Assembly: GCA_964496695.1 (NCBI GenBank)
Contig: CAZCBE010000002.1
Coordinates: 61,861-125,860 of the forward strand
Source: an uncultured Klebsiella sp.
GTDB taxonomy: Bacteria; Verrucomicrobiota; Verrucomicrobiia; Limisphaerales; SXTU01
DNA: 64,000 nucleotides
Direction: 5' to 3'
Positions 1 through 64,000 of the stretch are shown here, in pieces (positions within the stretch are counted from its first letter, which is position 1; every line of letters starts with the position of its first letter). A model generated the notes under the pieces. It had not been told where the DNA came from, searched no databases, and worked only from the letters and a program-made list of their open reading frames with translations. The translations under genes were made by a program, and so were the position numbers.

Positions 1-516
1 TGGACCCCGTCGCAACTGGACAACAAGGGGAAGTTCCCCGAGGAGCCGCGCGACTGGCAGCCGGTGGTGGAGGTGTCGAATTCGGCGCTGTGGAATGTCA
101 AAATCGGCAAGCAGCTTGCCACCCAACTGGCGCAGGCGGTCAACACGCAGCTTCCCATGGTCCGCGCCTCCCTGCTCAAGAACGATTTTCTCATGCGCGC
201 ACTCGGCCGGCCGCACCGTGAGCAGATTGTCAGTGTCCGTCCGAACGAACTGAACACCTTGGAGGCGATTGACCTGAACAATGGCCAGGCCCTGGCCACG
301 CGCTTGGAACAAGGTGCGACGCGCCTCCTCGCGAAGCCATGGGCGGACAGCGAGGCGCTGGCCAAGTGGCTCTACCAGTTTGCGCTCGCCCGGGTGCCGA
401 CCAGCGCCGAGCTGGCGCTCGCCCGGGAAGTCCTCGGTGAGAAGCCGACCGGGCAGGGGGTGCAGGACCTGCTCTGGGCGGTGCTGATGCTGCCGGAGTT
501 TCAGTTGGTGCGGTGA
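1..516 (+). CDS. C-terminal fragment of a DUF1553 (PSD1)-type protein; 5' end outside window
   Basis: Frame 1 is open from nt 1 (WTPSQLDNKGKF...) to TGA 514-516. The tail ...QGVQDLLWAVLMLPEFQLVR is the ending I associate with DUF1549/DUF1553 proteins of Planctomycetes/Verrucomicrobia. Their usual partner (DUF1501) is at 1280. Confidence 0.7.
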   Translation, partial: WTPSQLDNKGKFPEEPRDWQPVVEVSNSALWNVKIGKQLATQLAQAVNTQLPMVRASLLKNDFLMRALGRPHREQIVSVRPNELNTLEAIDLNNGQALATRLEQGATRLLAKPWADSEALAKWLYQFALARVPTSAELALAREVLGEKPTGQGVQDLLWAVLMLPEFQLVR

Positions 517-563
517 GGGCGGCGGACTTGTCAAACCACCCGGAATCAGCGATTTGTCAGACC

Positions 564-818
564 ATGAGCACCGTGCAACAGGCAGTGAAGAAGGTGAAAG
601 GCCTGTCGGACAGCCAGGCACAGGCGCTGCTGGACTGGCTGGCGGAACAGCCGCCCTCACCGCGTGCCGTCAAACGGAAGCGCGCGACTTCGCGCCGCAA
701 GCCGAAGCGCAAGCAGACCATGAAGGAGTTGATGGCCTGGTATGATTCGATTCGTGGCACCACCAATTGGGAGCCGCCTCGGATGCCGGATGACCTCGTG
801 CAGCGGGTGAAGTTGTGA
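564..818 (+). CDS. putative antitoxin (weakly DUF2281-like) of a VapBC pair
   Basis: 84-aa ORF from ATG 564 (MSTVQQAVKKVKGLSDSQAQALLDWLAEQ...). Its TGA (816-818) overlaps the GTG start of the PIN gene (GTGA overlap), the coupling typical of type II TA pairs. The family call rests only on weak N-terminal resemblance. Confidence 0.5.
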   Translation: MSTVQQAVKKVKGLSDSQAQALLDWLAEQPPSPRAVKRKRATSRRKPKRKQTMKELMAWYDSIRGTTNWEPPRMPDDLVQRVKL

Positions 819-1219
819 ACTTCGTTCTGGACACCAACGCGGTCAGCGAGTTTCGGAAGCCTCGTCCTAACGCGGGCTTGATGCAATGGCAACAGATTCA
901 GGATGCCGCTTGGTTGTTCGTCACCACTATCACGATGGGAGAAGTCTGGCAGGGTTTTCACTCGCTCCCGTCAGGACATCCTGACTACGCCAGCATCAAG
1001 GCGTTTGCCGACGATCTGCCGCGCCGGTATCGCGTCCTGAATTTCGATGCCCGCGCCGCAGCGATGTGGGGCAGGATGACGGCAGAGGTGGCTAAGCCAC
1101 TGCCTTTGCGCGATTCATTTATCGCCGCCATTGCCCGCTCGCGGGGTTTCACCGTCGTCACACGGGATATCGGTCCGTTTGAACGCGCGGGGTGCAAGGT
1201 GCTAAACCCTTGGAACTGA
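815..1219 (+). CDS. vapC: PIN-domain toxin, VapC/FitB family
   Basis: 134 aa with a GTG start. N-terminus MNFVLDTNAVSEFRKPRPN... and C-terminal ...SFIAAIARSRGFTVVTRDIGPFE match the PIN acidic-residue pattern (D6, E, D near the C-terminus). Confidence 0.9.
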   Translation: MNFVLDTNAVSEFRKPRPNAGLMQWQQIQDAAWLFVTTITMGEVWQGFHSLPSGHPDYASIKAFADDLPRRYRVLNFDARAAAMWGRMTAEVAKPLPLRDSFIAAIARSRGFTVVTRDIGPFERAGCKVLNPWN

Positions 1220-1279
1220 AATCACTGAGCACGATAACCTTACTTCGCCGTCCAACTGCTGTAGACAAATCACTTTCCG

Positions 1280-2728
1280 ATGAACGCGCTACCACTCGAC
1301 CCGCAGCACACCCGCCGTGACTTCCTCCAGAAGCTCGCTGCCGCCACGACCGCCACCATGGGCATGGCCGCGCCGCGCCTCCTGGCCAACGAGCAGGTGG
1401 TCCATCCCAAGGCCACGGCGGATTCGTGCATTCTGATCTGGATGGGCGGCGGCATGGCCGCCCCGGACACGTTTGACCCGAAGCGCTACCAGCCCTTCGA
1501 GAAGGGCGTGCCGGTGAAGAACATTCTCAGCACTTTCCCGGCGATTCCCACGGCGGTGGACGGCGTGAAGATCTGCCAGGGGCTGGAGCAGATTGCCTCG
1601 GTGATGGACCGCGCCACGCTGATCCGCAGCGCCACGCAGCCGGACCTTGGGCACATTCTGCACTCACGGCACCAGTATCACTGGCACACGGGCTACGTGC
1701 CGCCGCAGACCGTAGCCTGTCCTCACCTGGGCGCGTGGATGGCCAAGGTGCTCGGTCCGCGCAACCCGGTGATGCCCGCCTTCATCAATGTTGGCCAGCG
1801 GCTTGAAGGCGTCGGCGAGCAGGAGGAGCTGAAGGCCTTCACCACTGCCGGGTTCTTCGGCAACGAGTTTGGTCCGATGAATCTGCCCTATCCCGATGAC
1901 GCCGCGCAGTCCGTGCGCCCGCCCAAGGGGATGGAACCGGGCCGGTTCGACAACCGCTACAGTCTCTATCGCAAGCTGGTGGACAAGAACCCGCACCGCG
2001 AGTTCATGAGCGACTTCCAGCAGGAGTCCATGCTGCGCTCGCTGGACAACGCGCACCGCCTGCTTAGCTCGAAGGAACGCGCGGCCTTCGATCTCTCGCT
2101 GGAACCGAAGGAGAGCTACGCCAAATACAACACGGGCCGCTTCGGCCAGGGCTGCCTGCTCGCGCGGCGGCTCGTGGAGAACGGCGCGCGGTTCGTGGAG
2201 GTGACGACGGAATACGTGCCGTTCCTGCACTGGGACACGCACAAGGACGGCCACGAAACGGTTGCGGGCATGCACAAGCTGATGGACGCGCCCATCGCGC
2301 AGCTCATCCGCGACCTTGAGGCGCGCGGCCTGCTGAACCGCACGCTGGTGGTGATCGCCAGCGAGTTCAGCCGGGACGCGATGATCGAGGGCATCCCGGG
2401 CTCGAACGCGAAGGACCAGGCCACCGCGCCGAGCGAGACGTTGCAGGAGATGAAGCACTACGGCCTGCACCGGCACTTCACCGGCGGCACGAGCGTGGTG
2501 ATGTTCGGCGGCGGCGTGAAGAAGGGCTTCGTCTATGGCCAGACCGCAGACGAGCGTCCGCTCGTCGCGATCAAGAACCCCATGCCCGTGATGGACTTGC
2601 ACGCCACCATTTTCAGCATCATGGGCATCAGCCCGAAGACGGCCTTTGACATCGAAGGCCGGCCCTTCTATGCGACGGAAGACGGCAAGGGCAAGGTGGT
2701 GAAGGAGATCACCGGGGCCACCGGCTGA
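1280..2728 (+). CDS. DUF1501 domain protein (sulfatase/alkaline-phosphatase fold), Tat signal
   Basis: 482 aa. Twin-arginine leader HTRRDFLQKLAAATTATMGMA. Internal ...IRSATQPDLGHILHSRHQYHWHTGY... is typical of DUF1501. It sits downstream of a DUF1553 gene. Confidence 0.85.
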   Translation: MNALPLDPQHTRRDFLQKLAAATTATMGMAAPRLLANEQVVHPKATADSCILIWMGGGMAAPDTFDPKRYQPFEKGVPVKNILSTFPAIPTAVDGVKICQGLEQIASVMDRATLIRSATQPDLGHILHSRHQYHWHTGYVPPQTVACPHLGAWMAKVLGPRNPVMPAFINVGQRLEGVGEQEELKAFTTAGFFGNEFGPMNLPYPDDAAQSVRPPKGMEPGRFDNRYSLYRKLVDKNPHREFMSDFQQESMLRSLDNAHRLLSSKERAAFDLSLEPKESYAKYNTGRFGQGCLLARRLVENGARFVEVTTEYVPFLHWDTHKDGHETVAGMHKLMDAPIAQLIRDLEARGLLNRTLVVIASEFSRDAMIEGIPGSNAKDQATAPSETLQEMKHYGLHRHFTGGTSVVMFGGGVKKGFVYGQTADERPLVAIKNPMPVMDLHATIFSIMGISPKTAFDIEGRPFYATEDGKGKVVKEITGATG

Positions 2729-2850
2729 AAGCCGGGTGCTTGTAATGGTTGAGTGTCGCCGCTGCTCTGTTACGCTCCCACGCCAATGCCTCGTAAAATT
2801 CCGGCCCGGTCCTGGGCGCTTGGCACGACGTTGCAAAAAACACCTAAGCT

Positions 2851-4194
2851 ATGAGACATCGGTTCCTCCCCCTCGCATTGCTGCTGCTCGCCGTCGTTGC
2901 CGCGCCTGCCGCCCCCGCGCCGTTTCCCTATGTGACCGCCAAGGCGTTCCACATCCCGCCGGAAACCACGACCGAGGAGTCGGGCTACTTCTCGCTGTGC
3001 GAAGGGCGCAACGGCAAGATTTACGTGGGCACTGCCGCGTATGGACGGAATGCGTTCCTCGTCGAGTTCGATCCGGCGACCGAGAAGCAGCGCATCGTGC
3101 TGGATGTCCACAAGCTCGTCGGCTTGCCGCTCACGCCCACCGGGTATGCCGCGCAGTCCAAGCTGCACACGCGCAATTTTGTCGGCCCGTCGGGGAAAAT
3201 TTACGTCGGGTCCAAGCAGGGTTATCCCACGGCGGAGGAGAAGGCCATGCTCAAACGCGGTGAGGCCATTCCGATTTATCGCGGTGGCTACGTGATCGTT
3301 TATGATCCGGCCACCGACACCGCCGAGAACCTCGGCATGCCGATGCCCATCGAGAGCAAGCCTCCTGGTGCCAAGGAAGGCGAAGGCGTGATTGACGTGA
3401 CGGCGGATGAGGCGCGCGGGCTGATCTACGTCATCACCTGCGAAGAGCAGCACTGGATGCTCTACGACGTGAAGACAAAGAAGTATCGCGAACTCGGTCC
3501 CATCCTCCGCGACCAGCCGAACACGCTGATTGACGCGCAAGGGCGGGGCACGGCGATTACGAAGGATTATCAGGTCGCGCGCTACAATCCCAAGACTGAC
3601 AAGGTCACCGTGGACCCGCTGCTGGTGGACGGCAAGCCGTTCGCCGAGGTGCTTGGCACGAACCGCGTGCATCCCGACTGGCGCATCACTCCGGACGGGA
3701 AGACCGCCTACGTGCAGGTGCTCAACGACCTCCGCATGTTCCGTGTGGATCTCTCCAGCAAGGAGGGGAAGCCGGTGGTCGTGACGAATCTCGGCAACCG
3801 GCTCGAAGGCGTGCATCCGGACTCGCGTGGTTCGATCAGCCTAGGCCCTGATGGACGCGTTTATTCCGCCTTGCGCGTGGACAACAAGACCGGTTTCGGT
3901 GCTGGCTATCTGCACCACCTCATCCGCCACGACCCGAAGAAGAAGAACTCCATGGAAGACCTCGGCGTGTTTTCGATCTCCAATCCCGGCTTCTTCGACT
4001 TCAAGGGCGTGCAGGCGAAGAACCCCGATGGCTCGCTGCGTCCGCGCCACGGCTACCACACCTTGCCCGATGGCACGCTCACGCCGCTCCACGTCATCAT
4101 GGGCATGATCGTCACCCGTGACGGCACCATCTACGCGACGACCATCTATCCCTATTCGCTGCTCAAGGTGGAGTCGGTGAAGGCGAAGAAGTAG
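2851..4194 (+). CDS. secreted hypothetical protein (possibly beta-propeller-like)
   Basis: 447-aa ORF with signal peptide MRHRFLPLALLLLAVVAAPAAPA. Repetitive GKIYVG / DGRVY-type strands. No family recognised. Confidence 0.6.
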   Translation: MRHRFLPLALLLLAVVAAPAAPAPFPYVTAKAFHIPPETTTEESGYFSLCEGRNGKIYVGTAAYGRNAFLVEFDPATEKQRIVLDVHKLVGLPLTPTGYAAQSKLHTRNFVGPSGKIYVGSKQGYPTAEEKAMLKRGEAIPIYRGGYVIVYDPATDTAENLGMPMPIESKPPGAKEGEGVIDVTADEARGLIYVITCEEQHWMLYDVKTKKYRELGPILRDQPNTLIDAQGRGTAITKDYQVARYNPKTDKVTVDPLLVDGKPFAEVLGTNRVHPDWRITPDGKTAYVQVLNDLRMFRVDLSSKEGKPVVVTNLGNRLEGVHPDSRGSISLGPDGRVYSALRVDNKTGFGAGYLHHLIRHDPKKKNSMEDLGVFSISNPGFFDFKGVQAKNPDGSLRPRHGYHTLPDGTLTPLHVIMGMIVTRDGTIYATTIYPYSLLKVESVKAKK

Positions 4195-4201
4195 TTCGGC
4201 C

Positions 4202-5620
4202 ATGAACACCTCCACGCTGACGCGCCGCCAGTGGCTGGCAAAATCCGCGCTCGGTGCGGGCGTGCTGGCGGCAGCCCGGTTTCCGGCGGCGACCTGGGCG
4301 GCTGAAGCCTCCGCGCCGCTTGCGCTCGGCACGCGCCGTGAGTTGTTCCTCGACGACTTTCTCATCGCGCACCTGGACGGTGCGTCGTTGCAGGCCCACC
4401 AGCCCGTGCCGCGCGACGTGGTCATCACCTGCGACGCGCCGTGGGAGGGCAACACCTCGGCCTACTACACGCTCTTCGCGGACGGCGACCGGTTCCGGAT
4501 GTATTACCGTGGCGCGCATTGGGACGAGGCGGCGAAGAAGGCGGCGCACCCGGAGTTCGCCTGCTATGCGGAGAGCCGCGACGGGCTGACCTTCACCAAG
4601 CCCAAGCTCGGCTTGTTCGAGTTCAACGGCTCCAAAGAGAACAATATCGTCCTCACTGGTGCGGGGACGCATTGTTTCACCGCCTTCAAGGATGCCAATC
4701 CCGCCGCGCCCGCCGAGGCGCGCTACAAGGCGGTGTCCGGCGCGTTTAAGAAAGGGTTGTATGCCTACCAATCACCGGACGGCGTCCGCTGGTCGTGGAT
4801 ACAGCAGGCACCGATCATCACCGACGGTGCGTTTGACTCGCAAAACCTCGCGTTCTGGGACGCGGCGCGTGGCGAGTATCGGGCCTACTGGCGGACCTTT
4901 GCCCAGGGCGTGCGGGCCGTCCGCACGGCCACTTCGAAGGATTTTCTCCACTGGGAAAACCAGGCCGACCTGCGCTACGTGGACTCGCCCATCGAGCACC
5001 TCTACACCAACGCGGTGATGCCCTACGCGCGTGCGCCGCACTTGTTCATCGGCTTCCCCACGCGTTTCCAGCCGAAGCATCAGCAGGTGGAGCCGGTGTT
5101 CATGAGTAGCCGCGACGGCGTGCTCTTCAAGCGCTGGGCCGAGCCGCTCATTCCCATCACCGCGCCGAAGGACCGCGACGGCAACCGCAGCAACTACATG
5201 ACCTGGGGCCTGCTCCAGTTGCCCGGCCAGGACCGCGAGCTGTCGGTGTATGCCACGGAGGCCTACTACGCCGGCCCCGGCAGCCGCGTGCGCCGGTTCG
5301 TCTTCCGCACCGACGGCTTCGTCTCGGTGCGCGCCAGCGCGGCCGGCGGCACGCTGCTCACCAAGCCGCTGACGTTCACCGGCACGAAACTCTCGGTGAA
5401 CCTCGCGAGCAAAGGGCCGACACGCGTCGAGTTGCAGGACGCGTCCGGCAAGGCGTTGCCCGGCTTTGCGCTGGCCGACTGCACCCCTATCACCGGCGAC
5501 TTCATCGAGCACACGGTGAACTGGCGCGGCGGCAGCCTTGCAGCGCACGCGGGCAAGGCGGTGCGTCTGAAATTTGAGCTGAAGGACGCCGACGTGTTCG
5601 CCATGCAATTCAAGGGCTGA
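4202..5620 (+). CDS. Tat-exported Asp-box (BNR-like) beta-propeller, glycoside-hydrolase-like, with C-terminal beta-sandwich
   Basis: 472 aa. Leader TRRQWLAKSALGAGVLAAA. Four S-x-D-G-x-x-(W/F)-type boxes (SRDGLTF, SPDGVRW, SKDFLHW, SRDGVLF). The function call is tentative. Confidence 0.5.
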   Translation: MNTSTLTRRQWLAKSALGAGVLAAARFPAATWAAEASAPLALGTRRELFLDDFLIAHLDGASLQAHQPVPRDVVITCDAPWEGNTSAYYTLFADGDRFRMYYRGAHWDEAAKKAAHPEFACYAESRDGLTFTKPKLGLFEFNGSKENNIVLTGAGTHCFTAFKDANPAAPAEARYKAVSGAFKKGLYAYQSPDGVRWSWIQQAPIITDGAFDSQNLAFWDAARGEYRAYWRTFAQGVRAVRTATSKDFLHWENQADLRYVDSPIEHLYTNAVMPYARAPHLFIGFPTRFQPKHQQVEPVFMSSRDGVLFKRWAEPLIPITAPKDRDGNRSNYMTWGLLQLPGQDRELSVYATEAYYAGPGSRVRRFVFRTDGFVSVRASAAGGTLLTKPLTFTGTKLSVNLASKGPTRVELQDASGKALPGFALADCTPITGDFIEHTVNWRGGSLAAHAGKAVRLKFELKDADVFAMQFKG

Positions 5621-5631
5621 GCCTTCCCCCC

Positions 5632-6486
5632 ATGACCACGAACTCCGATGACGCCGCGCGTCGCGCCTACTGGGCCGAGCAGATGGAGCTGGGCTACGAG
5701 CTGGTCCAGCGCACGCTGCCCTTCGAGGTCCGCGAGTGCGGCGAGGGCTTCGCCTCCCTGCCCGATGCGGCCGCCGCAGCCGGCATCGAGATGCAGTTCT
5801 CCCAGTCCAAGATTGCCGGGGGTCTCGACCGCGTGTTCTTCATGCGCGAGCGCCTGGTCCGCGACGTGATGGCCGTGGGCCGGGCCATGAACGAGCGAGG
5901 CTGGGTTTTGAAGATCGAGGACGCCTACCGCTCGCTGGAGATGCAGGGCCAGCTCGTGCGCAAACCCGAGGTCTTCGACGCCGTGCTGCGCAAGTGCATC
6001 TGGGAAAATGGCGGCGTCATGCCGCCGGTCGAGTTCGTCGCCCGCCGCGCGCTCGTCATGGTCGCCAACGTCCCGAAGATTGGCACCCACATGTCCGGCT
6101 CGGCGATTGACGTGTCGGTCTTCCGTCGTGACGACGGTTCCGAGGTCTGGCGTGGCAACGCCTATTTGGAAATGAGCGAACGCACGCCGATGCGCTCACC
6201 GTTCATCGCGCCGGAGGACTTGCAGAACCGGCTCGAGATCACCGCGATGCTGGAGGCGCAGGGCTTCATCCATTTTCCGTTCGAGTTCTGGCATTTCAAC
6301 CAAGGCGACGCACTGGGTCACCTCGTCCGGGGCCTGCCCGCGCCCGCCCGCTACGGTGCGGTTCATTGGGATGCGAAGTCCAACCGCGTGACGCCGTGCG
6401 AAAATCCGCTCACGCCACTGAACCCGCTGGACGCCTTCGAGCGCGAAATCACGGCTGCCATGCGACGCGCTGAGGCGCAACGGTAA
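5632..6486 (+). CDS. M15 family zinc peptidase, VanX/DdpX-like (D-Ala-D-Ala dipeptidase fold)
   Basis: 284 aa. GTHMSGSAIDVSVF (H-x6-D zinc ligands) and FEFWHF (E-x-x-H) match the VanX-type motif order. Confidence 0.6.
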   Translation: MTTNSDDAARRAYWAEQMELGYELVQRTLPFEVRECGEGFASLPDAAAAAGIEMQFSQSKIAGGLDRVFFMRERLVRDVMAVGRAMNERGWVLKIEDAYRSLEMQGQLVRKPEVFDAVLRKCIWENGGVMPPVEFVARRALVMVANVPKIGTHMSGSAIDVSVFRRDDGSEVWRGNAYLEMSERTPMRSPFIAPEDLQNRLEITAMLEAQGFIHFPFEFWHFNQGDALGHLVRGLPAPARYGAVHWDAKSNRVTPCENPLTPLNPLDAFEREITAAMRRAEAQR

Positions 6487-6645
6487 CCATCGATGCGGAG
6501 GGGCACGGCCTTCAGGCCGCAGAAACGTGAGCACGCCGGGAGTGGTTCGAACGCAATTTTCCAGGCGCAGCCTTCTGCGGCGTGAACGCCGCGCGCCGCC
6601 CGCTGCCAGCGTGTTCGATGGTCTGCAGCGAGAGTTCGACCAGTG

Positions 6646-8304
6646 TCACTCGGGAAAAAAGCTCACATCATCGAGATAGACCACTGCACCTGCGGGAGCC
6701 GCAACGTTCAGCATCAGCGTCGCTGTGAGCGTCGCCGGTGGAGTGAAGGCCATGCTGACCTCGGACCAAGTTGATCCAGCCTTCACCGTGGCTTCTTGTT
6801 TCAGCGTCTTGCCATCGAATGTGCCGGCCAGTTCCACTTTGAGTTCCGTGTCCGCCGCAGCTTTCACCCAGGCCGTCAGCCGGTGCGGCACGCCGGTGGT
6901 AAACTGGATGCAGCGGAATCTTCCCTTGCCCTTGATGACGGCGGATTGCTTGCCGGCTTTGACGTGTGCTGGATCAGTGTTGATCGCGACGGCATTGTCC
7001 CAGAAGCCTGATGCTTTCAGGAAACCGACACCCTCCGGCTCGAAGCTGCCCCACAGGCTGCATCCGTCGTAGCTGAGTTTCGCCTTTGCGTGCCGGGGAT
7101 CTGGCTCCACCCGGAGCAGTGGGGTGGAGTAGCGGAAGCCTTCGCGGCCGGTCACGGCCCCACCGATGTAGAAGGGCAGTGGACTGGCCGGGAGTTCGAC
7201 GGCGCAAGTCTGGCCATTGATTTTTGCTGGCAGGGTCTGCCAGAACCGCGAGACCCAGTTACCATTGTCGCCATGGCTCAGCATCAAGTCCGCGTTGGTC
7301 ACTGCTCGTGGCCCGCTAAAATCCCACTCGGCCAAAGTGGCCTTGCCGCGCTTCGCCAGGCGCACAGGACCGACTGTGTTGAACGGCGGTGCGCCATTGA
7401 GATGCACATCCAGCCACGCGAAGACCTGTTCATCGGCGGTGGGCGTCAGGCCGTGGTTCCAGTTCGGCAGAATGGTCAGGTGTTTTGGGCCGGCGGCGAG
7501 GCGGTGTGTCTCCATCACCGCCGGCATCCAGTAGAAGTGGTCGTTCGCACCGGTGAACCAGCCGATGGGCGTCTTCCGCTGCGCGAGCCGGAAGGCGGGA
7601 TCGAGCGTGGTGCGCCAGCGTTCGGCCGTCGCCGCGTCGTATTTGGGATTCGGCCCGCCGCCAAACCACCACGAGTTGCCCAGGTGCAAACTGCCGGTGC
7701 CAAACATCGCCGAGCCAACCTTCAGCCGTGGGTCCACACCCGTCATCAACGTTGTGTAAAACCCACCCCATGAACTGCCGCACATGCCGATGCGGTTCCG
7801 GTCCACTTCCGGCCGGGATTCCAGATAGGACACGGCCTTCAGCAGGGCGACCGCTCCGTGATAGATCGGTGCGCGTTTCGGGTCGGTGCCAGCCTCCAGA
7901 CTGGACACGATCGGATAGCCGCCGGTGGAGCGGTAGCCCGGCATCGGGAAGTCAATGCACAGCGCCGCATAGCCGCGCTTGGCCCCGAGGATGGTCCAAT
8001 AGGTCGAGGCCCGCCCCAGCCCGCCCTGGTTCCAGATGAAGGCCGGCAACGCGCGCTTGCCCTTCGCGAAGCTGAAGAAGGCGAAAATATCCACGGCCTT
8101 CTCCCCGTCCATCTCGGAGTGGAACATCACCTCCTCGGTGACGATGCCATCCTTCTCCTCTGATTTCATGGTCCGAGGGTTCAGCGGGGTGGCGAGCAGC
8201 TTCTCCAGATCGAACACCGGGTCAGGCAGCGCCGCAGCGGATAGGAAGGGCATCGCGAGCAGCCAACTCAGCAGCAGCACAGGCAGAAGCTGGCGCAGCT
8301 TCAA
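6646..8304 (-). CDS. secreted alpha/beta-hydrolase esterase with C-terminal carbohydrate-binding-like domain
   Basis: The ORF is open to 8496, but a signal peptide (L)KLRQLLPVLLLSWLLAMPFLSAAA starts at TTG 8304. Nucleophile elbow GSSWGG. C-terminal ...VVYLDDVSFFPE resembles a CBM4/9-type sandwich. Start position uncertain. Confidence 0.65.
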   Translation of the reverse strand: MKLRQLLPVLLLSWLLAMPFLSAAALPDPVFDLEKLLATPLNPRTMKSEEKDGIVTEEVMFHSEMDGEKAVDIFAFFSFAKGKRALPAFIWNQGGLGRASTYWTILGAKRGYAALCIDFPMPGYRSTGGYPIVSSLEAGTDPKRAPIYHGAVALLKAVSYLESRPEVDRNRIGMCGSSWGGFYTTLMTGVDPRLKVGSAMFGTGSLHLGNSWWFGGGPNPKYDAATAERWRTTLDPAFRLAQRKTPIGWFTGANDHFYWMPAVMETHRLAAGPKHLTILPNWNHGLTPTADEQVFAWLDVHLNGAPPFNTVGPVRLAKRGKATLAEWDFSGPRAVTNADLMLSHGDNGNWVSRFWQTLPAKINGQTCAVELPASPLPFYIGGAVTGREGFRYSTPLLRVEPDPRHAKAKLSYDGCSLWGSFEPEGVGFLKASGFWDNAVAINTDPAHVKAGKQSAVIKGKGRFRCIQFTTGVPHRLTAWVKAAADTELKVELAGTFDGKTLKQEATVKAGSTWSEVSMAFTPPATLTATLMLNVAAPAGAVVYLDDVSFFPE

Positions 8305-8310
8305 ACTGCT

Positions 8311-8421
8311 GCGGAGCGCGGGTCTGTGACCCGCAGCTACGTCCGTCCTGCGGATGCGTGCAGATTCCCCCGTGACCTTCTGGCTAAGCTGCCTGCTGCG
8401 GGTCACAGACCCGCGCTCCGC
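8311..8421. repeat. perfect 27-nt inverted repeat with 57-nt spacer (GCGGAGCGCGGGTCTGTGACCCGCAGC)
   Basis: 8311-8337 is the exact reverse complement of 8395-8421. It lies in the divergent spacer between the esterase (-) and DUF1080 (+) genes. It is related to the GGAGCGCCGGTCTCCGACCCGGCG family seen at 26169, 26335, 28588 and 28638. Confidence 0.9.
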
Positions 8422-8614
8422 CCGCGTTTCGGTGCCGTGGTCCAATACACCAAGTGCAAAGGTTCGCGCGAAAAATCCCTTTCCGTGGCTGTGCATCGGC
8501 GGGCAGACTACGAGGCGCTTCGCCCCGGGTCAAAGTAAACGGACCACGCGGTCTCGTGCCGTGGTGGTGGTCCGGTTTCCTGATGGGCGGAGGCAACGAA
8601 TTCGTCAGCCAACC

Positions 8615-9367
8615 ATGAAATCGAAACTGTCCGTCCGCTCCTCCTCCCTGGCTCTCGCCACGCTTCTGCTCGCCGCGTTGACCCTCCCCGCCGCCGAACC
8701 GGTTCCGCCGAAGGGTTTCCGCGCGCTCTTCAACGGCAAAGACCTCACCGGCTGGTATGGTCTGAACCCGCACAACAGCGTAAAGCTCCAGGGCGAAAAG
8801 AAGGATGCCAACCTCAAGCAGCAGCGCGAGGAATTCTCAAAGCACTGGACCGTCGAGAACAGCGAACTGGTCAACAGCGGCACCGGCCCTTACGCCACGA
8901 CGGATGCGGAGTTCGGCGACATCGAGTTCCTCATCGAATACAAGACCGTGGCGAAGGCCGACAGCGGCATCTACCTGCGCGGCACGCCGCAGGTGCAGAT
9001 CTGGGATGTGAACCAAGTGTTCAACGAGAAGAACCCCACGCGCAAGCCGCACCTCGGCTCCGGCGGTCTCTTTAACAACACGCCGGGCGCTCCCGGCCGC
9101 GATCCGCTCGTGGTGGCGGACAAACCCTTTGGCGAGTGGAATACCTTTCGCATCCAGCAGGTCGGCGCGACCACCTGGGTGTGGCTCAACGGCAAGGTGG
9201 TGGTGGATCGGGCGGTGATGGAAAACTACTGGGACAAGAAGCAGCCGCTCCCGGCGAAAGGCCCGATCATGCTCCAGACCCACGGCGGCGAGATCCGCTG
9301 GCGGAACATCTTCGTGCGGGAGATCGGTGAGGCGGAGGGAAAGAAGCTGCTCGCAGGGGCAAAGTAA
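8615..9367 (+). CDS. DUF1080 domain protein (3-keto-disaccharide hydrolase-like)
   Basis: Start taken at ATG 8615 (MKSKLSVRSSSLALATLLLAALTLPAAEP signal). WTVENSELVNSG...FGDIEFLIEY...DSGIYLRG...PFGEWNTFRI...NG...IMLQTHGGEIRWRNIFVREI is the DUF1080 pattern. Confidence 0.85.
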   Translation: MKSKLSVRSSSLALATLLLAALTLPAAEPVPPKGFRALFNGKDLTGWYGLNPHNSVKLQGEKKDANLKQQREEFSKHWTVENSELVNSGTGPYATTDAEFGDIEFLIEYKTVAKADSGIYLRGTPQVQIWDVNQVFNEKNPTRKPHLGSGGLFNNTPGAPGRDPLVVADKPFGEWNTFRIQQVGATTWVWLNGKVVVDRAVMENYWDKKQPLPAKGPIMLQTHGGEIRWRNIFVREIGEAEGKKLLAGAK

Positions 9368-9379
9368 CTCACAAGTCGC

Positions 9380-10381
9380 ATGCGTCCCGTCAGTCTCATC
9401 CGTCGCCTCGCTTCTGCGATGCTGCTGCTGGCCTTCGTCGCACAGCCTCAAGCAGCCGAATCACCTAAAGTCGTCAAAGTCTTCATCCTCGCCGGCCAGT
9501 CGAACATGGAAGGGCACGGGTTCATCGCGGCGGACCCTAAACGAAACGGTGGCAAAGGCTCGCTGGAGTTCCTGTTGAAGGACGCGGCCACCGCGTCGAA
9601 GTTTGCGCATCTCGCGGATGCCGCAGGCAAGTGGCGCGTGCGTGACGATGTCTTCATCCACTACCTCCAGCGGAAGGGGCCGCTCACCACCGGCTTTGGC
9701 GCGAAGGATACGCTCATTGGCCCGGAGCTGGGCTTCGGCTGGGTGACGGGCGATGCGCTGAAGGAGCCGGTGCTGCTCATCAAATGTGCCTGGGGCGGTA
9801 AGAGCCTCGCGGTGGACTTCCGTCCGCCCAGCGCGGGGAAGCTGCCGTATTCCATGGGTGAGAAGGCGGATGCCGCCCTCGCGCAAGACCCGGCCATGCT
9901 CGGCAAGTATTATCGCGAAACCGTGGCGCTCACGAAGGCCGCGCTGGCGCAAGTGAAGGAACTCGTGCCCGGCAGCGACGGGCGCTACGAGATCGTCGGC
10001 TTCGGCTGGCACCAAGGGTGGAATGATCGCATCAACGACAAGTTCAACGCGGAATACGAGAGCAACATGGCGCACTTTATCCGCGACATCCGTCGCGACC
10101 TGGGCGTGGCGAAGCTGCCGTTCGTGATCGCGGAGAGCGGCATGAGCGGCTTTGAGGAAAAGCATCCGCGCGCCCTCTCGCTCATGAAGGCGCAGGCCGC
10201 GGTGGCCGATTATCCTGAGTTCAAAGGCAATGTCGGCTTCGTCGGCACCAAGGCCTTCTGGCGTCCCGTCGAGTCCTCGCCGTCAGGGCAGGGCTACCAC
10301 TGGAACACGAACGCGGAGACTTATTATCTGATTGGTGAGGCGATGGGCCGGGCGATGCTCAAGCTCCTGGAGAAACCCTAA
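9380..10381 (+). CDS. sialate O-acetylesterase-like esterase (DUF303/SGNH type)
   Basis: 333 aa with a signal peptide, then VKVFILAGQSNMEGHG (GQSNM nucleophile block). The TAA stop overlaps the next ATG (TAATG). Confidence 0.8.
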   Translation: MRPVSLIRRLASAMLLLAFVAQPQAAESPKVVKVFILAGQSNMEGHGFIAADPKRNGGKGSLEFLLKDAATASKFAHLADAAGKWRVRDDVFIHYLQRKGPLTTGFGAKDTLIGPELGFGWVTGDALKEPVLLIKCAWGGKSLAVDFRPPSAGKLPYSMGEKADAALAQDPAMLGKYYRETVALTKAALAQVKELVPGSDGRYEIVGFGWHQGWNDRINDKFNAEYESNMAHFIRDIRRDLGVAKLPFVIAESGMSGFEEKHPRALSLMKAQAAVADYPEFKGNVGFVGTKAFWRPVESSPSGQGYHWNTNAETYYLIGEAMGRAMLKLLEKP

Positions 10382-13300
10382 TGAGATTTGTCCTTCCTTT
10401 GGTGGCAGTCACGCTGGCGTTGTCGGCTGGCCTTATGCATGCGGCCCCGGCCGATTATCAAAAGGACATCCGCCCGCTGCTCAACGAGTTCTGCCTCAAG
10501 TGTCACTCGACCAAGGATCAGAAGGGCGACCTCGACTTGGAGCGGTTCAAGTCGCTGGACTCTGTGAAGCGCGACGCCAAGGTCTGGCTGCAGGTGGAGG
10601 AACAGATCGAACTGGGTGAGATGCCCCCCAAGGACAAGCCACAGCTCTCCAGCGCACAGAAAACCCAGCTCATGACGTGGTTGCGCGGCACGCTCAATGA
10701 CATCGCGAAAGCCAATGCGGGCGACCCCGGGCCGGTTGTCCTCCGCCGCCTCTCGAACGCCGAATACACCTATACCGTGCGCGACCTCACGGGCGTCGAG
10801 TCCCTCGATCCCGCGCGCGAGTTCCCTGTGGATGGCGCGGCGGGCGAGGGCTTCTCGAACACCGGCGCGGCGCTCGTCATGTCGCCCGCGCTGCTCACGA
10901 AGTATCTTGATGCCGCGAAAGACATCGCCGCGCACGCCGTGCTGCTGCCCGATGGCGTGCGGTTCTCGCCGAGCACTTCACAGCGTGACTGGAGCGAGGA
11001 GCGGCTCACGGCCATCCGCACGTTCTATGCGCAGTTCACTGAGAAGGGCGGCGGCACGGCGGTCAATCTGCAGGGCATCAAGTTCGACACCAAGGACGGC
11101 GGCGTGCTGCCGCTTGAAAAGTATCTTGCTGCGACGCTCGCCGAGCGCGATGTGTTGGCTACCAAGCGCAAGTCAATTGCCGACATCGCCAAGGAACGCG
11201 GCCTCAACGCGAAATATCTCGGCACGCTCTGGGCCGCGCTCAACGGCACGGAGCCTTCGCTGGTGCTGGATCTCGTCCGTGCCCAATGGCGCGCCGCGAA
11301 GCCTGCGGACGCGTCGGCCCTGGTCGCCTCGATCGCGCAGTGGCAGCGGACCTTGTGGCGCTTCACGACCGTCGGTCACATCGGCAAGCGCAACGGTCCG
11401 TTGGCGTGGCAGGTTCCGGTGCTTCCACTCGCCGCCTCGCAGGAGATACGAGTGAAGCTCGCCGCGCCAAGCAACGGCAACGAAGTCACCTTTTATCTCC
11501 TCGCGTCCGATGCGGGCGACGGCAACGGGCACGATTTCGCCGTCTGGGAAAATCCGCGGCTGATCGCGCCTGGCCGGCCCGACCTGCGCCTGCGTGATGT
11601 GCGCGAGGCGGTCCTGGCCTTCCAATCGCAGCGCGAGCGCGTCGCGGCCAGCGCGGCCAAGTGTCTTGCGGCGGCGGCGGAAGCCGCGGCGATGTCTGAC
11701 CGTGCCGCTGTTGACCAGCTCGCGCAGAAGCACGGCGTCGAGCCAACGCTGTTGGTGGCGTGGCTGGATTATCTCGGCATCGGCGGCGGGCCGGTGCGGG
11801 TGACCTCGCACATGACCAAGAAGGCCGAGAACGCGAACAATTACGATTTCATCAAGGGCTGGACCGGTGCGGATGCATTGAGCGTGCTGGCGAATTCGAG
11901 CGACCAGGCCGTGCGTATTCCCGGCCACATGAAGCCGCACAGCGTCGGCGTGCATCCGTCGCCGAAGCTGCGCGTGTGCGTCGGTTGGAGCAGCCTGGTC
12001 GCGGCGACCGTGCGCGTCGAGGCTGCGGTGCAGCACGCGCATCCCGAGTGCGGCAACGGGGTCACCTGGGCTGTGGAACTTCGGCGGGGCAGCACGCGCC
12101 AGCGCCTGGCCGCCGGCACCGCCCAGGGCGCGAAGGAAGTGAAAGTTCCGCTGGTGGAAAACCTCGCGGTGCAGCCGGGCGACCTGCTCTCGCTCGTCAT
12201 CGGCCCGCGCGACGGCAACCACTCGTGCGACATGACGGCAGTGGACCTGGACATCAAGAGCGCCGACGGCAAGCAGTGGAACGTCGCACGCGACGTCTCG
12301 CCGAACATCCTCGCTGGCAACCCGCACGCGGACGGCTTGGGCAACCCCGGCGTCTGGCATTTCTACAGCGAGCCGGACAGCGGTGGCGGGGCGGACTCCG
12401 TGATCCCGGCCGGCTCGGTCTTGGCGAAATGGCGTGCTGCCACTGACGCGAGGGAGCGAAGCCGGCTGGCGGACGAGGTGCAAAGGTTGTTGCAGGGCAA
12501 TGCGGCTGGTCTGGCCAAGGGTGCGCCTGATCTGGTCCTTCATCGCGAACTTACGTCGCTTGGCGGCCCGCTGTTCAAGCACCAACCGGGTAGCAGCCGA
12601 CGTGAGGAGGCTCCGATCAAACCCCGCGATAATCAGAGCCTCCTCACGTCGGCTGCTACCTGGGGTCTTGATCCCGCGCTCTTCGGCAAGCACCCGAATG
12701 GCACCGCCCTTCCGGCGGCGAATCTTTGCGTGCGCGCGCCTTCGCTCATTGAGGTGCGTCTGCCCGCAGCGTTGGTCGAAGGCTGCGAGTTCGTGACCAC
12801 CGCCACCTTGCACCGCGAGACCGGGGCGGAAGGCAGCGTGCAAATGCAGGTGCTGACGAACAAGCCTGCGAGCGCCTCCGGCCTCGCGGCCGGCACGGCG
12901 ACGGTGCTGGGCGGCAAGAGCACCTGGTCGGACGGCGAGCGGCCCGTGGGGTCGGACGCGCCCATTCTCGTGGCGGAAGGCAGCGCGTCACGCAAACGCA
13001 TCGAGACGGCGCTCGACGGGTTCCGCCAGCTCTTCCCCGCCGCACTCTGCTACACGAAGATCGTGCCAGTGGACGAGGTCGTGACCCTCACGCTCTATTA
13101 TCGTGAGGATGACCAGCTTCGCCGCCTGATGCTGGATGATGCGCAGGCCGCCGAGCTGGACCGGCTCTGGGCCGAACTGCACTTTGTCAGTCACAGCCCG
13201 CTCAAGCTCGTGGATGCCTTCGAGCAGCTCTGGCAGTTCGCCACGCAGGACGCGGACCCGAGCGCCTTCACGCCGATGCGCGAGCCGATCAAGCAGCGCG

Positions 13301-14589
13301 CGGAGGTCTTTCGCAAGGAACTGGTCGCCGCCGAGCCGAAGCAGATCGAGGCGGTGTTGAACTTCGCCGGACAGGCATGGCGACGTCAGCTTACGAGTGC
13401 TGAAAGGACCGAACTTGGCGCGCTCTATCGCACTTTCCGCGCTCAGGAGCTTTCGCACGACGCCGCGCTGCGCATGACGCTAGCCCGGGTGTTTGTTGCG
13501 CCAGGCTTTCTCTACAAGCTGGAGAAGCCTGCGCCGGGCACCGCGCAGTCGCCGGTAAGTGATACGGAGCTGGCCACCCGGCTGAGCTACTTCCTCTGGT
13601 CCTCCACGCCGGACAGTGAACTGGCCGGGCTGGCGTCAGCAGGCAAGCTGCGCAATCCCGAGGTGCTTGCGACCCAGATGCGGCGGATGCTGAAGGACCC
13701 GCGGGTGCGGCGGCTGGCGGTGGAGTTCGGCGCGCAGTGGCTGCACACGCGCGACCTCGACAAGCTCGACGAGAAGAGCGAGCGGCACTTCCCGACGTTC
13801 GCCTCGGTGCGCGGCGCGCTGAATGAGGAACCGATTCGCTTCTTCACCGACCTCTTCCAGCACGACGGCTCCGTGCTGGCGCTGCTGGATGCGGACTACA
13901 CGTTCGTGAACGGCACGTTGGCGAAGCACTACGGATTGACCGGTGTGAACGGCAACGAGTGGCGGCGGGTGGAGGGCGTGCGCGCGCAGGGCCGCGGCGG
14001 CGTGCTGGGCTTCGGCGCGACGCTGGCGAAGCAGAGCGGGGCTTCGCGCACGAGTCCGATTCTGCGCGGCAACTGGCTCAGCGAAACCCTGCTCGGCGAG
14101 CGTCTGCCGCGTCCGCCCAAGGGCGTGCCCGTGCTGCCCGAGGAAGCCCCCGCCGGACTCACCGAGCGCGCGCTGACCGAGAAGCATAGCAGCGACCCGA
14201 AGTGCGCCGGCTGCCACGCGCGCATTGATCCGTTCGGCTTCGCCCTGGAGCGCTATGACGCCATCGGCCGGCTACGGACGAAGGATGCAGCCGGCCTGGC
14301 GATTGACACCCGCACCCGCACGGCGGACGGCACGGCACTGGATGGCCTCGACGGGCTGCGGAACTACCTGCTCACGACGCGCCGCGAGGCTTTCGAGCGG
14401 CAGTTCTGCCGGAAGCTGCTCGGCTACGCGCTTGGGCGCGGCGTGCTGTTGAGCGACCAGCCGTTGATTGACGAGATGGTGAAGCAGCTTGCGGCGAACG
14501 AACATCGCGTCGGTTCCGTCGTCGAACTGATCGTGCGCAGCCGCCAGTTCCGTGAAATTCGCAGTCGCGACCGGGCCTCGGCCGAGTAA
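10381..14589 (+). CDS. giant PSCyt/DUF1587/DUF1592/DUF1595/DUF1588/DUF1585-type protein
   Basis: 1402 aa. Signal peptide, then N-terminal CLKCH (CxxCH). LRRLSNAEYTYTVRDLTGV (DUF1587-like). ...SRTSPILRGNWLSETLLG... (DUF1588-like). CAGCHARIDPFGFALERYDAIG (DUF1585-like). Confidence 0.85.
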   Translation: MRFVLPLVAVTLALSAGLMHAAPADYQKDIRPLLNEFCLKCHSTKDQKGDLDLERFKSLDSVKRDAKVWLQVEEQIELGEMPPKDKPQLSSAQKTQLMTWLRGTLNDIAKANAGDPGPVVLRRLSNAEYTYTVRDLTGVESLDPAREFPVDGAAGEGFSNTGAALVMSPALLTKYLDAAKDIAAHAVLLPDGVRFSPSTSQRDWSEERLTAIRTFYAQFTEKGGGTAVNLQGIKFDTKDGGVLPLEKYLAATLAERDVLATKRKSIADIAKERGLNAKYLGTLWAALNGTEPSLVLDLVRAQWRAAKPADASALVASIAQWQRTLWRFTTVGHIGKRNGPLAWQVPVLPLAASQEIRVKLAAPSNGNEVTFYLLASDAGDGNGHDFAVWENPRLIAPGRPDLRLRDVREAVLAFQSQRERVAASAAKCLAAAAEAAAMSDRAAVDQLAQKHGVEPTLLVAWLDYLGIGGGPVRVTSHMTKKAENANNYDFIKGWTGADALSVLANSSDQAVRIPGHMKPHSVGVHPSPKLRVCVGWSSLVAATVRVEAAVQHAHPECGNGVTWAVELRRGSTRQRLAAGTAQGAKEVKVPLVENLAVQPGDLLSLVIGPRDGNHSCDMTAVDLDIKSADGKQWNVARDVSPNILAGNPHADGLGNPGVWHFYSEPDSGGGADSVIPAGSVLAKWRAATDARERSRLADEVQRLLQGNAAGLAKGAPDLVLHRELTSLGGPLFKHQPGSSRREEAPIKPRDNQSLLTSAATWGLDPALFGKHPNGTALPAANLCVRAPSLIEVRLPAALVEGCEFVTTATLHRETGAEGSVQMQVLTNKPASASGLAAGTATVLGGKSTWSDGERPVGSDAPILVAEGSASRKRIETALDGFRQLFPAALCYTKIVPVDEVVTLTLYYREDDQLRRLMLDDAQAAELDRLWAELHFVSHSPLKLVDAFEQLWQFATQDADPSAFTPMREPIKQRAEVFRKELVAAEPKQIEAVLNFAGQAWRRQLTSAERTELGALYRTFRAQELSHDAALRMTLARVFVAPGFLYKLEKPAPGTAQSPVSDTELATRLSYFLWSSTPDSELAGLASAGKLRNPEVLATQMRRMLKDPRVRRLAVEFGAQWLHTRDLDKLDEKSERHFPTFASVRGALNEEPIRFFTDLFQHDGSVLALLDADYTFVNGTLAKHYGLTGVNGNEWRRVEGVRAQGRGGVLGFGATLAKQSGASRTSPILRGNWLSETLLGERLPRPPKGVPVLPEEAPAGLTERALTEKHSSDPKCAGCHARIDPFGFALERYDAIGRLRTKDAAGLAIDTRTRTADGTALDGLDGLRNYLLTTRREAFERQFCRKLLGYALGRGVLLSDQPLIDEMVKQLAANEHRVGSVVELIVRSRQFREIRSRDRASAE
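12589..12660. repeat. 72-nt palindromic repeat inserted in frame in the DUF1592-type CDS
   Basis: Perfect 25-nt arms, 12589-12613 (GGTAGCAGCCGACGTGAGGAGGCTC) and 12636-12660 (exact reverse complement), with a 22-nt loop. It translates as (G)SSRREEAPIKPRDNQSLLTSAAT. Confidence 0.9.
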
Positions 14590-14601
14590 ACTTTCAAAAC
14601 T

Positions 14602-15933
14602 ATGAGCACCCATCGCTTCAACCGCCGCGCCTTCCTGCGCGGCGTCGGCGTCACCATGGCGCTGCCGTGGATGGAGTCCTTCAACGTGTGGGGCGATGAG
14701 CCGGGCAAGAGCAAGCCGGCCAGTGAGGCTCCGGTGCGGCTCGCGGTGCTGTTCTCCGGCAACGGCTTTCACTCGAAGGAATGGTGGGCCAAGGGCGAGG
14801 GCAAGGCGATGGAACTGGGCCGGGTGCTCGCGCCGCTGCATGACCTCCGCGAGAAGCTGACCTTCGTGCGCGGCCTGTATCACGAGGAGGCGCGCAAGGG
14901 GAACATCCACAGTTCGCAGACGGGCAACATGCTCTCGGGCGCGCCCATCGCATCAGGCGGGGAGATTCGGTCGGGCACGAGCTTTGACCAGTTGCTGGCG
15001 CAGACGTATGGGCGTTCGACGAAGGTGCCGAGTCTCGTGCTGGGCTGCGAGCACTCGAACCCGTCGGTGCATAAGAACTACTCGATGCTCTACAGCTCGC
15101 ACATCTCGTGGAGTTCACCCACCACGCCGACGCCGCTGGAGCTATATCCGGCGCTGGCGTTCGACCGGCTGTTCAAGGACGAGGCCACGCCCGGCGACAA
15201 GAGCGTGCTGGATGCGGTGCTGACGGACGCGCAGGACCTGCGCCGCAGCATCAGCAAGGGCGACCAGCGCAAGCTCGACGAGTATCTCGACTCGGTGCGT
15301 GACGTGGAGAAGCGCATTGAGAACGCCGGCAAGCGCGGCGAAGTGCAGGGCTGGCGGCCCACGCTTGACAAGCCCAATATCAAGCGTCCGGCCGACGGCA
15401 TCCCGCAGGATGTCGGCGAGCACATGCGGCTCATGTGCGATCTGCTGGTGCTGGGTTTCCAGACGGACACCACGCGCATCACGACGCTGAAGCTGAACAA
15501 CGACCACAGCGCGCTGCGCTTCCCGAACCTGCCCAGCGTGCAGCAGGCGGGCCACGGCATTGACTACATGATCCACCACCTGCTCTCGCACAGCGACGGC
15601 GAGGACTGGCTGAAGGTGAACCAGTTCTTCATGGAGCAGGTGGCGTATGTCGCGAAGAAGCTCGACGCGATTCAGGAAGGGCCGCGCACGCTGCTCGACA
15701 ACACGATGCTCATGCACTGTTCCAGCATGATGGCCGGGGCGAGACACGACAACGACCAGCTCCCGGTCATCGTCCTCGGCGGCGCCGGTGGCCGCCTCAA
15801 AGGCGGTCGCGCCCTCGATTACAAGGACAAGCCCGACCGCCAGCTCTGCCGGCTCTATCTCTCGATGATGGACAAGATGGCGGTGCGGCCAGCGAGCTTT
15901 GGCGATGGGAAGAAGCCGTTGGAGGAGGTCTGA
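14602..15933 (+). CDS. DUF1552 domain protein, Tat signal
   Basis: 443 aa. FNRRAFLRGVGVTMALPWMESF leader typical of DUF1552. Internal MIHHLLSHSD (HxxSHH-like). Directly follows the DUF1592-type gene. Confidence 0.85.
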   Translation: MSTHRFNRRAFLRGVGVTMALPWMESFNVWGDEPGKSKPASEAPVRLAVLFSGNGFHSKEWWAKGEGKAMELGRVLAPLHDLREKLTFVRGLYHEEARKGNIHSSQTGNMLSGAPIASGGEIRSGTSFDQLLAQTYGRSTKVPSLVLGCEHSNPSVHKNYSMLYSSHISWSSPTTPTPLELYPALAFDRLFKDEATPGDKSVLDAVLTDAQDLRRSISKGDQRKLDEYLDSVRDVEKRIENAGKRGEVQGWRPTLDKPNIKRPADGIPQDVGEHMRLMCDLLVLGFQTDTTRITTLKLNNDHSALRFPNLPSVQQAGHGIDYMIHHLLSHSDGEDWLKVNQFFMEQVAYVAKKLDAIQEGPRTLLDNTMLMHCSSMMAGARHDNDQLPVIVLGGAGGRLKGGRALDYKDKPDRQLCRLYLSMMDKMAVRPASFGDGKKPLEEV

Positions 15934-16019
15934 GGGCTTGCGCGTCTGACAAGCCAGTTCATCCGCTAAACCGGCCCGCGCGGACCGTCGCATCACCCTT
16001 TCTTCCAGGAAACCAACCG

Positions 16020-19000
16020 ATGAACCTTCTCTTCATCCTGCCTGTGGTCCTGCTCTTTTCCTTCGGCCAGCTTCGCGCTGCGGATGCCAGCGCAAGCGTT
16101 GCCATGGCGGAAAAACATCGTGCCTTGTTCAAGACGCATTGCGTCTCCTGTCATGGACCGGAGAAGCAGAAAGGCAAGTTCCGCGTGGATGATCTGCCCT
16201 TCACCCTCTCGAACATCGAGACGGCGGAGCGCTGGCAGAAGGTGCTCAACGCACTGAACTCCGGCGAGATGCCGCCGGAGGGCGAGCCGCCGCTGCCGAA
16301 TGCCGCGAAGGCTGATTTCCTCGATGATCTGGCGAACGTGATGGTGGCGGCACGGCGGAGCCTGAGCGATCAGAACGGCGTCATCACCATGCGGCGGCTC
16401 AACCGGCGAGAGTATCGGAACACGCTGCGCGAGCTGCTCGGGGTGGAGATCAACGTGGCGGAGCTGCCGTCGGACACGGGCACCGGCGGCTTTGACACGG
16501 CGGGCGTGAACCTGTTCATGTCGGCGAACCAGTTCGAGCAGTATCAATCGCTCGGACGCGAGGCGCTGGTGGAGGCCTTTGCCTGGCAGGCGGCGGCGGG
16601 CGAGGAGCGCAAGCTGCGCTACGAGGCGGAGAGTTCGCTCAAGGTCATCACCAAGAATTACCAGGAGAAGCTCGATGCGCTGGAGCGGGCGAAGCAGTGG
16701 GTGAAGGCCGTGGATGCAGCAGCGGCTCGCCCAGAGAACGCAAAGGTTGTGGCGGTGCTGCGGGCAGAGTCGAAGAGCGGCGACCTCTTCCGCCGGTCGT
16801 GGGCGAAGCTCAAGGGCGCGCCCGCGCCGGAGGATTTTGGCTTCCGAACGGTGGAGAACAACGCCGACAAGGCCAACGGTGCGCTGAGCTACGGAACACC
16901 GACCGGGGCGGGTTACATGCGGCCTTACCACGAACACTATCTGAAGCAGCCGCACCTGGACACGGGTGCCTATCTGACCATCATGGCCGGCAATGACCTT
17001 GGCAACGACGCGCTGAGCATCTACGTGCCGCCGAGCTGGCCGGTGGGGGATTACACGGTGCGCGTGCGCGTGGCGGCGACGCCGCAGGCTTCGCCGGAGC
17101 GGCGCTTCATCGAGTTCGGCATTCACCCGCGCAACGGGCAGGTGATGAGCACGCATGAGGTCACGGGCACGCTGGCCGCGCCGCAAATCATTGAGATTCC
17201 CCTCACGCTGACCAAGGGCAACCAGGACCGCGACAACCGCACGATCTTCATTCGCGAGAAGGGCAGCAACGATCACTACACCCAGACCCGCCTCATCTTT
17301 AACCAGGGCAAGGCAAAGAACGGGATCGGCCCGGAACTGGCACTGTGGGTGGACTGGGTGGAGGTCGAGCGCAAAACGAAAACCGCACCGGTGAGCGCTC
17401 CAGCGGTGGTGAAGTTCGGCATTGGTGACAACCGTCAGGTCGGCTCCGTTTCCGCAAAAGGGCTGACCGCCGTGCGCTTCGAGTGCGAGACCGCGAACGA
17501 GAAGGTGTCCAAGTATGTCGCCGGGCAGATTGATGCGCGGGACCGGGCGCAGCGCTGGGTGAAGGCGGTGGAGGAGGCCGCTGCACGGCCGGAGAACAAG
17601 GAGATTGTTGCTGAACTGAAGAAGAACTCGAAGAACGACGCCATCTTCCGCCGCTCATGGGACAAGCTCAAAGGCGCGCCCTCGCCCGAGTCGTTCGGCT
17701 TCAAGACGGAGGAGAACAACGCGGACAAGGCCAACAGCGCGCTCGGGGAGAACTGGCAGAAGTATCATGAGTATTACCTGCGGCAGCCTGGCCTCGACCG
17801 CGGCGCGTATCTCGGCACGCCCACGATGCACCCGGCGGTGATGGCGCTGGGCTTCCTGCAGTTGCCCGTGCCCGGCGAGTGGACCAGCGGCAACTACGTC
17901 TTTCGCGTGCGCCTGGCGGCGGCGAAGGACGCGCGGCCGGAGCAGCGCTTTCTCGAAGTGGGCATGCATCCGCGCAATGGCATGGTCCGCGCGACGTTCG
18001 AGGTTACGGGCACGATGGACCGGCCGCAGATCGTCGAAATGCCCTTCACGCTCACGCGTTCCCAGACTGATGCGGGTGATCGCACCCTGTTCATCCGTGA
18101 GAAAGGTGCCTGGGACAGCAACGAGGAAGGGGGACGCAAACGTGCGGAAGCGCTGAAGCGCAACGGCATCGGCCCCGAGGCCGTGCTATGGATTGACTAC
18201 ATGGAAATCGAGCGGCTCAGCGACGCCGTCCGCCCGCAGCCGCCCGGCCTGGCGGCGCTCGCTGGCCTCCCGGTGGATGATAAGACCAGTGCGCCGTCAT
18301 CCACCGAGGTGCAAGCGGCGCTCGCCCGTTTCGCCACGGTGGCGTTCCGCGGCACCGAACCGCCGGCGAGCTATCTGCAACGGCTCGCCAGCATCTACGA
18401 CACGCAGTTGAAGTCCGGCACGAAGCACAGCGTGGCGCTGCGGGAGACGCTCGCCGTGGTGTTGTCATCGCCCATGTTTCTCTATCTCGCCGAGCCGGCC
18501 GCCGATGAGAAGCGCCGTCCGCTTACCGGTCCCGAACTGGCCACGCGGCTTGCCTATTTTCTCTGGAGCGCGCCGCCGGATGAGACGCTGCTGGAGCTGG
18601 CCAGACGCGGCGAACTGGCGAAGCCCGAGGTGCTCGCCGCCGAGACCGCGCGGTTGCTGGATGACCCGCGTGCGCAGGACTTCGTGCGCGGCTTCCTGTT
18701 CCAGTGGCTGGGGATGGACCGGCTCGATTTCTTCGAGGTGAACCGCGCGAAATACCCGCGCTTCGATGACAGCACCCGGCTGGCCGCGAAGAACGAGGTG
18801 TATGAAACCTTTGCCCATGTCCTGCGGCACAACGCCCCGCTGCGCGATCTCCTCAAGTCCGACTATGTCGTCGTCAATCACCTGCTGGCGGACTTCTACG
18901 GCATTCCCGGCGTGAGCGGCGATGCCTACCAGAAGGTGTCGCTGCCCAAGGATTCACCGCGCGGCGGCCTGCTCGGCATGGCCGCCATCAACGTCATGGG

Positions 19001-19571
19001 CGGCAACGGCGACCACACCAGCCCCGTCGAGCGCGGAGCCTGGGTGCTGCGCAAGCTCCTCAATGATCCGCCGCCGCCGGCCCCGGCGAACGTGCCGCAA
19101 ATCACCCGGCTCGCCGGCAAAGTGCTCACCACCCGCGAGCGGCTGCAGGCGCATCAGGAGGATGCGCAGTGCGCGAGCTGTCACCGCAAGATTGACCCCA
19201 TCGGATTCGGCCTGGAGAATTTCGATGCCGTCGGCCAATGGCGCACCAGCGACACCTATCAGGTCATGGACGAGAAAGGCAAACCGGTGAAGGGGGCGAG
19301 CAAGACCTGGACGATCGAGGTCACTTCACAGCTTTACAAAGGCCCGGCCTTCCGGAGCTACTTCGAGCTGCGCGACCTCATTGCCGCCAAGGGCGACAGC
19401 TTCGCCCGGGGGTTCAGCATGGCCTTGACCGAGTATGCGCTGGGCCGCCCGTTGGGATTCCGTGACGAGCCGCTGATCGAGGCGATGGTGTGGCGCACGG
19501 GGCAGAAGGGATTCGCCACGCGCGAGTTCGTCCATGCGCTGGTGAGCAGCCGGGAGTTTCAAACCAAGTGA
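16020..19571 (+). CDS. second PSCyt/DUF1587/DUF1592/DUF1588/DUF1585-type protein with an internal domain duplication
   Basis: 1183 aa. CVSCHGPEKQKGKFRVDDL, MRRLNRREYRNTLRELLGVE, HTSPVERGAWVLRKLL, CASCHRKIDPIGFGLENFDAVG. Two ~250-aa internal repeats (about 16614-17372 and 17472-18215). Confidence 0.85.
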   Translation: MNLLFILPVVLLFSFGQLRAADASASVAMAEKHRALFKTHCVSCHGPEKQKGKFRVDDLPFTLSNIETAERWQKVLNALNSGEMPPEGEPPLPNAAKADFLDDLANVMVAARRSLSDQNGVITMRRLNRREYRNTLRELLGVEINVAELPSDTGTGGFDTAGVNLFMSANQFEQYQSLGREALVEAFAWQAAAGEERKLRYEAESSLKVITKNYQEKLDALERAKQWVKAVDAAAARPENAKVVAVLRAESKSGDLFRRSWAKLKGAPAPEDFGFRTVENNADKANGALSYGTPTGAGYMRPYHEHYLKQPHLDTGAYLTIMAGNDLGNDALSIYVPPSWPVGDYTVRVRVAATPQASPERRFIEFGIHPRNGQVMSTHEVTGTLAAPQIIEIPLTLTKGNQDRDNRTIFIREKGSNDHYTQTRLIFNQGKAKNGIGPELALWVDWVEVERKTKTAPVSAPAVVKFGIGDNRQVGSVSAKGLTAVRFECETANEKVSKYVAGQIDARDRAQRWVKAVEEAAARPENKEIVAELKKNSKNDAIFRRSWDKLKGAPSPESFGFKTEENNADKANSALGENWQKYHEYYLRQPGLDRGAYLGTPTMHPAVMALGFLQLPVPGEWTSGNYVFRVRLAAAKDARPEQRFLEVGMHPRNGMVRATFEVTGTMDRPQIVEMPFTLTRSQTDAGDRTLFIREKGAWDSNEEGGRKRAEALKRNGIGPEAVLWIDYMEIERLSDAVRPQPPGLAALAGLPVDDKTSAPSSTEVQAALARFATVAFRGTEPPASYLQRLASIYDTQLKSGTKHSVALRETLAVVLSSPMFLYLAEPAADEKRRPLTGPELATRLAYFLWSAPPDETLLELARRGELAKPEVLAAETARLLDDPRAQDFVRGFLFQWLGMDRLDFFEVNRAKYPRFDDSTRLAAKNEVYETFAHVLRHNAPLRDLLKSDYVVVNHLLADFYGIPGVSGDAYQKVSLPKDSPRGGLLGMAAINVMGGNGDHTSPVERGAWVLRKLLNDPPPPAPANVPQITRLAGKVLTTRERLQAHQEDAQCASCHRKIDPIGFGLENFDAVGQWRTSDTYQVMDEKGKPVKGASKTWTIEVTSQLYKGPAFRSYFELRDLIAAKGDSFARGFSMALTEYALGRPLGFRDEPLIEAMVWRTGQKGFATREFVHALVSSREFQTK

Positions 19572-19647
19572 AGCCTGCAGAGCCATTGCCCAAACCCTTT
19601 CCTTCAATCATTCCGCCGATGCCATCGTCCGCTGTTCCACGAACTGC

Positions 19648-20940
19648 ATGAACGCCCCGCTCCGACGCCGTCGTTTCCTCCAATCCAGCACCGCGCTGAT
19701 CGCGTTGCCAGCGCTCGAATCACTGGGCTTCCGTCGCTTTGCCTCGGCGGCCCCGGCGGCCCCGCCGAAGCGGCTGATCTTCCTCGGCTTCGGCTGGGGC
19801 ATCACCGAGAGCACCTGGTATCCGGACATCAAAAAGCCGGGCACGGATTATGAGCTGCCCATCGGCCTCAAGCCGCTCGCGCGGCACAAGGCGGACTTTA
19901 GCGTCGTGCAGGGGTTGTGGAACAAATACTCAAACGAAGGCCACTGGGGCAGCACGATGTGGCTGACGGGGGCGAACCGGTATGCGCAGCCGGGGCAGAG
20001 CTTTCACAACAGCATCAGTGCGGACCAGGTCGCGGCGGCGCAGCTTGGCCTCCAGACGCGGTTTGCTTCCTTGCAGTTCAATGGCAGCCAGACGGGAGAC
20101 GCCAGCGGGCACGGGCCTGGCCTGTCAATGGCCTGGGATGTGAGCGGGAAGCCGGTGGGCGGGCAGAACGGCCCTGTGGCGGCATTCCACCGGCTCTTTG
20201 CCAAGGACACCACGCCCATCGAGCAGCAAAAGGCGTTGCTGGCGCAGAAGCGCAGCGTCCTGGACGCGGTGCTCGACAACGCGAAAGCCTTGCAGCGCGG
20301 CCTCGCGAAGAACGACAACACCAAGCTCGAAGAATACTTTCAGGGCATCCGCGACATCGAGACGCGGCTCGCAAAGGAAGAGCAGTGGATGGGCGTGCCG
20401 CAGCCGAAGGCCCCGATCCCCGAGCCCAAGCCCGGCGTGAACGGCAAGGAGGAGATCAAGCTCATCTATGACCTCATGATCGCCGCGATGCAGACGGACA
20501 GCACGCGGGTGATGACCTTCCGCCAGCCTGTGAACACGCTGCTGACCGCGTTGGACATCAAGGTGCATCCGCACGACATGAGCCACTATCACACCACGCT
20601 GGGCGAGAAGCTGGACGCCTCGCAGCGTCGGGATCTGGCGCAGAGCGAACTGCTCGCGGGTTTTCTCGACAAGCTCAAGGCCACGAAGGAATCCGACGGC
20701 ACCACGCTCTTTGACCATGTCGCCCTGGCCTACGGCAGCAACATCCGCACGGGGCACGAGCTGAGCAACTGCCCCACCATCCTCGCCGGCCGGGGGGCGG
20801 GCATCAAACTCGGCCAGAGCATCGTCGCGCCGAAGGACACGCCGCTGTGCAATGTCTGGCTGACCATGCTGCACGGGCTGGGCGTCAAGGCGGAGCGGCA
20901 TGGGGACAGCACGGGGGTGCTGAAGGAAATTGTGGTGTGA
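19648..20940 (+). CDS. DUF1552 domain protein, Tat signal
   Basis: 430 aa. LRRRRFLQSSTALIALPALESL leader and HDMSHYH motif. Paralogue of 14602-15933. Confidence 0.85.
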   Translation: MNAPLRRRRFLQSSTALIALPALESLGFRRFASAAPAAPPKRLIFLGFGWGITESTWYPDIKKPGTDYELPIGLKPLARHKADFSVVQGLWNKYSNEGHWGSTMWLTGANRYAQPGQSFHNSISADQVAAAQLGLQTRFASLQFNGSQTGDASGHGPGLSMAWDVSGKPVGGQNGPVAAFHRLFAKDTTPIEQQKALLAQKRSVLDAVLDNAKALQRGLAKNDNTKLEEYFQGIRDIETRLAKEEQWMGVPQPKAPIPEPKPGVNGKEEIKLIYDLMIAAMQTDSTRVMTFRQPVNTLLTALDIKVHPHDMSHYHTTLGEKLDASQRRDLAQSELLAGFLDKLKATKESDGTTLFDHVALAYGSNIRTGHELSNCPTILAGRGAGIKLGQSIVAPKDTPLCNVWLTMLHGLGVKAERHGDSTGVLKEIVV

Positions 20941-20995
20941 AGCCGTGACCTGAATGACCTCGGCGGCGGTGGCCCCGCCAAGCCAAACCAATCTC

Positions 20996-21883
20996 ATGAA
21001 CCGCGTTTCCATTTCCCGACTTTTCGGCACCGTCCTCGCGGCGCTGCTCCTCACGCCAGCCGCAGTGGCCGCCGCGGATGCCTTCCGCATCGAGAAGAAT
21101 GTGGCTTATCTCGCGCCCGACCGGACGGAGAAGGCCGATCTGTATTTGCCGGCGAGCGCGGCGGCGGGGGCGCGGCGTCCGGCGGTGGTCATCATCCACG
21201 GCGGCGGCTGGACGGGCGGTGACAAGGGCGCGGGGCGCGAGATCAACATCGGGACGAACCTCGCGCTGAACGGCTACGTGGGCCTGAGCATCAACTACGT
21301 GCTCGCCAGCACGAACAAGGCGGTGAGCAAGGCGACCTGGCCGCAGAACCTGCACGACTGCATGACCGCCGTGCGCTGGCTGCGCAAGAACGCGGAGCGG
21401 CTGCAGGTGGACCCGGAGCGCATCGGGGTCATCGGTGGCTCGGCGGGCGGGCATCTGGCGGCGATGCTGGCGGTGCTGGGTGACAAGGACGGCCTCGATC
21501 CGAAAGGGCCTTACGGCGAGTTCTCCTGCCGGGTGCAGTGTGCGGTGGACCTCTACGGACCGGCGGATTTGTCCGACCGGCCACACCTCACCATGCTGGG
21601 CAAAACGCGTGAGGAGGCCCCGGAGCTTTACCGTGCGGTCTCGCCGGTGACTTACGTGGACAAGAACGATCCGCCGATCCTCATCATGCACGGCACGGCG
21701 GACAAGACGGTGGATGTCGAGCAATCCAAGCGGTTCGCGGCCAAGCTGAAGGAAGCGGGCGCGCGGCATGAACTGGTGATCGTCGAGGGTGCGCCGCACA
21801 CATTTCATTTGCAGCCGAAGCAGGCTGATCTGCGGCCGAAGGTGCTGGGATTCTTCGACCAGCACTTGAAGGCGGCACGGTAG
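20996..21883 (+). CDS. secreted alpha/beta-hydrolase (esterase/lipase, HGGGW type)
   Basis: Start at ATG 20996 gives the signal MNRVSISRLFGTVLAALLLTPAAVAAADA. Oxyanion IIHGGGW, nucleophile GGSAGGHLA, C-terminal HGTADKTV. Confidence 0.85.
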   Translation: MNRVSISRLFGTVLAALLLTPAAVAAADAFRIEKNVAYLAPDRTEKADLYLPASAAAGARRPAVVIIHGGGWTGGDKGAGREINIGTNLALNGYVGLSINYVLASTNKAVSKATWPQNLHDCMTAVRWLRKNAERLQVDPERIGVIGGSAGGHLAAMLAVLGDKDGLDPKGPYGEFSCRVQCAVDLYGPADLSDRPHLTMLGKTREEAPELYRAVSPVTYVDKNDPPILIMHGTADKTVDVEQSKRFAAKLKEAGARHELVIVEGAPHTFHLQPKQADLRPKVLGFFDQHLKAAR

Positions 21884-21913
21884 CCGCCGGTGCGCCGCGA
21901 GGCTCCCGCGGGT

Positions 21914-23026
21914 TCAAGCCATGGCTGCCTTGGCCATGTGGGCGAATTCACGAGGATACACGTTGAACGCGATGCAAATCCTTTCCTCCTCAACGTGCGT
22001 CGGGATCGTCGAGTGGAAGAAGTAGCCCGGCATGAGCACCAGCGTTCCCGGGGTCGGCTCGATCAGCCGTTCCGGCCAGCCGTCCGGCTGAGAAAGGCCC
22101 AGGTTGTCCGGTGCGGCCAGTCTGAGTGAACCACCATGATCTTCGGGAGCGCGTGGCGACTCCGGGCGGCGCACGTAGTAAACGCCGCTCAGCCAGGCCC
22201 GCAAATGGATGTGCGGGACCAGATGCCCCGCGCCGCTCGTGATGAGCGCCCAGCCATCAATCACGTAGTTATCCGGGCGGGCCAGCAGGAACGGATGATC
22301 GGTTCCGGACGGAAGCTCGGCGATGTATTGCCCGACCCGCCGATGAATCTCCTTCCCCAACGCACGGCTGGCGGGCAGCCCGGAAGCAAGGATGTGGTCA
22401 TTGCGCCACGACTTGCGCATCACCCCGCCTTCCTGCGGGTCGTGGTATTTCAAGTCGGTGCGGATCTCGGCGGCGAGCGTTCCGAGAAAGTCCCCACCGG
22501 CGAACTCTCCGGGCACCACGGCAGGAAGGCAGCGCAGGAACGTGTCGTAGTCCATCAGGCGTCCCGCTGCCGCGGCATGGCCGAGGACCGCCTCGCCGAT
22601 GGCCAGCGCGGCGAGGACCGGGGCATAGGTCACGCCCCGGTCAATGAGCGCCTGAGCACACGCGCGCAATTTTTCCGCAGCCCGCGTCCCGCCTGCGACC
22701 GGCCAGTTCGCCGGTGCCGGCGGCAGCATGGCCGGCTGCATACGGAAGGCGCTCTGGAAGACCCGGGCGAATTCATCGAGCTCGCCGTGATCGAACAGGG
22801 CGTAGGCGAGCCTGAACCGGGTTTCGGCGGAGTCGGGCTTCAGCTCGGCGGCGCGGCGCAGCAAGGCCAGTTGAACTTGACTCGCCGGAACGCGCTGCTT
22901 CAGCCCGGTCTGGGGCGGTCCATTGACTGGCGATTCCTGCATCTGCGCAGGAGTATTGGTCCTCCCGCCCGAAACGGACAGGAATTTGCGGAGGTTCCGG
23001 GCCATCATCCGGCAGGCGTGCTTCAC
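21914..23026 (-). CDS. putative 2OG-Fe(II) oxygenase family protein (TIGR02466/PF13759-like) with N-terminal helical repeats
   Basis: C-terminal ...GHLVPHIHLRAWLSGVYYV...PTPGTLVLMPGYFFHSTIP...ICIAFNVYP fits the His-x-His...His jelly-roll family. The start codon is uncertain (several in-frame Met). Confidence 0.6.
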   Translation of the reverse strand: MKHACRMMARNLRKFLSVSGGRTNTPAQMQESPVNGPPQTGLKQRVPASQVQLALLRRAAELKPDSAETRFRLAYALFDHGELDEFARVFQSAFRMQPAMLPPAPANWPVAGGTRAAEKLRACAQALIDRGVTYAPVLAALAIGEAVLGHAAAAGRLMDYDTFLRCLPAVVPGEFAGGDFLGTLAAEIRTDLKYHDPQEGGVMRKSWRNDHILASGLPASRALGKEIHRRVGQYIAELPSGTDHPFLLARPDNYVIDGWALITSGAGHLVPHIHLRAWLSGVYYVRRPESPRAPEDHGGSLRLAAPDNLGLSQPDGWPERLIEPTPGTLVLMPGYFFHSTIPTHVEEERICIAFNVYPREFAHMAKAAMA

Positions 23027-23088
23027 TGCGCCTGGTGGATTGGAAACTGCGTGAGTGCGGAGGCCGGGTTTGGTCGTCCAATTCCGCC

Positions 23089-24078
23089 ATGAAGCCCGCT
23101 GCGCTGCTCGCCCTCGCTACGATTGTCTTCGGTCTGGTGGTGTCCAACACGTCGGCCGCGCCGGCCGATGCGCTGGTGAAACCGCTGGAAGTTCGCACGG
23201 TGTTCGCCAACGGAAAGCACAACGCCTTCACCGCCCTGCGCCGCTTTCAGGGCGATCTCTGGCTGGCCTTCAGGTCAGGTGACGCGCACAACTCGGCGAC
23301 CGCCGATGTCCTTGTGCTGCGCTCCAAGGACGGCAAGGAGTGGACGCAGGCGCACAAGCTGGATGTGGCCAAGGACGACCGCGATCCGCAGTTCGTCGCG
23401 ACGCCGAAGCGGCTCTTCCTCTACTGCCCGGCGATGAACGGCGCGACGCTGACGACCTGGCTGACCTACACGGACGACGGCAAGACGTGGAGCGCGCCGG
23501 TGGCGGTCTATGAGCCGCAGTTCATCCTGTGGAAGCCGATTGTGCATGACGGGACGTTCTATGCCGCTGCGCACAAGAAGGATGAGACCGGCGGCGGCAA
23601 GGGGCGCGCCGTGCATCTCGTGAAGTCCGCCGATGGCATCAAGTGGGAGAAGGTGTCGCTGATCCGCGCGGGCAACTGGGAGAGCGAGACGACGATGTTC
23701 TTCGATGGCAAGCATCACGCCACGGCGTTCCTGCGGCAGAAATACGGCAGCCCGCAGGCGCAGATTCTGGAGTCCGACCCGCCCTACGCTGAGTGGCAGG
23801 CGCGCCCGGCGGATGCGCCGCACTTCAGCGGGCACAGCGTGCATACGTTCCGGGGCGTGACGTATCTGCTGTCGCGCGCGCTCGTGGCGGGCAAGACGAC
23901 TGGTTCGCGCATCTATGTCTTCGCCGATGGCAAGCTGACGCCCTACTGCGACCTGCCTTCGGGCGGCGACTGCGCCTATCTCGAAGCGGTGGAGGACGGG
24001 GCGAACATGCTGGTGAGCTACTACTCGACGCACGAAGGGACGACGAACATCTACCTCGCGGTGGTGCCGCTGAAGTGA
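23089..24078 (+). CDS. secreted BNR/Asp-box repeat protein (sialidase-fold)
   Basis: Start at ATG 23089 (MKPAALLALATIVFGLVVSNTSAAPADA). Asp-boxes SKDGKEWT, TDDGKTWS, SADGIKWE. Confidence 0.75.
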   Translation: MKPAALLALATIVFGLVVSNTSAAPADALVKPLEVRTVFANGKHNAFTALRRFQGDLWLAFRSGDAHNSATADVLVLRSKDGKEWTQAHKLDVAKDDRDPQFVATPKRLFLYCPAMNGATLTTWLTYTDDGKTWSAPVAVYEPQFILWKPIVHDGTFYAAAHKKDETGGGKGRAVHLVKSADGIKWEKVSLIRAGNWESETTMFFDGKHHATAFLRQKYGSPQAQILESDPPYAEWQARPADAPHFSGHSVHTFRGVTYLLSRALVAGKTTGSRIYVFADGKLTPYCDLPSGGDCAYLEAVEDGANMLVSYYSTHEGTTNIYLAVVPLK

Positions 24079-24080
24079 GC

Positions 24081-24232
24081 GCGTGGTGGCAGGCATCCTG
24101 CCTGCCGTAGAGGGCGCGCGTCCCGCCGCCCGGATGCAGGCAACGGAGTTCGTAGCGGCAGTTGCGCAAGTTGCCCGAGTCCGCCGGGCGGGACGCCCGG
24201 CTCTACGGCAGGCGGGACGCCTGCCGCCACGC
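24081..24232. repeat. 152-bp imperfect long palindrome built from GC-rich GGA-loop hairpins
   Basis: The 32-nt arms 24081-24112 (GCGTGGTGGCAGGCATCCTGCCTGCCGTAGAG) and 24201-24232 match 29/32 as reverse complements. Inner units CCGGGCGGGACGCCCGG and GGCAGGCGGGACGCCTGCC are themselves hairpins. Confidence 0.85.
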
Positions 24233-24296
24233 GCCACGAGCGGGCTTGAGTTGCCGACGGCACCTGTGAGTTAATCGGGAAAACGAAAGACACTTT

Positions 24297-25181
24297 ATGC
24301 ATCTGATGGGAATTGGCGATGAAGCGGGCGGCGCACTGGATTTTCAAATCAAGGCCGCGAAGGAACTCGGCTGGAAACACATTGAGATGCGCGGCGTGGA
24401 GGTGCCGGGCTTTGCGAAGGCGAATTTTCATGAGATTCCCGACGCCGCGTTTGACCTCGCCGTGGCGAAGCTGCAGGAGAGCGGCATCGGCGTGTATTGC
24501 TTCGGCTCCACCATCATGAACTGGGCCAAGACCGTCGAGACGCCGTTCGACGTGACGCTGGGCGAGGTGCGGCGGGCCATCCCCCGGATGCAGCGGCTGG
24601 GCACGAAGTTCGTGCGCATCATGAGCTTCAAGCCGACCGAGAACGCCGCCGTGACGCCGCCCGTGGTGTTCGAGCGCGTGCGCGAGGTGACGAAGATGTT
24701 CCTCGATGCCGGTTTGCAGCCCGTGCATGAGAACTGCATGAACTACGGCGGCATGAGCAGCGCCCACGCGCTGGAGATGCTGGACCAGTGTCCCGGGCTC
24801 AAATGGGTCTTCGACACCGCCAACCCCATCTTCAACCCCGACCGCCAGCTCCCCGCCCCGTGGCCGCGTCAGAACGCGTGGGAATTCTGGACCACCGTCC
24901 GCGACCACGTCGCCCACATCCATGTGAAGGACGCGACGTGGAATCCGGCCAAGAACGACGCCGACTACAACTGGCCGGGTGAAGGGCAGGGGCAGGTGCG
25001 CCGCATCCTCGCCGACGCCTTCGCGCGCGGCTACAATGCCGGCATCAGCATCGAGCCGCACATGGTCGTCGTCTTCCACGACGCGGGCTCGAAGGTCACC
25101 AATGACGCGGACGTTTGTGCGAACTTCGTCGAGTATGGCAAACGGCTGGAGAAGCTGATTGCCGAGGTCAAGGCGAAGTAA
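24297..25181 (+). CDS. sugar phosphate isomerase/epimerase (xylose-isomerase-like TIM barrel)
   Basis: 294 aa. ...RIMSF..., HENCMNYGG, VAHIHVKDATWN and SIEPHM blocks are typical of AP-endonuclease-2/xylose-isomerase-like TIM barrels. Confidence 0.75.
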   Translation: MHLMGIGDEAGGALDFQIKAAKELGWKHIEMRGVEVPGFAKANFHEIPDAAFDLAVAKLQESGIGVYCFGSTIMNWAKTVETPFDVTLGEVRRAIPRMQRLGTKFVRIMSFKPTENAAVTPPVVFERVREVTKMFLDAGLQPVHENCMNYGGMSSAHALEMLDQCPGLKWVFDTANPIFNPDRQLPAPWPRQNAWEFWTTVRDHVAHIHVKDATWNPAKNDADYNWPGEGQGQVRRILADAFARGYNAGISIEPHMVVVFHDAGSKVTNDADVCANFVEYGKRLEKLIAEVKAK

Positions 25182-25257
25182 GGTTTTTGCCCGACTTGCC
25201 TCCGGCGGTGGAAAGCGTATGCCTTGAGGGTCGCCGTCACCTCAACGCACCACCGTC

Positions 25258-25692
25258 ATGAGCCTCGCGAAAACACTCCTCACCGCCGTCGCAATCTCCC
25301 TCCTCACCCTGTCCGCGCACGCGCAGGACAAGGCGCTTATCGGCACCTGGGAGGGCTGGCTGGTGCAGGGTGATGGCAGCCAGCCGTCGCAGCGGCAGGG
25401 GCGCATCACCGAGTTGGTCATCACCGCCGCGCAGATCTCCGCGAAGGACGGCGGCAACCGGAGCATGGGCGCGGGCACTTACCGCACCGGGGGCACGGGT
25501 GCGGTGCGAACGATTGATGCGACCGGCACCGCCGGCGAACCCAACGGCAAGGCGTTCCAGGGCATCTATCAGGTCAGCGGGGACACACTCAAGTGGTGCT
25601 CCGGCAATGACAAGGCGAAGACCCGCCCAACCGAGCTGAAGACTAATGTCGGCAACGGCCATTTCCTCATGGTCTTGACCCGCAAAAAGTGA
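25258..25692 (+). CDS. TIGR03067-like secreted small protein
   Basis: 144 aa with a signal peptide. GIYQVSGDTLKWCSGNDKAKTRPTELKT... matches the G-x-Y...L...RP pattern of the Planctomycete TIGR03067 domain. Confidence 0.7.
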   Translation: MSLAKTLLTAVAISLLTLSAHAQDKALIGTWEGWLVQGDGSQPSQRQGRITELVITAAQISAKDGGNRSMGAGTYRTGGTGAVRTIDATGTAGEPNGKAFQGIYQVSGDTLKWCSGNDKAKTRPTELKTNVGNGHFLMVLTRKK

Positions 25693-25728
25693 GTTGCCTC
25701 CGCGCGCGGGCTTTCACATTGTCCCCTC

Positions 25729-26169
25729 ATGAAAGCCCGCTTCGCAAAGTCACTGCTCCTCACCGCGCTCACGCTCACCCTCGCCACGCCGCTGCTCGCA
25801 CAGTCGGCCAAGGAACTCGAAGGCACATGGGTCGGCGGCGTGCTCAATCCCGGCGGCAAGGGCAAGAGCGGCACGGCGACAATGGTGGAAATCTCGGAGC
25901 TGACCATCAAGAACGGCAAGGTGGTCGCGTGCAAGGACAAGGGCGGTGTCAGCCTCGGCAATTGTGAGGTGCTGACCCTCGACCCGGCCAAGCAGACGAT
26001 GGACGCCAAGGGCAACACGAAGAACCACACGGGCATTTTCCAGGGCATCTACCGCCTGAAGGATGGCAAGCTCGAGTGGTGCGCCGCGAACCCCGGCCAG
26101 AAGCGCCCCGACGACTACTACACCGTCCGGCAGGTGCAGTTCCACATGGTCTTCGACAAGAAGAAGTAG
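25729..26169 (+). CDS. TIGR03067-like secreted small protein (tandem paralogue)
   Basis: 146 aa with a signal peptide. GIYRLKDGKLEWCAANPGQKRPDDYYT... is parallel to the upstream gene. Confidence 0.7.
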   Translation: MKARFAKSLLLTALTLTLATPLLAQSAKELEGTWVGGVLNPGGKGKSGTATMVEISELTIKNGKVVACKDKGGVSLGNCEVLTLDPAKQTMDAKGNTKNHTGIFQGIYRLKDGKLEWCAANPGQKRPDDYYTVRQVQFHMVFDKKK

Positions 26170-26360
26170 CGGAGCGGCGGGCTCCGACCCGGCGTTAAGA
26201 ATCAGCCTGCGCCGGACGATGCGGCAGTCTGTGGGGCGCGCGGCGTTCACGCCGCTTCAACGTGCGGAGCGGTATGGTGTTCTTATGCCCTGCTGCGTTC
26301 GGACGATGAAGCGGCATAAATGCCGCGGTCCTCACGCCGGGTCGGAGACCGGCGCTCCAC
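26169..26360. repeat. inverted pair of the GGAGCGCCGGTCTCCGACCCGGCG repeat family bracketing a convergent intergenic region
   Basis: 26169-26194 (GCGGAGCGGCGGGCTCCGACCCGGCG) and 26335-26360 (CGCCGGGTCGGAGACCGGCGCTCCAC) match 23/26 as reverse complements. The small hairpin GCGGCAtaaaTGCCGC (26311-26326) lies inside. Confidence 0.85.
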
Positions 26361-26366
26361 CGAAAG

Positions 26367-27743
26367 TCACTTCGCCGCTGACACCGCTTCGTCCGTCGCC
26401 TCGCTCAACACGGCGAGGGACTCTTCCAGCGCCTCGCGCGGGAGGGTCAGGGGCGGGGCGATCTTCACGGTCTGGCCCCAGGCACCCACGGGTGCGAAGA
26501 GCAGCAGCCCCTTCCACATGCACCGCTCGATGATCGCGTGCGCGAGGTCGTGGTCCGGCTGCTTCGTGCCGGGCTTCACGGTCTGCATGCCCGCGACCAG
26601 GCCGCGCGCGGTCACGTGGCCGATGACCTGCGGGTGCTTGGCCTGGATCGCTTTCAGGCCGTCCAGCAGCACCGGCTCCAGCGCGGCGGCGTTTTCCGTG
26701 AGCTTCTCGCGAATGATCTTCCGCACGCTGGCCAGCGCGGCGGCGACACACACCGGGTTGCCCGTGTGCGTGCTGGTCATCGAGCCGGGCGGGAACTGGT
26801 CCATGATGGCCTCGCGGCCGATGACCGCCGAGATGGGCAGCGAGCTGCTGATACCCTTGCCGCAGCAGATCACGTCGGGCGAGACGCCGTAGTGCTCGAA
26901 CGCCCAAAACTTGCCCGTGCGCCCGAAGCCCGCCTGCACCTCGTCGAAGGTCAGCACGATCTGGTGCTGGTCGCACCACTCGCGCAGCCGGCGCACGAAC
27001 TCCACCGGCGCGAAGTCCGGCCCCACGCCCTGATAGCTCTCCATGATGACGCCGGCGACGTTCTCCGGCTGGAGGCCGCGCGCGGCGACCGACTTGAGGA
27101 ACGATTCGAAGCTCGTGTCCTGCTGCCAGTAGCCATCTGGGAACGGCGCGGTGATGATTGCGGGGTCCTCGTTCACGATCCAATTCTTCTGCCCCGCCAT
27201 GCCGCCGGCCTGCTGCGAGCCCAGCGTGCGTCCGTGAAAGCCGCGTTCCCAGCCGATGATGCCAATCTTCTTGTTGCCGCCGACCTTGATGCCGTGGGCG
27301 CGGCTGAGCTTGATGGCGCACTCGGTGGCCTCCGAGCCGGTGGTGAGCAGGAAGACCTTCTTCAAGCCCTCCGGCGCGAGCGCGGCCAGCTCGCCCGCCA
27401 GCTCGGCGCGTTCCTCGCTGGGGAAGACGTAATTGTGCAGCAGCCCGCTGTTCACCTGGTCGAGGATGGCCCGCTTGACCTCCGGCGCGCAGTGGCCGGC
27501 GTTGGTCACCAGCACACCGCTGGACCAGTCCAGCCAGCGGTTGCCGTATTTGTCATACACAAAGATGTCCTGCGCGTGGTCCCACACGATGGGCGGCTGG
27601 CCGCGCATGGACTGCGGCTCGAACTGCCGGAGCCGCTCCAGCGTCGGCACCGAGTCCGGGTGGGGGATCGGCGTGACGATGCGGCGATACTTGGTTTCGA
27701 CGTGCGGAACGGTCCGCGGAGTGATGCTGAATTCTTTGCCCAT
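26367..27743 (-). CDS. class-III PLP-dependent aminotransferase (acetylornithine/GABA aminotransferase family)
   Basis: Start at ATG 27743 (MGKEFSITPRTVPHVETKYRRIVTPIP...). ...VTNAGHCAPEV..., LLTTGSEATECAIKL, FDEVQAGFGRTGKFWAFEH, CCGKGISS (the Lys of the PLP Schiff base). Confidence 0.9.
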   Translation of the reverse strand: MGKEFSITPRTVPHVETKYRRIVTPIPHPDSVPTLERLRQFEPQSMRGQPPIVWDHAQDIFVYDKYGNRWLDWSSGVLVTNAGHCAPEVKRAILDQVNSGLLHNYVFPSEERAELAGELAALAPEGLKKVFLLTTGSEATECAIKLSRAHGIKVGGNKKIGIIGWERGFHGRTLGSQQAGGMAGQKNWIVNEDPAIITAPFPDGYWQQDTSFESFLKSVAARGLQPENVAGVIMESYQGVGPDFAPVEFVRRLREWCDQHQIVLTFDEVQAGFGRTGKFWAFEHYGVSPDVICCGKGISSSLPISAVIGREAIMDQFPPGSMTSTHTGNPVCVAAALASVRKIIREKLTENAAALEPVLLDGLKAIQAKHPQVIGHVTARGLVAGMQTVKPGTKQPDHDLAHAIIERCMWKGLLLFAPVGAWGQTVKIAPPLTLPREALEESLAVLSEATDEAVSAAK

Positions 27744-28031
27744 AGTGCGGGTGACGATGCGGCCGGGACGGGTGAAGGTGCTACGCCGAAAGTCCCGCGT
27801 TCCGATGCTTTTGTGACGTGCCACGGGAGAACTGAAATTCTTTTGGCCACCAAGAGGCGCAAGATGGCGCAAGATGGAAATCCAGCCGGATGCCGGGGTG
27901 AAAACCTGATGGCAACCACGGAATACCCGGAATACGCGGAAGCGGAAAGAGACAGCGTCGGACCGGTCTTCATGCTTGAGGACATGGTGTGTCGGTTGGC
28001 AAAGGGGGAACACCGTCCGGCGCTTCCGTGT

Positions 28032-28193
28032 GGGCGCATCTTGACACTTCCCCCGAAGCTGAGCCGGCGCGGACGCCGGCGACACGGCCCGCGGGACGCG
28101 GGCGCTACGTAGCGCCGGCCTCCGGCCGGCCGTGTCGCAAGCGTCCTCGCTTGCCCGGTGGGGCGAGGTCGGGGGCAGTGTCAAGATGCGCCC
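28032..28193. mobile_element. 162-bp MITE-like element: 25-nt terminal inverted repeats plus a 9-bp direct flanking duplication
   Basis: Left TIR 28032-28056 GGGCGCATCTTGACACTTCCCCCGA. The right TIR 28169-28193 is its reverse complement at 24/25. CTTCCGTGT abuts both ends (28023-28031 and 28194-28202). No ORF inside. Confidence 0.7.
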
Positions 28194-28331
28194 CTTCCGT
28201 GTGTTCCGCGTATTCCGTGGTTCTCAATCGCTGGTTTTGGGCTGGACTGGTGGCGGACCGGAGGGTCCGCCGCACGGGTGCGCCGCTCAACCTGGCTCAT
28301 AGCCGATAGACCTTTGCCACGCTTTGACATG

Positions 28332-28342
28332 GACTATGAGTC
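28332..28342 (+). promoter_or_regulatory. C-box-like operator GACTatgAGTC abutting the C-gene ATG
   Basis: Perfect GACT-N3-AGTC palindrome ending one base before ATG 28343. TTGACA lies at 28324-28329 and a degenerate palindrome GCTcatAGC at 28295-28303. Confidence 0.5.
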
Positions 28343-28570
28343 ATGTTGAAACGTGACAAGGTTCTCTCCGCCCTCGGGCTGAACGTCCGCAGGAATCGCG
28401 AGGCCCGCGAGTTCACCCAGGAGAAGCTGTCGGAGAAATCGGGCCTCGATCCCACCTACATCAGCGACATTGAGCGGGGCCGGCGCAACCCCGGCATCAA
28501 AAACGTCGCCAAGCTGGCCAAGGCGCTGGGGCTCACCACGGCGGAACTCTGCCAAGGGGTGGACGCGTGA
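28343..28570 (+). CDS. XRE-family HTH protein resembling R-M controller (C) proteins
   Basis: 75 aa. ...EFTQEKLSEKSGLDPTYISDIERGRRNPGIKNVAKLAKALGL... is close in pattern to C.Esp1396I/C.PvuII-type regulators. Confidence 0.75.
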   Translation: MLKRDKVLSALGLNVRRNREAREFTQEKLSEKSGLDPTYISDIERGRRNPGIKNVAKLAKALGLTTAELCQGVDA

Positions 28571-28588
28571 AGGGGAAAGCCAAGTCCG

Positions 28589-28662
28589 CGGAGCGCCGGT
28601 CTCCGACCCGGCGTGTGGATGTTCGGCCCCCGGAACTCGCCGGGTCGGAGACCGGCGCTCCG
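28589..28662. repeat. perfect 25-nt inverted repeat (CGGAGCGCCGGTCTCCGACCCGGCG) with 24-nt loop, just downstream of the C gene
   Basis: 28589-28613 is the exact reverse complement of 28638-28662. Same family as 26169/26335. It may act as a terminator hairpin, although no U-tract follows. Confidence 0.85.
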
Positions 28663-28741
28663 GCCCTCCGCGAGGAGCCCGTGCCCTACCGCACCGCCTC
28701 CGAATCTTCTCCCTCTCCGCTCCGGGGAGGGCCGGGGAGAG

Positions 28742-28828
28742 GTGGTGGCGCTCCGTTTCATTGACCTCTTCTGCGGCATCGGCGGCTTCCGCCTCGCCTT
28801 CGAGCACGCGGGTGCGCACTGCGTCTTC
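28742..28828 (+). pseudogene. dcm: remnant of a C5-cytosine DNA methyltransferase (N-terminus and motif I only)
   Basis: GTG 28742 onward encodes VVALRFIDLFCGIGGFRLAFEHAGAHCVF, containing motif I DLFxGxGG. Recognisable MTase sequence ends before the convergent HNH gene stop at 28860. Confidence 0.7.
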
Positions 28829-28859
28829 CTTGGCGATTGGGCGGACTCAGCCATCAGGT

Positions 28860-29657
28860 CTACAGCTTGCGGAAAATCTTGGCGCGATGCTCTGAAAGGA
28901 ATGCCAAATCAGGTAACGCCGCATCATCGGGCAGCCACAACGGCTGGCCAGCATAAGCGCCAAAGTTCTCGGAGACTGAACGCTGAGAAAGTTCGAACTT
29001 CAACTTCGGCGAGAGCAGAAGTCGCAGTGTGTCGTCGAAAGCAATCAAGCCACGGTCAAATGCCGCATCGTGCAAGCGTGACAGGGACAAACCGTTGCGG
29101 ACATTAAGCCGCTCGGTGGGATGAGCACCCCAAGGTAAAATGTGCGATGCCACCAACAGCTCGCGAATTGCCAGCCCAGTTATGCCGCATCGTCCGCCGA
29201 AGTTGTTCAGCACCGCATCGCGAAAATACTCCTGTCCACGGCGCAGCTTTACGCTCGCTGTTGTTTCTGTAGGCCCAATCGGTGGGCGTTTGCAGACGCG
29301 GACACCTTCCTTCGGTAACACTTCAAGGTCGCTGCTTTCATCCACGTCGAACAGGTTTCGCAGAGCTTCCTCGCTCACTGGCACCGCCTCATTGAGGTTT
29401 TGGTGGAACTCGTTCCACACCGTCCGGTCGAGGGCACTTGCACCCTCAAGCCCTTTGATGCCGCGCAGCTTCAATGCAGGGTCCAGCGAAGCGAAGTTGC
29501 ACAGCTTCATGGCGACGCTGTTGGGACCACGTTCGAGCTTGTCTGCCAACGCCATAATCGCTGGGTGTCGCGCGTGAAGCTGACCGAAGGTCAGCTTGTG
29601 GTAGAGATTCAAGGTGACGAGCAATTCACCGTGGGTCCATCGTTTTCCGGCTGCCAT
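28860..29657 (-). CDS. HNH endonuclease (HNH_2 / COG3440-type predicted restriction endonuclease)
   Basis: Start taken at ATG 29657 (MAAGKRWTHGELLVTLNLY...). N-terminal ...GPNSVAMKLCNFASLDP... C-terminal RCGITGLAIRELLVASHILPW...NGLSLSRLHDAAFDRGLIAFDD is the H-N-H core. Confidence 0.8.
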   Translation of the reverse strand: MAAGKRWTHGELLVTLNLYHKLTFGQLHARHPAIMALADKLERGPNSVAMKLCNFASLDPALKLRGIKGLEGASALDRTVWNEFHQNLNEAVPVSEEALRNLFDVDESSDLEVLPKEGVRVCKRPPIGPTETTASVKLRRGQEYFRDAVLNNFGGRCGITGLAIRELLVASHILPWGAHPTERLNVRNGLSLSRLHDAAFDRGLIAFDDTLRLLLSPKLKFELSQRSVSENFGAYAGQPLWLPDDAALPDLAFLSEHRAKIFRKL

Positions 29658-29746
29658 GTTTTGACGGTGCCAGGTTCGCAGTGATGAGCGAAGGAGGAAA
29701 GTGCTTGCCGCCGAAAGCAAACCTGGCCAGGTAGTTCTGCCGAGCT

Positions 29747-30415
29747 ATGTCTAACGAATCTGAACTCGGCACTGAACCACTCGACCCCGCCGCTGTCTTC
29801 GCCTGTGCCCTTTCGCTGCGCGAGGCGTGCCTGAAGCGCGCGAAAACAAACCCGCAACTGAACTTGAGCGAGAACTACAACGGCATGGATCAGTTTTTGC
29901 GCGAGCTGATGCGAGTCGCCAATCTGTTCGAGGCATGGGCTTGTGCCCATGTTGAGTTCGAGGAGATGAGCGAGGTTTGGCCGTCTCTGATGGAGGACAA
30001 ATTCGGCGACGCTTGCCTGGAGTCCACGCTTCCGAGCGCGCTGGCTCAGTTCGATGATTCCGACTGCTTGCGGGTAGCACTCCGGTTGCGATTGCCCATA
30101 CAAGCAGACGATAAGCTTCGCGTGCCCATTGATGTTCGCGCACCCAATCCGATTGGGGGCTCGGATTTCCAAGCGTTTCGGATTCAAACCGTGCGCAATG
30201 AGCTTGATGAAGGCAATGCAGTTGCGTTCACCACCGATGATGACCCGTTCGATGAGGAGTTTGGGCCACCGTATTTCGCACTGTATGGCGTGGGCTATGA
30301 TGGATTGTCAGAACACATCGCCGACCGAAACACTTATTCAGATGCCTTGAGCCTTGCTCAGAAGCTTGCGCCCGGTGTGGCACTTCCACTCAAACCGATT
30401 TGTTTCACCACATGA
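29747..30415 (+). CDS. hypothetical acidic protein, no recognisable family
   Basis: 222-aa ORF divergent from the HNH gene (89-bp spacer). Rich in D/E (DDDPFDEEF, FDDSDC). More protein-like than the overlapping antisense ORF 29609-30187. Confidence 0.5.
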   Translation: MSNESELGTEPLDPAAVFACALSLREACLKRAKTNPQLNLSENYNGMDQFLRELMRVANLFEAWACAHVEFEEMSEVWPSLMEDKFGDACLESTLPSALAQFDDSDCLRVALRLRLPIQADDKLRVPIDVRAPNPIGGSDFQAFRIQTVRNELDEGNAVAFTTDDDPFDEEFGPPYFALYGVGYDGLSEHIADRNTYSDALSLAQKLAPGVALPLKPICFTT

Positions 30416-30552
30416 GCGACCGACGGTCTGTTTTGCAGTTGAAGGTTCAACGTTGAGCGTTGGAGGTTGGAAGTTCACCGTTCCTCACCACGCCTGACGT
30501 CTTCACCAAGGCCAAGGCTGTTGAGGCGCGTGGCCGGCCGGGACACCCCGCG

Positions 30553-30885
30553 TCATTTCTTGCCGGACTTGTGGCTGCGCGGTTGGTTGCCCCGCTCGGT
30601 CGTGCGACTCGTTGCGCGGGGAGCCGAGCGACGCGGTTCCTCGCGCCGGATCTCAGCGCGGCTGGGCTTGGCTTGGGAGACGGGGGCGGAGCTTCTGGTG
30701 GTGGCTGGTTGCTTAGCTTTCACGCCCTGACCATATCCCTCCTTCTTAAGCGGCACAACCGCCCGTTTGGCAAAGGTTGGAAGGAGCGGGAGAAGAACGG
30801 CGGTGATTTCGAGCCAATCACGACCGTGATGTTCGTCTCCCTCGTTCGGAAATTTCAGCTTCCACAGCGTCGCGTAAATGCTCAT
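30553..30885 (-). CDS. hypothetical small protein with basic, low-complexity C-terminus
   Basis: 110-aa ORF (MSIYATLWKLKFPNEGDEHHGRDWLEITA...). It sits between two copies of the vsr 5' end. It may be a gene fragment. Confidence 0.3.
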   Translation of the reverse strand: MSIYATLWKLKFPNEGDEHHGRDWLEITAVLLPLLPTFAKRAVVPLKKEGYGQGVKAKQPATTRSSAPVSQAKPSRAEIRREEPRRSAPRATSRTTERGNQPRSHKSGKK

Positions 30886-30946
30886 GGATTATGCGTAGCG
30901 TTTCGCCGTTGTTTCGACGAGCGGGCAACTTGCCAACCATCACGCG

Positions 30947-31522
30947 ATGCCAGATGTCTTCACCAAGGCCAAACGGTCGGCGGTCATGGCGCGCATCCGG
31001 TCGCGGGGGAACCAGGCGACGGAGCTGGTGCTGGTGCGGGTGTTCCGCGCGCATGGGATCACGGGGTGGAGGAGGCATCTGAAGTTGAGAGTGGCGGAGT
31101 TGAGAGTTGAGCGTCGGAAGCGGGTGCGTTCGTCCGCGCTCGGCGGCTCTCAACCCTCAACTTTCAACCCTCAACTCACCGTTCGTCCTGACTTCGTGTT
31201 TCCCAAGCTGCGGGTGGCGGTGTTTGTGGACGGGTGCTTCTGGCATGCGTGTCCGCAGCACGCGACGCAGCCCAAGGGGAATGCGGCGTTCTGGCGCGCG
31301 AAGCTGGCGCGGAATCAGGCGCGGGACCGGCTGGTGACGCGGACGTTGCGGCGGGCGGGGTGGCGGGTGCTGCGGCTCTGGGAGCATGAGCTGGCCCGGA
31401 AGCGTGCGGCGCGGTTGGTGGCGCGGTTGCGGCGGGTGTTGGCGGGTGTGCCTGCGAAACCCGCACAGACAGCGACACCTCACCCCAACCCCTCTCCCCG
31501 GTCGAGGCGGAGAGGGGCCTGA
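30947..31522 (+). CDS. vsr: very-short-patch repair endonuclease (Vsr) carrying an in-frame repeat insertion and a repeat-derived tail
   Basis: MPDVFTKAKRSAVMARIRSRGNQATE... then RPDFVFPKLRVAVFVDGCFWHACP...FWRAKLARNQARDR...GWRVLRLWEHEL matches E. coli Vsr block by block (...SKNMRAI...PDFVV...IFTHGCFWH...FW..K...N..RD...GWRVL.VWE). Confidence 0.8.
   Translation: MPDVFTKAKRSAVMARIRSRGNQATELVLVRVFRAHGITGWRRHLKLRVAELRVERRKRVRSSALGGSQPSTFNPQLTVRPDFVFPKLRVAVFVDGCFWHACPQHATQPKGNAAFWRAKLARNQARDRLVTRTLRRAGWRVLRLWEHELARKRAARLVARLRRVLAGVPAKPAQTATPHPNPSPRSRRRGA
31083..31183. repeat. about 96-nt GTTGAGAG/CTCAACCC-type palindromic repeat inside vsr
   Basis: Encodes RVAELRVERRKRVRSSALGGSQPSTFNPQLTV between the Vsr N-terminal helix and the PDFVF catalytic block. 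The arms GAGTTGAGAGTTGAG / CTCAACCCTCAACT(T/C) are imperfect complements. A related unit lies at 30440-30480. Confidence 0.7.
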
Positions 31523-31612
31523 GATGGGCCCGCGAAACACGCCAAAAGACGCGAATGAGGTGAAGAGAACGCGGAGTTTGGAACTCGGAATGCGGAATGA
31601 AATAGGACCGCG

Positions 31613-31859
31613 CGAATGGGGAGGGCACCGCAGAGGCGGGACGGGCGCAGAGGTGTTGCGGAATGCGGAATGTGACGCCTCCGCATGAGCCTGTGCCGGC
31701 GACTTGCAGTCGCCGTCCGTGGGCCACAGCAGGACGAACCAGCTTCAAGCTGTCCACCCGCAACGCGGCGGCTGCAAGCCGCCGGCACGGGGACCGGGCG
31801 AACGGGAGGGCACCGCAGAGGCGGGTCGGGCGCAGAGGAGTTGCGGAATGTGACGCCTC
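31613..31859. repeat. two direct copies of a ~61-69-bp repeat (GGGAGGGCACCGCAGAGGCGGG.CGGGCGCAGAGG.GTTGCGGAATGTGACGCCTC)
   Basis: Copy 1 is 31613-31681 (with an extra GCGGAAT). Copy 2 is 31799-31859. Identity is about 90%. They are flanked by CTCTCCCC...GGGGAGAG-type hairpins at 31473-31519 and 31852-31897. Confidence 0.85.
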
Positions 31860-31943
31860 TCCCCAACCCCTCTCCCCGAGCGAGGCGCAGAGGGGGCAAT
31901 CGCACGGTTACAGCGGGCGTTGGGGCGTTTCGTTCATCCATGT

Positions 31944-32636
31944 TTATCGGTGTGCATCCGTAGTTGGATCGGCTGGGGAAATTCGGTTCAGGTCGGCGAG
32001 GGCGGTGTGGGCGGGGGCGGCGAGCCAGCGCTCGAAGGCGGCTTTGCGCGCGGGCCAGTCGGTGTCGAGCATCGCGAACCAGGTGGTGTCGCGGTTCTGG
32101 TTTTTCACGACCATGTGCTGGCGGAAGCAGCCTTCGTATTGAAAGCCCAGGCGCAACGCCGCGGCGCGGCTGCGGGCGTTTTCCGCGTTGCACTTCCACT
32201 CGACGCGCCGGTAGCCGAGGTCGTCGAAGAGGTGGCGCAGCAGGAGGAAGACGGACTCGGTGTTGACGGGCGTGCGTTGTGCGGCGAGGCCATACCAGAT
32301 GTGGCCGAGTTCGGCGGTGCCGTGCGCCGGCGTGATGCGCAGGATGGAGATCATGCCGATGCGTTCGCCAGTGGGGTGGCGGCGCACGGTGAAGAAGAGC
32401 GGGTCGGTGCTGGCCTGCGCGGTGTGGAGCCAGGCACGGAAGGCGTCGAGATCCGCATAGGGGCCGTGGGTGAGGTAGCGCCAGATTTCCTGCGCGGCGA
32501 GGGGCGTGTGGCTGGCGTGATAGAGTTCGGCGGCGTCGTCGTCCGCGTGGAGCGGGGTGAGGCGGACGTGGCGGCCGGCGAGGGGTTGGTGCGCGGGCAG
32601 GGGCCAAGTGGCGGGGAAGGGCAGGGCGATGCTCAT
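31944..32636 (-). CDS. GNAT family N-acetyltransferase (RimJ/RimL-like, Acetyltransf_3)
   Basis: Start at ATG 32636 (MSIALPFPATWPLPAHQPLAGRHVRLTPL...). ...ERIGMISILRITPAHGTAELGHIWYG...RRVEWKCNAENARSRAAALRLGFQYEG. Confidence 0.8.
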   Translation of the reverse strand: MSIALPFPATWPLPAHQPLAGRHVRLTPLHADDDAAELYHASHTPLAAQEIWRYLTHGPYADLDAFRAWLHTAQASTDPLFFTVRRHPTGERIGMISILRITPAHGTAELGHIWYGLAAQRTPVNTESVFLLLRHLFDDLGYRRVEWKCNAENARSRAAALRLGFQYEGCFRQHMVVKNQNRDTTWFAMLDTDWPARKAAFERWLAAPAHTALADLNRISPADPTTDAHR

Positions 32637-32885
32637 GGGCGAGGAGTTCAGAGGAAACGCGGGTGGATGGCTACGCGAAATATCCCTGCTTTCAATGCTT
32701 TCGTGCGTGCGGGCCGGTGGAGCAGCAGAACTGGCAATGGGGATTGAACCCGAACGCCGAAGTGGAACAGGGTAGCACAAGCCACCGGCCTGTGCCGTCC
32801 GGCCACTGGCCGGACGGAACGGCGAGACGGCCACCTATTAAATTTGATGCTCCGCTGTTTTCGGTGGACAGCGGAGGCCGGCAGG

Positions 32886-33101
32886 GAAATTCCAAACTTC
32901 AAGGTTCAAGCTCCAAAGAAATCCCAAACCTCAAATTCCAATCGTTCAGCGCGCCTCGCAGCCAGCCCTTCCGCCCAGGTTGGCACCTTGATTAAAGGGC
33001 TGGGATGGTGCGGCTTGTCCGCCCAGGGCCAGGCCACGCTTTCCCTTGGAATTTGGACCTTGGAGTTTCTTTGGAAGTTGGAACTTGGGATTTGGAGCTT
33101 C
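32886..33101. repeat. imperfect inverted repeat of CCAAA/CTCCAAAGAAA-rich ~55-nt arms
   Basis: 32886-32941 (..TTCAAGCTCCAAAGAAATCCCAAACCTCAAATTCCAA) pairs with 33046-33101 (TTGGAATTTGGACCTTGGAGTTTCTTTGGAAGTTGG...). Identity is about 80% over the inner 35 nt. Confidence 0.8.
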
Positions 33102-33229
33102 TTCCACCCGCCATTCCACTGAAAACAGCGGGGAGCCTTAAAGGTTCCTCGCTGTTTTCGGTGGAAGGAGGCTGCGCGGTGGTTGGCTGCGCCAAGCTCA
33201 CCGGAGACGCGCGCCGGGCGTGCATTAGT

Positions 33230-33429
33230 CCCGGAGGGCCGTCCGACAATAGCCCAGCGATTCATCGCTGGGTTGAGCCGGGGCCGCTGGCCAGTCCCGC
33301 AGGGACGAAAGAGCTTCTCCACGCGGGATGCCCACGAAGAGCCATTCTGCCGTCCCTCCGGGACTCCCCATCATTGCCGCCACAGCTTCCAGCGATGAAT
33401 CGCTGGGCTATTCTCTGTCGCCCTCCGGG
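33230..33429. repeat. two inverted copies of a repeat centred on the hairpin CCCAGCGAttcaTCGCTGGG
   Basis: Hairpins at 33253-33272 and 33389-33407. The flanks CCCGGAGGGC..GACA..ATAGCCCAGCGA are shared in opposite orientation. Confidence 0.8.
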
Positions 33430-33585
33430 CTGAACCCAAGGCCATGCCATCGGAAACTGCGGAGCCCCGGGATTTTTCTGACCCCATGTTTCTGACTTCC
33501 GTGCTTATGAGGCATGCCTCCGCACTACGGAGGTTTGGATCGCCAAGGAACTGCGTCGCATGAATAAAAAAGTCCAGAAAAAATG

Positions 33586-33613
33586 TTGACTCTTTTCCGC
33601 TGCGGCATAGTTT
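33586..33613 (+). promoter_or_regulatory. sigma70-like promoter (TTGACT-N16-TAGTTT) with an A-rich upstream tract
   Basis: TTGACT at 33586-33591 and TAGTTT at 33608-33613, preceded by GAATAAAAAAGTCCAGAAAAAATG. It is the only good promoter match I can see upstream of tRNA-Thr/tuf. Confidence 0.45.
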
Positions 33614-33654
33614 GTGCGCCCGGTTCACAACAACCGTCAGCAAGCTTGAAAGCA

Positions 33655-33704
33655 CATCGGCCCGGTTGCAGCAGCAGGGCAAACAGGGCCGATGGGTTTT
33701 TTTT
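33655..33704 (+). terminator. intrinsic-terminator-like hairpin plus T8
   Basis: CATCGGCCC (33655-33663) pairs with GGGCCGATG (33686-33694) around a 22-nt loop, followed by GG and TTTTTTTT (33697-33704). Confidence 0.55.
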
Positions 33705-33747
33705 CCCCTGACGGGGAGATTTGGATCGGACGGGTGAAAGTAATTTC

Positions 33748-33823
<76 letters not shown>

Positions 33824-33889
33824 GATTTTAGGCCGGTCGGCAACGGTCGGACATAGCAGCAGAGTCAACCACTAACTAGAACATCGCAA

Positions 33890-35089
33890 ATGGCAAAAGA
33901 AGCCTTCAAACGGACGAAACCCCACGTGAACGTCGGCACCATCGGCCACGTTGACCACGGCAAATCCACCCTCACGGCCTGCATCGTGGCCGTGCAGAAC
34001 CGCAAGGGCCTGGCACCCGCAATTTCCTACGCCGACATCACCAAGGGCGGCACGGTGCGCGACGAGTCCAAGACCGTGACCATCGCGGCCTCGCACGTCG
34101 AATACGAGTCCGACCTGCGCCACTACGCGCACGTGGACTGCCCCGGCCACGCTGACTACGTCAAGAACATGATCACCGGCGCCGCCCAGATGGACGGCGC
34201 GATCCTGGTCGTGTCCGCCGCGGACGGCCCGATGCCGCAGACGCGCGAGCACATCCTCCTGGCCCGCCAGGTCGGCGTGCCCGCCATCGTCGTCTTCCTG
34301 AACAAGGTGGACCTCGTGGACGACGCGGAACTGCTCGACCTCGTCGAGATGGAAATCCGCGACCTCCTGACGAAGTATCAGTTCCCCGGTGACAAGACCC
34401 CGATCATCCGGGGCAGTGCCACCGCCGCCATGGCCGGCAAGCCGGAAGGCGAGAAGGCCGTGCAGGACCTGCTCACCGCGATTGACACGTTCATCCCGGA
34501 GCCCGTGCGCGAGATCGACAAGCCGTTCCTCATGTGCATCGAGGACGTGTTCAACATCGAAGGTCGCGGCACCGTCGTGACCGGTCGTGTGGAGCGCGGC
34601 ATCCTCAAGAAGATGGACGAAGTCGAAATCGTCGGCATCAAGGACACGCGCAAGACCACGGCGACGGACATCGAAATGTTCCGCAAGCTCCTCGACGAAG
34701 CCCGCTCGGGTGAAAACGTCGGTGTGCTGCTCCGCGGCACGAAGAAGGAAGAAGTCGAGCGCGGCATGGTGCTGGCCAAGCCGGGCAGCATCAAGCCCTA
34801 CACGAAGTTCAAGGCCGAGGTTTACGTCCTCACCAAGGACGAGGGTGGCCGCCACACGCCGTTCTTCAACAAGTATCGTCCCCAGTTCTACTTCCGCACC
34901 TCGGACGTGACCGGCAATGTCACGCTCCCGGCCGGAGTGGAAATGGTGATGCCCGGCGACAACGTCTCCGTGGACATCGAACTCATCGTCGGTGTCGCCA
35001 TGGAAAAGGGCCAGCGCTTCGCGATCCGCGAAGGTGGCCGCACCATCGGCGCCGGCCGCGTGAGCGACATCATCGCGACCGTCGCTTAA
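33890..35089 (+). CDS. tuf: elongation factor Tu
   Basis: 399 aa. [30 protein letters not shown]..., [34 protein letters not shown]. Confidence 0.98.
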
Positions 35090-35103
35090 TCAAAACAATC
35101 ATT

Positions 35104-35138
35104 GGGGAGGGCGGGGTGAAAGCCCCGTCTCCCTTTTT
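35104..35138 (+). terminator. intrinsic terminator after tuf
   Basis: GGGGAGGGCGGGG tgaaag CCCCGTCTCCC hairpin (one bulge) followed by TTTTT at 35134-35138. Confidence 0.65.
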
Positions 35139-35172
35139 CGTCCCGATAACAGAAAATCATCCGAATGGCACT

Positions 35173-35248
35173 AGGGCGTTAGCTCAATTGGTAGAGTAGC
35201 GGTCTCCAAAACCGTTGGTTGGGGGTTCGAGTCCCTCACGCCCTGCCA
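35173..35248 (+). tRNA. tRNA-Trp (anticodon CCA)
   Basis: AGGGCGT...ACGCCCT acceptor stem, anticodon loop CTCCAAA, encoded CCA. Near-identical layout to E. coli tRNA-Trp. Canonical position before secE. Confidence 0.93.
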
Positions 35249-35257
35249 GCCGGTGCT

Positions 35258-35347
35258 GGAGGGGTGGCAGAGTGGTCTATCGCGGCGGTCTTGAAAACCG
35301 CTTCGGGTGAAAGCCCGACGGGGGTTCGAATCCCTCCCCCTCCGCCA
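35258..35347 (+). tRNA. tRNA-Ser (anticodon UGA), class II with long variable arm
   Basis: GGAGGGG...CCCCTCC acceptor stem, anticodon stem-loop GCGGT-CTTGAAA-ACCGC, variable arm TTCGGGTGAAAGCCCGAC, encoded CCA. One A.C mismatch in the D stem. Confidence 0.85.
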
Positions 35348-35376
35348 AGCCGGATGATGCAGCAGAATTAAAAGTC

Positions 35377-35634
35377 GTGAGCACGTTTCAAATGGTCTTG
35401 CTGGGCGTGGCGGTCGCCGTGTTTGCCTGGGCATGGCAAAAGGGGCACCTGCTGCGCCTCGGCAATTACGTGGACGAGACGAAAGTCGAGCTGCGCAAAT
35501 GCACCTGGCCGACGCGGGAAGAGCTGAAGGGCTCGACCGTGGTGGTCATCATCAGCACCGGCATCGTGGCCGCGTTCACGGTCAGCGTGGATTTTCTCAT
35601 CAGCCGGCTCGTCATCCTGCTGAACAACTTCTAA
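35377..35634 (+). CDS. secE: preprotein translocase subunit SecE
   Basis: 85 aa with a GTG start. ...VDETKVELRKCTWPTREELKGSTVVVIISTGIVAAF... (K-x-x-W-P-x-R-x-E plus a TM helix). Sits between tRNA-Trp and nusG. Confidence 0.85.
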   Translation: MSTFQMVLLGVAVAVFAWAWQKGHLLRLGNYVDETKVELRKCTWPTREELKGSTVVVIISTGIVAAFTVSVDFLISRLVILLNNF

Positions 35635-35647
35635 CCGAAAGCACGCC

Positions 35648-36196
35648 ATGCAAAGCCAGTGGTTCGCCATTCATACGCTGTCCGGCCAGGAGCTGAAGGT
35701 TCGCGACAACATCGAGAAACGCATCAAGACCGAGGAGATGCAGGACTACATCAAGGAAGTGATGGTTCCGATGGAGAAGGTCGTCGAGGTGCGCAACCAG
35801 AAGAAGACGGTCACGACGCGCAAGCTGCATCCGGGCTACGTTTACATTGACATGGTGCTGCTGGACGAGAACCGCCGCCTGCTGGACCGCCCGTGGTATT
35901 TCATCCGCGAGACGACCGGCATCATCGGCTTCGTCGGCGGCGAGCGTCCCGTCTCCGTGAGCCGCGAGGAGATTGACGTGATCAAGGAGCAGATCAGCGA
36001 GTCCGAGGACACGGAGAAGCCCAAGGTCAACTTCGAGGTGGGCGAGACCATCAAGATCAACGACGGCCCGTTCCTGAACTTCAGCGGCGTGATCGAGGAG
36101 ATTGATCCCGCCCGCGGCAAGCTCAAGGTGACGGTCAACATTTTCGGACGGAACACCCCCGTCGAACTCGAATACTGGCAGGTCGAAAAGGCCTAG
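35648..36196 (+). CDS. nusG: transcription termination/antitermination factor NusG
   Basis: 182 aa. WFAIHTLSGQELKV..., C-terminal KOW block GETIKINDGPFLNFSGVIEEID...KLKVTVNIFGRNTPVEL. Confidence 0.95.
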   Translation: MQSQWFAIHTLSGQELKVRDNIEKRIKTEEMQDYIKEVMVPMEKVVEVRNQKKTVTTRKLHPGYVYIDMVLLDENRRLLDRPWYFIRETTGIIGFVGGERPVSVSREEIDVIKEQISESEDTEKPKVNFEVGETIKINDGPFLNFSGVIEEIDPARGKLKVTVNIFGRNTPVELEYWQVEKA

Positions 36197-36242
36197 CCCG
36201 CGTGCTTCCCAGCGACATTAAAGACAGCATTTTCATCCCCTT

Positions 36243-36668
36243 ATGGCAAAGAAAGTAACCGGATCCATCAAGCTCGCCATTGCCGCCGGCCAGGCGAACC
36301 CCGCCCCGCCCGTCGGCCCCGCGCTCGGCCAGCACGGCGTGAACATCATGGCGTTCTGCAAGGAATTCAACGCGGCCACGAAGGAGCAGGCCGGCCTCGT
36401 GATTCCCGTCATCATCACCGTCTATCAGGACAAGTCCTTCACCTGCGTTTACAAGTCGCCGCCCGCGTCCATCCTGCTCAAGAAGGCCGCCGGGGTCGCC
36501 TCCGGCTCCAAGACGCCGAACAAGGACAAAGTCGGCAAGGTCACGCGCAAGCAGATCCTTGAGATCGTCAAGATGAAGCAGAAGGACCTGAACGTGAACA
36601 GCGAGGACGCCGCCGTGCGCCTCATCTCCGGCACCGCCCGGAGCATGGGAATTGAAGTTGTCGGTTAA
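36243..36668 (+). CDS. rplK: 50S ribosomal protein L11
   Basis: 141 aa. [35 protein letters not shown]. Confidence 0.97.
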
Positions 36669-36718
36669 CTCAAACCGCGGGAGGGCGCTCTGCGTCCGCA
36701 TGCACCGCACCAAACCAA

Positions 36719-37417
36719 ATGCCCAGCAAACGCTATAATAAAAACGCGAAGTTGGTGGAGGCCCGCAAGCCCCACAGCTTGAAGGACGCCGTCCAGCTCC
36801 TCGCGAAGTTCGAAAAGGCCAAGTTCAACGAGACCGTTGACCTCGCTTTCCGCCTCGGGGTGGACCCGAAGCAGAGCGACCAGATGGTCCGCGGCACCGT
36901 TCCGCTGCCTCACGGCTCCGGCAAGGTGGTCCGCGTGCTCGTCTTCGCCAAGCCCGGTCCGACCGCGGAAGCGGCCCGCCAGGCCGGTGCGGAGTTCGTC
37001 GGCTTCGACGACATGATCAAGAAGTGCACCGAAGGCTGGGTGGATTTCGATGTCGCGGTCGCCACGCCCGAGGCGATGGTGGAAGTCCGCAAGCTCGGCA
37101 AGGTGCTCGGACCGCGCGGTCTGATGCCCAATCCGAAGACCGGCACCGTGACCGATGACACCGCCAAGGCGGTCAGGGAAGTCAAGGCCGGCCGCGTCGA
37201 GTTCAAGGTGGACAAGGCGGGCAACATCCATGTGCCCGTCGGCAAGGCCTCCTTCAAGCCGGAGCAGCTCGAGGAAAACGCCCGTTCCGTCATCGAGGCG
37301 GTCGCGAAGGCCCGTCCGGCCAGCGTGAAGGGTGTCTTCATGCAGAGCTGCACCATCTCGGCCACCATGAGTCCGGGCGTCCGCGTGGACACCCGGGAGT
37401 TCATCGCCGCCACTTAA
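36719..37417 (+). CDS. rplA: 50S ribosomal protein L1
   Basis: 232 aa. ...FNETVDLAFRLGVDPKQSDQMVRGTVPLPHGSGK..., LGPRGLMPNPKTGTV. Confidence 0.97.
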   Translation: MPSKRYNKNAKLVEARKPHSLKDAVQLLAKFEKAKFNETVDLAFRLGVDPKQSDQMVRGTVPLPHGSGKVVRVLVFAKPGPTAEAARQAGAEFVGFDDMIKKCTEGWVDFDVAVATPEAMVEVRKLGKVLGPRGLMPNPKTGTVTDDTAKAVREVKAGRVEFKVDKAGNIHVPVGKASFKPEQLEENARSVIEAVAKARPASVKGVFMQSCTISATMSPGVRVDTREFIAAT

Positions 37418-37438
37418 TCTTTACCCCTCCAGAATCCC

Positions 37439-37951
37439 ATGCGTGCCGCCAAGAAATTCATCACCAGCGAATACGTCGCCCGGCTCAATGCCTCGCCGTT
37501 TTTCATCGTTGTGGACTACACGGGCCTGACCGTGACGCACTTCAACGAACTGCGCACCCGCCTCCGCAAGGGCGGAGCCGAGGCGCATGTCGTCAAGAAC
37601 AGCATCTTCCGCATTGCCGCCAAGGAAGCCGGCCTCGCCGATCTCTCGGGCGCGCTGACGGGCCAGATTGCCGTGGTCACCGGCCAGAAGGACGTCTCCG
37701 CCGCCGCGAAGACGTTGAAGAACTTCGCCGCCGAGTTCGAGAAGCCGAAGCTCAAGTTCGGCCATCTCGGCAACAAGCGCCTGGAAGGCGCGGACCTGCT
37801 CGCCCTCGCTGATCTGCCGTCGCTCGAAGTGTTGCGCGGCAAGCTGCTGGGCGTGCTGCAGGCCCCGGCTCAAAAGCTCGCGGCCATGATCAACACGCCT
37901 GGTTCGCAGCTCGCCCGGGTCATCAAGGCCAAGAGCGAAAAGCCGGCCTGA
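37439..37951 (+). CDS. rplJ: 50S ribosomal protein L10
   Basis: 170 aa. ...FFIVVDYTGLTVTHFNELRTRLRKGGAEAHVVKNS... Sits between rplA and rplL. Confidence 0.93.
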   Translation: MRAAKKFITSEYVARLNASPFFIVVDYTGLTVTHFNELRTRLRKGGAEAHVVKNSIFRIAAKEAGLADLSGALTGQIAVVTGQKDVSAAAKTLKNFAAEFEKPKLKFGHLGNKRLEGADLLALADLPSLEVLRGKLLGVLQAPAQKLAAMINTPGSQLARVIKAKSEKPA

Positions 37952-38128
37952 AGCATCGGCGACCGGGTTCCTTCAGCGGAATTCGGGCGCTGATATTGAA
38001 CAGATTTCCTTCCTGCCGGTCGCAGGAGGGGGAAACAAACAACGAAACAAACAGAGTGAATCGTCGGTCGGCGGCTGCCGGCTCAAATCCTCGGGGCTCC
38101 GGGGGCGACGAGACTAAAGAAAGGTAAC

Positions 38129-38512
38129 ATGGCTGATATCGCAAAGTTGGTTGATGAGTTGAGCGCGCTGACGGTTCTGGAAGCCGCCGACTTGGTGAAG
38201 CAGTTGGAAGGCAAGTGGGGCGTGACCGCCGCTGCTCCGGTGGCTGCTGCCGCCGCTGGTGGTGGGGCTGCTGCCGCTGCTCCGGCTGCTGTCGCGAAGG
38301 ATACCTTTGATGTCATCCTCAAGGAAATTGGCGCCAACAAGATTGGCGTCATCAAGGCCGTTCGTGAGGTCAAGGCCGGTCTGGGTCTCGCTGAGGCCAA
38401 GGCGCTGGTCGAAGGCGCTCCGAAGCCCGTGCTCGAAGGCGCGAACAAGGCGGACTCCGAAGCTGCCAAGAAGAAGCTCGAAGACGCCGGCGCGAAGGTT
38501 GAACTCAAGTAA
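38129..38512 (+). CDS. rplL: 50S ribosomal protein L7/L12
   Basis: 127 aa. Ala/Gly hinge, then [42 protein letters not shown]. Confidence 0.97.
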
Positions 38513-38716
38513 GCATTGTCATTCAGGCGGGCGGCGGCCCCTGTGCCGTCGCCCGCTCTTCCTCCCGAGGGAGGCATGAATGACCGGACACCAGATTTGT
38601 TGCAGAAGTAGTTTTTGATTTTTTGTGGCGGACTTCCGAAGCAATTCGGAAGGCTGCCTATTTTCGTCCCGTAATGAAAATGCCCGGCAGGTGCCAGGCC
38701 AGCCCGAAAGAAACAA

Positions 38717-42625
<3,909 letters not shown>

Positions 42626-42655
42626 TCCTACGTAACCACCCAAGCACTAAACATT

Positions 42656-46795
<4,140 letters not shown>

Positions 46796-46828
46796 AACTG
46801 AAATGTTCCGGTCAACCCAAAAAACAGG

Positions 46829-46856
46829 TTGCCACGACTCCTGCATTTGCTAACAA
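46829..46856 (+). promoter_or_regulatory. possible str-operon promoter (TTGCCA-N16-TAACAA)
   Basis: Hexamers at 46829-46834 and 46851-46856, preceded by CCCAAAAAACAGG. A weak match by eye only. Confidence 0.3.
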
Positions 46857-46911
46857 TCCGCGCTCCTTTCACCCGAACCGGGAAAGGGCGCAAAACTGAA
46901 GGCTGAAAAGC

Positions 46912-47310
46912 ATGCCGACCATCAATCAACTCGTCCGTAAGGGCCGTAACAAGATTCGTTACAAGTCCAAATCCCCGGCGCTCGAAGGCGCGTCCTTCCG
47001 CCGCGGGGTGTGTGTGCAGGTCATGACCCGCACGCCTAAAAAGCCGAACTCCGCGCTCCGCAAGGTCGCGAAGGTCCGCCTCACCAACGGCTATGAGATC
47101 ATCGCCTACATCCCGGATGAAGGCCATAATCTCCAGGAGCACTCCATCGTGCTCGTGCGTGGCGGCCGCGTGAAAGATCTTCCCGGCGTGCGCTATCACA
47201 TCGTCCGCGGCACCTTCGACGCCGCCGGCGTCGAGAAGCGCCGGGTCAGCCGTTCCAAGTATGGCGTGAAACGCCCGAAGGCCGCCAAGGCCGGCGAAGC
47301 CAAGAAGTAA
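46912..47310 (+). CDS. rpsL: 30S ribosomal protein S12
   Basis: 132 aa. [12 protein letters not shown]..., [33 protein letters not shown]. Confidence 0.98.
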
Positions 47311-47333
47311 ATTTCGTCTAACCACCGCCCTCC

Positions 47334-47807
47334 ATGTCCCGTCGCCGCCAAGCCAACAAACGCCAGATCATCGCCGATGGCCGCTTTAACAGCGTGCTCG
47401 TCGGACGCCTCGTCAACACCGTCATGCAGTGCGGCAAGAAGAGCGTCGCCCAGCGCATCGTTTACGGTGCCTTCGACTCCCTTGCCGAGAAGGTGCCTGA
47501 CGCCAGCCCGGTGGACGTCCTCCAGCGCGCCGTGGACAACGCCAAGCCGCGCCTTGAGGTCAAGCCCCGCCGCGTCGGTGGCGCCACCTACCAGGTGCCG
47601 CTCGAAGTGCCGGCCGACCGCCAGGCCTCGCTCGCCGTCCGCTGGATCGTGAGCTTCGCCGACGGCCGCAAGGGCATCCCCATGAGCCAGGCGCTCGCCG
47701 CCGAGATCATGGACGCCTATCAAGGGCAGGGGAACGCCATCCGCAAGCGCGACGAAGTCCACAAGACCGCGCAGGCGAACAAGGCCTTCGCGCACTTCCG
47801 CTGGTAG
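47334..47807 (+). CDS. rpsG: 30S ribosomal protein S7
   Basis: 157 aa. ...[19 protein letters not shown]..., [10 protein letters not shown]. Confidence 0.97.
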
Positions 47808-47822
47808 TCGAAAACTTTTTTT

Positions 47823-47857
47823 GACGCCCCGCGGCGCACACCGTCCCGGGGCGTTTT
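47823..47857 (+). promoter_or_regulatory. intercistronic hairpin with short T-tract (possible attenuator) between rpsG and fusA
   Basis: GACGCCCCG (47823-47831) pairs with CGGGGCGT(T) (47847-47855) around a 15-nt loop, followed by TTTT. Function not established. Confidence 0.3.
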
Positions 47858-47883
47858 CGTTGATACCGCCAACTATTCCGCAC

Positions 47884-50106
47884 ATGAGCACCCTCGTTGA
47901 AAACAAGGCCGTCAATTCGCCGCACCGGCAATACACGCTGGAGCGCACGCGCAACATCGGCATCGCCGCGCACATTGACGCCGGCAAGACGACCACCACC
48001 GAGCGCATCCTGTTTTACACCGGCCTGATCCACAAGATCGGTGACGTGGATGACGGCAACACCGTGACGGACTGGATGGAGCAGGAACGCGAACGCGGCA
48101 TCACGATCACCTCCGCCGCCGTCACCTGCTTCTGGACGCAGAAGTGCGCGAAGGCGGGCGAGGACAAGGTTTACAAGGCCTTCAACAACATCCCGCACCG
48201 CATCAACATCATTGACACCCCCGGCCACGTGGACTTCACCGCCGAGGTGGAGCGCTCCATGCGCGTGCTGGACGGCGCGGTCGCCGTGTTCTGCGGCGTC
48301 GCCGGCGTGCAGCCGCAGTCCGAGACGGTCTGGCGGCAGGCGACCAAATACAAGGTCCCGCGCATCGCGTTTGTGAACAAGATGGACCGCATCGGCGCGA
48401 ACTTTGAGAACGCGCTGAACGACATGCGCACCAAGCTGCGCGCGTATGCGTTCCCGATCTTCCTGCCCCTCGGTGCCGGCCCGACCGAGGCCGAAGGCAA
48501 GACCGTTGTCGGCGGCTTTGAAGGCGTGATTGACGTGGTCAATCAGAAGGCCATCAACTGGGGCCCGACCGAGGCCAATGAAGGCCTGAACTACGACGTC
48601 ACGGACATTCCCGCCGAGCATCTGGAGCGCGCCCAGGCCGCGCTTGCCGAGTTGATTGACGCCGTCTCCAACAAGGACGACGAGATCGCCAACCTCGTGC
48701 TCGAAGAGAAGCCGATTGCCCCCGAGGTGCTCAAGGCCGCCATCCGCCGCCTCACCTGCAAGATCGAGATCATCCCCGTCCTCTGCGGCTCCGCCTTCAA
48801 GAAAAAGGGCGTGCAGGTCCTCGTGGATGCCGTCGTGGATTACCTCCCGTCGCCGCTGGACATTCCTCCCGCCCAAGGCCACGAGCCGGGCACGGACAAC
48901 CAGGTGGCCGTGCCGACGGACGACAACCAGAAGTTCTGCTCGCTCGCGTTCAAGCTCTGGACCGACCCCTACGCGGGCAAGCTGGTGTTCTTCCGCGTCT
49001 ATTCCGGCCACCTCAAGAAGGGTGACAACATTTACAACCCGCGCACGCGCCGTCGCGAGCGCGTCAGCCGCCTGATGGTCATTCAAGGCAGCGAGCGCAA
49101 GGACATCGACGAGGTCTATGCCGGTGACATCGCCGCGCTCGTCGGCCTGCGCAACATCACCACCGGTGACACGATCTGCAACGAGGACTTCGACGTGGCC
49201 CTGGAGCCGCCGACCTTCCCCGAGCCCGTCATCAGCATGGCCGTCGAGCCGAAGACCAAGCAGGACCGCGACAAGATGTCCGAGGGCCTGCAGCGCCTCG
49301 CCGAGGAAGACCCGACCTTCCACTGCTTCACCAACGAGGAGACCGGCCAGCGCATCATCGCGGGCATGGGCGAGCTCCACCTGGAAATCATCATTGACCG
49401 CCTCAAGCGCGAGTTCAAGGTCGAGGCCAACTCCGGCGCGCCGCAGATCGCCTACCGCGAGACCATCACGAAGGCCGCCGAGGGCGAGGGCAAGTTCATC
49501 CGCCAGTCCGGTGGTCGCGGTCAATACGGCCACGCCTGCATCACCCTGGAGCCCAATGAAAAGGGCAAGGGCGTCGAGATCGAGAACAAGATCGTCGGCG
49601 GCACCATCCCGAAGGAATACGTCCCGGCCGTCATCAACGGCATCGAGGAGGCCTGCCGCACCGGTGTGTATGCCGGCTACCAGGTCATTGACGTGAAGAT
49701 CGCCGTGACCGACGGCTCCTTCCACGAAGTGGACTCCAACGAGCTCGCCTTCAAGATGGCCGGCATCTTCGCGCTCAAGGACGCCTTCAAGTCCGCCGGC
49801 CCGATCATCCTCGAGCCCATCATGAAGGTCGAGGTCACCACGCCTGACGAGTATCAGGGCGACCTCCTGGGCGACATCAACCGCCGCCGCGGCATCATCC
49901 ACGCCGTGGAGGCCAAGAGCGGCCAGACCGTCCTGAACGCGCATGTGCCGCTGGCCGAGATGTTCGGCTACGCCACGGCCATCCGCTCCCTCTCGAAGGG
50001 CCGCGCGAGCTACAGCATGGAGCCGCACACCTTCGAGCAGGTGCCGCAGCAGATCGCGCAGCAGATCCTCGAGGTCTCGGCCAAGAAGCCCGCCGCGCGC
50101 ACGTAG
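47884..50106 (+). CDS. fusA: elongation factor G
   Basis: Start at ATG 47884 ([43 protein letters not shown]...). [24 protein letters not shown]. 740 aa. Confidence 0.97.
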
Positions 50107-50125
50107 GCCATTCAGTCTTCACCAA

Positions 50126-50158
50126 GCCCGCCGGCCGCAAGGCCGGCGGGCTTTTTGT
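50126..50158 (+). terminator. intrinsic terminator of the str operon
   Basis: GCCCGCCGGCC gcaa GGCCGGCGGGC perfect stem followed by TTTTTGTT. Confidence 0.85.
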
Positions 50159-50574
50159 TGGGGTGGTCTTACGGCCGTGAGGTATGCGGCATGCAAACCC
50201 GCAGAGGGAATCATGGCGAAGGTAGGGCGTGGCTCGTCCCGTGCGCGTCCGCTTAGTTCAGCGGCGCGCTGTTGAGGTGCAGTGACCGGATTAACGAGAC
50301 GGGCGTGATGGCCACTGTCTCCGGCGGCGCGGAGCGTCTGGAGTGCGGCGTGTTCCACCGCCGCTTTTGGGCTGGGCGCACGATGAGGGCGGCGAGTTTG
50401 CCAACGCCCTGGCACGAGGAAAAGCGGTGCTGAAAGACACCGCACTACAGACGCTGGCGCGACTTCCACTCTCTCGGGTTCCCGCGAATGTTGTGGGATC
50501 ACCGGGTGCAAAAGATTGGGATGCATCCTATTCCGGCCACTTTCAATAAAGGATCTTGCACCCAGGCAACGGAT

Positions 50575-51003
50575 ATGGATCGGATCACCTGCATGAAGCA
50601 AAACAAAATAAGTTCCCGAGAAATATTCAAAGAAATTGGCACAGTCCGTTGGACCAATAACCATTCGTTTGAAGTCCGGACAAAGTTCACCGCGCGATTG
50701 TTTCTAAGTCCTAACACTGATCCGGATACAGGCCCGCCAACACAAGTCATTGTCGATGAGGTATTCGTTCCTAAGCGATTTAGAAGACGTGGTAACGCTA
50801 CCAAGGCAATGACTGCGCTTTGTCGCCTCGCGGATAAGTATCAATTCAGCCTAGAAGGCGGACCTGTTGGCGGGAATATCGGCGAATGGAGCAAAAAGTT
50901 TGCGGAGTGGGTGCTGAGCTTCGGCTTTGTTCGCAATAGGTCAACGGACGTGACCACCGACGACCCGGCAGCGTTCTATGTGGTGCGAAGGCCACGAAAG
51001 TAA
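50575..51003 (+). CDS. small GNAT-like acetyltransferase-fold protein (hypothetical)
   Basis: 142 aa from ATG 50575 (alternative start 50593). VIVDEVFVPKRFRRRGNATKAMTALCRLADKYQFSLEG resembles GNAT motif A (R-x-x-G-x-A). Lies in a lower-GC region. The upstream part of ORF 50488 is repeat-derived. Confidence 0.45.
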   Translation: MDRITCMKQNKISSREIFKEIGTVRWTNNHSFEVRTKFTARLFLSPNTDPDTGPPTQVIVDEVFVPKRFRRRGNATKAMTALCRLADKYQFSLEGGPVGGNIGEWSKKFAEWVLSFGFVRNRSTDVTTDDPAAFYVVRRPRK

Positions 51004-51086
51004 TGTCATTTCATTCATCTGTTCTACGCTTGCAAGGCGCAACATGCTTACTTGCTGTAGCTTTCAACCTAAATTTCCATCAATAC

Positions 51087-51115
51087 TTGAAGGTGGTTCG
51101 AGTCGGTGATGTAAT
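51087..51115 (+). promoter_or_regulatory. promoter TTGAAG-N17-TGTAAT ending 8 nt before the DpnI-like ATG
   Basis: Hexamers at 51087-51092 and 51110-51115. This predicts a leaderless or near-leaderless transcript for 51124. Confidence 0.4.
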
Positions 51116-51123
51116 CGCCAGAA

Positions 51124-51891
51124 ATGAACCTCACAATGGGTAGTGAGATGGCGGCACTTTACAAAAGTGCCGCCCAGCGCGCCCGCGTTGTGACTGAGTC
51201 ATGGGGGGAACACAATCTATATTGCCCGAACTGTCCTTCACCGAAACTGTCTCGACTAAGCCATAACGCCAAAGCGAACGACTTCGCCTGTCCCGACTGC
51301 AAATTCTGGTATCAGCTCAAAGGTCAACAATCGCGAATTGGGAACTCGGTCCCGGATGGGGCATACCAAACTATGCTGGACGCGATTCGAGAGGGCGAGA
51401 CGCCGAATTTTTACTTCATGCACTATGATCTCGCGACATGGAGTATAAAGAACTTACTGCTGGTTCCGCATTTCGCCTTTCCACCTTCAGCCATTATCTA
51501 GCGTAAACCGCTCGCTGTTACGGCGCGCCGTGCCGGCTGGATTGGTTGCAACATTGCGTTGAACCATATACCTGTTGAAGCGCGAATTGTCGTTGTAGCG
51601 GAAAGCAAGGTTCTGCCGGAGGATGAAGTGCGCGCACAGTTCCGGCGCGTGAAGCCGCTCGGTGAAATCAAGGCCAAGGAACGAAGCTGGACACTCGATG
51701 TGTTGAACGCAATTCGCACGCTTTGCAAAGTGGAATTCACCAATGACGACGCATATACACTCGTCCCCCACTTGGCGAAATTGCATCCCGGTAACCGTCA
51801 TGTTCGCGATAAGATTCGCCAGCGACTTCAAGTCCTCCGGGATGCAGGCCTGTTAACTCATGTGGGGCGCGGCCAATGGCGGCTTCCATGA
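51124..51891 (+). pseudogene. DpnI-family (Dam-replacing/DpnI, PF06044-like) methyl-directed restriction endonuclease interrupted by one in-frame TAG
   Basis: ORFs 51124-51501 and 51559-51891 share a frame. Joined across TAG 51499-51501 they give 255 codons colinear with DpnI: YKSAAQRARVVTESW, YCPNC, DFACPDC, DGAYQTM, PNFYFM, II*RKPLAVTARRAGWIGCNIAL, KIRQRLQVLRDAG. Confidence 0.85.
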
Positions 51892-52355
51892 ATTCATCTG
51901 GGAATCGGCGTGGAGTTCTCGCACCCGGAGAGGTAAGGTCGGCCCCCGGCCTGGGCAGGGCGCGATTCGCACGAAAGAGGAGACCCTCATGAACCTGCGG
52001 GAACCAAGATTCTTTGAGGGCGTCGGATGCAATCCCTTCGGGCATATGCCTTCGGCGCGGATTTCTGGTCCCGCCGCTTGGGATGCGGCTTTGTTCGCTG
52101 AAGGCTTGCGCCGCGACGATTCAGGCATCCGGTGGGATCGATCCCTTATTTCTGCGGGGGATCAAGAGCGGTTTTGCTGTTTCGCGATGGGATCACGAGC
52201 GTCCAGGCACATTTCCGACGGTTTGCGCACTCGTGCGTCTGTTAAGACTGTGTGACAGCCAAATTGTTTGAGGTCATGGAAGATGGTTTTCCTACGAAAA
52301 CAGGCCGTTTTTGCGGGTCCCTCGGCCTTCCCGGTAAAAAAGTTTCTAAAAGGTG

Positions 52356-52383
52356 TTGCACGGAAAATGCATCCTGCTATTTT
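52356..52383 (+). promoter_or_regulatory. candidate S10-operon promoter (TTGCAC-N16-TATTTT)
   Basis: Hexamers at 52356-52361 and 52378-52383, preceded by the A/T-rich GGTAAAAAAGTTTCTAAAAGG. Confidence 0.4.
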
Positions 52384-52507
52384 GCCCGCCCTTTCGTCGG
52401 GTGAACACGGCGAGGGTAAAACGAAAAACACAGTGACTTGCAGTCAGACAATTCGTGAATTGAAGAGCGCGCTGGGCCGACTCGTGGAGTCGGCGTGGGT
52501 GCGCGAG

Positions 52508-52532
52508 GGCGCGGACCGCGCCTAGGTTTTTT
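52508..52532 (+). terminator. terminator-like hairpin plus T6 in the S10 leader (candidate attenuator)
   Basis: GGCGCG gac CGCGCC (52508-52522), then TAGG and TTTTTT (52527-52532), 17 nt before the rpsJ ATG. The upstream hairpin GCCGACTC gtg GAGTCGGC is also present. Confidence 0.45.
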
Positions 52533-52548
52533 AACACTTGTTCTTTGT

Positions 52549-52857
52549 ATGGCTGGACAACGCATTCGCATTCGCCTCAAGGCTTACGACCACCGGGTCA
52601 TCGACCAGTCGGCCCACGACATCGTCGAGACGGTCAAGCGCAGCGGCGCCAAGGTCGCCGGCCCGATCCCCCTTCCCACCCGCATCGAGCGCCTCACGGT
52701 GCTCCGCTCTCCCCACGCCGACAAGAAATCGCAGGAAACGTTTGAGCAGCGCACGCACAAGCGACTGCTGGACATCCTCGACCCCACGGCCAAGACCGTG
52801 GACGAGTTGAAAAAGCTCAACCTCCCGGCGGGGGTTGACATCACCATTAAGATCTAA
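52549..52857 (+). CDS. rpsJ: 30S ribosomal protein S10
   Basis: Start at ATG 52549. [44 protein letters not shown]... Confidence 0.97.
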
Positions 52858-52863
52858 CTTCCT

Positions 52864-53592
52864 ATGATTGGCTTGCTCGGAAAAAAACTCGGCCACACGC
52901 GCGTCTATGACGCCAGCGGGAATGCCATCGCCGTGACGGTGGTGCTCGCCGGGCCGAACCGCGTCCTCCAGGTCAAGGCCAAGGAGGGCAAGGACGGCTA
53001 CAATGCGGTGCAGCTCGGTTTCGACGACCAGAAGGCGCAGCGCCTGTCGAAGGCCGAACTCGGGCACATCACCAAGCACAAGGGCGCGCCGGTGAAGCGC
53101 ATCAAGGAATTCCGCGACTTCACCCTGACGGTCAAGCCGGGTGACGTGGTCGGACCGGATATTTTCGCCGTCGGTGACTTCGTGGATGCCATCGGCACCA
53201 CCAAGGGCCGCGGCTTCGAGGGTGTCGTGGCCCGCTGGGCGTTCGCCGGTGGCGACGCCACGCACGGCTGCAAAGGCTGGAAACGCCGCTCGGGCGCCAT
53301 CGGCCAGCGCCTCTTCCCCGGCACAGTCATGCGGGGCATGAAGATGCCCGGTCACATGGGCCAGCAGCGCCGCACCACGCAGAACCTGGAAGTCATCCAG
53401 GTGCGCAAGGACGACAACCTGCTGCTCATCAAGGGCTCGATTCCCGGCTCCGAGGGCGATTACGTCGTCATCCGCGAAGCCAAGAAGTATCCGATCGTGC
53501 AGGCCCGCAAGGACCGCGAGGAAGCGGCCAAGAAGGCCAAGGAACGCGCCGAGGCAGACGCCAAGGGCAAGAAGGACGCCAAGAAGAAGTAA
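52864..53592 (+). CDS. rplC: 50S ribosomal protein L3 (Lys/Glu-rich C-terminal extension)
   Basis: 242 aa. MIGLLGKKLGHTRVYD..., TKGRGFEGVVARW..., PGHMGQQRRTTQNLEV. Confidence 0.97.
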   Translation: MIGLLGKKLGHTRVYDASGNAIAVTVVLAGPNRVLQVKAKEGKDGYNAVQLGFDDQKAQRLSKAELGHITKHKGAPVKRIKEFRDFTLTVKPGDVVGPDIFAVGDFVDAIGTTKGRGFEGVVARWAFAGGDATHGCKGWKRRSGAIGQRLFPGTVMRGMKMPGHMGQQRRTTQNLEVIQVRKDDNLLLIKGSIPGSEGDYVVIREAKKYPIVQARKDREEAAKKAKERAEADAKGKKDAKKK

Positions 53593-53595
53593 GCC

Positions 53596-54222
53596 ATGAA
53601 ACTTCCCATTTTGGACAACAAGGGCAACAGCCAGGGCGAGGTCGAGGTCGGCTTCGACCTGATCGAGAACGGTCGCGGCACCCAGGCGGTGCATGATGCC
53701 GTGGTCGCTTACAACGCGGCGCAGCGCAGCGGCACGGCGTGTGCGAAGACGGTCGGCGAAGTGTCCGGCACGAACAAGAAGCCGTGGCGTCAGAAGGGCA
53801 CCGGCCGCGCCCGCGCTGGTTCCACCCAGTCTCCCCTGTGGCCTGGTGGCGGCGTGGTCTTCGGCCCGCGTCCCCGTGATTTCCGCAAGAAGGTCAACAA
53901 GAAGGTCCGCGCGCTGGCGCTCCGCAAGGCGCTGAGCGAACGGCTCAAGGCGGGCGATGTGCTCGTGGTGGACGACTTCAAGCTGGCCACGCACAAGACC
54001 AAGGAATTCCTCGGCCTGCTCGACACCCTCAAGGTGACGGACGGCACGGTGCTCCTGGTTTCTTCGGAAGACACGAACCTCACCCGGGCCTCACGCAACA
54101 TTTCCTACGTGGAACTGACCAGCGGCGAGAAGCTCAACACTTACGACACGCTGCTCTGCGACAAGCTCGTCTTCACCAAGGCCGCCTTGGAGAAGGTCGC
54201 GCTCCGGCTCTCCGACAAGTAA
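53596..54222 (+). CDS. rplD: 50S ribosomal protein L4
   Basis: 208 aa. ...KKPWRQKGTGRARAGSTQSPLWPGGGVVFGPRPRDF... Confidence 0.97.
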   Translation: MKLPILDNKGNSQGEVEVGFDLIENGRGTQAVHDAVVAYNAAQRSGTACAKTVGEVSGTNKKPWRQKGTGRARAGSTQSPLWPGGGVVFGPRPRDFRKKVNKKVRALALRKALSERLKAGDVLVVDDFKLATHKTKEFLGLLDTLKVTDGTVLLVSSEDTNLTRASRNISYVELTSGEKLNTYDTLLCDKLVFTKAALEKVALRLSDK

Positions 54223-54227
54223 CCGCC

Positions 54228-54509
54228 ATGAATTCCTTCGACATCATCAAGACGGTGCGTATCAGCGAGAAGGGCGCGATGCAGGCCGAGAAGTTCAATC
54301 AATACACCGTGGTGGCCGACCGCCGCGCGAACAAGATTGAGATCCGCAAGGCCGTGGAAGAGCTCTTCAAGGTCAAGGTCGTCGCGGTGAACACCTCGAA
54401 CGTCCGGGGCAAGGCCCGCCGCCAGAGCACCAAGCACGCCGGCCGCGACGTGAATTGGAAAAAGGCCGTCATCACTCTCAAAGAGGGTGAAAAAATCAAC
54501 CTCACCTAA
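54228..54509 (+). CDS. rplW: 50S ribosomal protein L23
   Basis: 93 aa. ...NQYTVVADRRANKIEIRKAVEELFKVKVVAVNT... Confidence 0.95.
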   Translation: MNSFDIIKTVRISEKGAMQAEKFNQYTVVADRRANKIEIRKAVEELFKVKVVAVNTSNVRGKARRQSTKHAGRDVNWKKAVITLKEGEKINLT

Positions 54510-54518
54510 TCTCCCGCC

Positions 54519-55373
54519 ATGCCCGTCAAAACTTTTCGTCCGCTGACGCCGTCCACGAGATACATCACGATCTCGGACTACAGCGACATCACCAAGTCGA
54601 AGCCTGAGAAGAGCCTCGTCATCATTCGCAAGAAGACGGGCGGCCGCAACACCCATGGGCGCGTGACTGCACGCGGCATCGGTGGCGGACACAAGCAGAA
54701 GATCCGCCTGGTTGATTTCCGTCGGAACAAGCATGGCATCGAGGCGGAAGTCTCGGCCATCGAGTATGATCCGATCCGCACCGCCCGTTTGGCGCTGCTC
54801 ACTTACAAGGACGGCGACAAGCGCTACATCGTTGCGCCCGTCGGCCTGCAGGTCGGTGCCAAGGTGGTTTCCGGCCCGACCGCTCCGCCTGACCTGGGCA
54901 ACAGCGTGCTGCTGAAGAACGTGCCGGTGGGCCTGCCCATCCACGCGATTGAGATCATGCCGGGCAAGGGCGCGCAGATCGTGCGCTCCGCCGGTTCCGC
55001 TGCCACGCTGATGTCCGTGGACGAGGGTTACGCCCAGATCCGCCTGCCGTCCGGTGAAATCCGCCGGATCAACGAGAACTGCTACGCGACCATCGGCCAG
55101 GTGGGCAACACCGAGCACGAGAAGGTCGTCCTCGGCAAGGCCGGCCGGAGCCGCCATCGCGGCATCCGCCCGATCAGCCGCGGTGTGGCGCGCAACCCGG
55201 TGGACCACCCGAACGGTGGCGGCCAGGGCAAGTCGAAGTCCGGCGGTGGCTGGCAGCAGCTCACCTCACCGTGGGGTCTGCTGGCCAAGGGCTATCGCAC
55301 CCGTGTCAAGACGAAGGATTCCAACCGGTTTATCGTGGTCCGCCGTGATGGCCGCCCAATGAAGCAACAGTAA
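54519..55373 (+). CDS. rplB: 50S ribosomal protein L2
   Basis: 284 aa. ...GGRNTHGRVTARGIGGGHKQKIRLVDF..., RGVARNPVDHPNGGGQGK. Confidence 0.98.
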   Translation: MPVKTFRPLTPSTRYITISDYSDITKSKPEKSLVIIRKKTGGRNTHGRVTARGIGGGHKQKIRLVDFRRNKHGIEAEVSAIEYDPIRTARLALLTYKDGDKRYIVAPVGLQVGAKVVSGPTAPPDLGNSVLLKNVPVGLPIHAIEIMPGKGAQIVRSAGSAATLMSVDEGYAQIRLPSGEIRRINENCYATIGQVGNTEHEKVVLGKAGRSRHRGIRPISRGVARNPVDHPNGGGQGKSKSGGGWQQLTSPWGLLAKGYRTRVKTKDSNRFIVVRRDGRPMKQQ

Positions 55374-55379
55374 ACGACT

Positions 55380-55661
55380 ATGGGACGTTCAATCAAAAAA
55401 GGCGCCTTCGTGGAGGCGAGTCTTCAGGACAAGATCGTGAAGGCCAAGGCAGCGAACATGAAGACCCCGATCAAGACGTGGTCCCGTCGTTCGACCATCA
55501 CGCCCGAGTTCATCGGGCTGACTTTCAACGTGCACAACGGAAAACAATTTCTGCCGGTGTTCGTGACGGAGAACATGGTCGGGCACAAGCTCGGCGAGTT
55601 CTCGCTCACCCGCATCTTCAAGAAGCATGGCGCTCACACCGCCAAGGCGGAGGCCAAGTAG
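55380..55661 (+). CDS. rpsS: 30S ribosomal protein S19
   Basis: 93 aa. [11 protein letters not shown]..., [42 protein letters not shown]. Confidence 0.97.
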
Positions 55662-55662
55662 T

Positions 55663-55998
55663 ATGGAAGTCCAAGCCTTTCTCAAGAATTTCCGGATGTC
55701 GCCCCAGAAGGTGCGCGAAGTCGTGCGCCAGATCCAAGGGCTCCCGGCGCTCCAGGCCAAGCATGTCCTGGCTGTCATCCCCCGCAAGTCCGCGCGGGCG
55801 GTGGCCAAGACGCTGGACTCGGCCATTGCCAATGCCGAGAACAACAACGGCCTGAAGGCCGAGAACCTCGTCGTGCGCGAGGCGCTGGCGCTCACCGCCG
55901 GCCGCTTGAAGCGCTTCACGCCGAAGGCGCGCGGTTCGGCCGGCCCGATCATCAAGCGGAACAGCCACATCAAAATCATCCTTTCCGACCTGCAATAG
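55663..55998 (+). CDS. rplV: 50S ribosomal protein L22
   Basis: Start at ATG 55663. [26 protein letters not shown]..., [24 protein letters not shown]. Confidence 0.95.
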
Positions 55999-55999
55999 T

Positions 56000-56686
56000 A
56001 TGGGCCAAAAATCCAATCCCATCGGCCTTCGCGTCGCGGTCAACAAGGACTGGCGCTCGAAGTGGTATTCCGACAAAAAGGGCTTCGGCACGCTGCTGAC
56101 CGAAGACTACAAGATTCGCGCGATTCTGAAGAAGAAGCTCGAGTCCGCCTCCGTGCCGCGCATCGGCATCGAGCGCGCCGCGAACCGCTGCCGCATCACC
56201 ATCTATACGGCTCGTCCGGGGGTCGTGATCGGCCGCAAGGGCGCGGAGATTGACAAGCTCAAGGAAGAGCTGAGCAAGATGACGGGCAAGGAAGTTTACG
56301 TGGACATCATCGAGGTGAAGTCCCCGGAGTCCGACGCCCAGCTCGTCGCGGAAAACATCGCGCTGCAGTTGGAGCGCCGGGTTTCCTTCCGCCGCGCGAT
56401 GAAGAAGGCCGTGCAGACGGCCATGCAGATGTCGGGCGTGCAGGGCATCCGTGTCCGCTGCGCCGGCCGGCTCGGCGGCGCGGAAATCGCCCGCGTGGAG
56501 AAGTATCTCGAAGGCAGCGTCCCGCTGCACACGCTGCGCGCGAACATTGATTACGGCTTTGCGGAAGCGAAGACGGTTTACGGCAAGCTCGGCGTGAAGT
56601 GCTGGATTTGCAAAGATGAGCCGAAGGACAAGGACGTGAAACCGTCCGCTCCGGCCCCGTCTTCGGCCCCGGTCAACGGCAATTAA
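56000..56686 (+). CDS. rpsC: 30S ribosomal protein S3
   Basis: 228 aa. [23 protein letters not shown]..., KH domain, [10 protein letters not shown]. Confidence 0.97.
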
Positions 56687-56707
56687 CTTTCAGACTTAGG
56701 ACTCGCT

Positions 56708-57127
56708 ATGGCAATGATGCCCGCAAGAGTGAAGTATCGCAAAATGCACCGTGGTGCGCGGCGTGGCCTGGCCACGCGCGGCAACACCGTGGCCTTTGGC
56801 GAGTATGGCCTGATGGCGCTGGAGCGCTGCTGGCTCGACAACAAGGTCATCGAGGCCTGCCGTGTGGCGATTTCCCGGCACATGAAGCGCCGCGGCAAGA
56901 TGTGGATCCGGGTGTTTCCGGACAAGTCGTTCACGAAGAAGCCCCTGGAAGTGCGAATGGGCACCGGCAAGGGCGGCGTCGAGGGCTGGGTGGCGGTCAT
57001 CCGCCCGGCGAACGTGTTGTTTGAAGTGGACGGCATCCCCGAGGTGATGGCCCGCGAGGCCATGCGCCTGGCGGCCACCAAGATGCCCATCAAGACGAAA
57101 TTCATCGCGCGTCACGCGCACGCCTGA
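56708..57127 (+). CDS. rplP: 50S ribosomal protein L16
   Basis: 139 aa. [13 protein letters not shown]..., [24 protein letters not shown]. Confidence 0.97.
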
Positions 57128-57129
57128 TC

Positions 57130-57339
57130 ATGAAATTTGCCGAACTGAAAGATATGACGGCGGCCGAGCTGGCCGTCAAGAGCCGCGACCTCCGGCAGGA
57201 ACTGTTCAATCTGCGCCTGCAAAAGGCGACCGCGCAGCTTGAGAAGCCCTCCCGGCTGCGCATTCTCCGCAAGGACATTGCGCGCGTCGAAACCCGCATC
57301 ACCCAGCTCCGCCAGCAAGCGCAACCCAAAGCCGCCTAA
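57130..57339 (+). CDS. rpmC: 50S ribosomal protein L29
   Basis: 69 aa. ...ELAVKSRDLRQELFNLRLQKATAQLEKPSRLRILRKDIARV... Confidence 0.95.
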   Translation: MKFAELKDMTAAELAVKSRDLRQELFNLRLQKATAQLEKPSRLRILRKDIARVETRITQLRQQAQPKAA

Positions 57340-57342
57340 GCT

Positions 57343-57639
57343 ATGTCCGAGACCGCGAACATCATTTCCCGTCACCAACGCAAGGAGCGCACCGGCGAGG
57401 TCGTTTCCAGCAAGATGCAGAAGACGATTGTCGTCAGCGTGAAGCGCCGCTTCCCGCATCCGCAGTTCAAGAAGGTGGTGACCAGCTTCAAGAAATTCTA
57501 CGCGCACGACGAGAAGTCCGAGGCCAAGGTCGGCGACATCGTGCGCATCGAGGAGACCCGTCCCCTCTCCAAGACCAAGCGCTGGCGCCTGGTTGAAATC
57601 GTCGAGCGCGCCCAGGAACAGGCGCAAGTGACCGCCTAA
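57343..57639 (+). CDS. rpsQ: 30S ribosomal protein S17
   Basis: 98 aa. ...[18 protein letters not shown]...[29 protein letters not shown]. Confidence 0.95.
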
Positions 57640-57651
57640 CCGTCCACGACC

Positions 57652-58017
57652 ATGCTCCAAATCCGTTCCATCTTAGACGTGGCCGACAACACCGGCGCCA
57701 AGCGCGCGGCGATGATCGGTGTCCAGGGCCGCAACCAGACCTACGCCCGCGTCGGTCAGGTGATCAAGTGCCACATCAAGGAGGCCGCTCCCGACGGCAC
57801 CGTGAAAAAGGGCGAGGTTTGCGACGCCGTCGTCGTCCGCACCCGCCAGAGCATCCGCCGCGCGGACGGCTCCTACCTGCGCTTTGACCGCAACGCCATC
57901 GTCATCATTGACGCTGAGAACAACCCCAAGGGGACGCGCATCTTTGGTCCCGTCGCCCGCGAGCTGCGCGACCTGAAGTTCATGAAAATCATTTCGCTCG
58001 CCCCGGAGGTCATCTAG
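57652..58017 (+). CDS. rplN: 50S ribosomal protein L14
   Basis: 121 aa. [24 protein letters not shown]..., [21 protein letters not shown]. Confidence 0.98.
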
Positions 58018-58019
58018 TT

Positions 58020-58304
58020 ATGCCCAGCAAACTTCATGTGAAACGTGAGGACGAAGTCGTCGTCATCACCGGCAAGGACAAAGGCAAGCGCGGAAAAATC
58101 ACCTCGGTGATCACCAAGCGGGACCGGGTGGTCGTTGAAGGGGTGAACCTTCAGAAGAAGCACGTCCGCAAAAACCAGCAGAACCCCAATGGGTCGATCA
58201 TCGAACGCGAAGGCACCATCCACGTCTCCAACGTGATGCTTGCCAGCAAATTCGACGCCCGTGCCGCCAAACGCGGCCCGGCCCAGCCCGCCCCAGCAGC
58301 CTGA
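58020..58304 (+). CDS. rplX: 50S ribosomal protein L24
   Basis: 94 aa. [24 protein letters not shown] (KOW)... Confidence 0.95.
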
Positions 58305-58309
58305 CGCGT

Positions 58310-58852
58310 ATGGAATCACGCCTTTACAAAAAATATCTCGAGGAAGTCCGTCCCGCGCTGCTCGAGAAGCGCAAATACACCAACGTCCACCAGGTGCCGA
58401 AGCTGGAGAAGATCGTCATCAACATGGGCGTAAGCGCCTCGCTCGAAAAGAGCGCCGTGGATGACGCCGCGAAGGACCTGGCTGCCATCACGGGCCGCAA
58501 GCCCGTCATCGCCAAGGCCCGCAAGAGCGTCGCCAACTTCAAGCTGCGCCAGCATCAGCCCTGCGCCTGCTTCGTCACGCTCCGGCGCGACGCGATGTAT
58601 GAGTTTTTCGACCGCCTGGTGGCCACGGCCCTGCCGCGCATCCGTGACTTCCGCGGCATCAGCCCGCGCAAGTTCGACGGCCGGGGCAACTACTCCCTGG
58701 GCATCTCCGACCAGACGATCTTCCCGGAGATTGATCTGGACAAGATCAAGCGCCAGCAGGGCATGGACATCACCATCGTCACCTCGGCGCCCACCAACGA
58801 CGAGGCCCGCGACCTGCTCAAGCTGATGGGCATGCCGTTCGCCGAGAAGTAA
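58310..58852 (+). CDS. rplE: 50S ribosomal protein L5
   Basis: 180 aa. ...VPKLEKIVINMGV..., FDGRGNYSLGISDQTIFPEID, GMDITIVT. Confidence 0.97.
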   Translation: MESRLYKKYLEEVRPALLEKRKYTNVHQVPKLEKIVINMGVSASLEKSAVDDAAKDLAAITGRKPVIAKARKSVANFKLRQHQPCACFVTLRRDAMYEFFDRLVATALPRIRDFRGISPRKFDGRGNYSLGISDQTIFPEIDLDKIKRQQGMDITIVTSAPTNDEARDLLKLMGMPFAEK

Positions 58853-58869
58853 TTTAACGAACCAAATTT

Positions 58870-59139
58870 ATGGCCAAGACAGCCTGGTTGGAGCGCGAAA
58901 AGCGCAAACAAAAGACGGTCAAGAAATACGCCGCCAAGCGCGCCGAGCTGAAGGCGAAGAAGGACTACGCCGGCCTTGCGCAGCTTCCGCGCAATGCCTC
59001 GCCTGTCCGCCTGACAAACCGCTGCGCCGTCACCGGCCGCCGCCACGGTTTTATCCGCAAATTTAGTGTGTCCCGCCTGACGTTCCGCGAACTCGCGCTG
59101 TCCGGCATGATTCCTGGAGTGACGAAAGCGAGCTGGTAA
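58870..59139 (+). CDS. rpsN: 30S ribosomal protein S14 (long, non-zinc form)
   Basis: 89 aa. ...[40 protein letters not shown]. Confidence 0.95.
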
Positions 59140-59141
59140 AT

Positions 59142-59531
59142 ATGAGCGATCCCATTTCCGACATGTTGACCCGTATCCGCAACGCCGGCAACGCGTTGCT
59201 GCCCGGCGTCGAGATCCCGCACTCCAAGCTGAAGGAGAGCATTGCGCACATCCTCAAGCGCGAGGGCTACATCAGCGATGTCGCCGTCGAGGGCGCCGTG
59301 GCCAAGAAGAAGATCAAGGTCAAGCTCAAGTATCAGGGGCGCAAGAGCGTTATTGACGGGCTGAAGCGCATCAGCACCCCCGGCCTGCGCCGCTATGTCG
59401 GCTCGGACGAAATCCCCCGTGTGCGCAACGGCATGGGCACGGCCATTCTTTCCACGCCCGCCGGCATTCTGACTGGCAACGAGGCCCGCCGCCAAAACGT
59501 CGGTGGCGAGCTGCTCTGCTACATCTGGTAA
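59142..59531 (+). CDS. rpsH: 30S ribosomal protein S8
   Basis: 129 aa. MSDPISDMLTRIRNA..., GELLCYIW. Confidence 0.97.
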   Translation: MSDPISDMLTRIRNAGNALLPGVEIPHSKLKESIAHILKREGYISDVAVEGAVAKKKIKVKLKYQGRKSVIDGLKRISTPGLRRYVGSDEIPRVRNGMGTAILSTPAGILTGNEARRQNVGGELLCYIW

Positions 59532-59543
59532 CTTTTCAAGCAT

Positions 59544-60080
59544 ATGTCACGCATCGGCAAACAGCCCGTCTCCATCCCGGCCAAGGTCAAGGTCGAGGTC
59601 AAGGGAACGAATATTTTTGTGGAAGGCCCCAAGGGCAAGCTCCAGCAGGCCATTCCCGGCCGTGTCACCGCCGCGGTGGACAAGGACCGGATCGTGGTTT
59701 CCCGCCAGGGCGATGACGCCGAGGCCAAGGCCCTGCACGGCCTGACCCGTGCGCTCCTGAACAACATGGTCAAGGGCGTCAGCGAAGGCTACGTCAAGAA
59801 GCTCGAGATTCACGGCGTCGGCTTCAAGGCCTCCGTGAAGGGCAAGCAGGTGGATCTTTCGCTCGGTTTTTCCCACCCCGTCCTGTTCGACATTCCCGAC
59901 CAGATCAAGGTCACGGTTGAGGAAAACACCAAGCTGACCATCGAAGGTCCTGACAAACAAGTCGTCGGTCAGGTGGCGGCCGAGATCCGCAGCTTCTATC
60001 CGCCGGAACCCTACAAGGGCAAGGGCGTCCGCTACGCCGGCGAGCACATCGTCCGCAAGGAAGGCAAGACGGTTCAGTGA
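59544..60080 (+). CDS. rplF: 50S ribosomal protein L6
   Basis: 178 aa. MSRIGKQPVSIPAKVKVEV..., YPPEPYKGKGVRYAGEHIVRKEGK. Confidence 0.97.
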   Translation: MSRIGKQPVSIPAKVKVEVKGTNIFVEGPKGKLQQAIPGRVTAAVDKDRIVVSRQGDDAEAKALHGLTRALLNNMVKGVSEGYVKKLEIHGVGFKASVKGKQVDLSLGFSHPVLFDIPDQIKVTVEENTKLTIEGPDKQVVGQVAAEIRSFYPPEPYKGKGVRYAGEHIVRKEGKTVQ

Positions 60081-60118
60081 TGATTTGAGGCTACGGCTGA
60101 CACCGTGGTCCACCCGCA

Positions 60119-60484
60119 ATGAAAACTCAGAAAAAGCAACAACTTCGCCAGCTTCGTGTCTGGCGCATCCGCAACAAGCTTTCCGGCACGGCGGAACGTC
60201 CCCGCATGAGCGTCCGCTTCACGGGCGAGCACATCTACGTGCAGTTCGTGGACGATGGCGCTGGCGTGACGCTGGCCGCCGCCTCGACCCGCACGAAGGA
60301 TCTGCCCGAGCGCGCGTCCCTCGGCGCGAATGTCAAAAGCGCCGTGATCGTGGGCAAAGCGGCCGCCGAGGCCGCCAAGGCCAAGGGCATCAGCGCCGTG
60401 GTCTTTGACCGCCGTGGCGCCCGGTATCATGGCAAGGTGAAGGCCCTGGCGGATGCCGCCCGGGAAGCCGGGCTCAAATTTTAA
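60119..60484 (+). CDS. rplR: 50S ribosomal protein L18
   Basis: 121 aa. ...[20 protein letters not shown]..., [28 protein letters not shown]. Confidence 0.96.
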
Positions 60485-60499
60485 CCGCGAACAGGAGAC

Positions 60500-61171
60500 T
60501 TGACCGTGTCTGACCCAATTACCCCCACCCCCGAAGCCGCCGCCGAGCAGATTCCTGCCGCCGCCCCCGCCGCCCCCGCGCCGGAGCGGTCTGAACAACG
60601 CGGTGACCGCGGCGGTCGTGGCCGCGGCCCCGGCCGCGGTGGTCCGCGCCGCCGTTCCGACACCGACCAGAACAACGAGAACAGCGAGTTCTGCGAAAAA
60701 GTGCTGTTCATCAATCGTTCCGCCAAGGTCGTGAAGGGTGGCCGCCGGTTCAGCTTCAGCGCGCTCGTCGTCACCGGCGACCGCAAGGGCCGCATCGGCA
60801 TCGGACTGGGCAAGGCCGCCGAAGTTTCCGAAGCCATCAAAAAGGGCGGGGAAGCCTCGAAGCAGAACATGCTCTCCGTGTCCATCATCGGTGCGACGAT
60901 TCCGCACGACGCCTATTGCGCCTTCGACGGCGCGAAGGTGCTGCTGCGTCCGGCTTCGCCCGGCACGGGTTTGATCGCCGGCAAGACGGTCCGGGCCGTG
61001 CTCGAGACTGTTGGCATCAAGGACGTGCTGAGCAAGTCGCTCGGTTCCAAGAACGCCGCGAATGTTGCCAAGGCGACCATCGCCGCCCTCCAAAGCCTCC
61101 GCCTCCGTGAGGATGTTGCCAAGCGTCGCGGCGTTTCGCTCGGCAGCCCCAAGGAAGCGGTCGCAGCCTGA
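60500..61171 (+). CDS. rpsE: 30S ribosomal protein S5 with a ~60-aa Pro/Ala then RGG-rich N-terminal extension
   Basis: 223 aa from TTG 60500 (GTG 60506 also possible). Core ...VLFINRSAKVVKGGRRFSFSALVVTGDRKGRIGIGLGKAAEV... Confidence 0.93.
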   Translation: MTVSDPITPTPEAAAEQIPAAAPAAPAPERSEQRGDRGGRGRGPGRGGPRRRSDTDQNNENSEFCEKVLFINRSAKVVKGGRRFSFSALVVTGDRKGRIGIGLGKAAEVSEAIKKGGEASKQNMLSVSIIGATIPHDAYCAFDGAKVLLRPASPGTGLIAGKTVRAVLETVGIKDVLSKSLGSKNAANVAKATIAALQSLRLREDVAKRRGVSLGSPKEAVAA

Positions 61172-61195
61172 TCCACTCCCAACTTATTTGACATC

Positions 61196-61657
61196 ATGCG
61201 TCTCCACGATTTGAAGCCCCGTCCCGGGGCCAAGCACCGGACCAAGCGTCTCGGCCAGGGCGAATCCAGCGGCCACGGCAAGACCTCGGGTCGCGGTGGC
61301 AAAGGCCAGTCCGCGCGCAGCGGCTCCTCCATGCGCCATGGCTTTGAAGGCGGCCAGATGCCGCTCATCCGCCGCATCCCCAAGCGTGGCTTCAGCAATG
61401 CCCGCTTCGCCACGACCTACATTCCCGTGAATGTCGAGAGCCTGAACGTCTTCGACGACGGTGCCCGGGTGGACGAAGCGCTGCTGCGCAAGAGCGGCTT
61501 GGCTAACGGCAAGTCCAGCGGCGGCATCAAGATCCTCGGCGATGGCAAGCTCACCAAGAAGCTCACCGTGGCGGCCAGTGCCTTCAGTGCTGGCGCCCGG
61601 AAGCAGATTGAGGCGCTGGGCGGGGCGTGCGAAGTGCCGGCTCCCAAGGCGGCCTGA
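61196..61657 (+). CDS. rplO: 50S ribosomal protein L15
   Basis: 153 aa. MRLHDLKPRPGAKHRTKRLGQGESSGHGKTSGRGGKGQ..., FEGGQMPL. Confidence 0.97.
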   Translation: MRLHDLKPRPGAKHRTKRLGQGESSGHGKTSGRGGKGQSARSGSSMRHGFEGGQMPLIRRIPKRGFSNARFATTYIPVNVESLNVFDDGARVDEALLRKSGLANGKSSGGIKILGDGKLTKKLTVAASAFSAGARKQIEALGGACEVPAPKAA

Positions 61658-61677
61658 ACGGCGGCTGACTTCGCCCC

Positions 61678-63078
61678 ATGCTCAAGAACATCGTCAATAC
61701 GTTCGTCAACTGCTTCAAGATTCCGGAGCTGAAGTCGCGTATTTTCTTTACCCTCATCGTTCTGGCCATCTGTCGGCTGGTTTCGATGCTCCCGCTGCCG
61801 GGTCTGGACGGCCAGGCCTTGCAGGCGTTTTTCGATGAAATGTCGAAGAAAGACGGCGGCGGTCTGCTGGGGATGTATTCCATGTTCACCGGTGGCGCGC
61901 TGGAGCGTTGCGGCATCGGGTCACTGGGCATCATGCCCTACATCAGCGCGACGATCATCATCCAGTTGCTCAGCGCGGTCATCCCGCAGTTGAGCAAGCT
62001 CGCCCGGGAAGAGGGCGGGCGGGCCAAGATCATTCAGTATGGCCGGTATTTGACGGTGATTCTGTGCCTCGGTCAGGGCCTGGTCATGGCCATGGCGTGG
62101 GAAAACCCGGAGAAGATTTTTAACGGATTTACCGGCCAGCTCGTGCAGGATCCCGGCTGGGGCTATCGGCTGGAAACGACTCTGCTGCTGACAACCGGCA
62201 CCTTGCTGATGATGTGGTTGGGTGAGCAAATCAGCGAACGCGGCATCGGCAACGGTGTCTCGCTCATCATCACCGTCGGCATTCTCGCCCGGGTGCCGCA
62301 GACCGTCCAGGCGCTGTGGGAAATGTTCTTCCCGCCCGATGGCGTCACGGATTCGGCCCGGTTCAATCTCTTCCACGGCGTTGCGCTCGTGCTCCTGCTG
62401 CTGGCGGTGATCGCCGGGGTCATTGCGGTGACGCAGGCTCAGCGCAAGATCCCGGTGCAATACGCGCAGCGCACGGTGGGGCGGAAGCAGATCCAGGGCG
62501 GCAGTTCGTTCATGCCGCTCAAGGTCAATTACGCGGGTGTCATGCCGATCATCTTCGCCCAGGCGATCCTGATGTTCCCCGAAAAGCTGCTGGGCCTGCT
62601 GGGCCAGCGGTTTGACATCAAATTCCTTGTGGACTTGTCCATGCACTTCCGTGAGGACCAGTGGGTTCACATGACTTTCCTGGCGGCGATGATCTTGTTC
62701 TTCTCCTACTTCTGGGTGGCCACGCAGTTCAACGAAGTGCAGATCGCCGATGACTTGAAGAAGTATGGCGGCTACATCCCCGGCGTCCGTCCCGGTCAGG
62801 CCACCAGTGACTACCTGCACCACACGATGAGCCGCATCACGCTGGCGGGAGCCATCTTCCTGGTCGTCATTGCCATTATTCCTCAGTTCATGACGCGGTC
62901 GTTTGGCATCAACTATTACGTCTCCCAGTTTTTTGGCGGCACGAGCCTCCTGATCACGGTCGGCGTGGTGCTGGACACGATGCGGATGATGGAGTCGCAC
63001 CTGCTGATGCGGCACTACGACGGATTTCTGAGCGGTGGGAAGGGCGGCAAGGGGCCACGCCTGCGCGGGCGGGCCTGA
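61678..63078 (+). CDS. secY: preprotein translocase subunit SecY
   Basis: 466 aa, multi-TM. ...GIMPYISATIIIQLL..., GTLLMMWLGEQISERGIGNGVSLII. Confidence 0.97.
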   Translation: MLKNIVNTFVNCFKIPELKSRIFFTLIVLAICRLVSMLPLPGLDGQALQAFFDEMSKKDGGGLLGMYSMFTGGALERCGIGSLGIMPYISATIIIQLLSAVIPQLSKLAREEGGRAKIIQYGRYLTVILCLGQGLVMAMAWENPEKIFNGFTGQLVQDPGWGYRLETTLLLTTGTLLMMWLGEQISERGIGNGVSLIITVGILARVPQTVQALWEMFFPPDGVTDSARFNLFHGVALVLLLLAVIAGVIAVTQAQRKIPVQYAQRTVGRKQIQGGSSFMPLKVNYAGVMPIIFAQAILMFPEKLLGLLGQRFDIKFLVDLSMHFREDQWVHMTFLAAMILFFSYFWVATQFNEVQIADDLKKYGGYIPGVRPGQATSDYLHHTMSRITLAGAIFLVVIAIIPQFMTRSFGINYYVSQFFGGTSLLITVGVVLDTMRMMESHLLMRHYDGFLSGGKGGKGPRLRGRA

Positions 63079-63079
63079 T

Positions 63080-63727
63080 ATGCGGCGGCGAGTGATATTG
63101 CTCGGCCCGCCGGGGTCGGGCAAGGGAACCATCGCCGCCCGGTTGAAAACTGAATTCGGATTTGAGCACTTCTCGACGGGGCATCTGCTCCGGCAGGAAG
63201 TGGCGAAAGGCTCGGCGGTTGGCCGCCAAGCCGGAATGTTCCTTGAACGTGGCGAATTGGTGCCGGATGAACTGGTCTTGACCTTGGTCGAGGCCGCGCT
63301 GGCCAGGTCAAACCCGCAAACGGGCTATCTATCGGATGGCTTTCCGCGGACGCTGGCCCAGGCCGAGGCGTTTGATGCTTGGGCGGGGCCGCTGGGTTTG
63401 GGCATAGAACGGGTGATCTACTGCGAGAGCAGCGAGGAACTGGTTCTGAGCCGCATCACCGGGCGACGCTCCTGCAGCGACTGCGGCCGGGTCTATCACG
63501 CGACGCTCATTCCGCCGAAGCGGACGGGCTGGTGCGATGACTGTGGCGGCGGGCTGACGCAGCGCGCGGATGATACCGAACCGGTCGTCCGCAAGCGCTT
63601 CCAGATTTACCTGCGCGAGACCGAGCCGCTGGTGGCCTACTACCGGAACCAGGGCAATCTGGCCTTGGTGGATGCGAGTCAGGGGCCGGAGCAGTTGATG
63701 GCAGAGACTTTGGCCGTGTTGCGGTGA
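63080..63727 (+). CDS. adk: adenylate kinase (Cys4 zinc-lid type)
   Basis: Start at ATG 63080. MRRRVILLGPPGSGKGT (P-loop). Lid CSDCGRVYH...CDDCGG. Confidence 0.95.
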   Translation: MRRRVILLGPPGSGKGTIAARLKTEFGFEHFSTGHLLRQEVAKGSAVGRQAGMFLERGELVPDELVLTLVEAALARSNPQTGYLSDGFPRTLAQAEAFDAWAGPLGLGIERVIYCESSEELVLSRITGRRSCSDCGRVYHATLIPPKRTGWCDDCGGGLTQRADDTEPVVRKRFQIYLRETEPLVAYYRNQGNLALVDASQGPEQLMAETLAVLR

Positions 63728-64000
63728 TGATCGTTTACAAGACAGAGCGCGAACTGGAAATCATGCGGGCTGCCGGGGCGATCGCCGCGGTGGTGCTGAA
63801 TGACGTGGGCTCTTTCATACGGCCGGGCGTGACGACGAAAGAAGTGGACGAATTTGCGGCGTCCCGCATCCGGCACTACGGTGCGACCAGTGCGTTTCTC
63901 GGCTACCGGAAGTATCCGTGCAACATCTGCATCTCGGTGAACGACGAAGTGGTGCATGGGCTGGCGGGACCGCGGCGGATACAGTTCGGTGACATCATCA
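63727..64000 (+). CDS. map: methionine aminopeptidase type I, N-terminal part (runs off the window)
   Basis: ATG 63727 overlaps the adk TGA (TGATG). My own translation: MIVYKTERELEIMRAAGAIAAVVLNDVGSFIRPGVTTKEVDEFAA...FLGYRKYPCNICISVNDEVVHGLAGPRRIQFGDII. Confidence 0.85.
   Translation, partial: MIVYKTERELEIMRAAGAIAAVVLNDVGSFIRPGVTTKEVDEFAASRIRHYGATSAFLGYRKYPCNICISVNDEVVHGLAGPRRIQFGDII

Follow-up and report, generated by a model that had tools for sequence, protein, structure and literature searches.

Repeats inside proteins are not unprecedented. In the summary given in PMC3733652, Ogata et al. (2000) described RPEs as in-frame palindromic elements of Rickettsia protein-coding genes. Di Nocera et al. 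(2013, PMC3733652) have shown that REPs also occur inside ORFs, often those of replication and repair genes, in hosts that include the verrucomicrobium Opitutus terrae. In two Xanthomonas species they found nearly the same position of recB occupied by different REPs, and they also reported REPs lying over gene ends and stop codons. The vsr gene analysed here is a clear case of a repeat inside a protein.

The Vsr protein of this locus, a very-short-patch repair endonuclease, has the same fold as E. coli Vsr (1CW0/1VSR) and shares its catalytic PD motif, FW intercalating pair and Zn site. However, it has 35 residues where the E. coli enzyme has a 6-residue turn, and E. coli vsr overlaps dcm, whereas only a dcm stub is found here. 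Over-production of Vsr is mutagenic in E. coli. In Caulobacter, when its methylation is missing, Vsr triggers an SOS response and carries a fitness cost, and functional vsr genes unlinked to their methyltransferase are known (PMC12907096); thus, a partner may exist even where linkage is lacking. Our locus resembles that of Caulobacter VsrA, which is unlinked to ScmA, in having a vsr-like gene without an adjacent C5-methyltransferase, but no repeat insertion was reported there (PMC12907096).

We analysed a DNA stretch of 64,000 nucleotides (64 kb) from a Verrucomicrobia-like genome, called the window below. The vsr ORF occupies 30947–31522 on the plus strand and encodes 191 aa in an intact frame, stop included. 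Profile HMM searches with this ORF gave 63.9 bits against Pfam Vsr PF03852 (cut-off 27), with the match split into two stretches by the insert, and 100.1 against NCBIfam TIGR00632 (cut-off 97.85). The alignment of the E. coli Vsr structures 1cw0/1vsr to the ORF starts at residue ~71 (E~1e-13), and a Foldseek search with the AF2 model of the whole protein returned 1cw0_A (prob 1.00, TMt 0.66) and 1vsr as the best PDB matches. Ten residues are invariant in 106 homologues (D82, C97, F98, W99, H100, C102, H105, W116, D127 and H147). By alignment, D82, F98, W99, W116, D127 and C97 correspond to D51, F67, W68, W86, D97 and C66 of E. coli, so that the catalytic Asp of the PD motif, the intercalating Phe-Trp pair and second Trp, and the Zn ligands are all kept.

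An independent Logan assembly (L001) matches at 3017/3017 nt, so the reading frame is not an assembly slip. The dN/dS of the Vsr core was 0.15–0.30 against orthologues, with 0.19 against L002, which likewise lacks dcm, and pN was below pS in codons 1–44 and, separately, in codons 80–149. Judged from these substitution rates, the Vsr core is under purifying selection in both gene halves. The gene still looks functional, and T:G nicking by this Vsr is predicted.

The insert comprises codons 45–79 (LKLRV...QLTV; 31079–31183, plus strand) and occupies the place of 5 codons, for example QPVFG, in uninserted orthologues (GWRR-H-QPVFG-KPDF). It thus puts 35 codons in place of 5, a net gain of 30. It is encoded by an imperfect palindrome at 31084–31177, within which the inverted repeats I2, I4 and I7–I9 lie and whose arms consist of GTTGAGR heptads. 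The 5' arm (31084–31121) has a GTTGAGA unit, an 8-nt spacer and two GTTGAGR units, followed by the inner stem; the loop and inner stem occupy 31122–31145, and the 3' arm, of the form (CTCAACY)n, occupies 31146–31177. TRF reported period-7 arrays at 31083–31111 and 31149–31176. The palindrome folds at −48.6 kcal/mol as RNA (z = −3.1) and at −23.7 as DNA (z = −2.2), while 100-nt windows of this GC-rich stretch average −34 (sd 7.8). In DNA of 65% GC, raw fold energy is a weak test of structure beyond chance, and the recurrence of the same hairpin elsewhere is stronger support for the palindrome.

The insert lies at the turn between the first two core beta-strands. Its pLDDT in the AF2 model, like that of the C-terminal tail, is only 52–69, versus 87–94 for the core; short strands are predicted in the insert region at residues 46–48, 53–55 and 78–79. 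Its net charge, read from the sequence, is about +6. A preliminary description of this DNA had recognised the ORF as Vsr and its frame as preserved through two repeats. The HMMs, catalytic motifs and predicted fold bear out the identification, and the frame is open throughout in both assemblies. The inverted-repeat and heptad matches likewise confirm its proposal that the extra segment comes from a palindromic repeat of the heptad type seen in the upstream intergenic unit. Its 32-codon in-frame insertion is indeed in frame, but the orthologue alignment changes the size to the net 30 given above.

We compared this site with related Vsr genes. An insert was found at the identical codon in 103 of the 106 closest homologues, with lengths of 10–43 aa. 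Some 10 hairpin families are represented among these 103, and the nested or chimeric inserts number at least 15. In many close homologues the insert is again the GTTGAGR hairpin, loop homology included; in others it belongs to a different hairpin family. In L002 the flanks are 97–98% identical to the window, and a ~180-nt divergent patch holds a different hairpin of equal length. The insertion is therefore not private to this genome. Uninserted alleles, whose presence in relatives had been proposed as a check, do exist: among 80 more distant loci, almost all with a Verrucomicrobiota label, 48 lack an insert, as does P0118 (66% identity). The preliminary description had set its repeat origin against a native loop carried by orthologues without nucleotide palindromy. 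Orthologues do carry the segment, but the repeat origin stands, because in them, too, the segment is palindromic at the nucleotide level.

Whatever their family and sequence, the long inserts all form strong hairpins (−27 to −55 kcal/mol). Short inserts (+8 to +12 aa) have a single arm and no hairpin fold (−4 to −15 kcal/mol). In L035, vsr is frameshifted by a nested element inside the hairpin, which shows that insertions are not always in frame. All inserted forms have V-[RK] before PDF, versus G-[KR] in uninserted forms; this shared feature could reflect one ancient gain with protein-level adaptation. In an NJ tree of the insert-free Vsr core (130 aa), the inserted forms were scattered among uninserted ones with poor resolution; so short a core does not separate a single gain followed by losses from repeated gains.

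Divergence from orthologues differs strongly among the parts of the insert. The arms diverge by 0.06–0.13, with 0.08/0.11/0.09 at codon positions 1/2/3, and the loop and inner stem by a near-neutral 0.33–0.46, compared with a synonymous pS of 0.41–0.44 in the core. The hairpin arms thus change at about a quarter of the synonymous rate, and equally at all three codon positions, and pN is about equal to pS within the insert. These rates indicate that the heptad arms are constrained at the nucleotide level, with no sign of peptide selection. Arms this slow are as readily explained by a function or active maintenance as by a passive passenger, if not more so.

A strand-asymmetry test for an RNA-level hairpin gave no consistent difference in fold energy between the plus and minus strands and no G:U bias toward the mRNA strand, which points to a DNA-level palindrome. 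Among 75 dispersed copies, the arm-flanking spacers of true partners were complementary at 4.5 of 8 nt and folded at −13.7 kcal/mol, versus 3.7 of 8 nt and −12.0 kcal/mol for shuffled partners; covariation is not claimed from this difference. The heptad hairpins at 31084–31177 and 30438–30486 had no match at E ≤ 1 in an Rfam 15 search of 28000–34000. Its only hits, a tRNA and two Acido-Lenti-1 copies, lie elsewhere. A classical terminator was considered and rejected, since the terminator scan found no intrinsic terminator and no terminator-like T-run.

The GTTGAGR hairpin appears to be a dispersed family, most of whose metagenomic copies are intergenic. At least 120 metagenomic stretches carry it. 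We examined 80 metagenomic loci with GTTGAGRGTTGAG-N10-40-CTCAACYCTCAAC, on host contigs with GC from 0.37 to 0.68; in 79 of the 80 the copy is not in vsr, and most of these copies overlie ORF ends or have no open frame. In-frame copies were found within RecG, a protein kinase, GH67 and MurF-Alr, in each case confirmed by Pfam with a domain that spans the insert, and also inside a DnaE-like polymerase. The first four all read (E/K)LRVE...STLN(S/P)QL. A check of the stop codons confirmed a limit on such copies: each GTTGAGA unit contains TGA, two consecutive units leave one frame (LRVE) open and three close all frames, so gene copies can survive only in the LRVE frame with interrupted arms, as in this vsr.

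The heptad period is also visible at larger scale, for 863 kb of related loci contained 69 arrays at lag 7, compared with 5–6 at lags 8–10. Small ORF calls over GTTGAGA-type hairpins came from Microcoleus and Tychonema as well. A profile search with the hairpin peptide against 5.8 billion proteins could not serve as a census of hosts, as it returned only ORF calls of 32–76 aa over intergenic hairpins (E 1e-3 to 10). Loops and unit numbers vary between copies, so copy-and-paste transposition of a defined element is only one possible origin; the copies may also have been generated locally by slippage and template switching.

Within the window, GTTGAGRGTTGAR with up to 2 mismatches has 7 matches, all in the insert palindrome or in the intergenic heptad unit at 30438–30486, and there are only two GTTGAGR sites. 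The intergenic unit (GTTGAAG/GTTCAAC/GTTGAGC...) is orthologous to a unit directly 5' of the vsr start codon in L003. It is followed at 30487–30540 (plus strand) by a remnant of an older vsr 5' end, recognised by comparison with L002 and L003, in which 30492–30515 is 92% identical to 30949–30972 (D7). A second repeat, the CCTCTCCCC...GGAGAGGGG hairpin of 44 nt at 31474–31517, supplies the last ~15 codons of vsr and ends just before the stop. It recurs between genes at 31852–31895 with 89% identity (D3), in agreement with the earlier proposal that the C-terminal tail comes from another repeat. Peptides related to the tail, 'TSPRPSPQRGEG' or 'STPHPGPLPVRGGEG', occur at three sites among Vsr orthologues.

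The methyltransferase partner was also considered. The dcm gene had been described as gone; no intact copy exists in the 64 kb, but a 5' remnant of this C5-cytosine methyltransferase gene persists at 28751–28927 (plus strand), with motif I (DLFCGIGGF) only, covering positions 1–35 of 324 of the PF00145 profile. A tblastn search of the 64-kb window with 7 related C5-MTases found nothing significant (E < 0.01) besides this stub. The restriction gene of related cassettes is absent at this locus. By a crude motif test, 56 of 80 related vsr loci have no C5-methyltransferase-like ORF within ~6 kb. An adjacent C5-MTase accompanies ~25% of inserted and 33% of uninserted loci, which gives no evident link with the insert. 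C5-MTase linkage is typical of the Vsr family but not defining, and the window locus is without it.

The known repeat classes resemble the vsr hairpin to different degrees. Like RPEs, it occurs as palindromes between genes and in frame in conserved, apparently functional proteins, as a presumably translated extra surface segment that uses one frame. However, RPEs are defined consensus elements of ~100–150 bp, whereas the heptad hairpins have variable unit numbers and non-conserved loops; their hosts are free-living Verrucomicrobiota and other phyla rather than Rickettsia, and many families turn over at one site here. The sequence is presumably unrelated, and the heptad hairpin is treated as an analogue of RPEs and not as a member. 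Hosts such as Vsr, RecG and the DnaE-like polymerase, and a tail derived from a repeat, fit the pattern of intragenic REPs (PMC3733652). Unlike GTAG/CGTC REPs, the hairpins have arrays of heptads as arms instead of a single 20–40-bp palindrome, with no consistent GTAG or CGTC tag in the flanks of 80 copies. No mobilising enzyme was found for the hairpin, and the 64-kb window contains no RAYT gene. In L004, L022 and L035, vsr has an ORF of IS200/RAYT-like type no more than 6 kb away.

A MITE was rejected because the whole element is a hairpin, not TIRs around a core, and has no target-site duplication: no direct repeat brackets the insert in comparison with the uninserted codon sequences. PARCEL elements (PMC2996958) were also rejected, being tracts of tandem 25-residue repeats in surface proteins and not single hairpins. 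The tandem arrays of 7-nt units scattered through the genome recall cyanobacterial STRRs, but descriptions of STRRs concern arrays between genes and not translated inverted pairs within enzymes, and their hosts are heterocystous, whereas the window host is no cyanobacterium. They were reportedly defined by Mazel et al. in 1990 as short tandemly repeated repetitive heptanucleotide repeats. The STRR1–3 units presumably differ from GTTGAGR.

Our preferred explanation, to which we give a probability of roughly 0.6, is a working Vsr in which a REP/RPE-like repeat is tolerated in a surface turn that has become a persistent landing pad. A palindromic repeat of a dispersed REP/RPE-like hairpin class, with arms of tandem 7-nt units (GTTGAGR/YCTCAAC) and variable loops, would have colonised the tight turn that links the first two core beta-strands and lies shortly ahead of the catalytic Pro-Asp motif. 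On translation, the element would add a surface loop of ~30 residues, basic and poorly ordered, that probably leaves the fold undisturbed. Once present at this permissive turn, a hairpin may act as a landing pad into or beside which later elements insert while older parts are deleted, so that related Vsr genes carry different, nested or chimeric repeats at one codon. The heptad arms may be held by gene conversion with other copies, or by a constraint on the sequence or structure of the element, and not by peptide selection. The C-terminal tail would stem from read-through of another repeat at the gene's 3' end. The gene appears to belong to a decayed C-M-R-V restriction-modification cassette with dcm reduced to a stub, and Vsr, which is kept by selection, probably serves a methyltransferase encoded elsewhere.

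Other explanations were weighed against this one. The arms, slow at every codon position beside a drifting loop, could also belong to a cis-acting nucleic-acid element, a hairpin that throttles or times the expression of a Vsr that is costly when unbalanced with methylation. The strong hairpins of long inserts in every family would suit such a role, as would the mutagenic effect of excess Vsr in E. coli. The Caulobacter phenotype without methylation (PMC12907096) points in the same direction. We nevertheless consider this account unlikely: the heptad sequence itself is conserved and not pairing alone, no bias toward the mRNA strand was seen in folding or G:U pairs, short inserts are one-armed and unfolded, and neither a T-run nor an Rfam family was found. 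In addition, the same hairpin scattered in intergenic DNA and other genes shows no tie to vsr regulation.

It is improbable, too, that the insert is an exapted protein arm, a basic two-stranded beta-ribbon by the active site that aids DNA or partner binding and whose palindromy is a relic of its origin. The near-universal insert of the close subfamily, its positive charge and the AF2 strands are consistent with such an arm, as are its stereotyped junctions, with hydrophobic/polar alternation after GWRR[HQ] and [FL]-x-V-[RK] before PDF in place of the uninserted G-[KR]. Yet the sequence, length and repeat family vary freely, the substitution pattern lacks the codon-position and pN/pS signals of peptide selection, model confidence is low, 48 of 80 related loci do without the insert, and the same peptide occurs inside unrelated enzymes. 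A decaying pseudogene that gathers repeats because vsr became unneeded after dcm loss, or an assembly artefact, might be suspected from the dcm stub, the missing restriction gene and the frameshifted relative L035. This is very improbable given a frame that is open across both repeats and identical in an independent assembly, the core dN/dS of 0.19 even against L002, and the conservation of all catalytic and Zn positions with HMM scores above curated cut-offs.

Beyond the landing-pad reading, we tentatively raise a broader possibility, which we think doubtful. The heptad-arm hairpins, of GTTGAGR and sister heptads, might form an undescribed, cross-phylum and actively maintained class, in which IS200/RAYT-like recognition or hairpin-templated conversion, as a dedicated mechanism, keeps arm divergence ~4-fold under the synonymous rate. 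They would enter genes only in the stop-free frame and prefer pre-existing hairpins. If true, such hairpins would create permanent landing pads with family turnover in proteins, notably Vsr, RecG and DnaE.

The orphan-vsr aspect is of lesser importance, because unlinked functional vsr genes are already known. The locus offers a clean, datable natural experiment in which selfish-looking DNA hairpins become protein parts. In one small enzyme, the ancestral form without an insert can be set beside a lone permissive turn where dozens of lineages carry different, nested or half-deleted repeats at one codon. With arms conserved as nucleotides and the peptide free, the DNA constraint is separable from the protein constraint. 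The conserved arms suggest that this repeat class, widespread in Verrucomicrobiota and also present outside them, has some mechanism of maintenance or mobilisation. Such inserts make proteins longer and break up HMM matches, and should be expected when proteins of these phyla are annotated or their structures predicted.

Our analysis supported the preliminary description in that the 191-aa plus-strand ORF at 30947–31522 encodes Vsr. Both profile scores exceeded their curated cut-offs: PF03852 (Pfam) matched in two stretches (63.9 bits, cut-off 27) and TIGR00632 matched residues 76–148 only (100.1 bits, cut-off 97.85). The E. coli Vsr structures 1cw0 and 1vsr aligned with the product from residue ~71 onward (E ~ 1e-13), and 1cw0_A and 1vsr were the top PDB matches of an AlphaFold2 model that drew on 106 sequences. 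The pLDDT of this model was 87–94 in the core, 61–66 in the C-terminal tail and 52–69 in the insert, where short strands were predicted at 46–48, 53–55 and 78–79. The catalytic, intercalating and Zn positions were invariant in 106 homologues. The reading frame was open, as had been reported, and L001, an independent Logan assembly, was identical to the window over 3017/3017 nt; thus, an assembly error does not explain the open frame.

The presence of an insertion was confirmed, and its proposed size of 32 codons was corrected. Alignment to uninserted orthologues placed the insert at L45–V79 (31079–31183), with 35 codons where uninserted genes have 5, a net gain of 30. It contains an imperfect palindrome (31084–31177; inverted repeats I2, I4 and I7–I9), whose arms are the period-7 arrays at 31083–31111 and 31149–31176; the 5' arm consists of one heptad unit, an 8-nt spacer and then two units. 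All 7 GTTGAGRGTTGAR matches in the 64 kb (≤2 mismatches) fell in the insert or in the upstream intergenic unit at 30438–30486, which agrees with the suggestion that the two are of the same type. Motif recurrence is better evidence for the hairpin than its fold energy (RNA −48.6 kcal/mol, z = −3.1; DNA −23.7, z = −2.2), which is no outlier among 100-nt windows of this 65% GC sequence (mean −34, sd 7.8). Fold energies did not differ consistently between strands, a pattern closer to that of a DNA-level palindrome than to that of a structure specific to mRNA. We found no terminator-like tail on the hairpin and no Rfam family match to it. The last ~15 codons of vsr also come from another repeat, as first suspected: a 44-nt unit (31474–31517), containing the hairpin CCTCTCCCC...GGAGAGGGG, has a second copy with 89% identity at 31852–31895.

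Other repeat families were observed in the window. Five very strong, near-perfect long hairpins (28071–28170, 28581–28680, 31691–31790, 33101–33170 and 12585–12660) had fold energies between −62 and −78 kcal/mol per 100 nt; that at 12585–12660 is of the GTAGCAGCCGACGTGAGGAGGCTC type, and its translation, SSRRKEAH...ASSPRRL, occurs in frame in the Vsr of locus L022 and homologue P0055. The spacers directly 3' of vsr contain clustered heptad arrays of other kinds, (GCGGAAT)n and (TTGGAAY)n (31578–31600, 31657–31672, 31842–31859 and 33044–33100), and the GCGGAAY type lies in frame at the insertion site of many Vsr orthologues (RNAECGMR, RIAERGxRN). Two Acido-Lenti-1 RNA motifs (RF01687, gathering threshold 37; 33227–33272, minus strand, 44.8 bits, and 33388–33431, plus strand, 37.5 bits) occupy the repeat-rich spacer ahead of a tRNA (33748–33820) and tuf.

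We then compared the site across relatives. A species-level scan (one genome per species) gave 80 vsr loci, nearly all from Verrucomicrobiota MAGs. The GWRR-to-PDF spacing was 5–6 residues plus K or R in 48 loci (e.g., GWRR-HQPVFG-KPDFV) and longer in 32. Uninserted alleles therefore exist in relatives; another is P0118 (66% identity), the one homologue without an insert among the 106 closest (identity ≥60%). Inserts of 10–43 residues were found at exactly the same codon in 103 of these 106. About 20 carry the same GTTGAGR-type hairpin as the window, read LKLRVGELRVESRK...SQPSTFNSQLTV, and homology is still recognisable in its loop. In others the site holds hairpins of different heptads (GCGGAAY, GTTSAAG, GTCGAGA, GTTTCGA and CCGAAAT), a GC-rich palindrome (GRAALPRGPNI.AAQQRRPT), the SSRRKEAH...ASSPRRL element, or a 'TSPRPSPQRGEG' element of the same family as the C-terminal tail in the window. 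At least 15 homologues have nested or chimeric inserts, for example a TSP element within the heptad-hairpin loop or in place of one arm, and in one locus (L035) a nested element caused a frameshift in vsr. Every long insert folds strongly (−27 to −55 kcal/mol); the short ones (+8 to +12 aa) keep a single arm and do not fold. The residues before PDF are V-[RK] in all inserted forms and G-[KR] in uninserted ones. In some orthologues, additional repeat copies sit in frame behind WEH(E/D)L and at the C-terminal end. The related locus L002 has flanks 97–98% identical to the window and a different hairpin of equal length within a ~180-nt divergent patch (31024–31200), as if one allele had been replaced by another through recombination. 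When the Vsr core without the insert was used for an NJ tree, inserted forms were scattered among uninserted ones; this tree is too short to separate several gains from one ancient gain plus losses.

The GTTGAGR hairpin is a dispersed family. A metagenome exact-pattern scan (GTTGAGRGTTGAG-N10-40-CTCAACYCTCAAC) returned at least 120 stretches. Among the 80 hairpin loci listed, only 1 (L119) was in vsr, 16 had no frame open across the hairpin, and most of the remainder were no more than a few codons from the end of an ORF. The host contigs have GC of 0.37–0.68, and the hairpins have unconserved loops and 2 to 6 units. Several copies are deep in long ORFs: Pfam domains spanned the hairpin in RecG (L126), a protein kinase (L160, between DFG and the P+1 loop), a GH67 C-terminal domain (L150) and MurF-alanine racemase (L105/L145), whereas two hosts, L155 (a DnaE-like polymerase) and L130 (another kinase), were recognised by eye only. 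All in-ORF copies read (E/K)LRVE...STLN(S/P)QL, because the TGA inside each GTTGAGA unit leaves one open frame (LRVE) with two units and none with three; all frames of the complementary arm, TCTCAAC, are open. Coding copies thus have at most two perfect consecutive units. Across 863 kb of related loci, period-7 arrays in general were over-represented, with 69 at lag 7 versus 5–6 at lags 8–10. STRRs are tandem heptanucleotide repeats of cyanobacteria. The MurF-alanine racemase copies are in frame in a fusion gene on low-GC human-gut contigs (GC 0.44–0.46), and filamentous cyanobacteria (Microcoleus, Tychonema; P0127, P0152, P0161 and P0163) also have the hairpin; therefore, the repeat class is not confined to Verrucomicrobiota.

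Three loci with an insert have an IS200/RAYT-like tyrosine transposase ORF no more than 6 kb from vsr (L004, 2778–3239; L022, 4801–5256; L035, 44–490); the copies have mutual identity of 77–80% and a transpos_IS200 (NCBIfam) score of 66 bits (cut-off 55). The 64-kb window has none. This transposase may mobilise the hairpins.

The preliminary description held that vsr had outlived its dcm partner. An intact dcm is indeed missing from the 64 kb, but its loss is not total: a 5' stub remains at 28751–28927 (PF00145 positions 1–35 of 324). At E < 0.01, a tblastn search of the 64 kb with seven C5-methyltransferases of related loci gave no other match, and no ORF there has the PCQ motif. Upstream of the stub is an R-M control protein (28343–28570; PADLOC Control_protein, 1e-16); downstream are a convergent, intact-looking HNH_2 nuclease (28860–29720; PADLOC HNH, 5.6e-81), a 222-aa ORF without family, the heptad unit, an older vsr-start remnant, a 110-aa minus-strand ORF and vsr. 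Loci L003 and L004 share this layout, except that an MvaI/BcnI-family restriction enzyme replaces the 222-aa ORF; their dcm fragments are longer and still broken, that of L004 by an IS200/RAYT-like gene. The locus is thus the decayed form of a C-M-R-V restriction-modification cassette, with the control protein, the stub, the HNH_2 nuclease and the 222-aa ORF within 28343–30415. A crude motif test found no C5-MTase-like ORF within ~6 kb in 56 of the 80 vsr loci, and VsrA of Caulobacter functions together with a methyltransferase to which it is not linked, and does harm when that enzyme is missing (PMC12907096). Local dcm loss is therefore no proof that Vsr is partnerless. A partner methyltransferase is probably encoded elsewhere.

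The HNH_2 nuclease C-terminus has a weak, below-cut-off match to a phosphorothioate/ScoMcrA-type restriction endonuclease, GC falls to 0.53–0.58 over 28850–30500, and dcm is broken differently in each of four loci having the HNH_2 gene. Displacement of dcm by a modification-dependent nuclease is a possibility. The vsr start is duplicated (24-nt direct repeat, 30492–30515/30949–30972, 92% identical), and the upstream copy with its heptad unit is the orthologue of the region where vsr truly starts in L003. Between the two copies, ~457 bp hold the 110-aa ORF (30553–30885, no family match) with a promoter-like site at 30917–30888; this segment, also present in L002, resembles an insertion into, or a duplication within, the vsr 5' end.

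In-frame palindromic repeats are already known as RPEs in Rickettsia, REPs lie within replication and repair genes (Opitutus terrae among the hosts), and recB of two Xanthomonas species carries different REPs at about one site (PMC3733652). The heptad hairpin failed the test for a GTAG/CGTC tag and showed no target-site duplication; thus, we treat it as an analogue of REPs and RPEs in its working and not as belonging to either family. Our literature search returned no description of the heptad-arm hairpin class, of its single-open-frame rule, or of one codon of a small enzyme that has long served numerous repeat families as a landing pad.

Rates of change were estimated between the window and its same-hairpin orthologues (L003, L004, L005 and L119). 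The Vsr core had pS of 0.41–0.44 and dN/dS of 0.17–0.30, with pN < pS in each gene half. Within the insert, pN ~ pS (about 0.16–0.21), and its peptide gives no sign of selection. The hairpin loop diverged by 0.33–0.46 between the window and the others and is therefore drifting close to neutrally. The arms diverged by 0.06–0.13, alike at codon positions 1, 2 and 3 (0.08, 0.11 and 0.09); therefore, their nucleotide sequence is kept to about a quarter of neutral divergence. This conservation is the observation that a purely passive passenger explains least well. Two rival readings are less probable: the insert may be an exapted DNA-binding arm, or the hairpin may be a cis-acting element throttling Vsr.

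The reading that we consider best supported has four components. A heptad hairpin of the REP/RPE kind would have become fixed in the only tight turn where Vsr tolerates extra residues, where it is presumably translated, and tolerated, as a floppy basic excursion. The occupied site would later have drawn in further hairpin elements, which would account for its nesting, chimeras and turnover; the hot spot is thus likely to be caused by hairpin-targeted insertion. Vsr itself remains under purifying selection throughout, and the site would serve as a landing pad for repeats across the lineage.

Follow-up and report, generated by a model that had tools for sequence, protein, structure and literature searches.

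The DNA between fusA and rpsJ, which close the str operon and open the S10 operon, raises the question of what fills this junction, where its contents came from and whether they still function. In the window, meaning the whole stretch of 64,000 nucleotides that was analysed, the gap from the end of fusA (50106) to the start of rpsJ (52549) measures 2442 bp by ORF calls, whereas 36 of the 37 other loci compared from the PVC group, mostly Verrucomicrobiota, have a gap of at most 190 nt. The initial annotation described a 2.4-kb low-GC insertion that splits the two operons. We consider it likely that the gap holds a fragment of a horizontally acquired restriction-modification islet which is decaying in place and probably no longer forms a working defence system. 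The features of the junction are as follows.

47884-50106, plus strand: fusA (EF-G), by ORF call; closes the str operon and forms the left conserved flank
50124-50158, plus strand: intrinsic terminator of the str operon, with a 13-bp perfect stem, a GCAA loop and a T-run
50161-50541, no strand assigned: GC-rich (63.7%) spacer with a long imperfect hairpin, from folding and comparison with the related contig L087
50575-51003, plus strand: X, an intact gene for a small protein of predicted GNAT fold (136-142 aa), with an alternative start at 50593
51124-51891, plus strand: pseudogene of a DpnI-family (type IIM, methyl-directed) restriction endonuclease, by Pfam, PADLOC and PDB matches
51499-51501, plus strand: in-frame TAG at codon 126, the sole lesion of the DpnI gene; AAG in L087
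51853-52195, minus strand: remnant of a Dam-family (D12) adenine methyltransferase gene (gene part 51853-52128) with its upstream region, by blastn and homology
52196-52325, no strand assigned: spacer in which the variable region ends on its right side, somewhere from 52278 to 52325
52356-52383, plus strand: candidate S10-operon promoter, TTGCAC (52356-52361), 16 nt, TATTTT (52378-52383)
52385-52548, plus strand: S10 leader with conserved secondary structure, by RNAalifold
52549-52857, plus strand: rpsJ (S10), by ORF call; opens the S10 operon and forms the right conserved flank

The EF-G of the window shares 85-87% identity with EF-G from Verrucomicrobiia MAGs, and fusA substitutions between the window and L087 are distributed 1:1:14 across codon positions. 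The tuf gene is absent from the junction because in this genome it is located upstream, at 33890-35089. The fusA end at 50106 and the terminator behind it had been correctly annotated: a 13-bp perfect hairpin followed by a T-run occupies 50124-50158, its G50134-C50143 pair is changed to A-T in L087, which is a compensatory change, and the terminator is also found in the island-free contigs L003, L109 and L112. The promoter candidate proposed at 52356 was likewise borne out, as it is unchanged across the window and ten related contigs, though its -35 element matches the E. coli consensus at only three of six positions and falls below the consensus-scan threshold. It is kept, together with the leader, in all ten island-free contigs (L003-L006, L106-L112). 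In the leader, a terminator-like hairpin (52507-52523) with a U-run ends 26 nt upstream of the rpsJ start; RNAalifold predicted 42 pairs from eight distinct sequences, three of them with compensatory double changes, and no Rfam family matched. Since relatives that lack the island have the terminator, promoter and leader too, the separation of the operons predates it, and the description of an insertion splitting them does not hold. The str and S10 operons thus stood apart already in the ancestor of the clade, one with its own terminator and the other with its own promoter and leader.

The contents of the junction vary among relatives. L002, an independent assembly, is 100% identical to the window, and L087 is collinear with it over 49390-52423 at 96.9% identity. 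Six contigs encode an identical S10 protein, and those that extend upstream of the common promoter hold three different contents; in L003/L004 and L005/L006, whose S10 protein is 100% identical to that of the window, the cargo is absent and other DNA is present. In L109 and L112, too, different DNA separates the fusA terminator from the S10 promoter, and other DNA lies upstream of the promoter in L106, L108 and L111. Homology to the island-free relatives restarts at 52278 (L005/L006, L112) or at 52325-52336 (L003 and others). Counted between the terminator and the promoter, or upstream of the promoter, there are at least five alternative contents (window/L087; L003/L004/L112; L109; L005; L108; L111), and several relatives have uvrA, yajC-secDF or an EcoRV-type restriction-modification system after fusA, with no S10 operon within 4-10 kb of fusA as far as their contigs reach. 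The junction had been regarded as the most conserved gene neighbourhood of the chromosome, which is at odds with at least five contents in this taxonomic order, and the comparison of related genomes that had been suggested did not find the same genes in host-like composition across the relatives. By this comparison, the space between the operons has turned variable, with cargo differing by lineage.

Composition separates part of the gap from its surroundings. In the 1.35-kb core (50541-51891) GC drops to 51.1%, where the window averages 63.2% (z = -4.5). Only two of 1253 sliding windows of the same size are as GC-poor, both of them overlapping the core, and the tetranucleotide distance of the core is the largest within the 64 kb. 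The proposed sliding-window check of GC and k-mers thus supported the initial annotation, but the claim of a 2.4-kb low-GC insertion stands only in part: the GC is low as described, over just about 1.4-1.7 kb of the 2.4-kb gap, and 50161-50540 is host-like (63.7%). GC3 is 0.52 in X and 0.57 in the DpnI gene, compared with 0.80-0.92 in neighbouring genes. GATC occurs at 0.76 times the expected frequency in the host and at 1.17 times in the island, which is uninformative on methylation status.

Homologous cassettes were found in unrelated genomic contexts, including those of the closest X homologue (81%) and of the closest DpnI homologues (80-86%). The proposal of foreign cargo is therefore supported: it is absent from contigs with identical S10 and from the distant clade members L106-L112, its composition deviates, and its homologues lie in unrelated contexts. 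It is scarcely credible that the low-GC genes are native and vertically inherited, or that the junction is a metagenomic assembly chimera. DpnI-family genes are indeed common in Verrucomicrobiota MAGs, and the window comes from metagenome-type data; against this, both junctions are common to three independent assemblies, GC3 lies 30-35 points under the neighbours, and neither the absence of the genes from relatives with an identical S10 protein nor the contexts of the closest homologues fit native inheritance.

With regard to how the cargo entered, the search for integrase or att remnants that had been recommended found none in the gap: no integrase, transposase or recombinase was detected among ORFs or by Pfam, and no PHROG family matched. 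A scan for tRNA/tmRNA targets at the island was also negative, so the integrase, att site and tRNA/tmRNA target that mark an integrase-borne island or prophage remnant are all missing. Neither an empty site nor a donor was found among the relatives compared. The incoming segment covered at least 50542-52195, as homology and composition indicate, and brought X, a gene for a DpnI-family nuclease and, convergent with the latter, a Dam-family methyltransferase gene. With integrase, transposase, tRNA and flanking direct repeats all absent, the likeliest route of entry would be recombination through the conserved flanks, in the manner of the minimal mobile elements of Neisseria or the pneumococcal dpn cassette.

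The GNAT-like ORF and the DpnI-family pseudogene that had been annotated in the gap were both recovered (Pfam, PADLOC, Foldseek). X scores 14.4 bits (E = 0.047) against Pfam Acetyltransf_1, which is below the gathering cut-off of 20.7, and has no NCBIfam, PADLOC or PHROG match. Its AlphaFold2 model (pLDDT 85.6, pTM 0.80) retrieved only GNAT acetyltransferases among the top PDB and BFVD matches of Foldseek (E to 2e-4 and 3e-7, respectively; TM about 0.5-0.64), and in the CoA motif R-x-x-G-x-A/G, R71 and G73 are invariant and the last position is A or G in 16 of 16 family members. X is predicted by fold and CoA-binding motif to belong to the GNAT acetyltransferase superfamily, and since it lacks the alpha1-alpha2 helices it would be a minimal GNAT. 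The family comprises 52 clusters among 5.8 billion proteins, with a restriction-modification islet in every context retrieved. In L087, X is frameshifted through a TAAG duplication; in the window it is intact and could still be expressed. X was also considered as a homologue of DpnD, and no Pfam DpnD/PcfM match was obtained at E <= 1, the comparison being by Pfam profile.

The nuclease pseudogene matches PF06044 (DpnI; E = 1.8e-38, 132.5 bits, cut-off 26.7), PF17726 (DpnI_C, the winged-helix domain; E = 4.2e-21, 75.3 bits, cut-off 23), PADLOC mREase_II (E = 4e-74, positions 1-253 of 256) and R.DpnI in PDB 4ESJ (E = 1.8e-57, residues 3-253). Its GC content is 53.5%, against 63% for the host. 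R.DpnI has catalytic residues E25, D53, E64 and K66 with a four-cysteine zinc site (PMC3424567), and a methyl-binding cleft of L129, R135, W138 and G140, with R126 contacting guanine (PMC4117772). In the window, E25, D53, K66 and the four zinc-site cysteines are present; the cleft residues and R126 are all encoded, but 3' of the stop codon. Codon 126 is TAG in the window and in L002 and AAG (Lys) in L087, which has an intact copy of the gene at 98% identity, and K is the majority residue at this position in 122 aligned sequences. The stop falls just 5' of the DNA- and methyl-recognition loop (R126 to G140) and of the winged-helix domain. By homology, the nuclease is predicted to be specific for Gm6ATC. 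Among plasmid records searched for annotated DpnI contexts, two from N. gonorrhoeae alone matched, both unannotated at the site.

Could the cassette nevertheless be functional? The TAG might be read through, or two halves, a catalytic core of 125 aa and a winged-helix ORF of 110 aa from 51559, might cooperate, X and the nuclease then making up a defence module whose expression comes from fusA transcription reading through. There is one lesion alone, in a gene whose remainder is 98% identical to an intact copy; X is intact, two assemblies are fixed for the same TAG, and the isolated winged-helix domain of R.DpnI binds Gm6ATC on its own (PMC3424567). However, the stop strips the loop that reads guanine and the methyl group (R126-G140; PMC4117772) from the catalytic fragment, the downstream ORF would start at TTG with no evident ribosome-binding site, no suppressor tRNA occurs in the region scanned, and a strong terminator stands 3' of fusA. 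In addition, the loss of X instead in the sister lineage is the pattern expected under relaxed selection. We therefore regard a functional cassette as very unlikely and keep to a decaying fragment.

About 450 bp to the right of the nuclease had been described as holding no convincing gene; they contain the methyltransferase remnant. The stretch 52058-52195 aligned by blastn to L104 (73%, E = 9e-14) and also matched L088, homology with L088 over the DpnI gene and its flank extends to 51921, and the C-terminal 24 aa of the remnant match the L088 methyltransferase (E = 6e-4), which itself scores 238 bits to TIGR00571 (Dam family). At the N-terminus, 9 of 17 residues are identical, and 18 of 2000 shuffles score equally well. 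The remnant keeps about 12 codons of the 3' end beyond the DpnI stop, about 23 codons of the 5' end and the upstream region. Of the interior, about 836 nt are deleted, with 136 nt in their place, and the AdoMet-binding FxGxG and catalytic DPPY motifs are both missing; coding homology to the methyltransferases of L088 and L104 is confined to some 17-23 codons at the N-terminus and 24 at the C-terminus. An ORF of 91 aa within the remnant is not conserved, L087 having a 1-nt insertion at 51990.

Comparison across the islet family suggests how this state arose. Positions 6219-7156 of L116 align to 10756-11695 of L088, the alignment beginning with the final nucleotide of the DpnI stop codon; the DpnI gene sits where a nuclease gene of NmeDI_C type otherwise stands, and the methyltransferase gene next to it is clipped by 14 codons at its end and eroded to a degree that varies by lineage. 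Dam-family D12 methyltransferase genes lie beside the nuclease of the clade in L088-L093, L095 and L096-L100, nearly full-length ones in L088 and L095; an intact methyltransferase gene of the beta class (N6_N4) accompanies it in L113/L114, and a truncated methyltransferase gene stands beside an intact nuclease gene in L104/L105 and L119. The DpnI gene thus replaced a nuclease gene of NmeDI_C type and clipped the methyltransferase gene in doing so. The methyltransferase may then have been lost because an enzyme that makes Gm6ATC is incompatible with a nuclease cutting it. The interior deletion, common to both lineages, predates the split of the window and L087. The DpnI gene differs between the two by 10 synonymous and 3 amino-acid changes, which indicates purifying selection after the deletion, with estimates of selection based on 9-14 substitutions. 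The nuclease may in that period have acted as a stand-alone methyl-directed enzyme against Dam-methylated phage or foreign DNA. In the window lineage, an A-to-T change then made codon 126 a TAG, with loss of the recognition loop and the winged-helix domain, and the sister lineage has a frameshift in X instead.

The same genes could also be read as the remnant of a conventional type II restriction-modification system, in which the nuclease cuts unmethylated DNA and the methyltransferase protects; deletion of the methyltransferase would have made the nuclease toxic, and the TAG would have inactivated it. The nuclease genes of the clade adjoin adenine methyltransferases from two classes unrelated to each other, an arrangement typical of cognate pairs, and the nearly full-length or intact methyltransferase genes of L088, L095 and L113/L114 would suit such a pair. 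The position of catalytic E64 is Q in the window and all 120 nearest homologues, thus in all 121 clade members, whereas DpnI and N. gonorrhoeae Drg, the two methyl-dependent enzymes that have been characterised, have E. Nonetheless, PD-QXK is a named motif of Mrr catalytic domains (PMC11037411), therefore Q64 need not mean loss of activity. The nuclease gene of L087 is intact and under purifying selection though its methyltransferase is already destroyed, and those of L104/L105 and L119 are intact beside truncated methyltransferase genes. The breakpoint records DpnI replacing another nuclease gene and clipping the methyltransferase gene, L129, R135, W138 and G140, which bind the methyl group, are conserved (PMC4117772), and the PADLOC class is that of methyl-directed REases. 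A conventional pair is thus unlikely, and a methyl-directed nuclease that outlived its neighbour remains our preferred reading.

A bolder idea, doubtful but worth keeping in mind, is that X, the Dam-family methyltransferase, a PLD-family nuclease and an exchangeable nuclease of DpnI or NmeDI_C type make up an uncharacterised multi-gene defence islet. If so, X would work together with the other components, for instance by acetylating the nuclease or the methyltransferase or by controlling either, and the nuclease swap would flip the target between unmethylated and methylated DNA, giving a verrucomicrobial counterpart to the pneumococcal DpnI/DpnII switch. The DpnI gene beside a nearly intact methyltransferase gene would then reflect regulated coexistence and not decay.

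The left, GC-rich segment (50161-50541) is conserved and structured, and the model of a decaying cassette leaves it unexplained. The 'repeat debris' reported at 50160-50560 amounts to a single imperfect inverted repeat of 36 nt (arms 50333-50368 and 50420-50455, 83%); no tandem repeats, multi-copy repeats or flanking direct repeats of 12 nt or more were found at the island. Folding gave z = -4.5 (window) and -4.3 (L087) for the minus strand, compared with -0.9 for the plus strand. Between the window and L087, 7 of 327 sites differ at 50161-50487, whereas the methyltransferase remnant has 27 differences in 386 sites (Fisher p = 0.0024). The segment has no Rfam, Pfam or PHROG match and no second copy elsewhere, and a search of all Rfam families on both strands of 49900-52900 (E <= 1) matched terminator look-alikes alone. 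Several identities were considered and rejected. A remnant of the PLD-family nuclease, or of the 'Y' ORF that fills the site in L003 and L112, was sought by tblastn and profile HMM in six frames, with a best E of 0.07; the substitution pattern of 50161-50574 against L087 suits no reading frame; and the hairpin lacks, by eye, the RYYYAAC/GTTRRRY ends of an attC-like site. A minus-strand ORF of 181 aa has no Pfam or PHROG match, and a plus-strand ORF of 68 aa no PHROG match. This folding element could be a new non-coding RNA tied to the hot spot.

Restriction cargo between conserved flanks had been thought unusual; it has been described for drg in Neisseria (PMC4269198) and for dpn in pneumococci (PMC4471560), which come closest to the island among known systems. 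The Neisseria drg gene is of low GC and lies in or truncates dam between conserved flanks (PMC4269198), and the drg/drp cassette at the leuS/dam locus resembles a minimal mobile element (PMC4269198, PMC516771). The window is similar in having a DpnI-family nuclease gene under host GC (40.5% against 52% in Neisseria; 53.5% against 63% in the window), conserved flanking genes, no mobility genes of its own, alternative contents by strain, and an associated truncated methyltransferase gene of the dam family. It differs in that its flanks are fusA and the S10 operon and not leuS, its nuclease has Q for E64, is now a pseudogene and is accompanied by a GNAT-fold gene, and its methyltransferase arrived with the cassette rather than being resident at the site; moreover, no intact dam allele was seen at the window junction and no Correia-type repeats were found.

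In Streptococcus pneumoniae, dpnC-dpnD and DpnII are alternative restriction cassettes at one locus (PMC4471560, PMC3812788). The window shares with this locus alternative contents at one syntenic site with conserved flanks, which in the pneumococcus are restriction cassettes, and a methyl-directed nuclease gene with a second small gene, and the wider islet family alternates methyl-directed and other nucleases beside a Dam-family methyltransferase (types A and B); L116 has the full-length methyltransferase gene of type A and L088 the clipped one of type B. However, X precedes the nuclease gene and has no Pfam DpnD/PcfM match, whereas the small dpn gene follows it; the alternative contents of the window junction are unrelated ORFs and not a DpnII system, and the host is not known as naturally transformable. 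With R.DpnI itself (PDB 4ESJ/4KYW; PMC3424567, PMC4117772) the window protein has in common the two-domain architecture, the zinc cysteines, E25, D53 and K66, and R126, L129, R135, W138 and G140; it differs in Q64 and the stop at codon 126. DpnI-like PD-(D/E)XK-wH genes beside frameshifted methyltransferase genes have been interpreted as 'avoidance of genomic conflict' (PMC11037411). There, as here, the adjacent adenine methyltransferase is inactivated and the methyl-dependent nuclease gene persists; in place of frameshifts, the methyltransferase gene of the islet family has deletions that form a series from one lineage to the next, and the replacement breakpoint at the DpnI stop is exact.

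In summary, the process recorded here is a known one and current understanding is unchanged; this study extends known patterns to a new phylum. It provides a clean natural example, outside the pathogens from which the process is known, of a methyl-directed nuclease gene that displaces another and erodes the adjoining Dam-family methyltransferase gene, with the exact breakpoint of the replacement and successive stages of decay across lineages. It also flags the small GNAT-fold X family as associated with restriction-modification islets. The fusA-rpsJ junction, normally tight, is a place of gene turnover in one clade of Verrucomicrobiota, and with its conserved flanks it can serve as a landmark when gene flow is followed through uncultured populations.

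A cassette of low-GC restriction genes occupies the gap between fusA and rpsJ, and this island is real. The elongation factor EF-G of the window is 85-87% identical to that of Verrucomicrobiia, subdivision-3 and Limisphaerales MAGs, and the source is an uncultured member of the Verrucomicrobiia. The gap measures 2442 bp, and the features around and within it are as follows:

33890-35089, tuf, upstream of fusA
42656-46795, rpoC
46912-47310, rpsL
47334-47807, rpsG
47884-50106, fusA
50575-51003, X, a gene for a small GNAT-fold protein (136-142 aa)
51124-51891, full-length DpnI-family gene with one lesion
51853-52195, minus strand, Dam-family methyltransferase remnant, by homology to the loci L088 and L104
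52549-52857, rpsJ, then rplC, rplD, rplW, rplB and further genes

No tuf gene follows fusA because tuf sits upstream. Downstream of fusA, a hairpin of 13 perfect base pairs plus a T-run occupies 50124-50158. With respect to composition, the core of the gap (50541-51891, 1351 nt) has a GC content of 51.1%, whereas the window averages 63.2% (equal-size windows have an sd of 2.7%; z = -4.5), and only 2 of 1253 equal-size sliding windows, both overlapping the core, are as GC-poor. The core also shows the largest tetranucleotide distance from the remaining window, and GC3, at 0.80-0.92 in rpoC, rpsL, rpsG, fusA, rpsJ, rplC, rplD and rplB, falls to 0.52 in X and 0.57 in the DpnI gene. The initial annotation had described a lower-GC insertion of 2.4 kb; this holds for approximately 1.4-1.7 kb including the core, but not for the left 380 nt of the gap (50161-50540), with 63.7% GC. 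Its reading of foreign cargo is borne out by the low GC and GC3, by the tetranucleotide deviation, and by the other DNA found at the site in relatives with an identical (100%) S10 protein, the product of rpsJ.

Elsewhere in the window, 29001-31000 and 33001-34000 also show somewhat reduced GC (57-58%) and raised tetranucleotide distance; the second stretch lies directly upstream of tuf, and Pfam gives no match for the ORFs at 29140-29577, 29747-30415 and 30460-31110. In the ~62 kb outside the island, GTAC does not occur at all against 65 expected under a Markov model, and CTAG is found at 7 sites where 31 would be expected; the island also lacks GTAC. Such extreme GTAC avoidance suggests that this DNA was long exposed to a restriction system specific for GTAC.

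The contig L087 of a sister lineage (GCA_964578245.1) aligns collinearly to 49390-52423 (96.9% identity), and L002, an assembly from a different sequencing run, is 100% identical to the window, including the in-frame TAG at codon 126 that is the sole lesion of the DpnI gene, so assembly artefacts do not account for the junctions. This gene matches PF06044 (E = 1.8e-38), PF17726 (E = 4.2e-21), the PADLOC methyl-directed REase model (E = 4e-74) and PDB 4ESJ (E = 1.8e-57). In R.DpnI, a loop of R126, L129, R135, W138 and G140 recognises both methyl groups as well as the guanines (PMC4117772). The window gene encodes all five residues, together with four zinc cysteines, E25, D53 and K66, and its TAG falls just ahead of the recognition loop and of the winged-helix domain. 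The nuclease is inactivated in the window. Codon 126 is AAG in L087, and the two genes differ by 10 synonymous and 3 amino-acid changes, a pattern that indicates purifying selection. Position 64 is Q in the window and in all 120 nearest homologues (P0017-P0136), giving D53-Q64-x-K66 with the methyl-binding residues kept, whereas it is E in both characterised Gm6ATC-dependent enzymes, DpnI and the gonococcal Drg.

X has a GNAT match under the Pfam threshold, an R-x-x-G-x-A motif invariant in its family, and a confident AlphaFold2 model (pLDDT 85.6) whose structural neighbours are GNAT acetyltransferases only. The family is small, with 52 clusters among 5.8 billion proteins. In L087, X is frameshifted by a TAAG duplication, and the substitutions between the two copies fall 3:3:3 by codon position. 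Just 5' of X, at 50494-50547, 7 of 54 nt (13%) differ from L087, against ~2% in the flanks.

The stretch initially thought to hold no convincing gene proved to be the methyltransferase remnant. Homology to the DpnI locus of L088 extends 30 nt beyond the DpnI stop, ending at 51921, and 52058-52195 is again homologous, to the start of the methyltransferase gene and the DNA preceding it in L104 (73%, E = 9e-14) and L088. The L088 enzyme belongs to the Dam family (TIGR00571, 238 bits); within a 91-aa ORF of the remnant, the C-terminal 24 and N-terminal 17 residues match it, and the interior lacks approximately 836 nt, in which the FxGxG and DPPY motifs would lie. This ORF is not conserved, being disrupted in L087 by a 1-nt insertion. 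The deletion itself is common to the window and L087 and is therefore older than the split of both lineages. The cassette gene lost differs by lineage, DpnI in the window and X in L087, which is the expected pattern for a cassette no longer selected as a unit.

The supposed repeat debris at 50161-50541 is instead a structured GC-rich spacer, with one imperfect 36-nt inverted repeat forming a long imperfect hairpin; no tandem repeats, further copies, homologue or family match were found for it. Differences from L087 are approximately three times fewer here (7/327) than in the methyltransferase remnant (27/386; p = 0.0024). Against shuffled controls, the minus-strand fold gives z = -4.5 in the window and -4.3 in L087, and the plus strand -0.9. 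Among the substitutions placed on the fold, one leaves a base pair of the long hairpin intact and one turns a mismatch of this hairpin into a pair.

Other DNA fills the site in relatives that share the S10 leader or have an S10 protein 100% identical to that of the window, and their homology with the window stops at 50156-50161 on the left and restarts at 52278-52336 on the right:

L003/L004 and L112, a ~170-aa host-like ORF
L109, an unrelated 180-aa ORF on the opposite strand
L005, a different lower-GC sequence
L108 and L111, other genes filling more than 3 kb ahead of the S10 promoter

The ~170-aa ORF (L003 219-728, L112 7774-8313; GC3 ~0.8) lies in the fusA-rpsJ gap of two clade lineages, has no match in Pfam, NCBIfam or PHROG, and may be the older occupant of the site. 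The fusA terminator, which in L087 carries a compensatory G-C to A-T change, is common to the island-free relatives with the fusA end on the contig (L003, L109, L112), and the S10 promoter and leader to all ten island-free relatives. The operon split is therefore older than the island, which did not itself separate the str and S10 operons as had been proposed.

The S10 leader (52385-52548, ~165 nt) is clade-specific (window, L003, L005, L006, L106-L112) and missing from those more distant relatives whose fusA-rpsJ junction is fused or short. For its conserved secondary structure, 42 pairs are predicted, of which 3 show compensatory double changes, and a terminator-like hairpin with a U-run stops 26 nt 5' of the rpsJ start codon. 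The arrangement is reminiscent of the E. coli S10 attenuator under L4 control, but no Rfam match was found.

More widely, the fusA-rpsJ gap is at most 190 nt in 36 of 37 PVC-group loci (mostly Verrucomicrobiota), and L013 has a subtilase gene in it. Five relatives with 77-85% EF-G identity have other genes after fusA, and none showed an S10 operon within 4-10 kb (to contig ends):

L009, uvrA and RNase II
L010, yajC-secDF
L011, a two-component system and an EcoRV-type R-M pair
L014 and L015, other genes

Within this bacterial order the junction is unstable, so cargo there is less surprising. The pair in L011 (85% EF-G identity) occupies 14605-16394, at a distance of 2.4 kb from the fusA end, and comprises genes for an EcoRV-type endonuclease (Pfam E = 7.5e-103) and a Dam-family methyltransferase; no S10 operon was found over 10 kb. 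It provides an independent instance of restriction genes close to the str operon 3' end.

Homologues of X occurred in restriction-modification islets in every context retrieved. These islets are of two types, both with X and a Dam-family methyltransferase gene, and with a nuclease gene of either NmeDI_C or DpnI type:

Type A (L094, L101-103, L116-118), PLD-family nuclease, X, NmeDI_C-type nuclease, then Dam-family methyltransferase
Type B (L095, L104/105, L119, a JGI contig and the window; L088 without X), X, then DpnI, facing the methyltransferase gene

Alignment of the L116 methyltransferase gene to L088 breaks off at the final base of the L088 DpnI stop codon (10756); therefore, DpnI displaced the other nuclease gene and the last 14 methyltransferase codons. 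The L116-L118 islet lies among toxin-antitoxin genes and an AIPR gene, adjoining an adenosylhomocysteinase gene fragment. Cassette-bearing contigs have 52-59% GC and their DpnI genes 47-53%, similar to the window copy. The methyltransferase gene adjoining DpnI shows graded decay across lineages:

L088 and L095, last 13 residues replaced
L096, cut after the SNS motif
L119, no DPPY motif
L104/105, 74 N-terminal codons left
Window and L087, scraps left

This decay agrees with what has been described as "genomic conflict" for DpnI-like genes (PMC11037411) and with the dam-replacing gene of Neisseria (PMC4269198). DpnI genes of the Q64 clade directly adjoin adenine methyltransferase genes (L088-L093, L095, L096-L100, L113/L114, L119), of the Dam-family D12 class or, in L113/L114, the beta class (N6_N4); the L088-type pair is convergent, with 3' ends overlapping by 39 nt. 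Room must be left for some clade members being conventional R-M pairs, given the near-intact genes of L088 and L095 and the beta-class gene of L113/L114, which appears intact and is not explained by the conflict model. For the cassette, homology and persistence without the methyltransferase in L087, L104/105 and L119 suggest that the intact nuclease most likely acted alone against incoming Dam-methylated DNA.

No integrase, transposase, tRNA or flanking repeat was found in the fusA-rpsJ gap. Entry and turnover of the cassette would most likely have proceeded by recombination through the conserved flanks, a route proposed by analogy with the minimal mobile elements of Neisseria and with the dpn cassette of pneumococcus. 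No new principle is involved, and the island represents a known kind of system that offers some worthwhile side observations.
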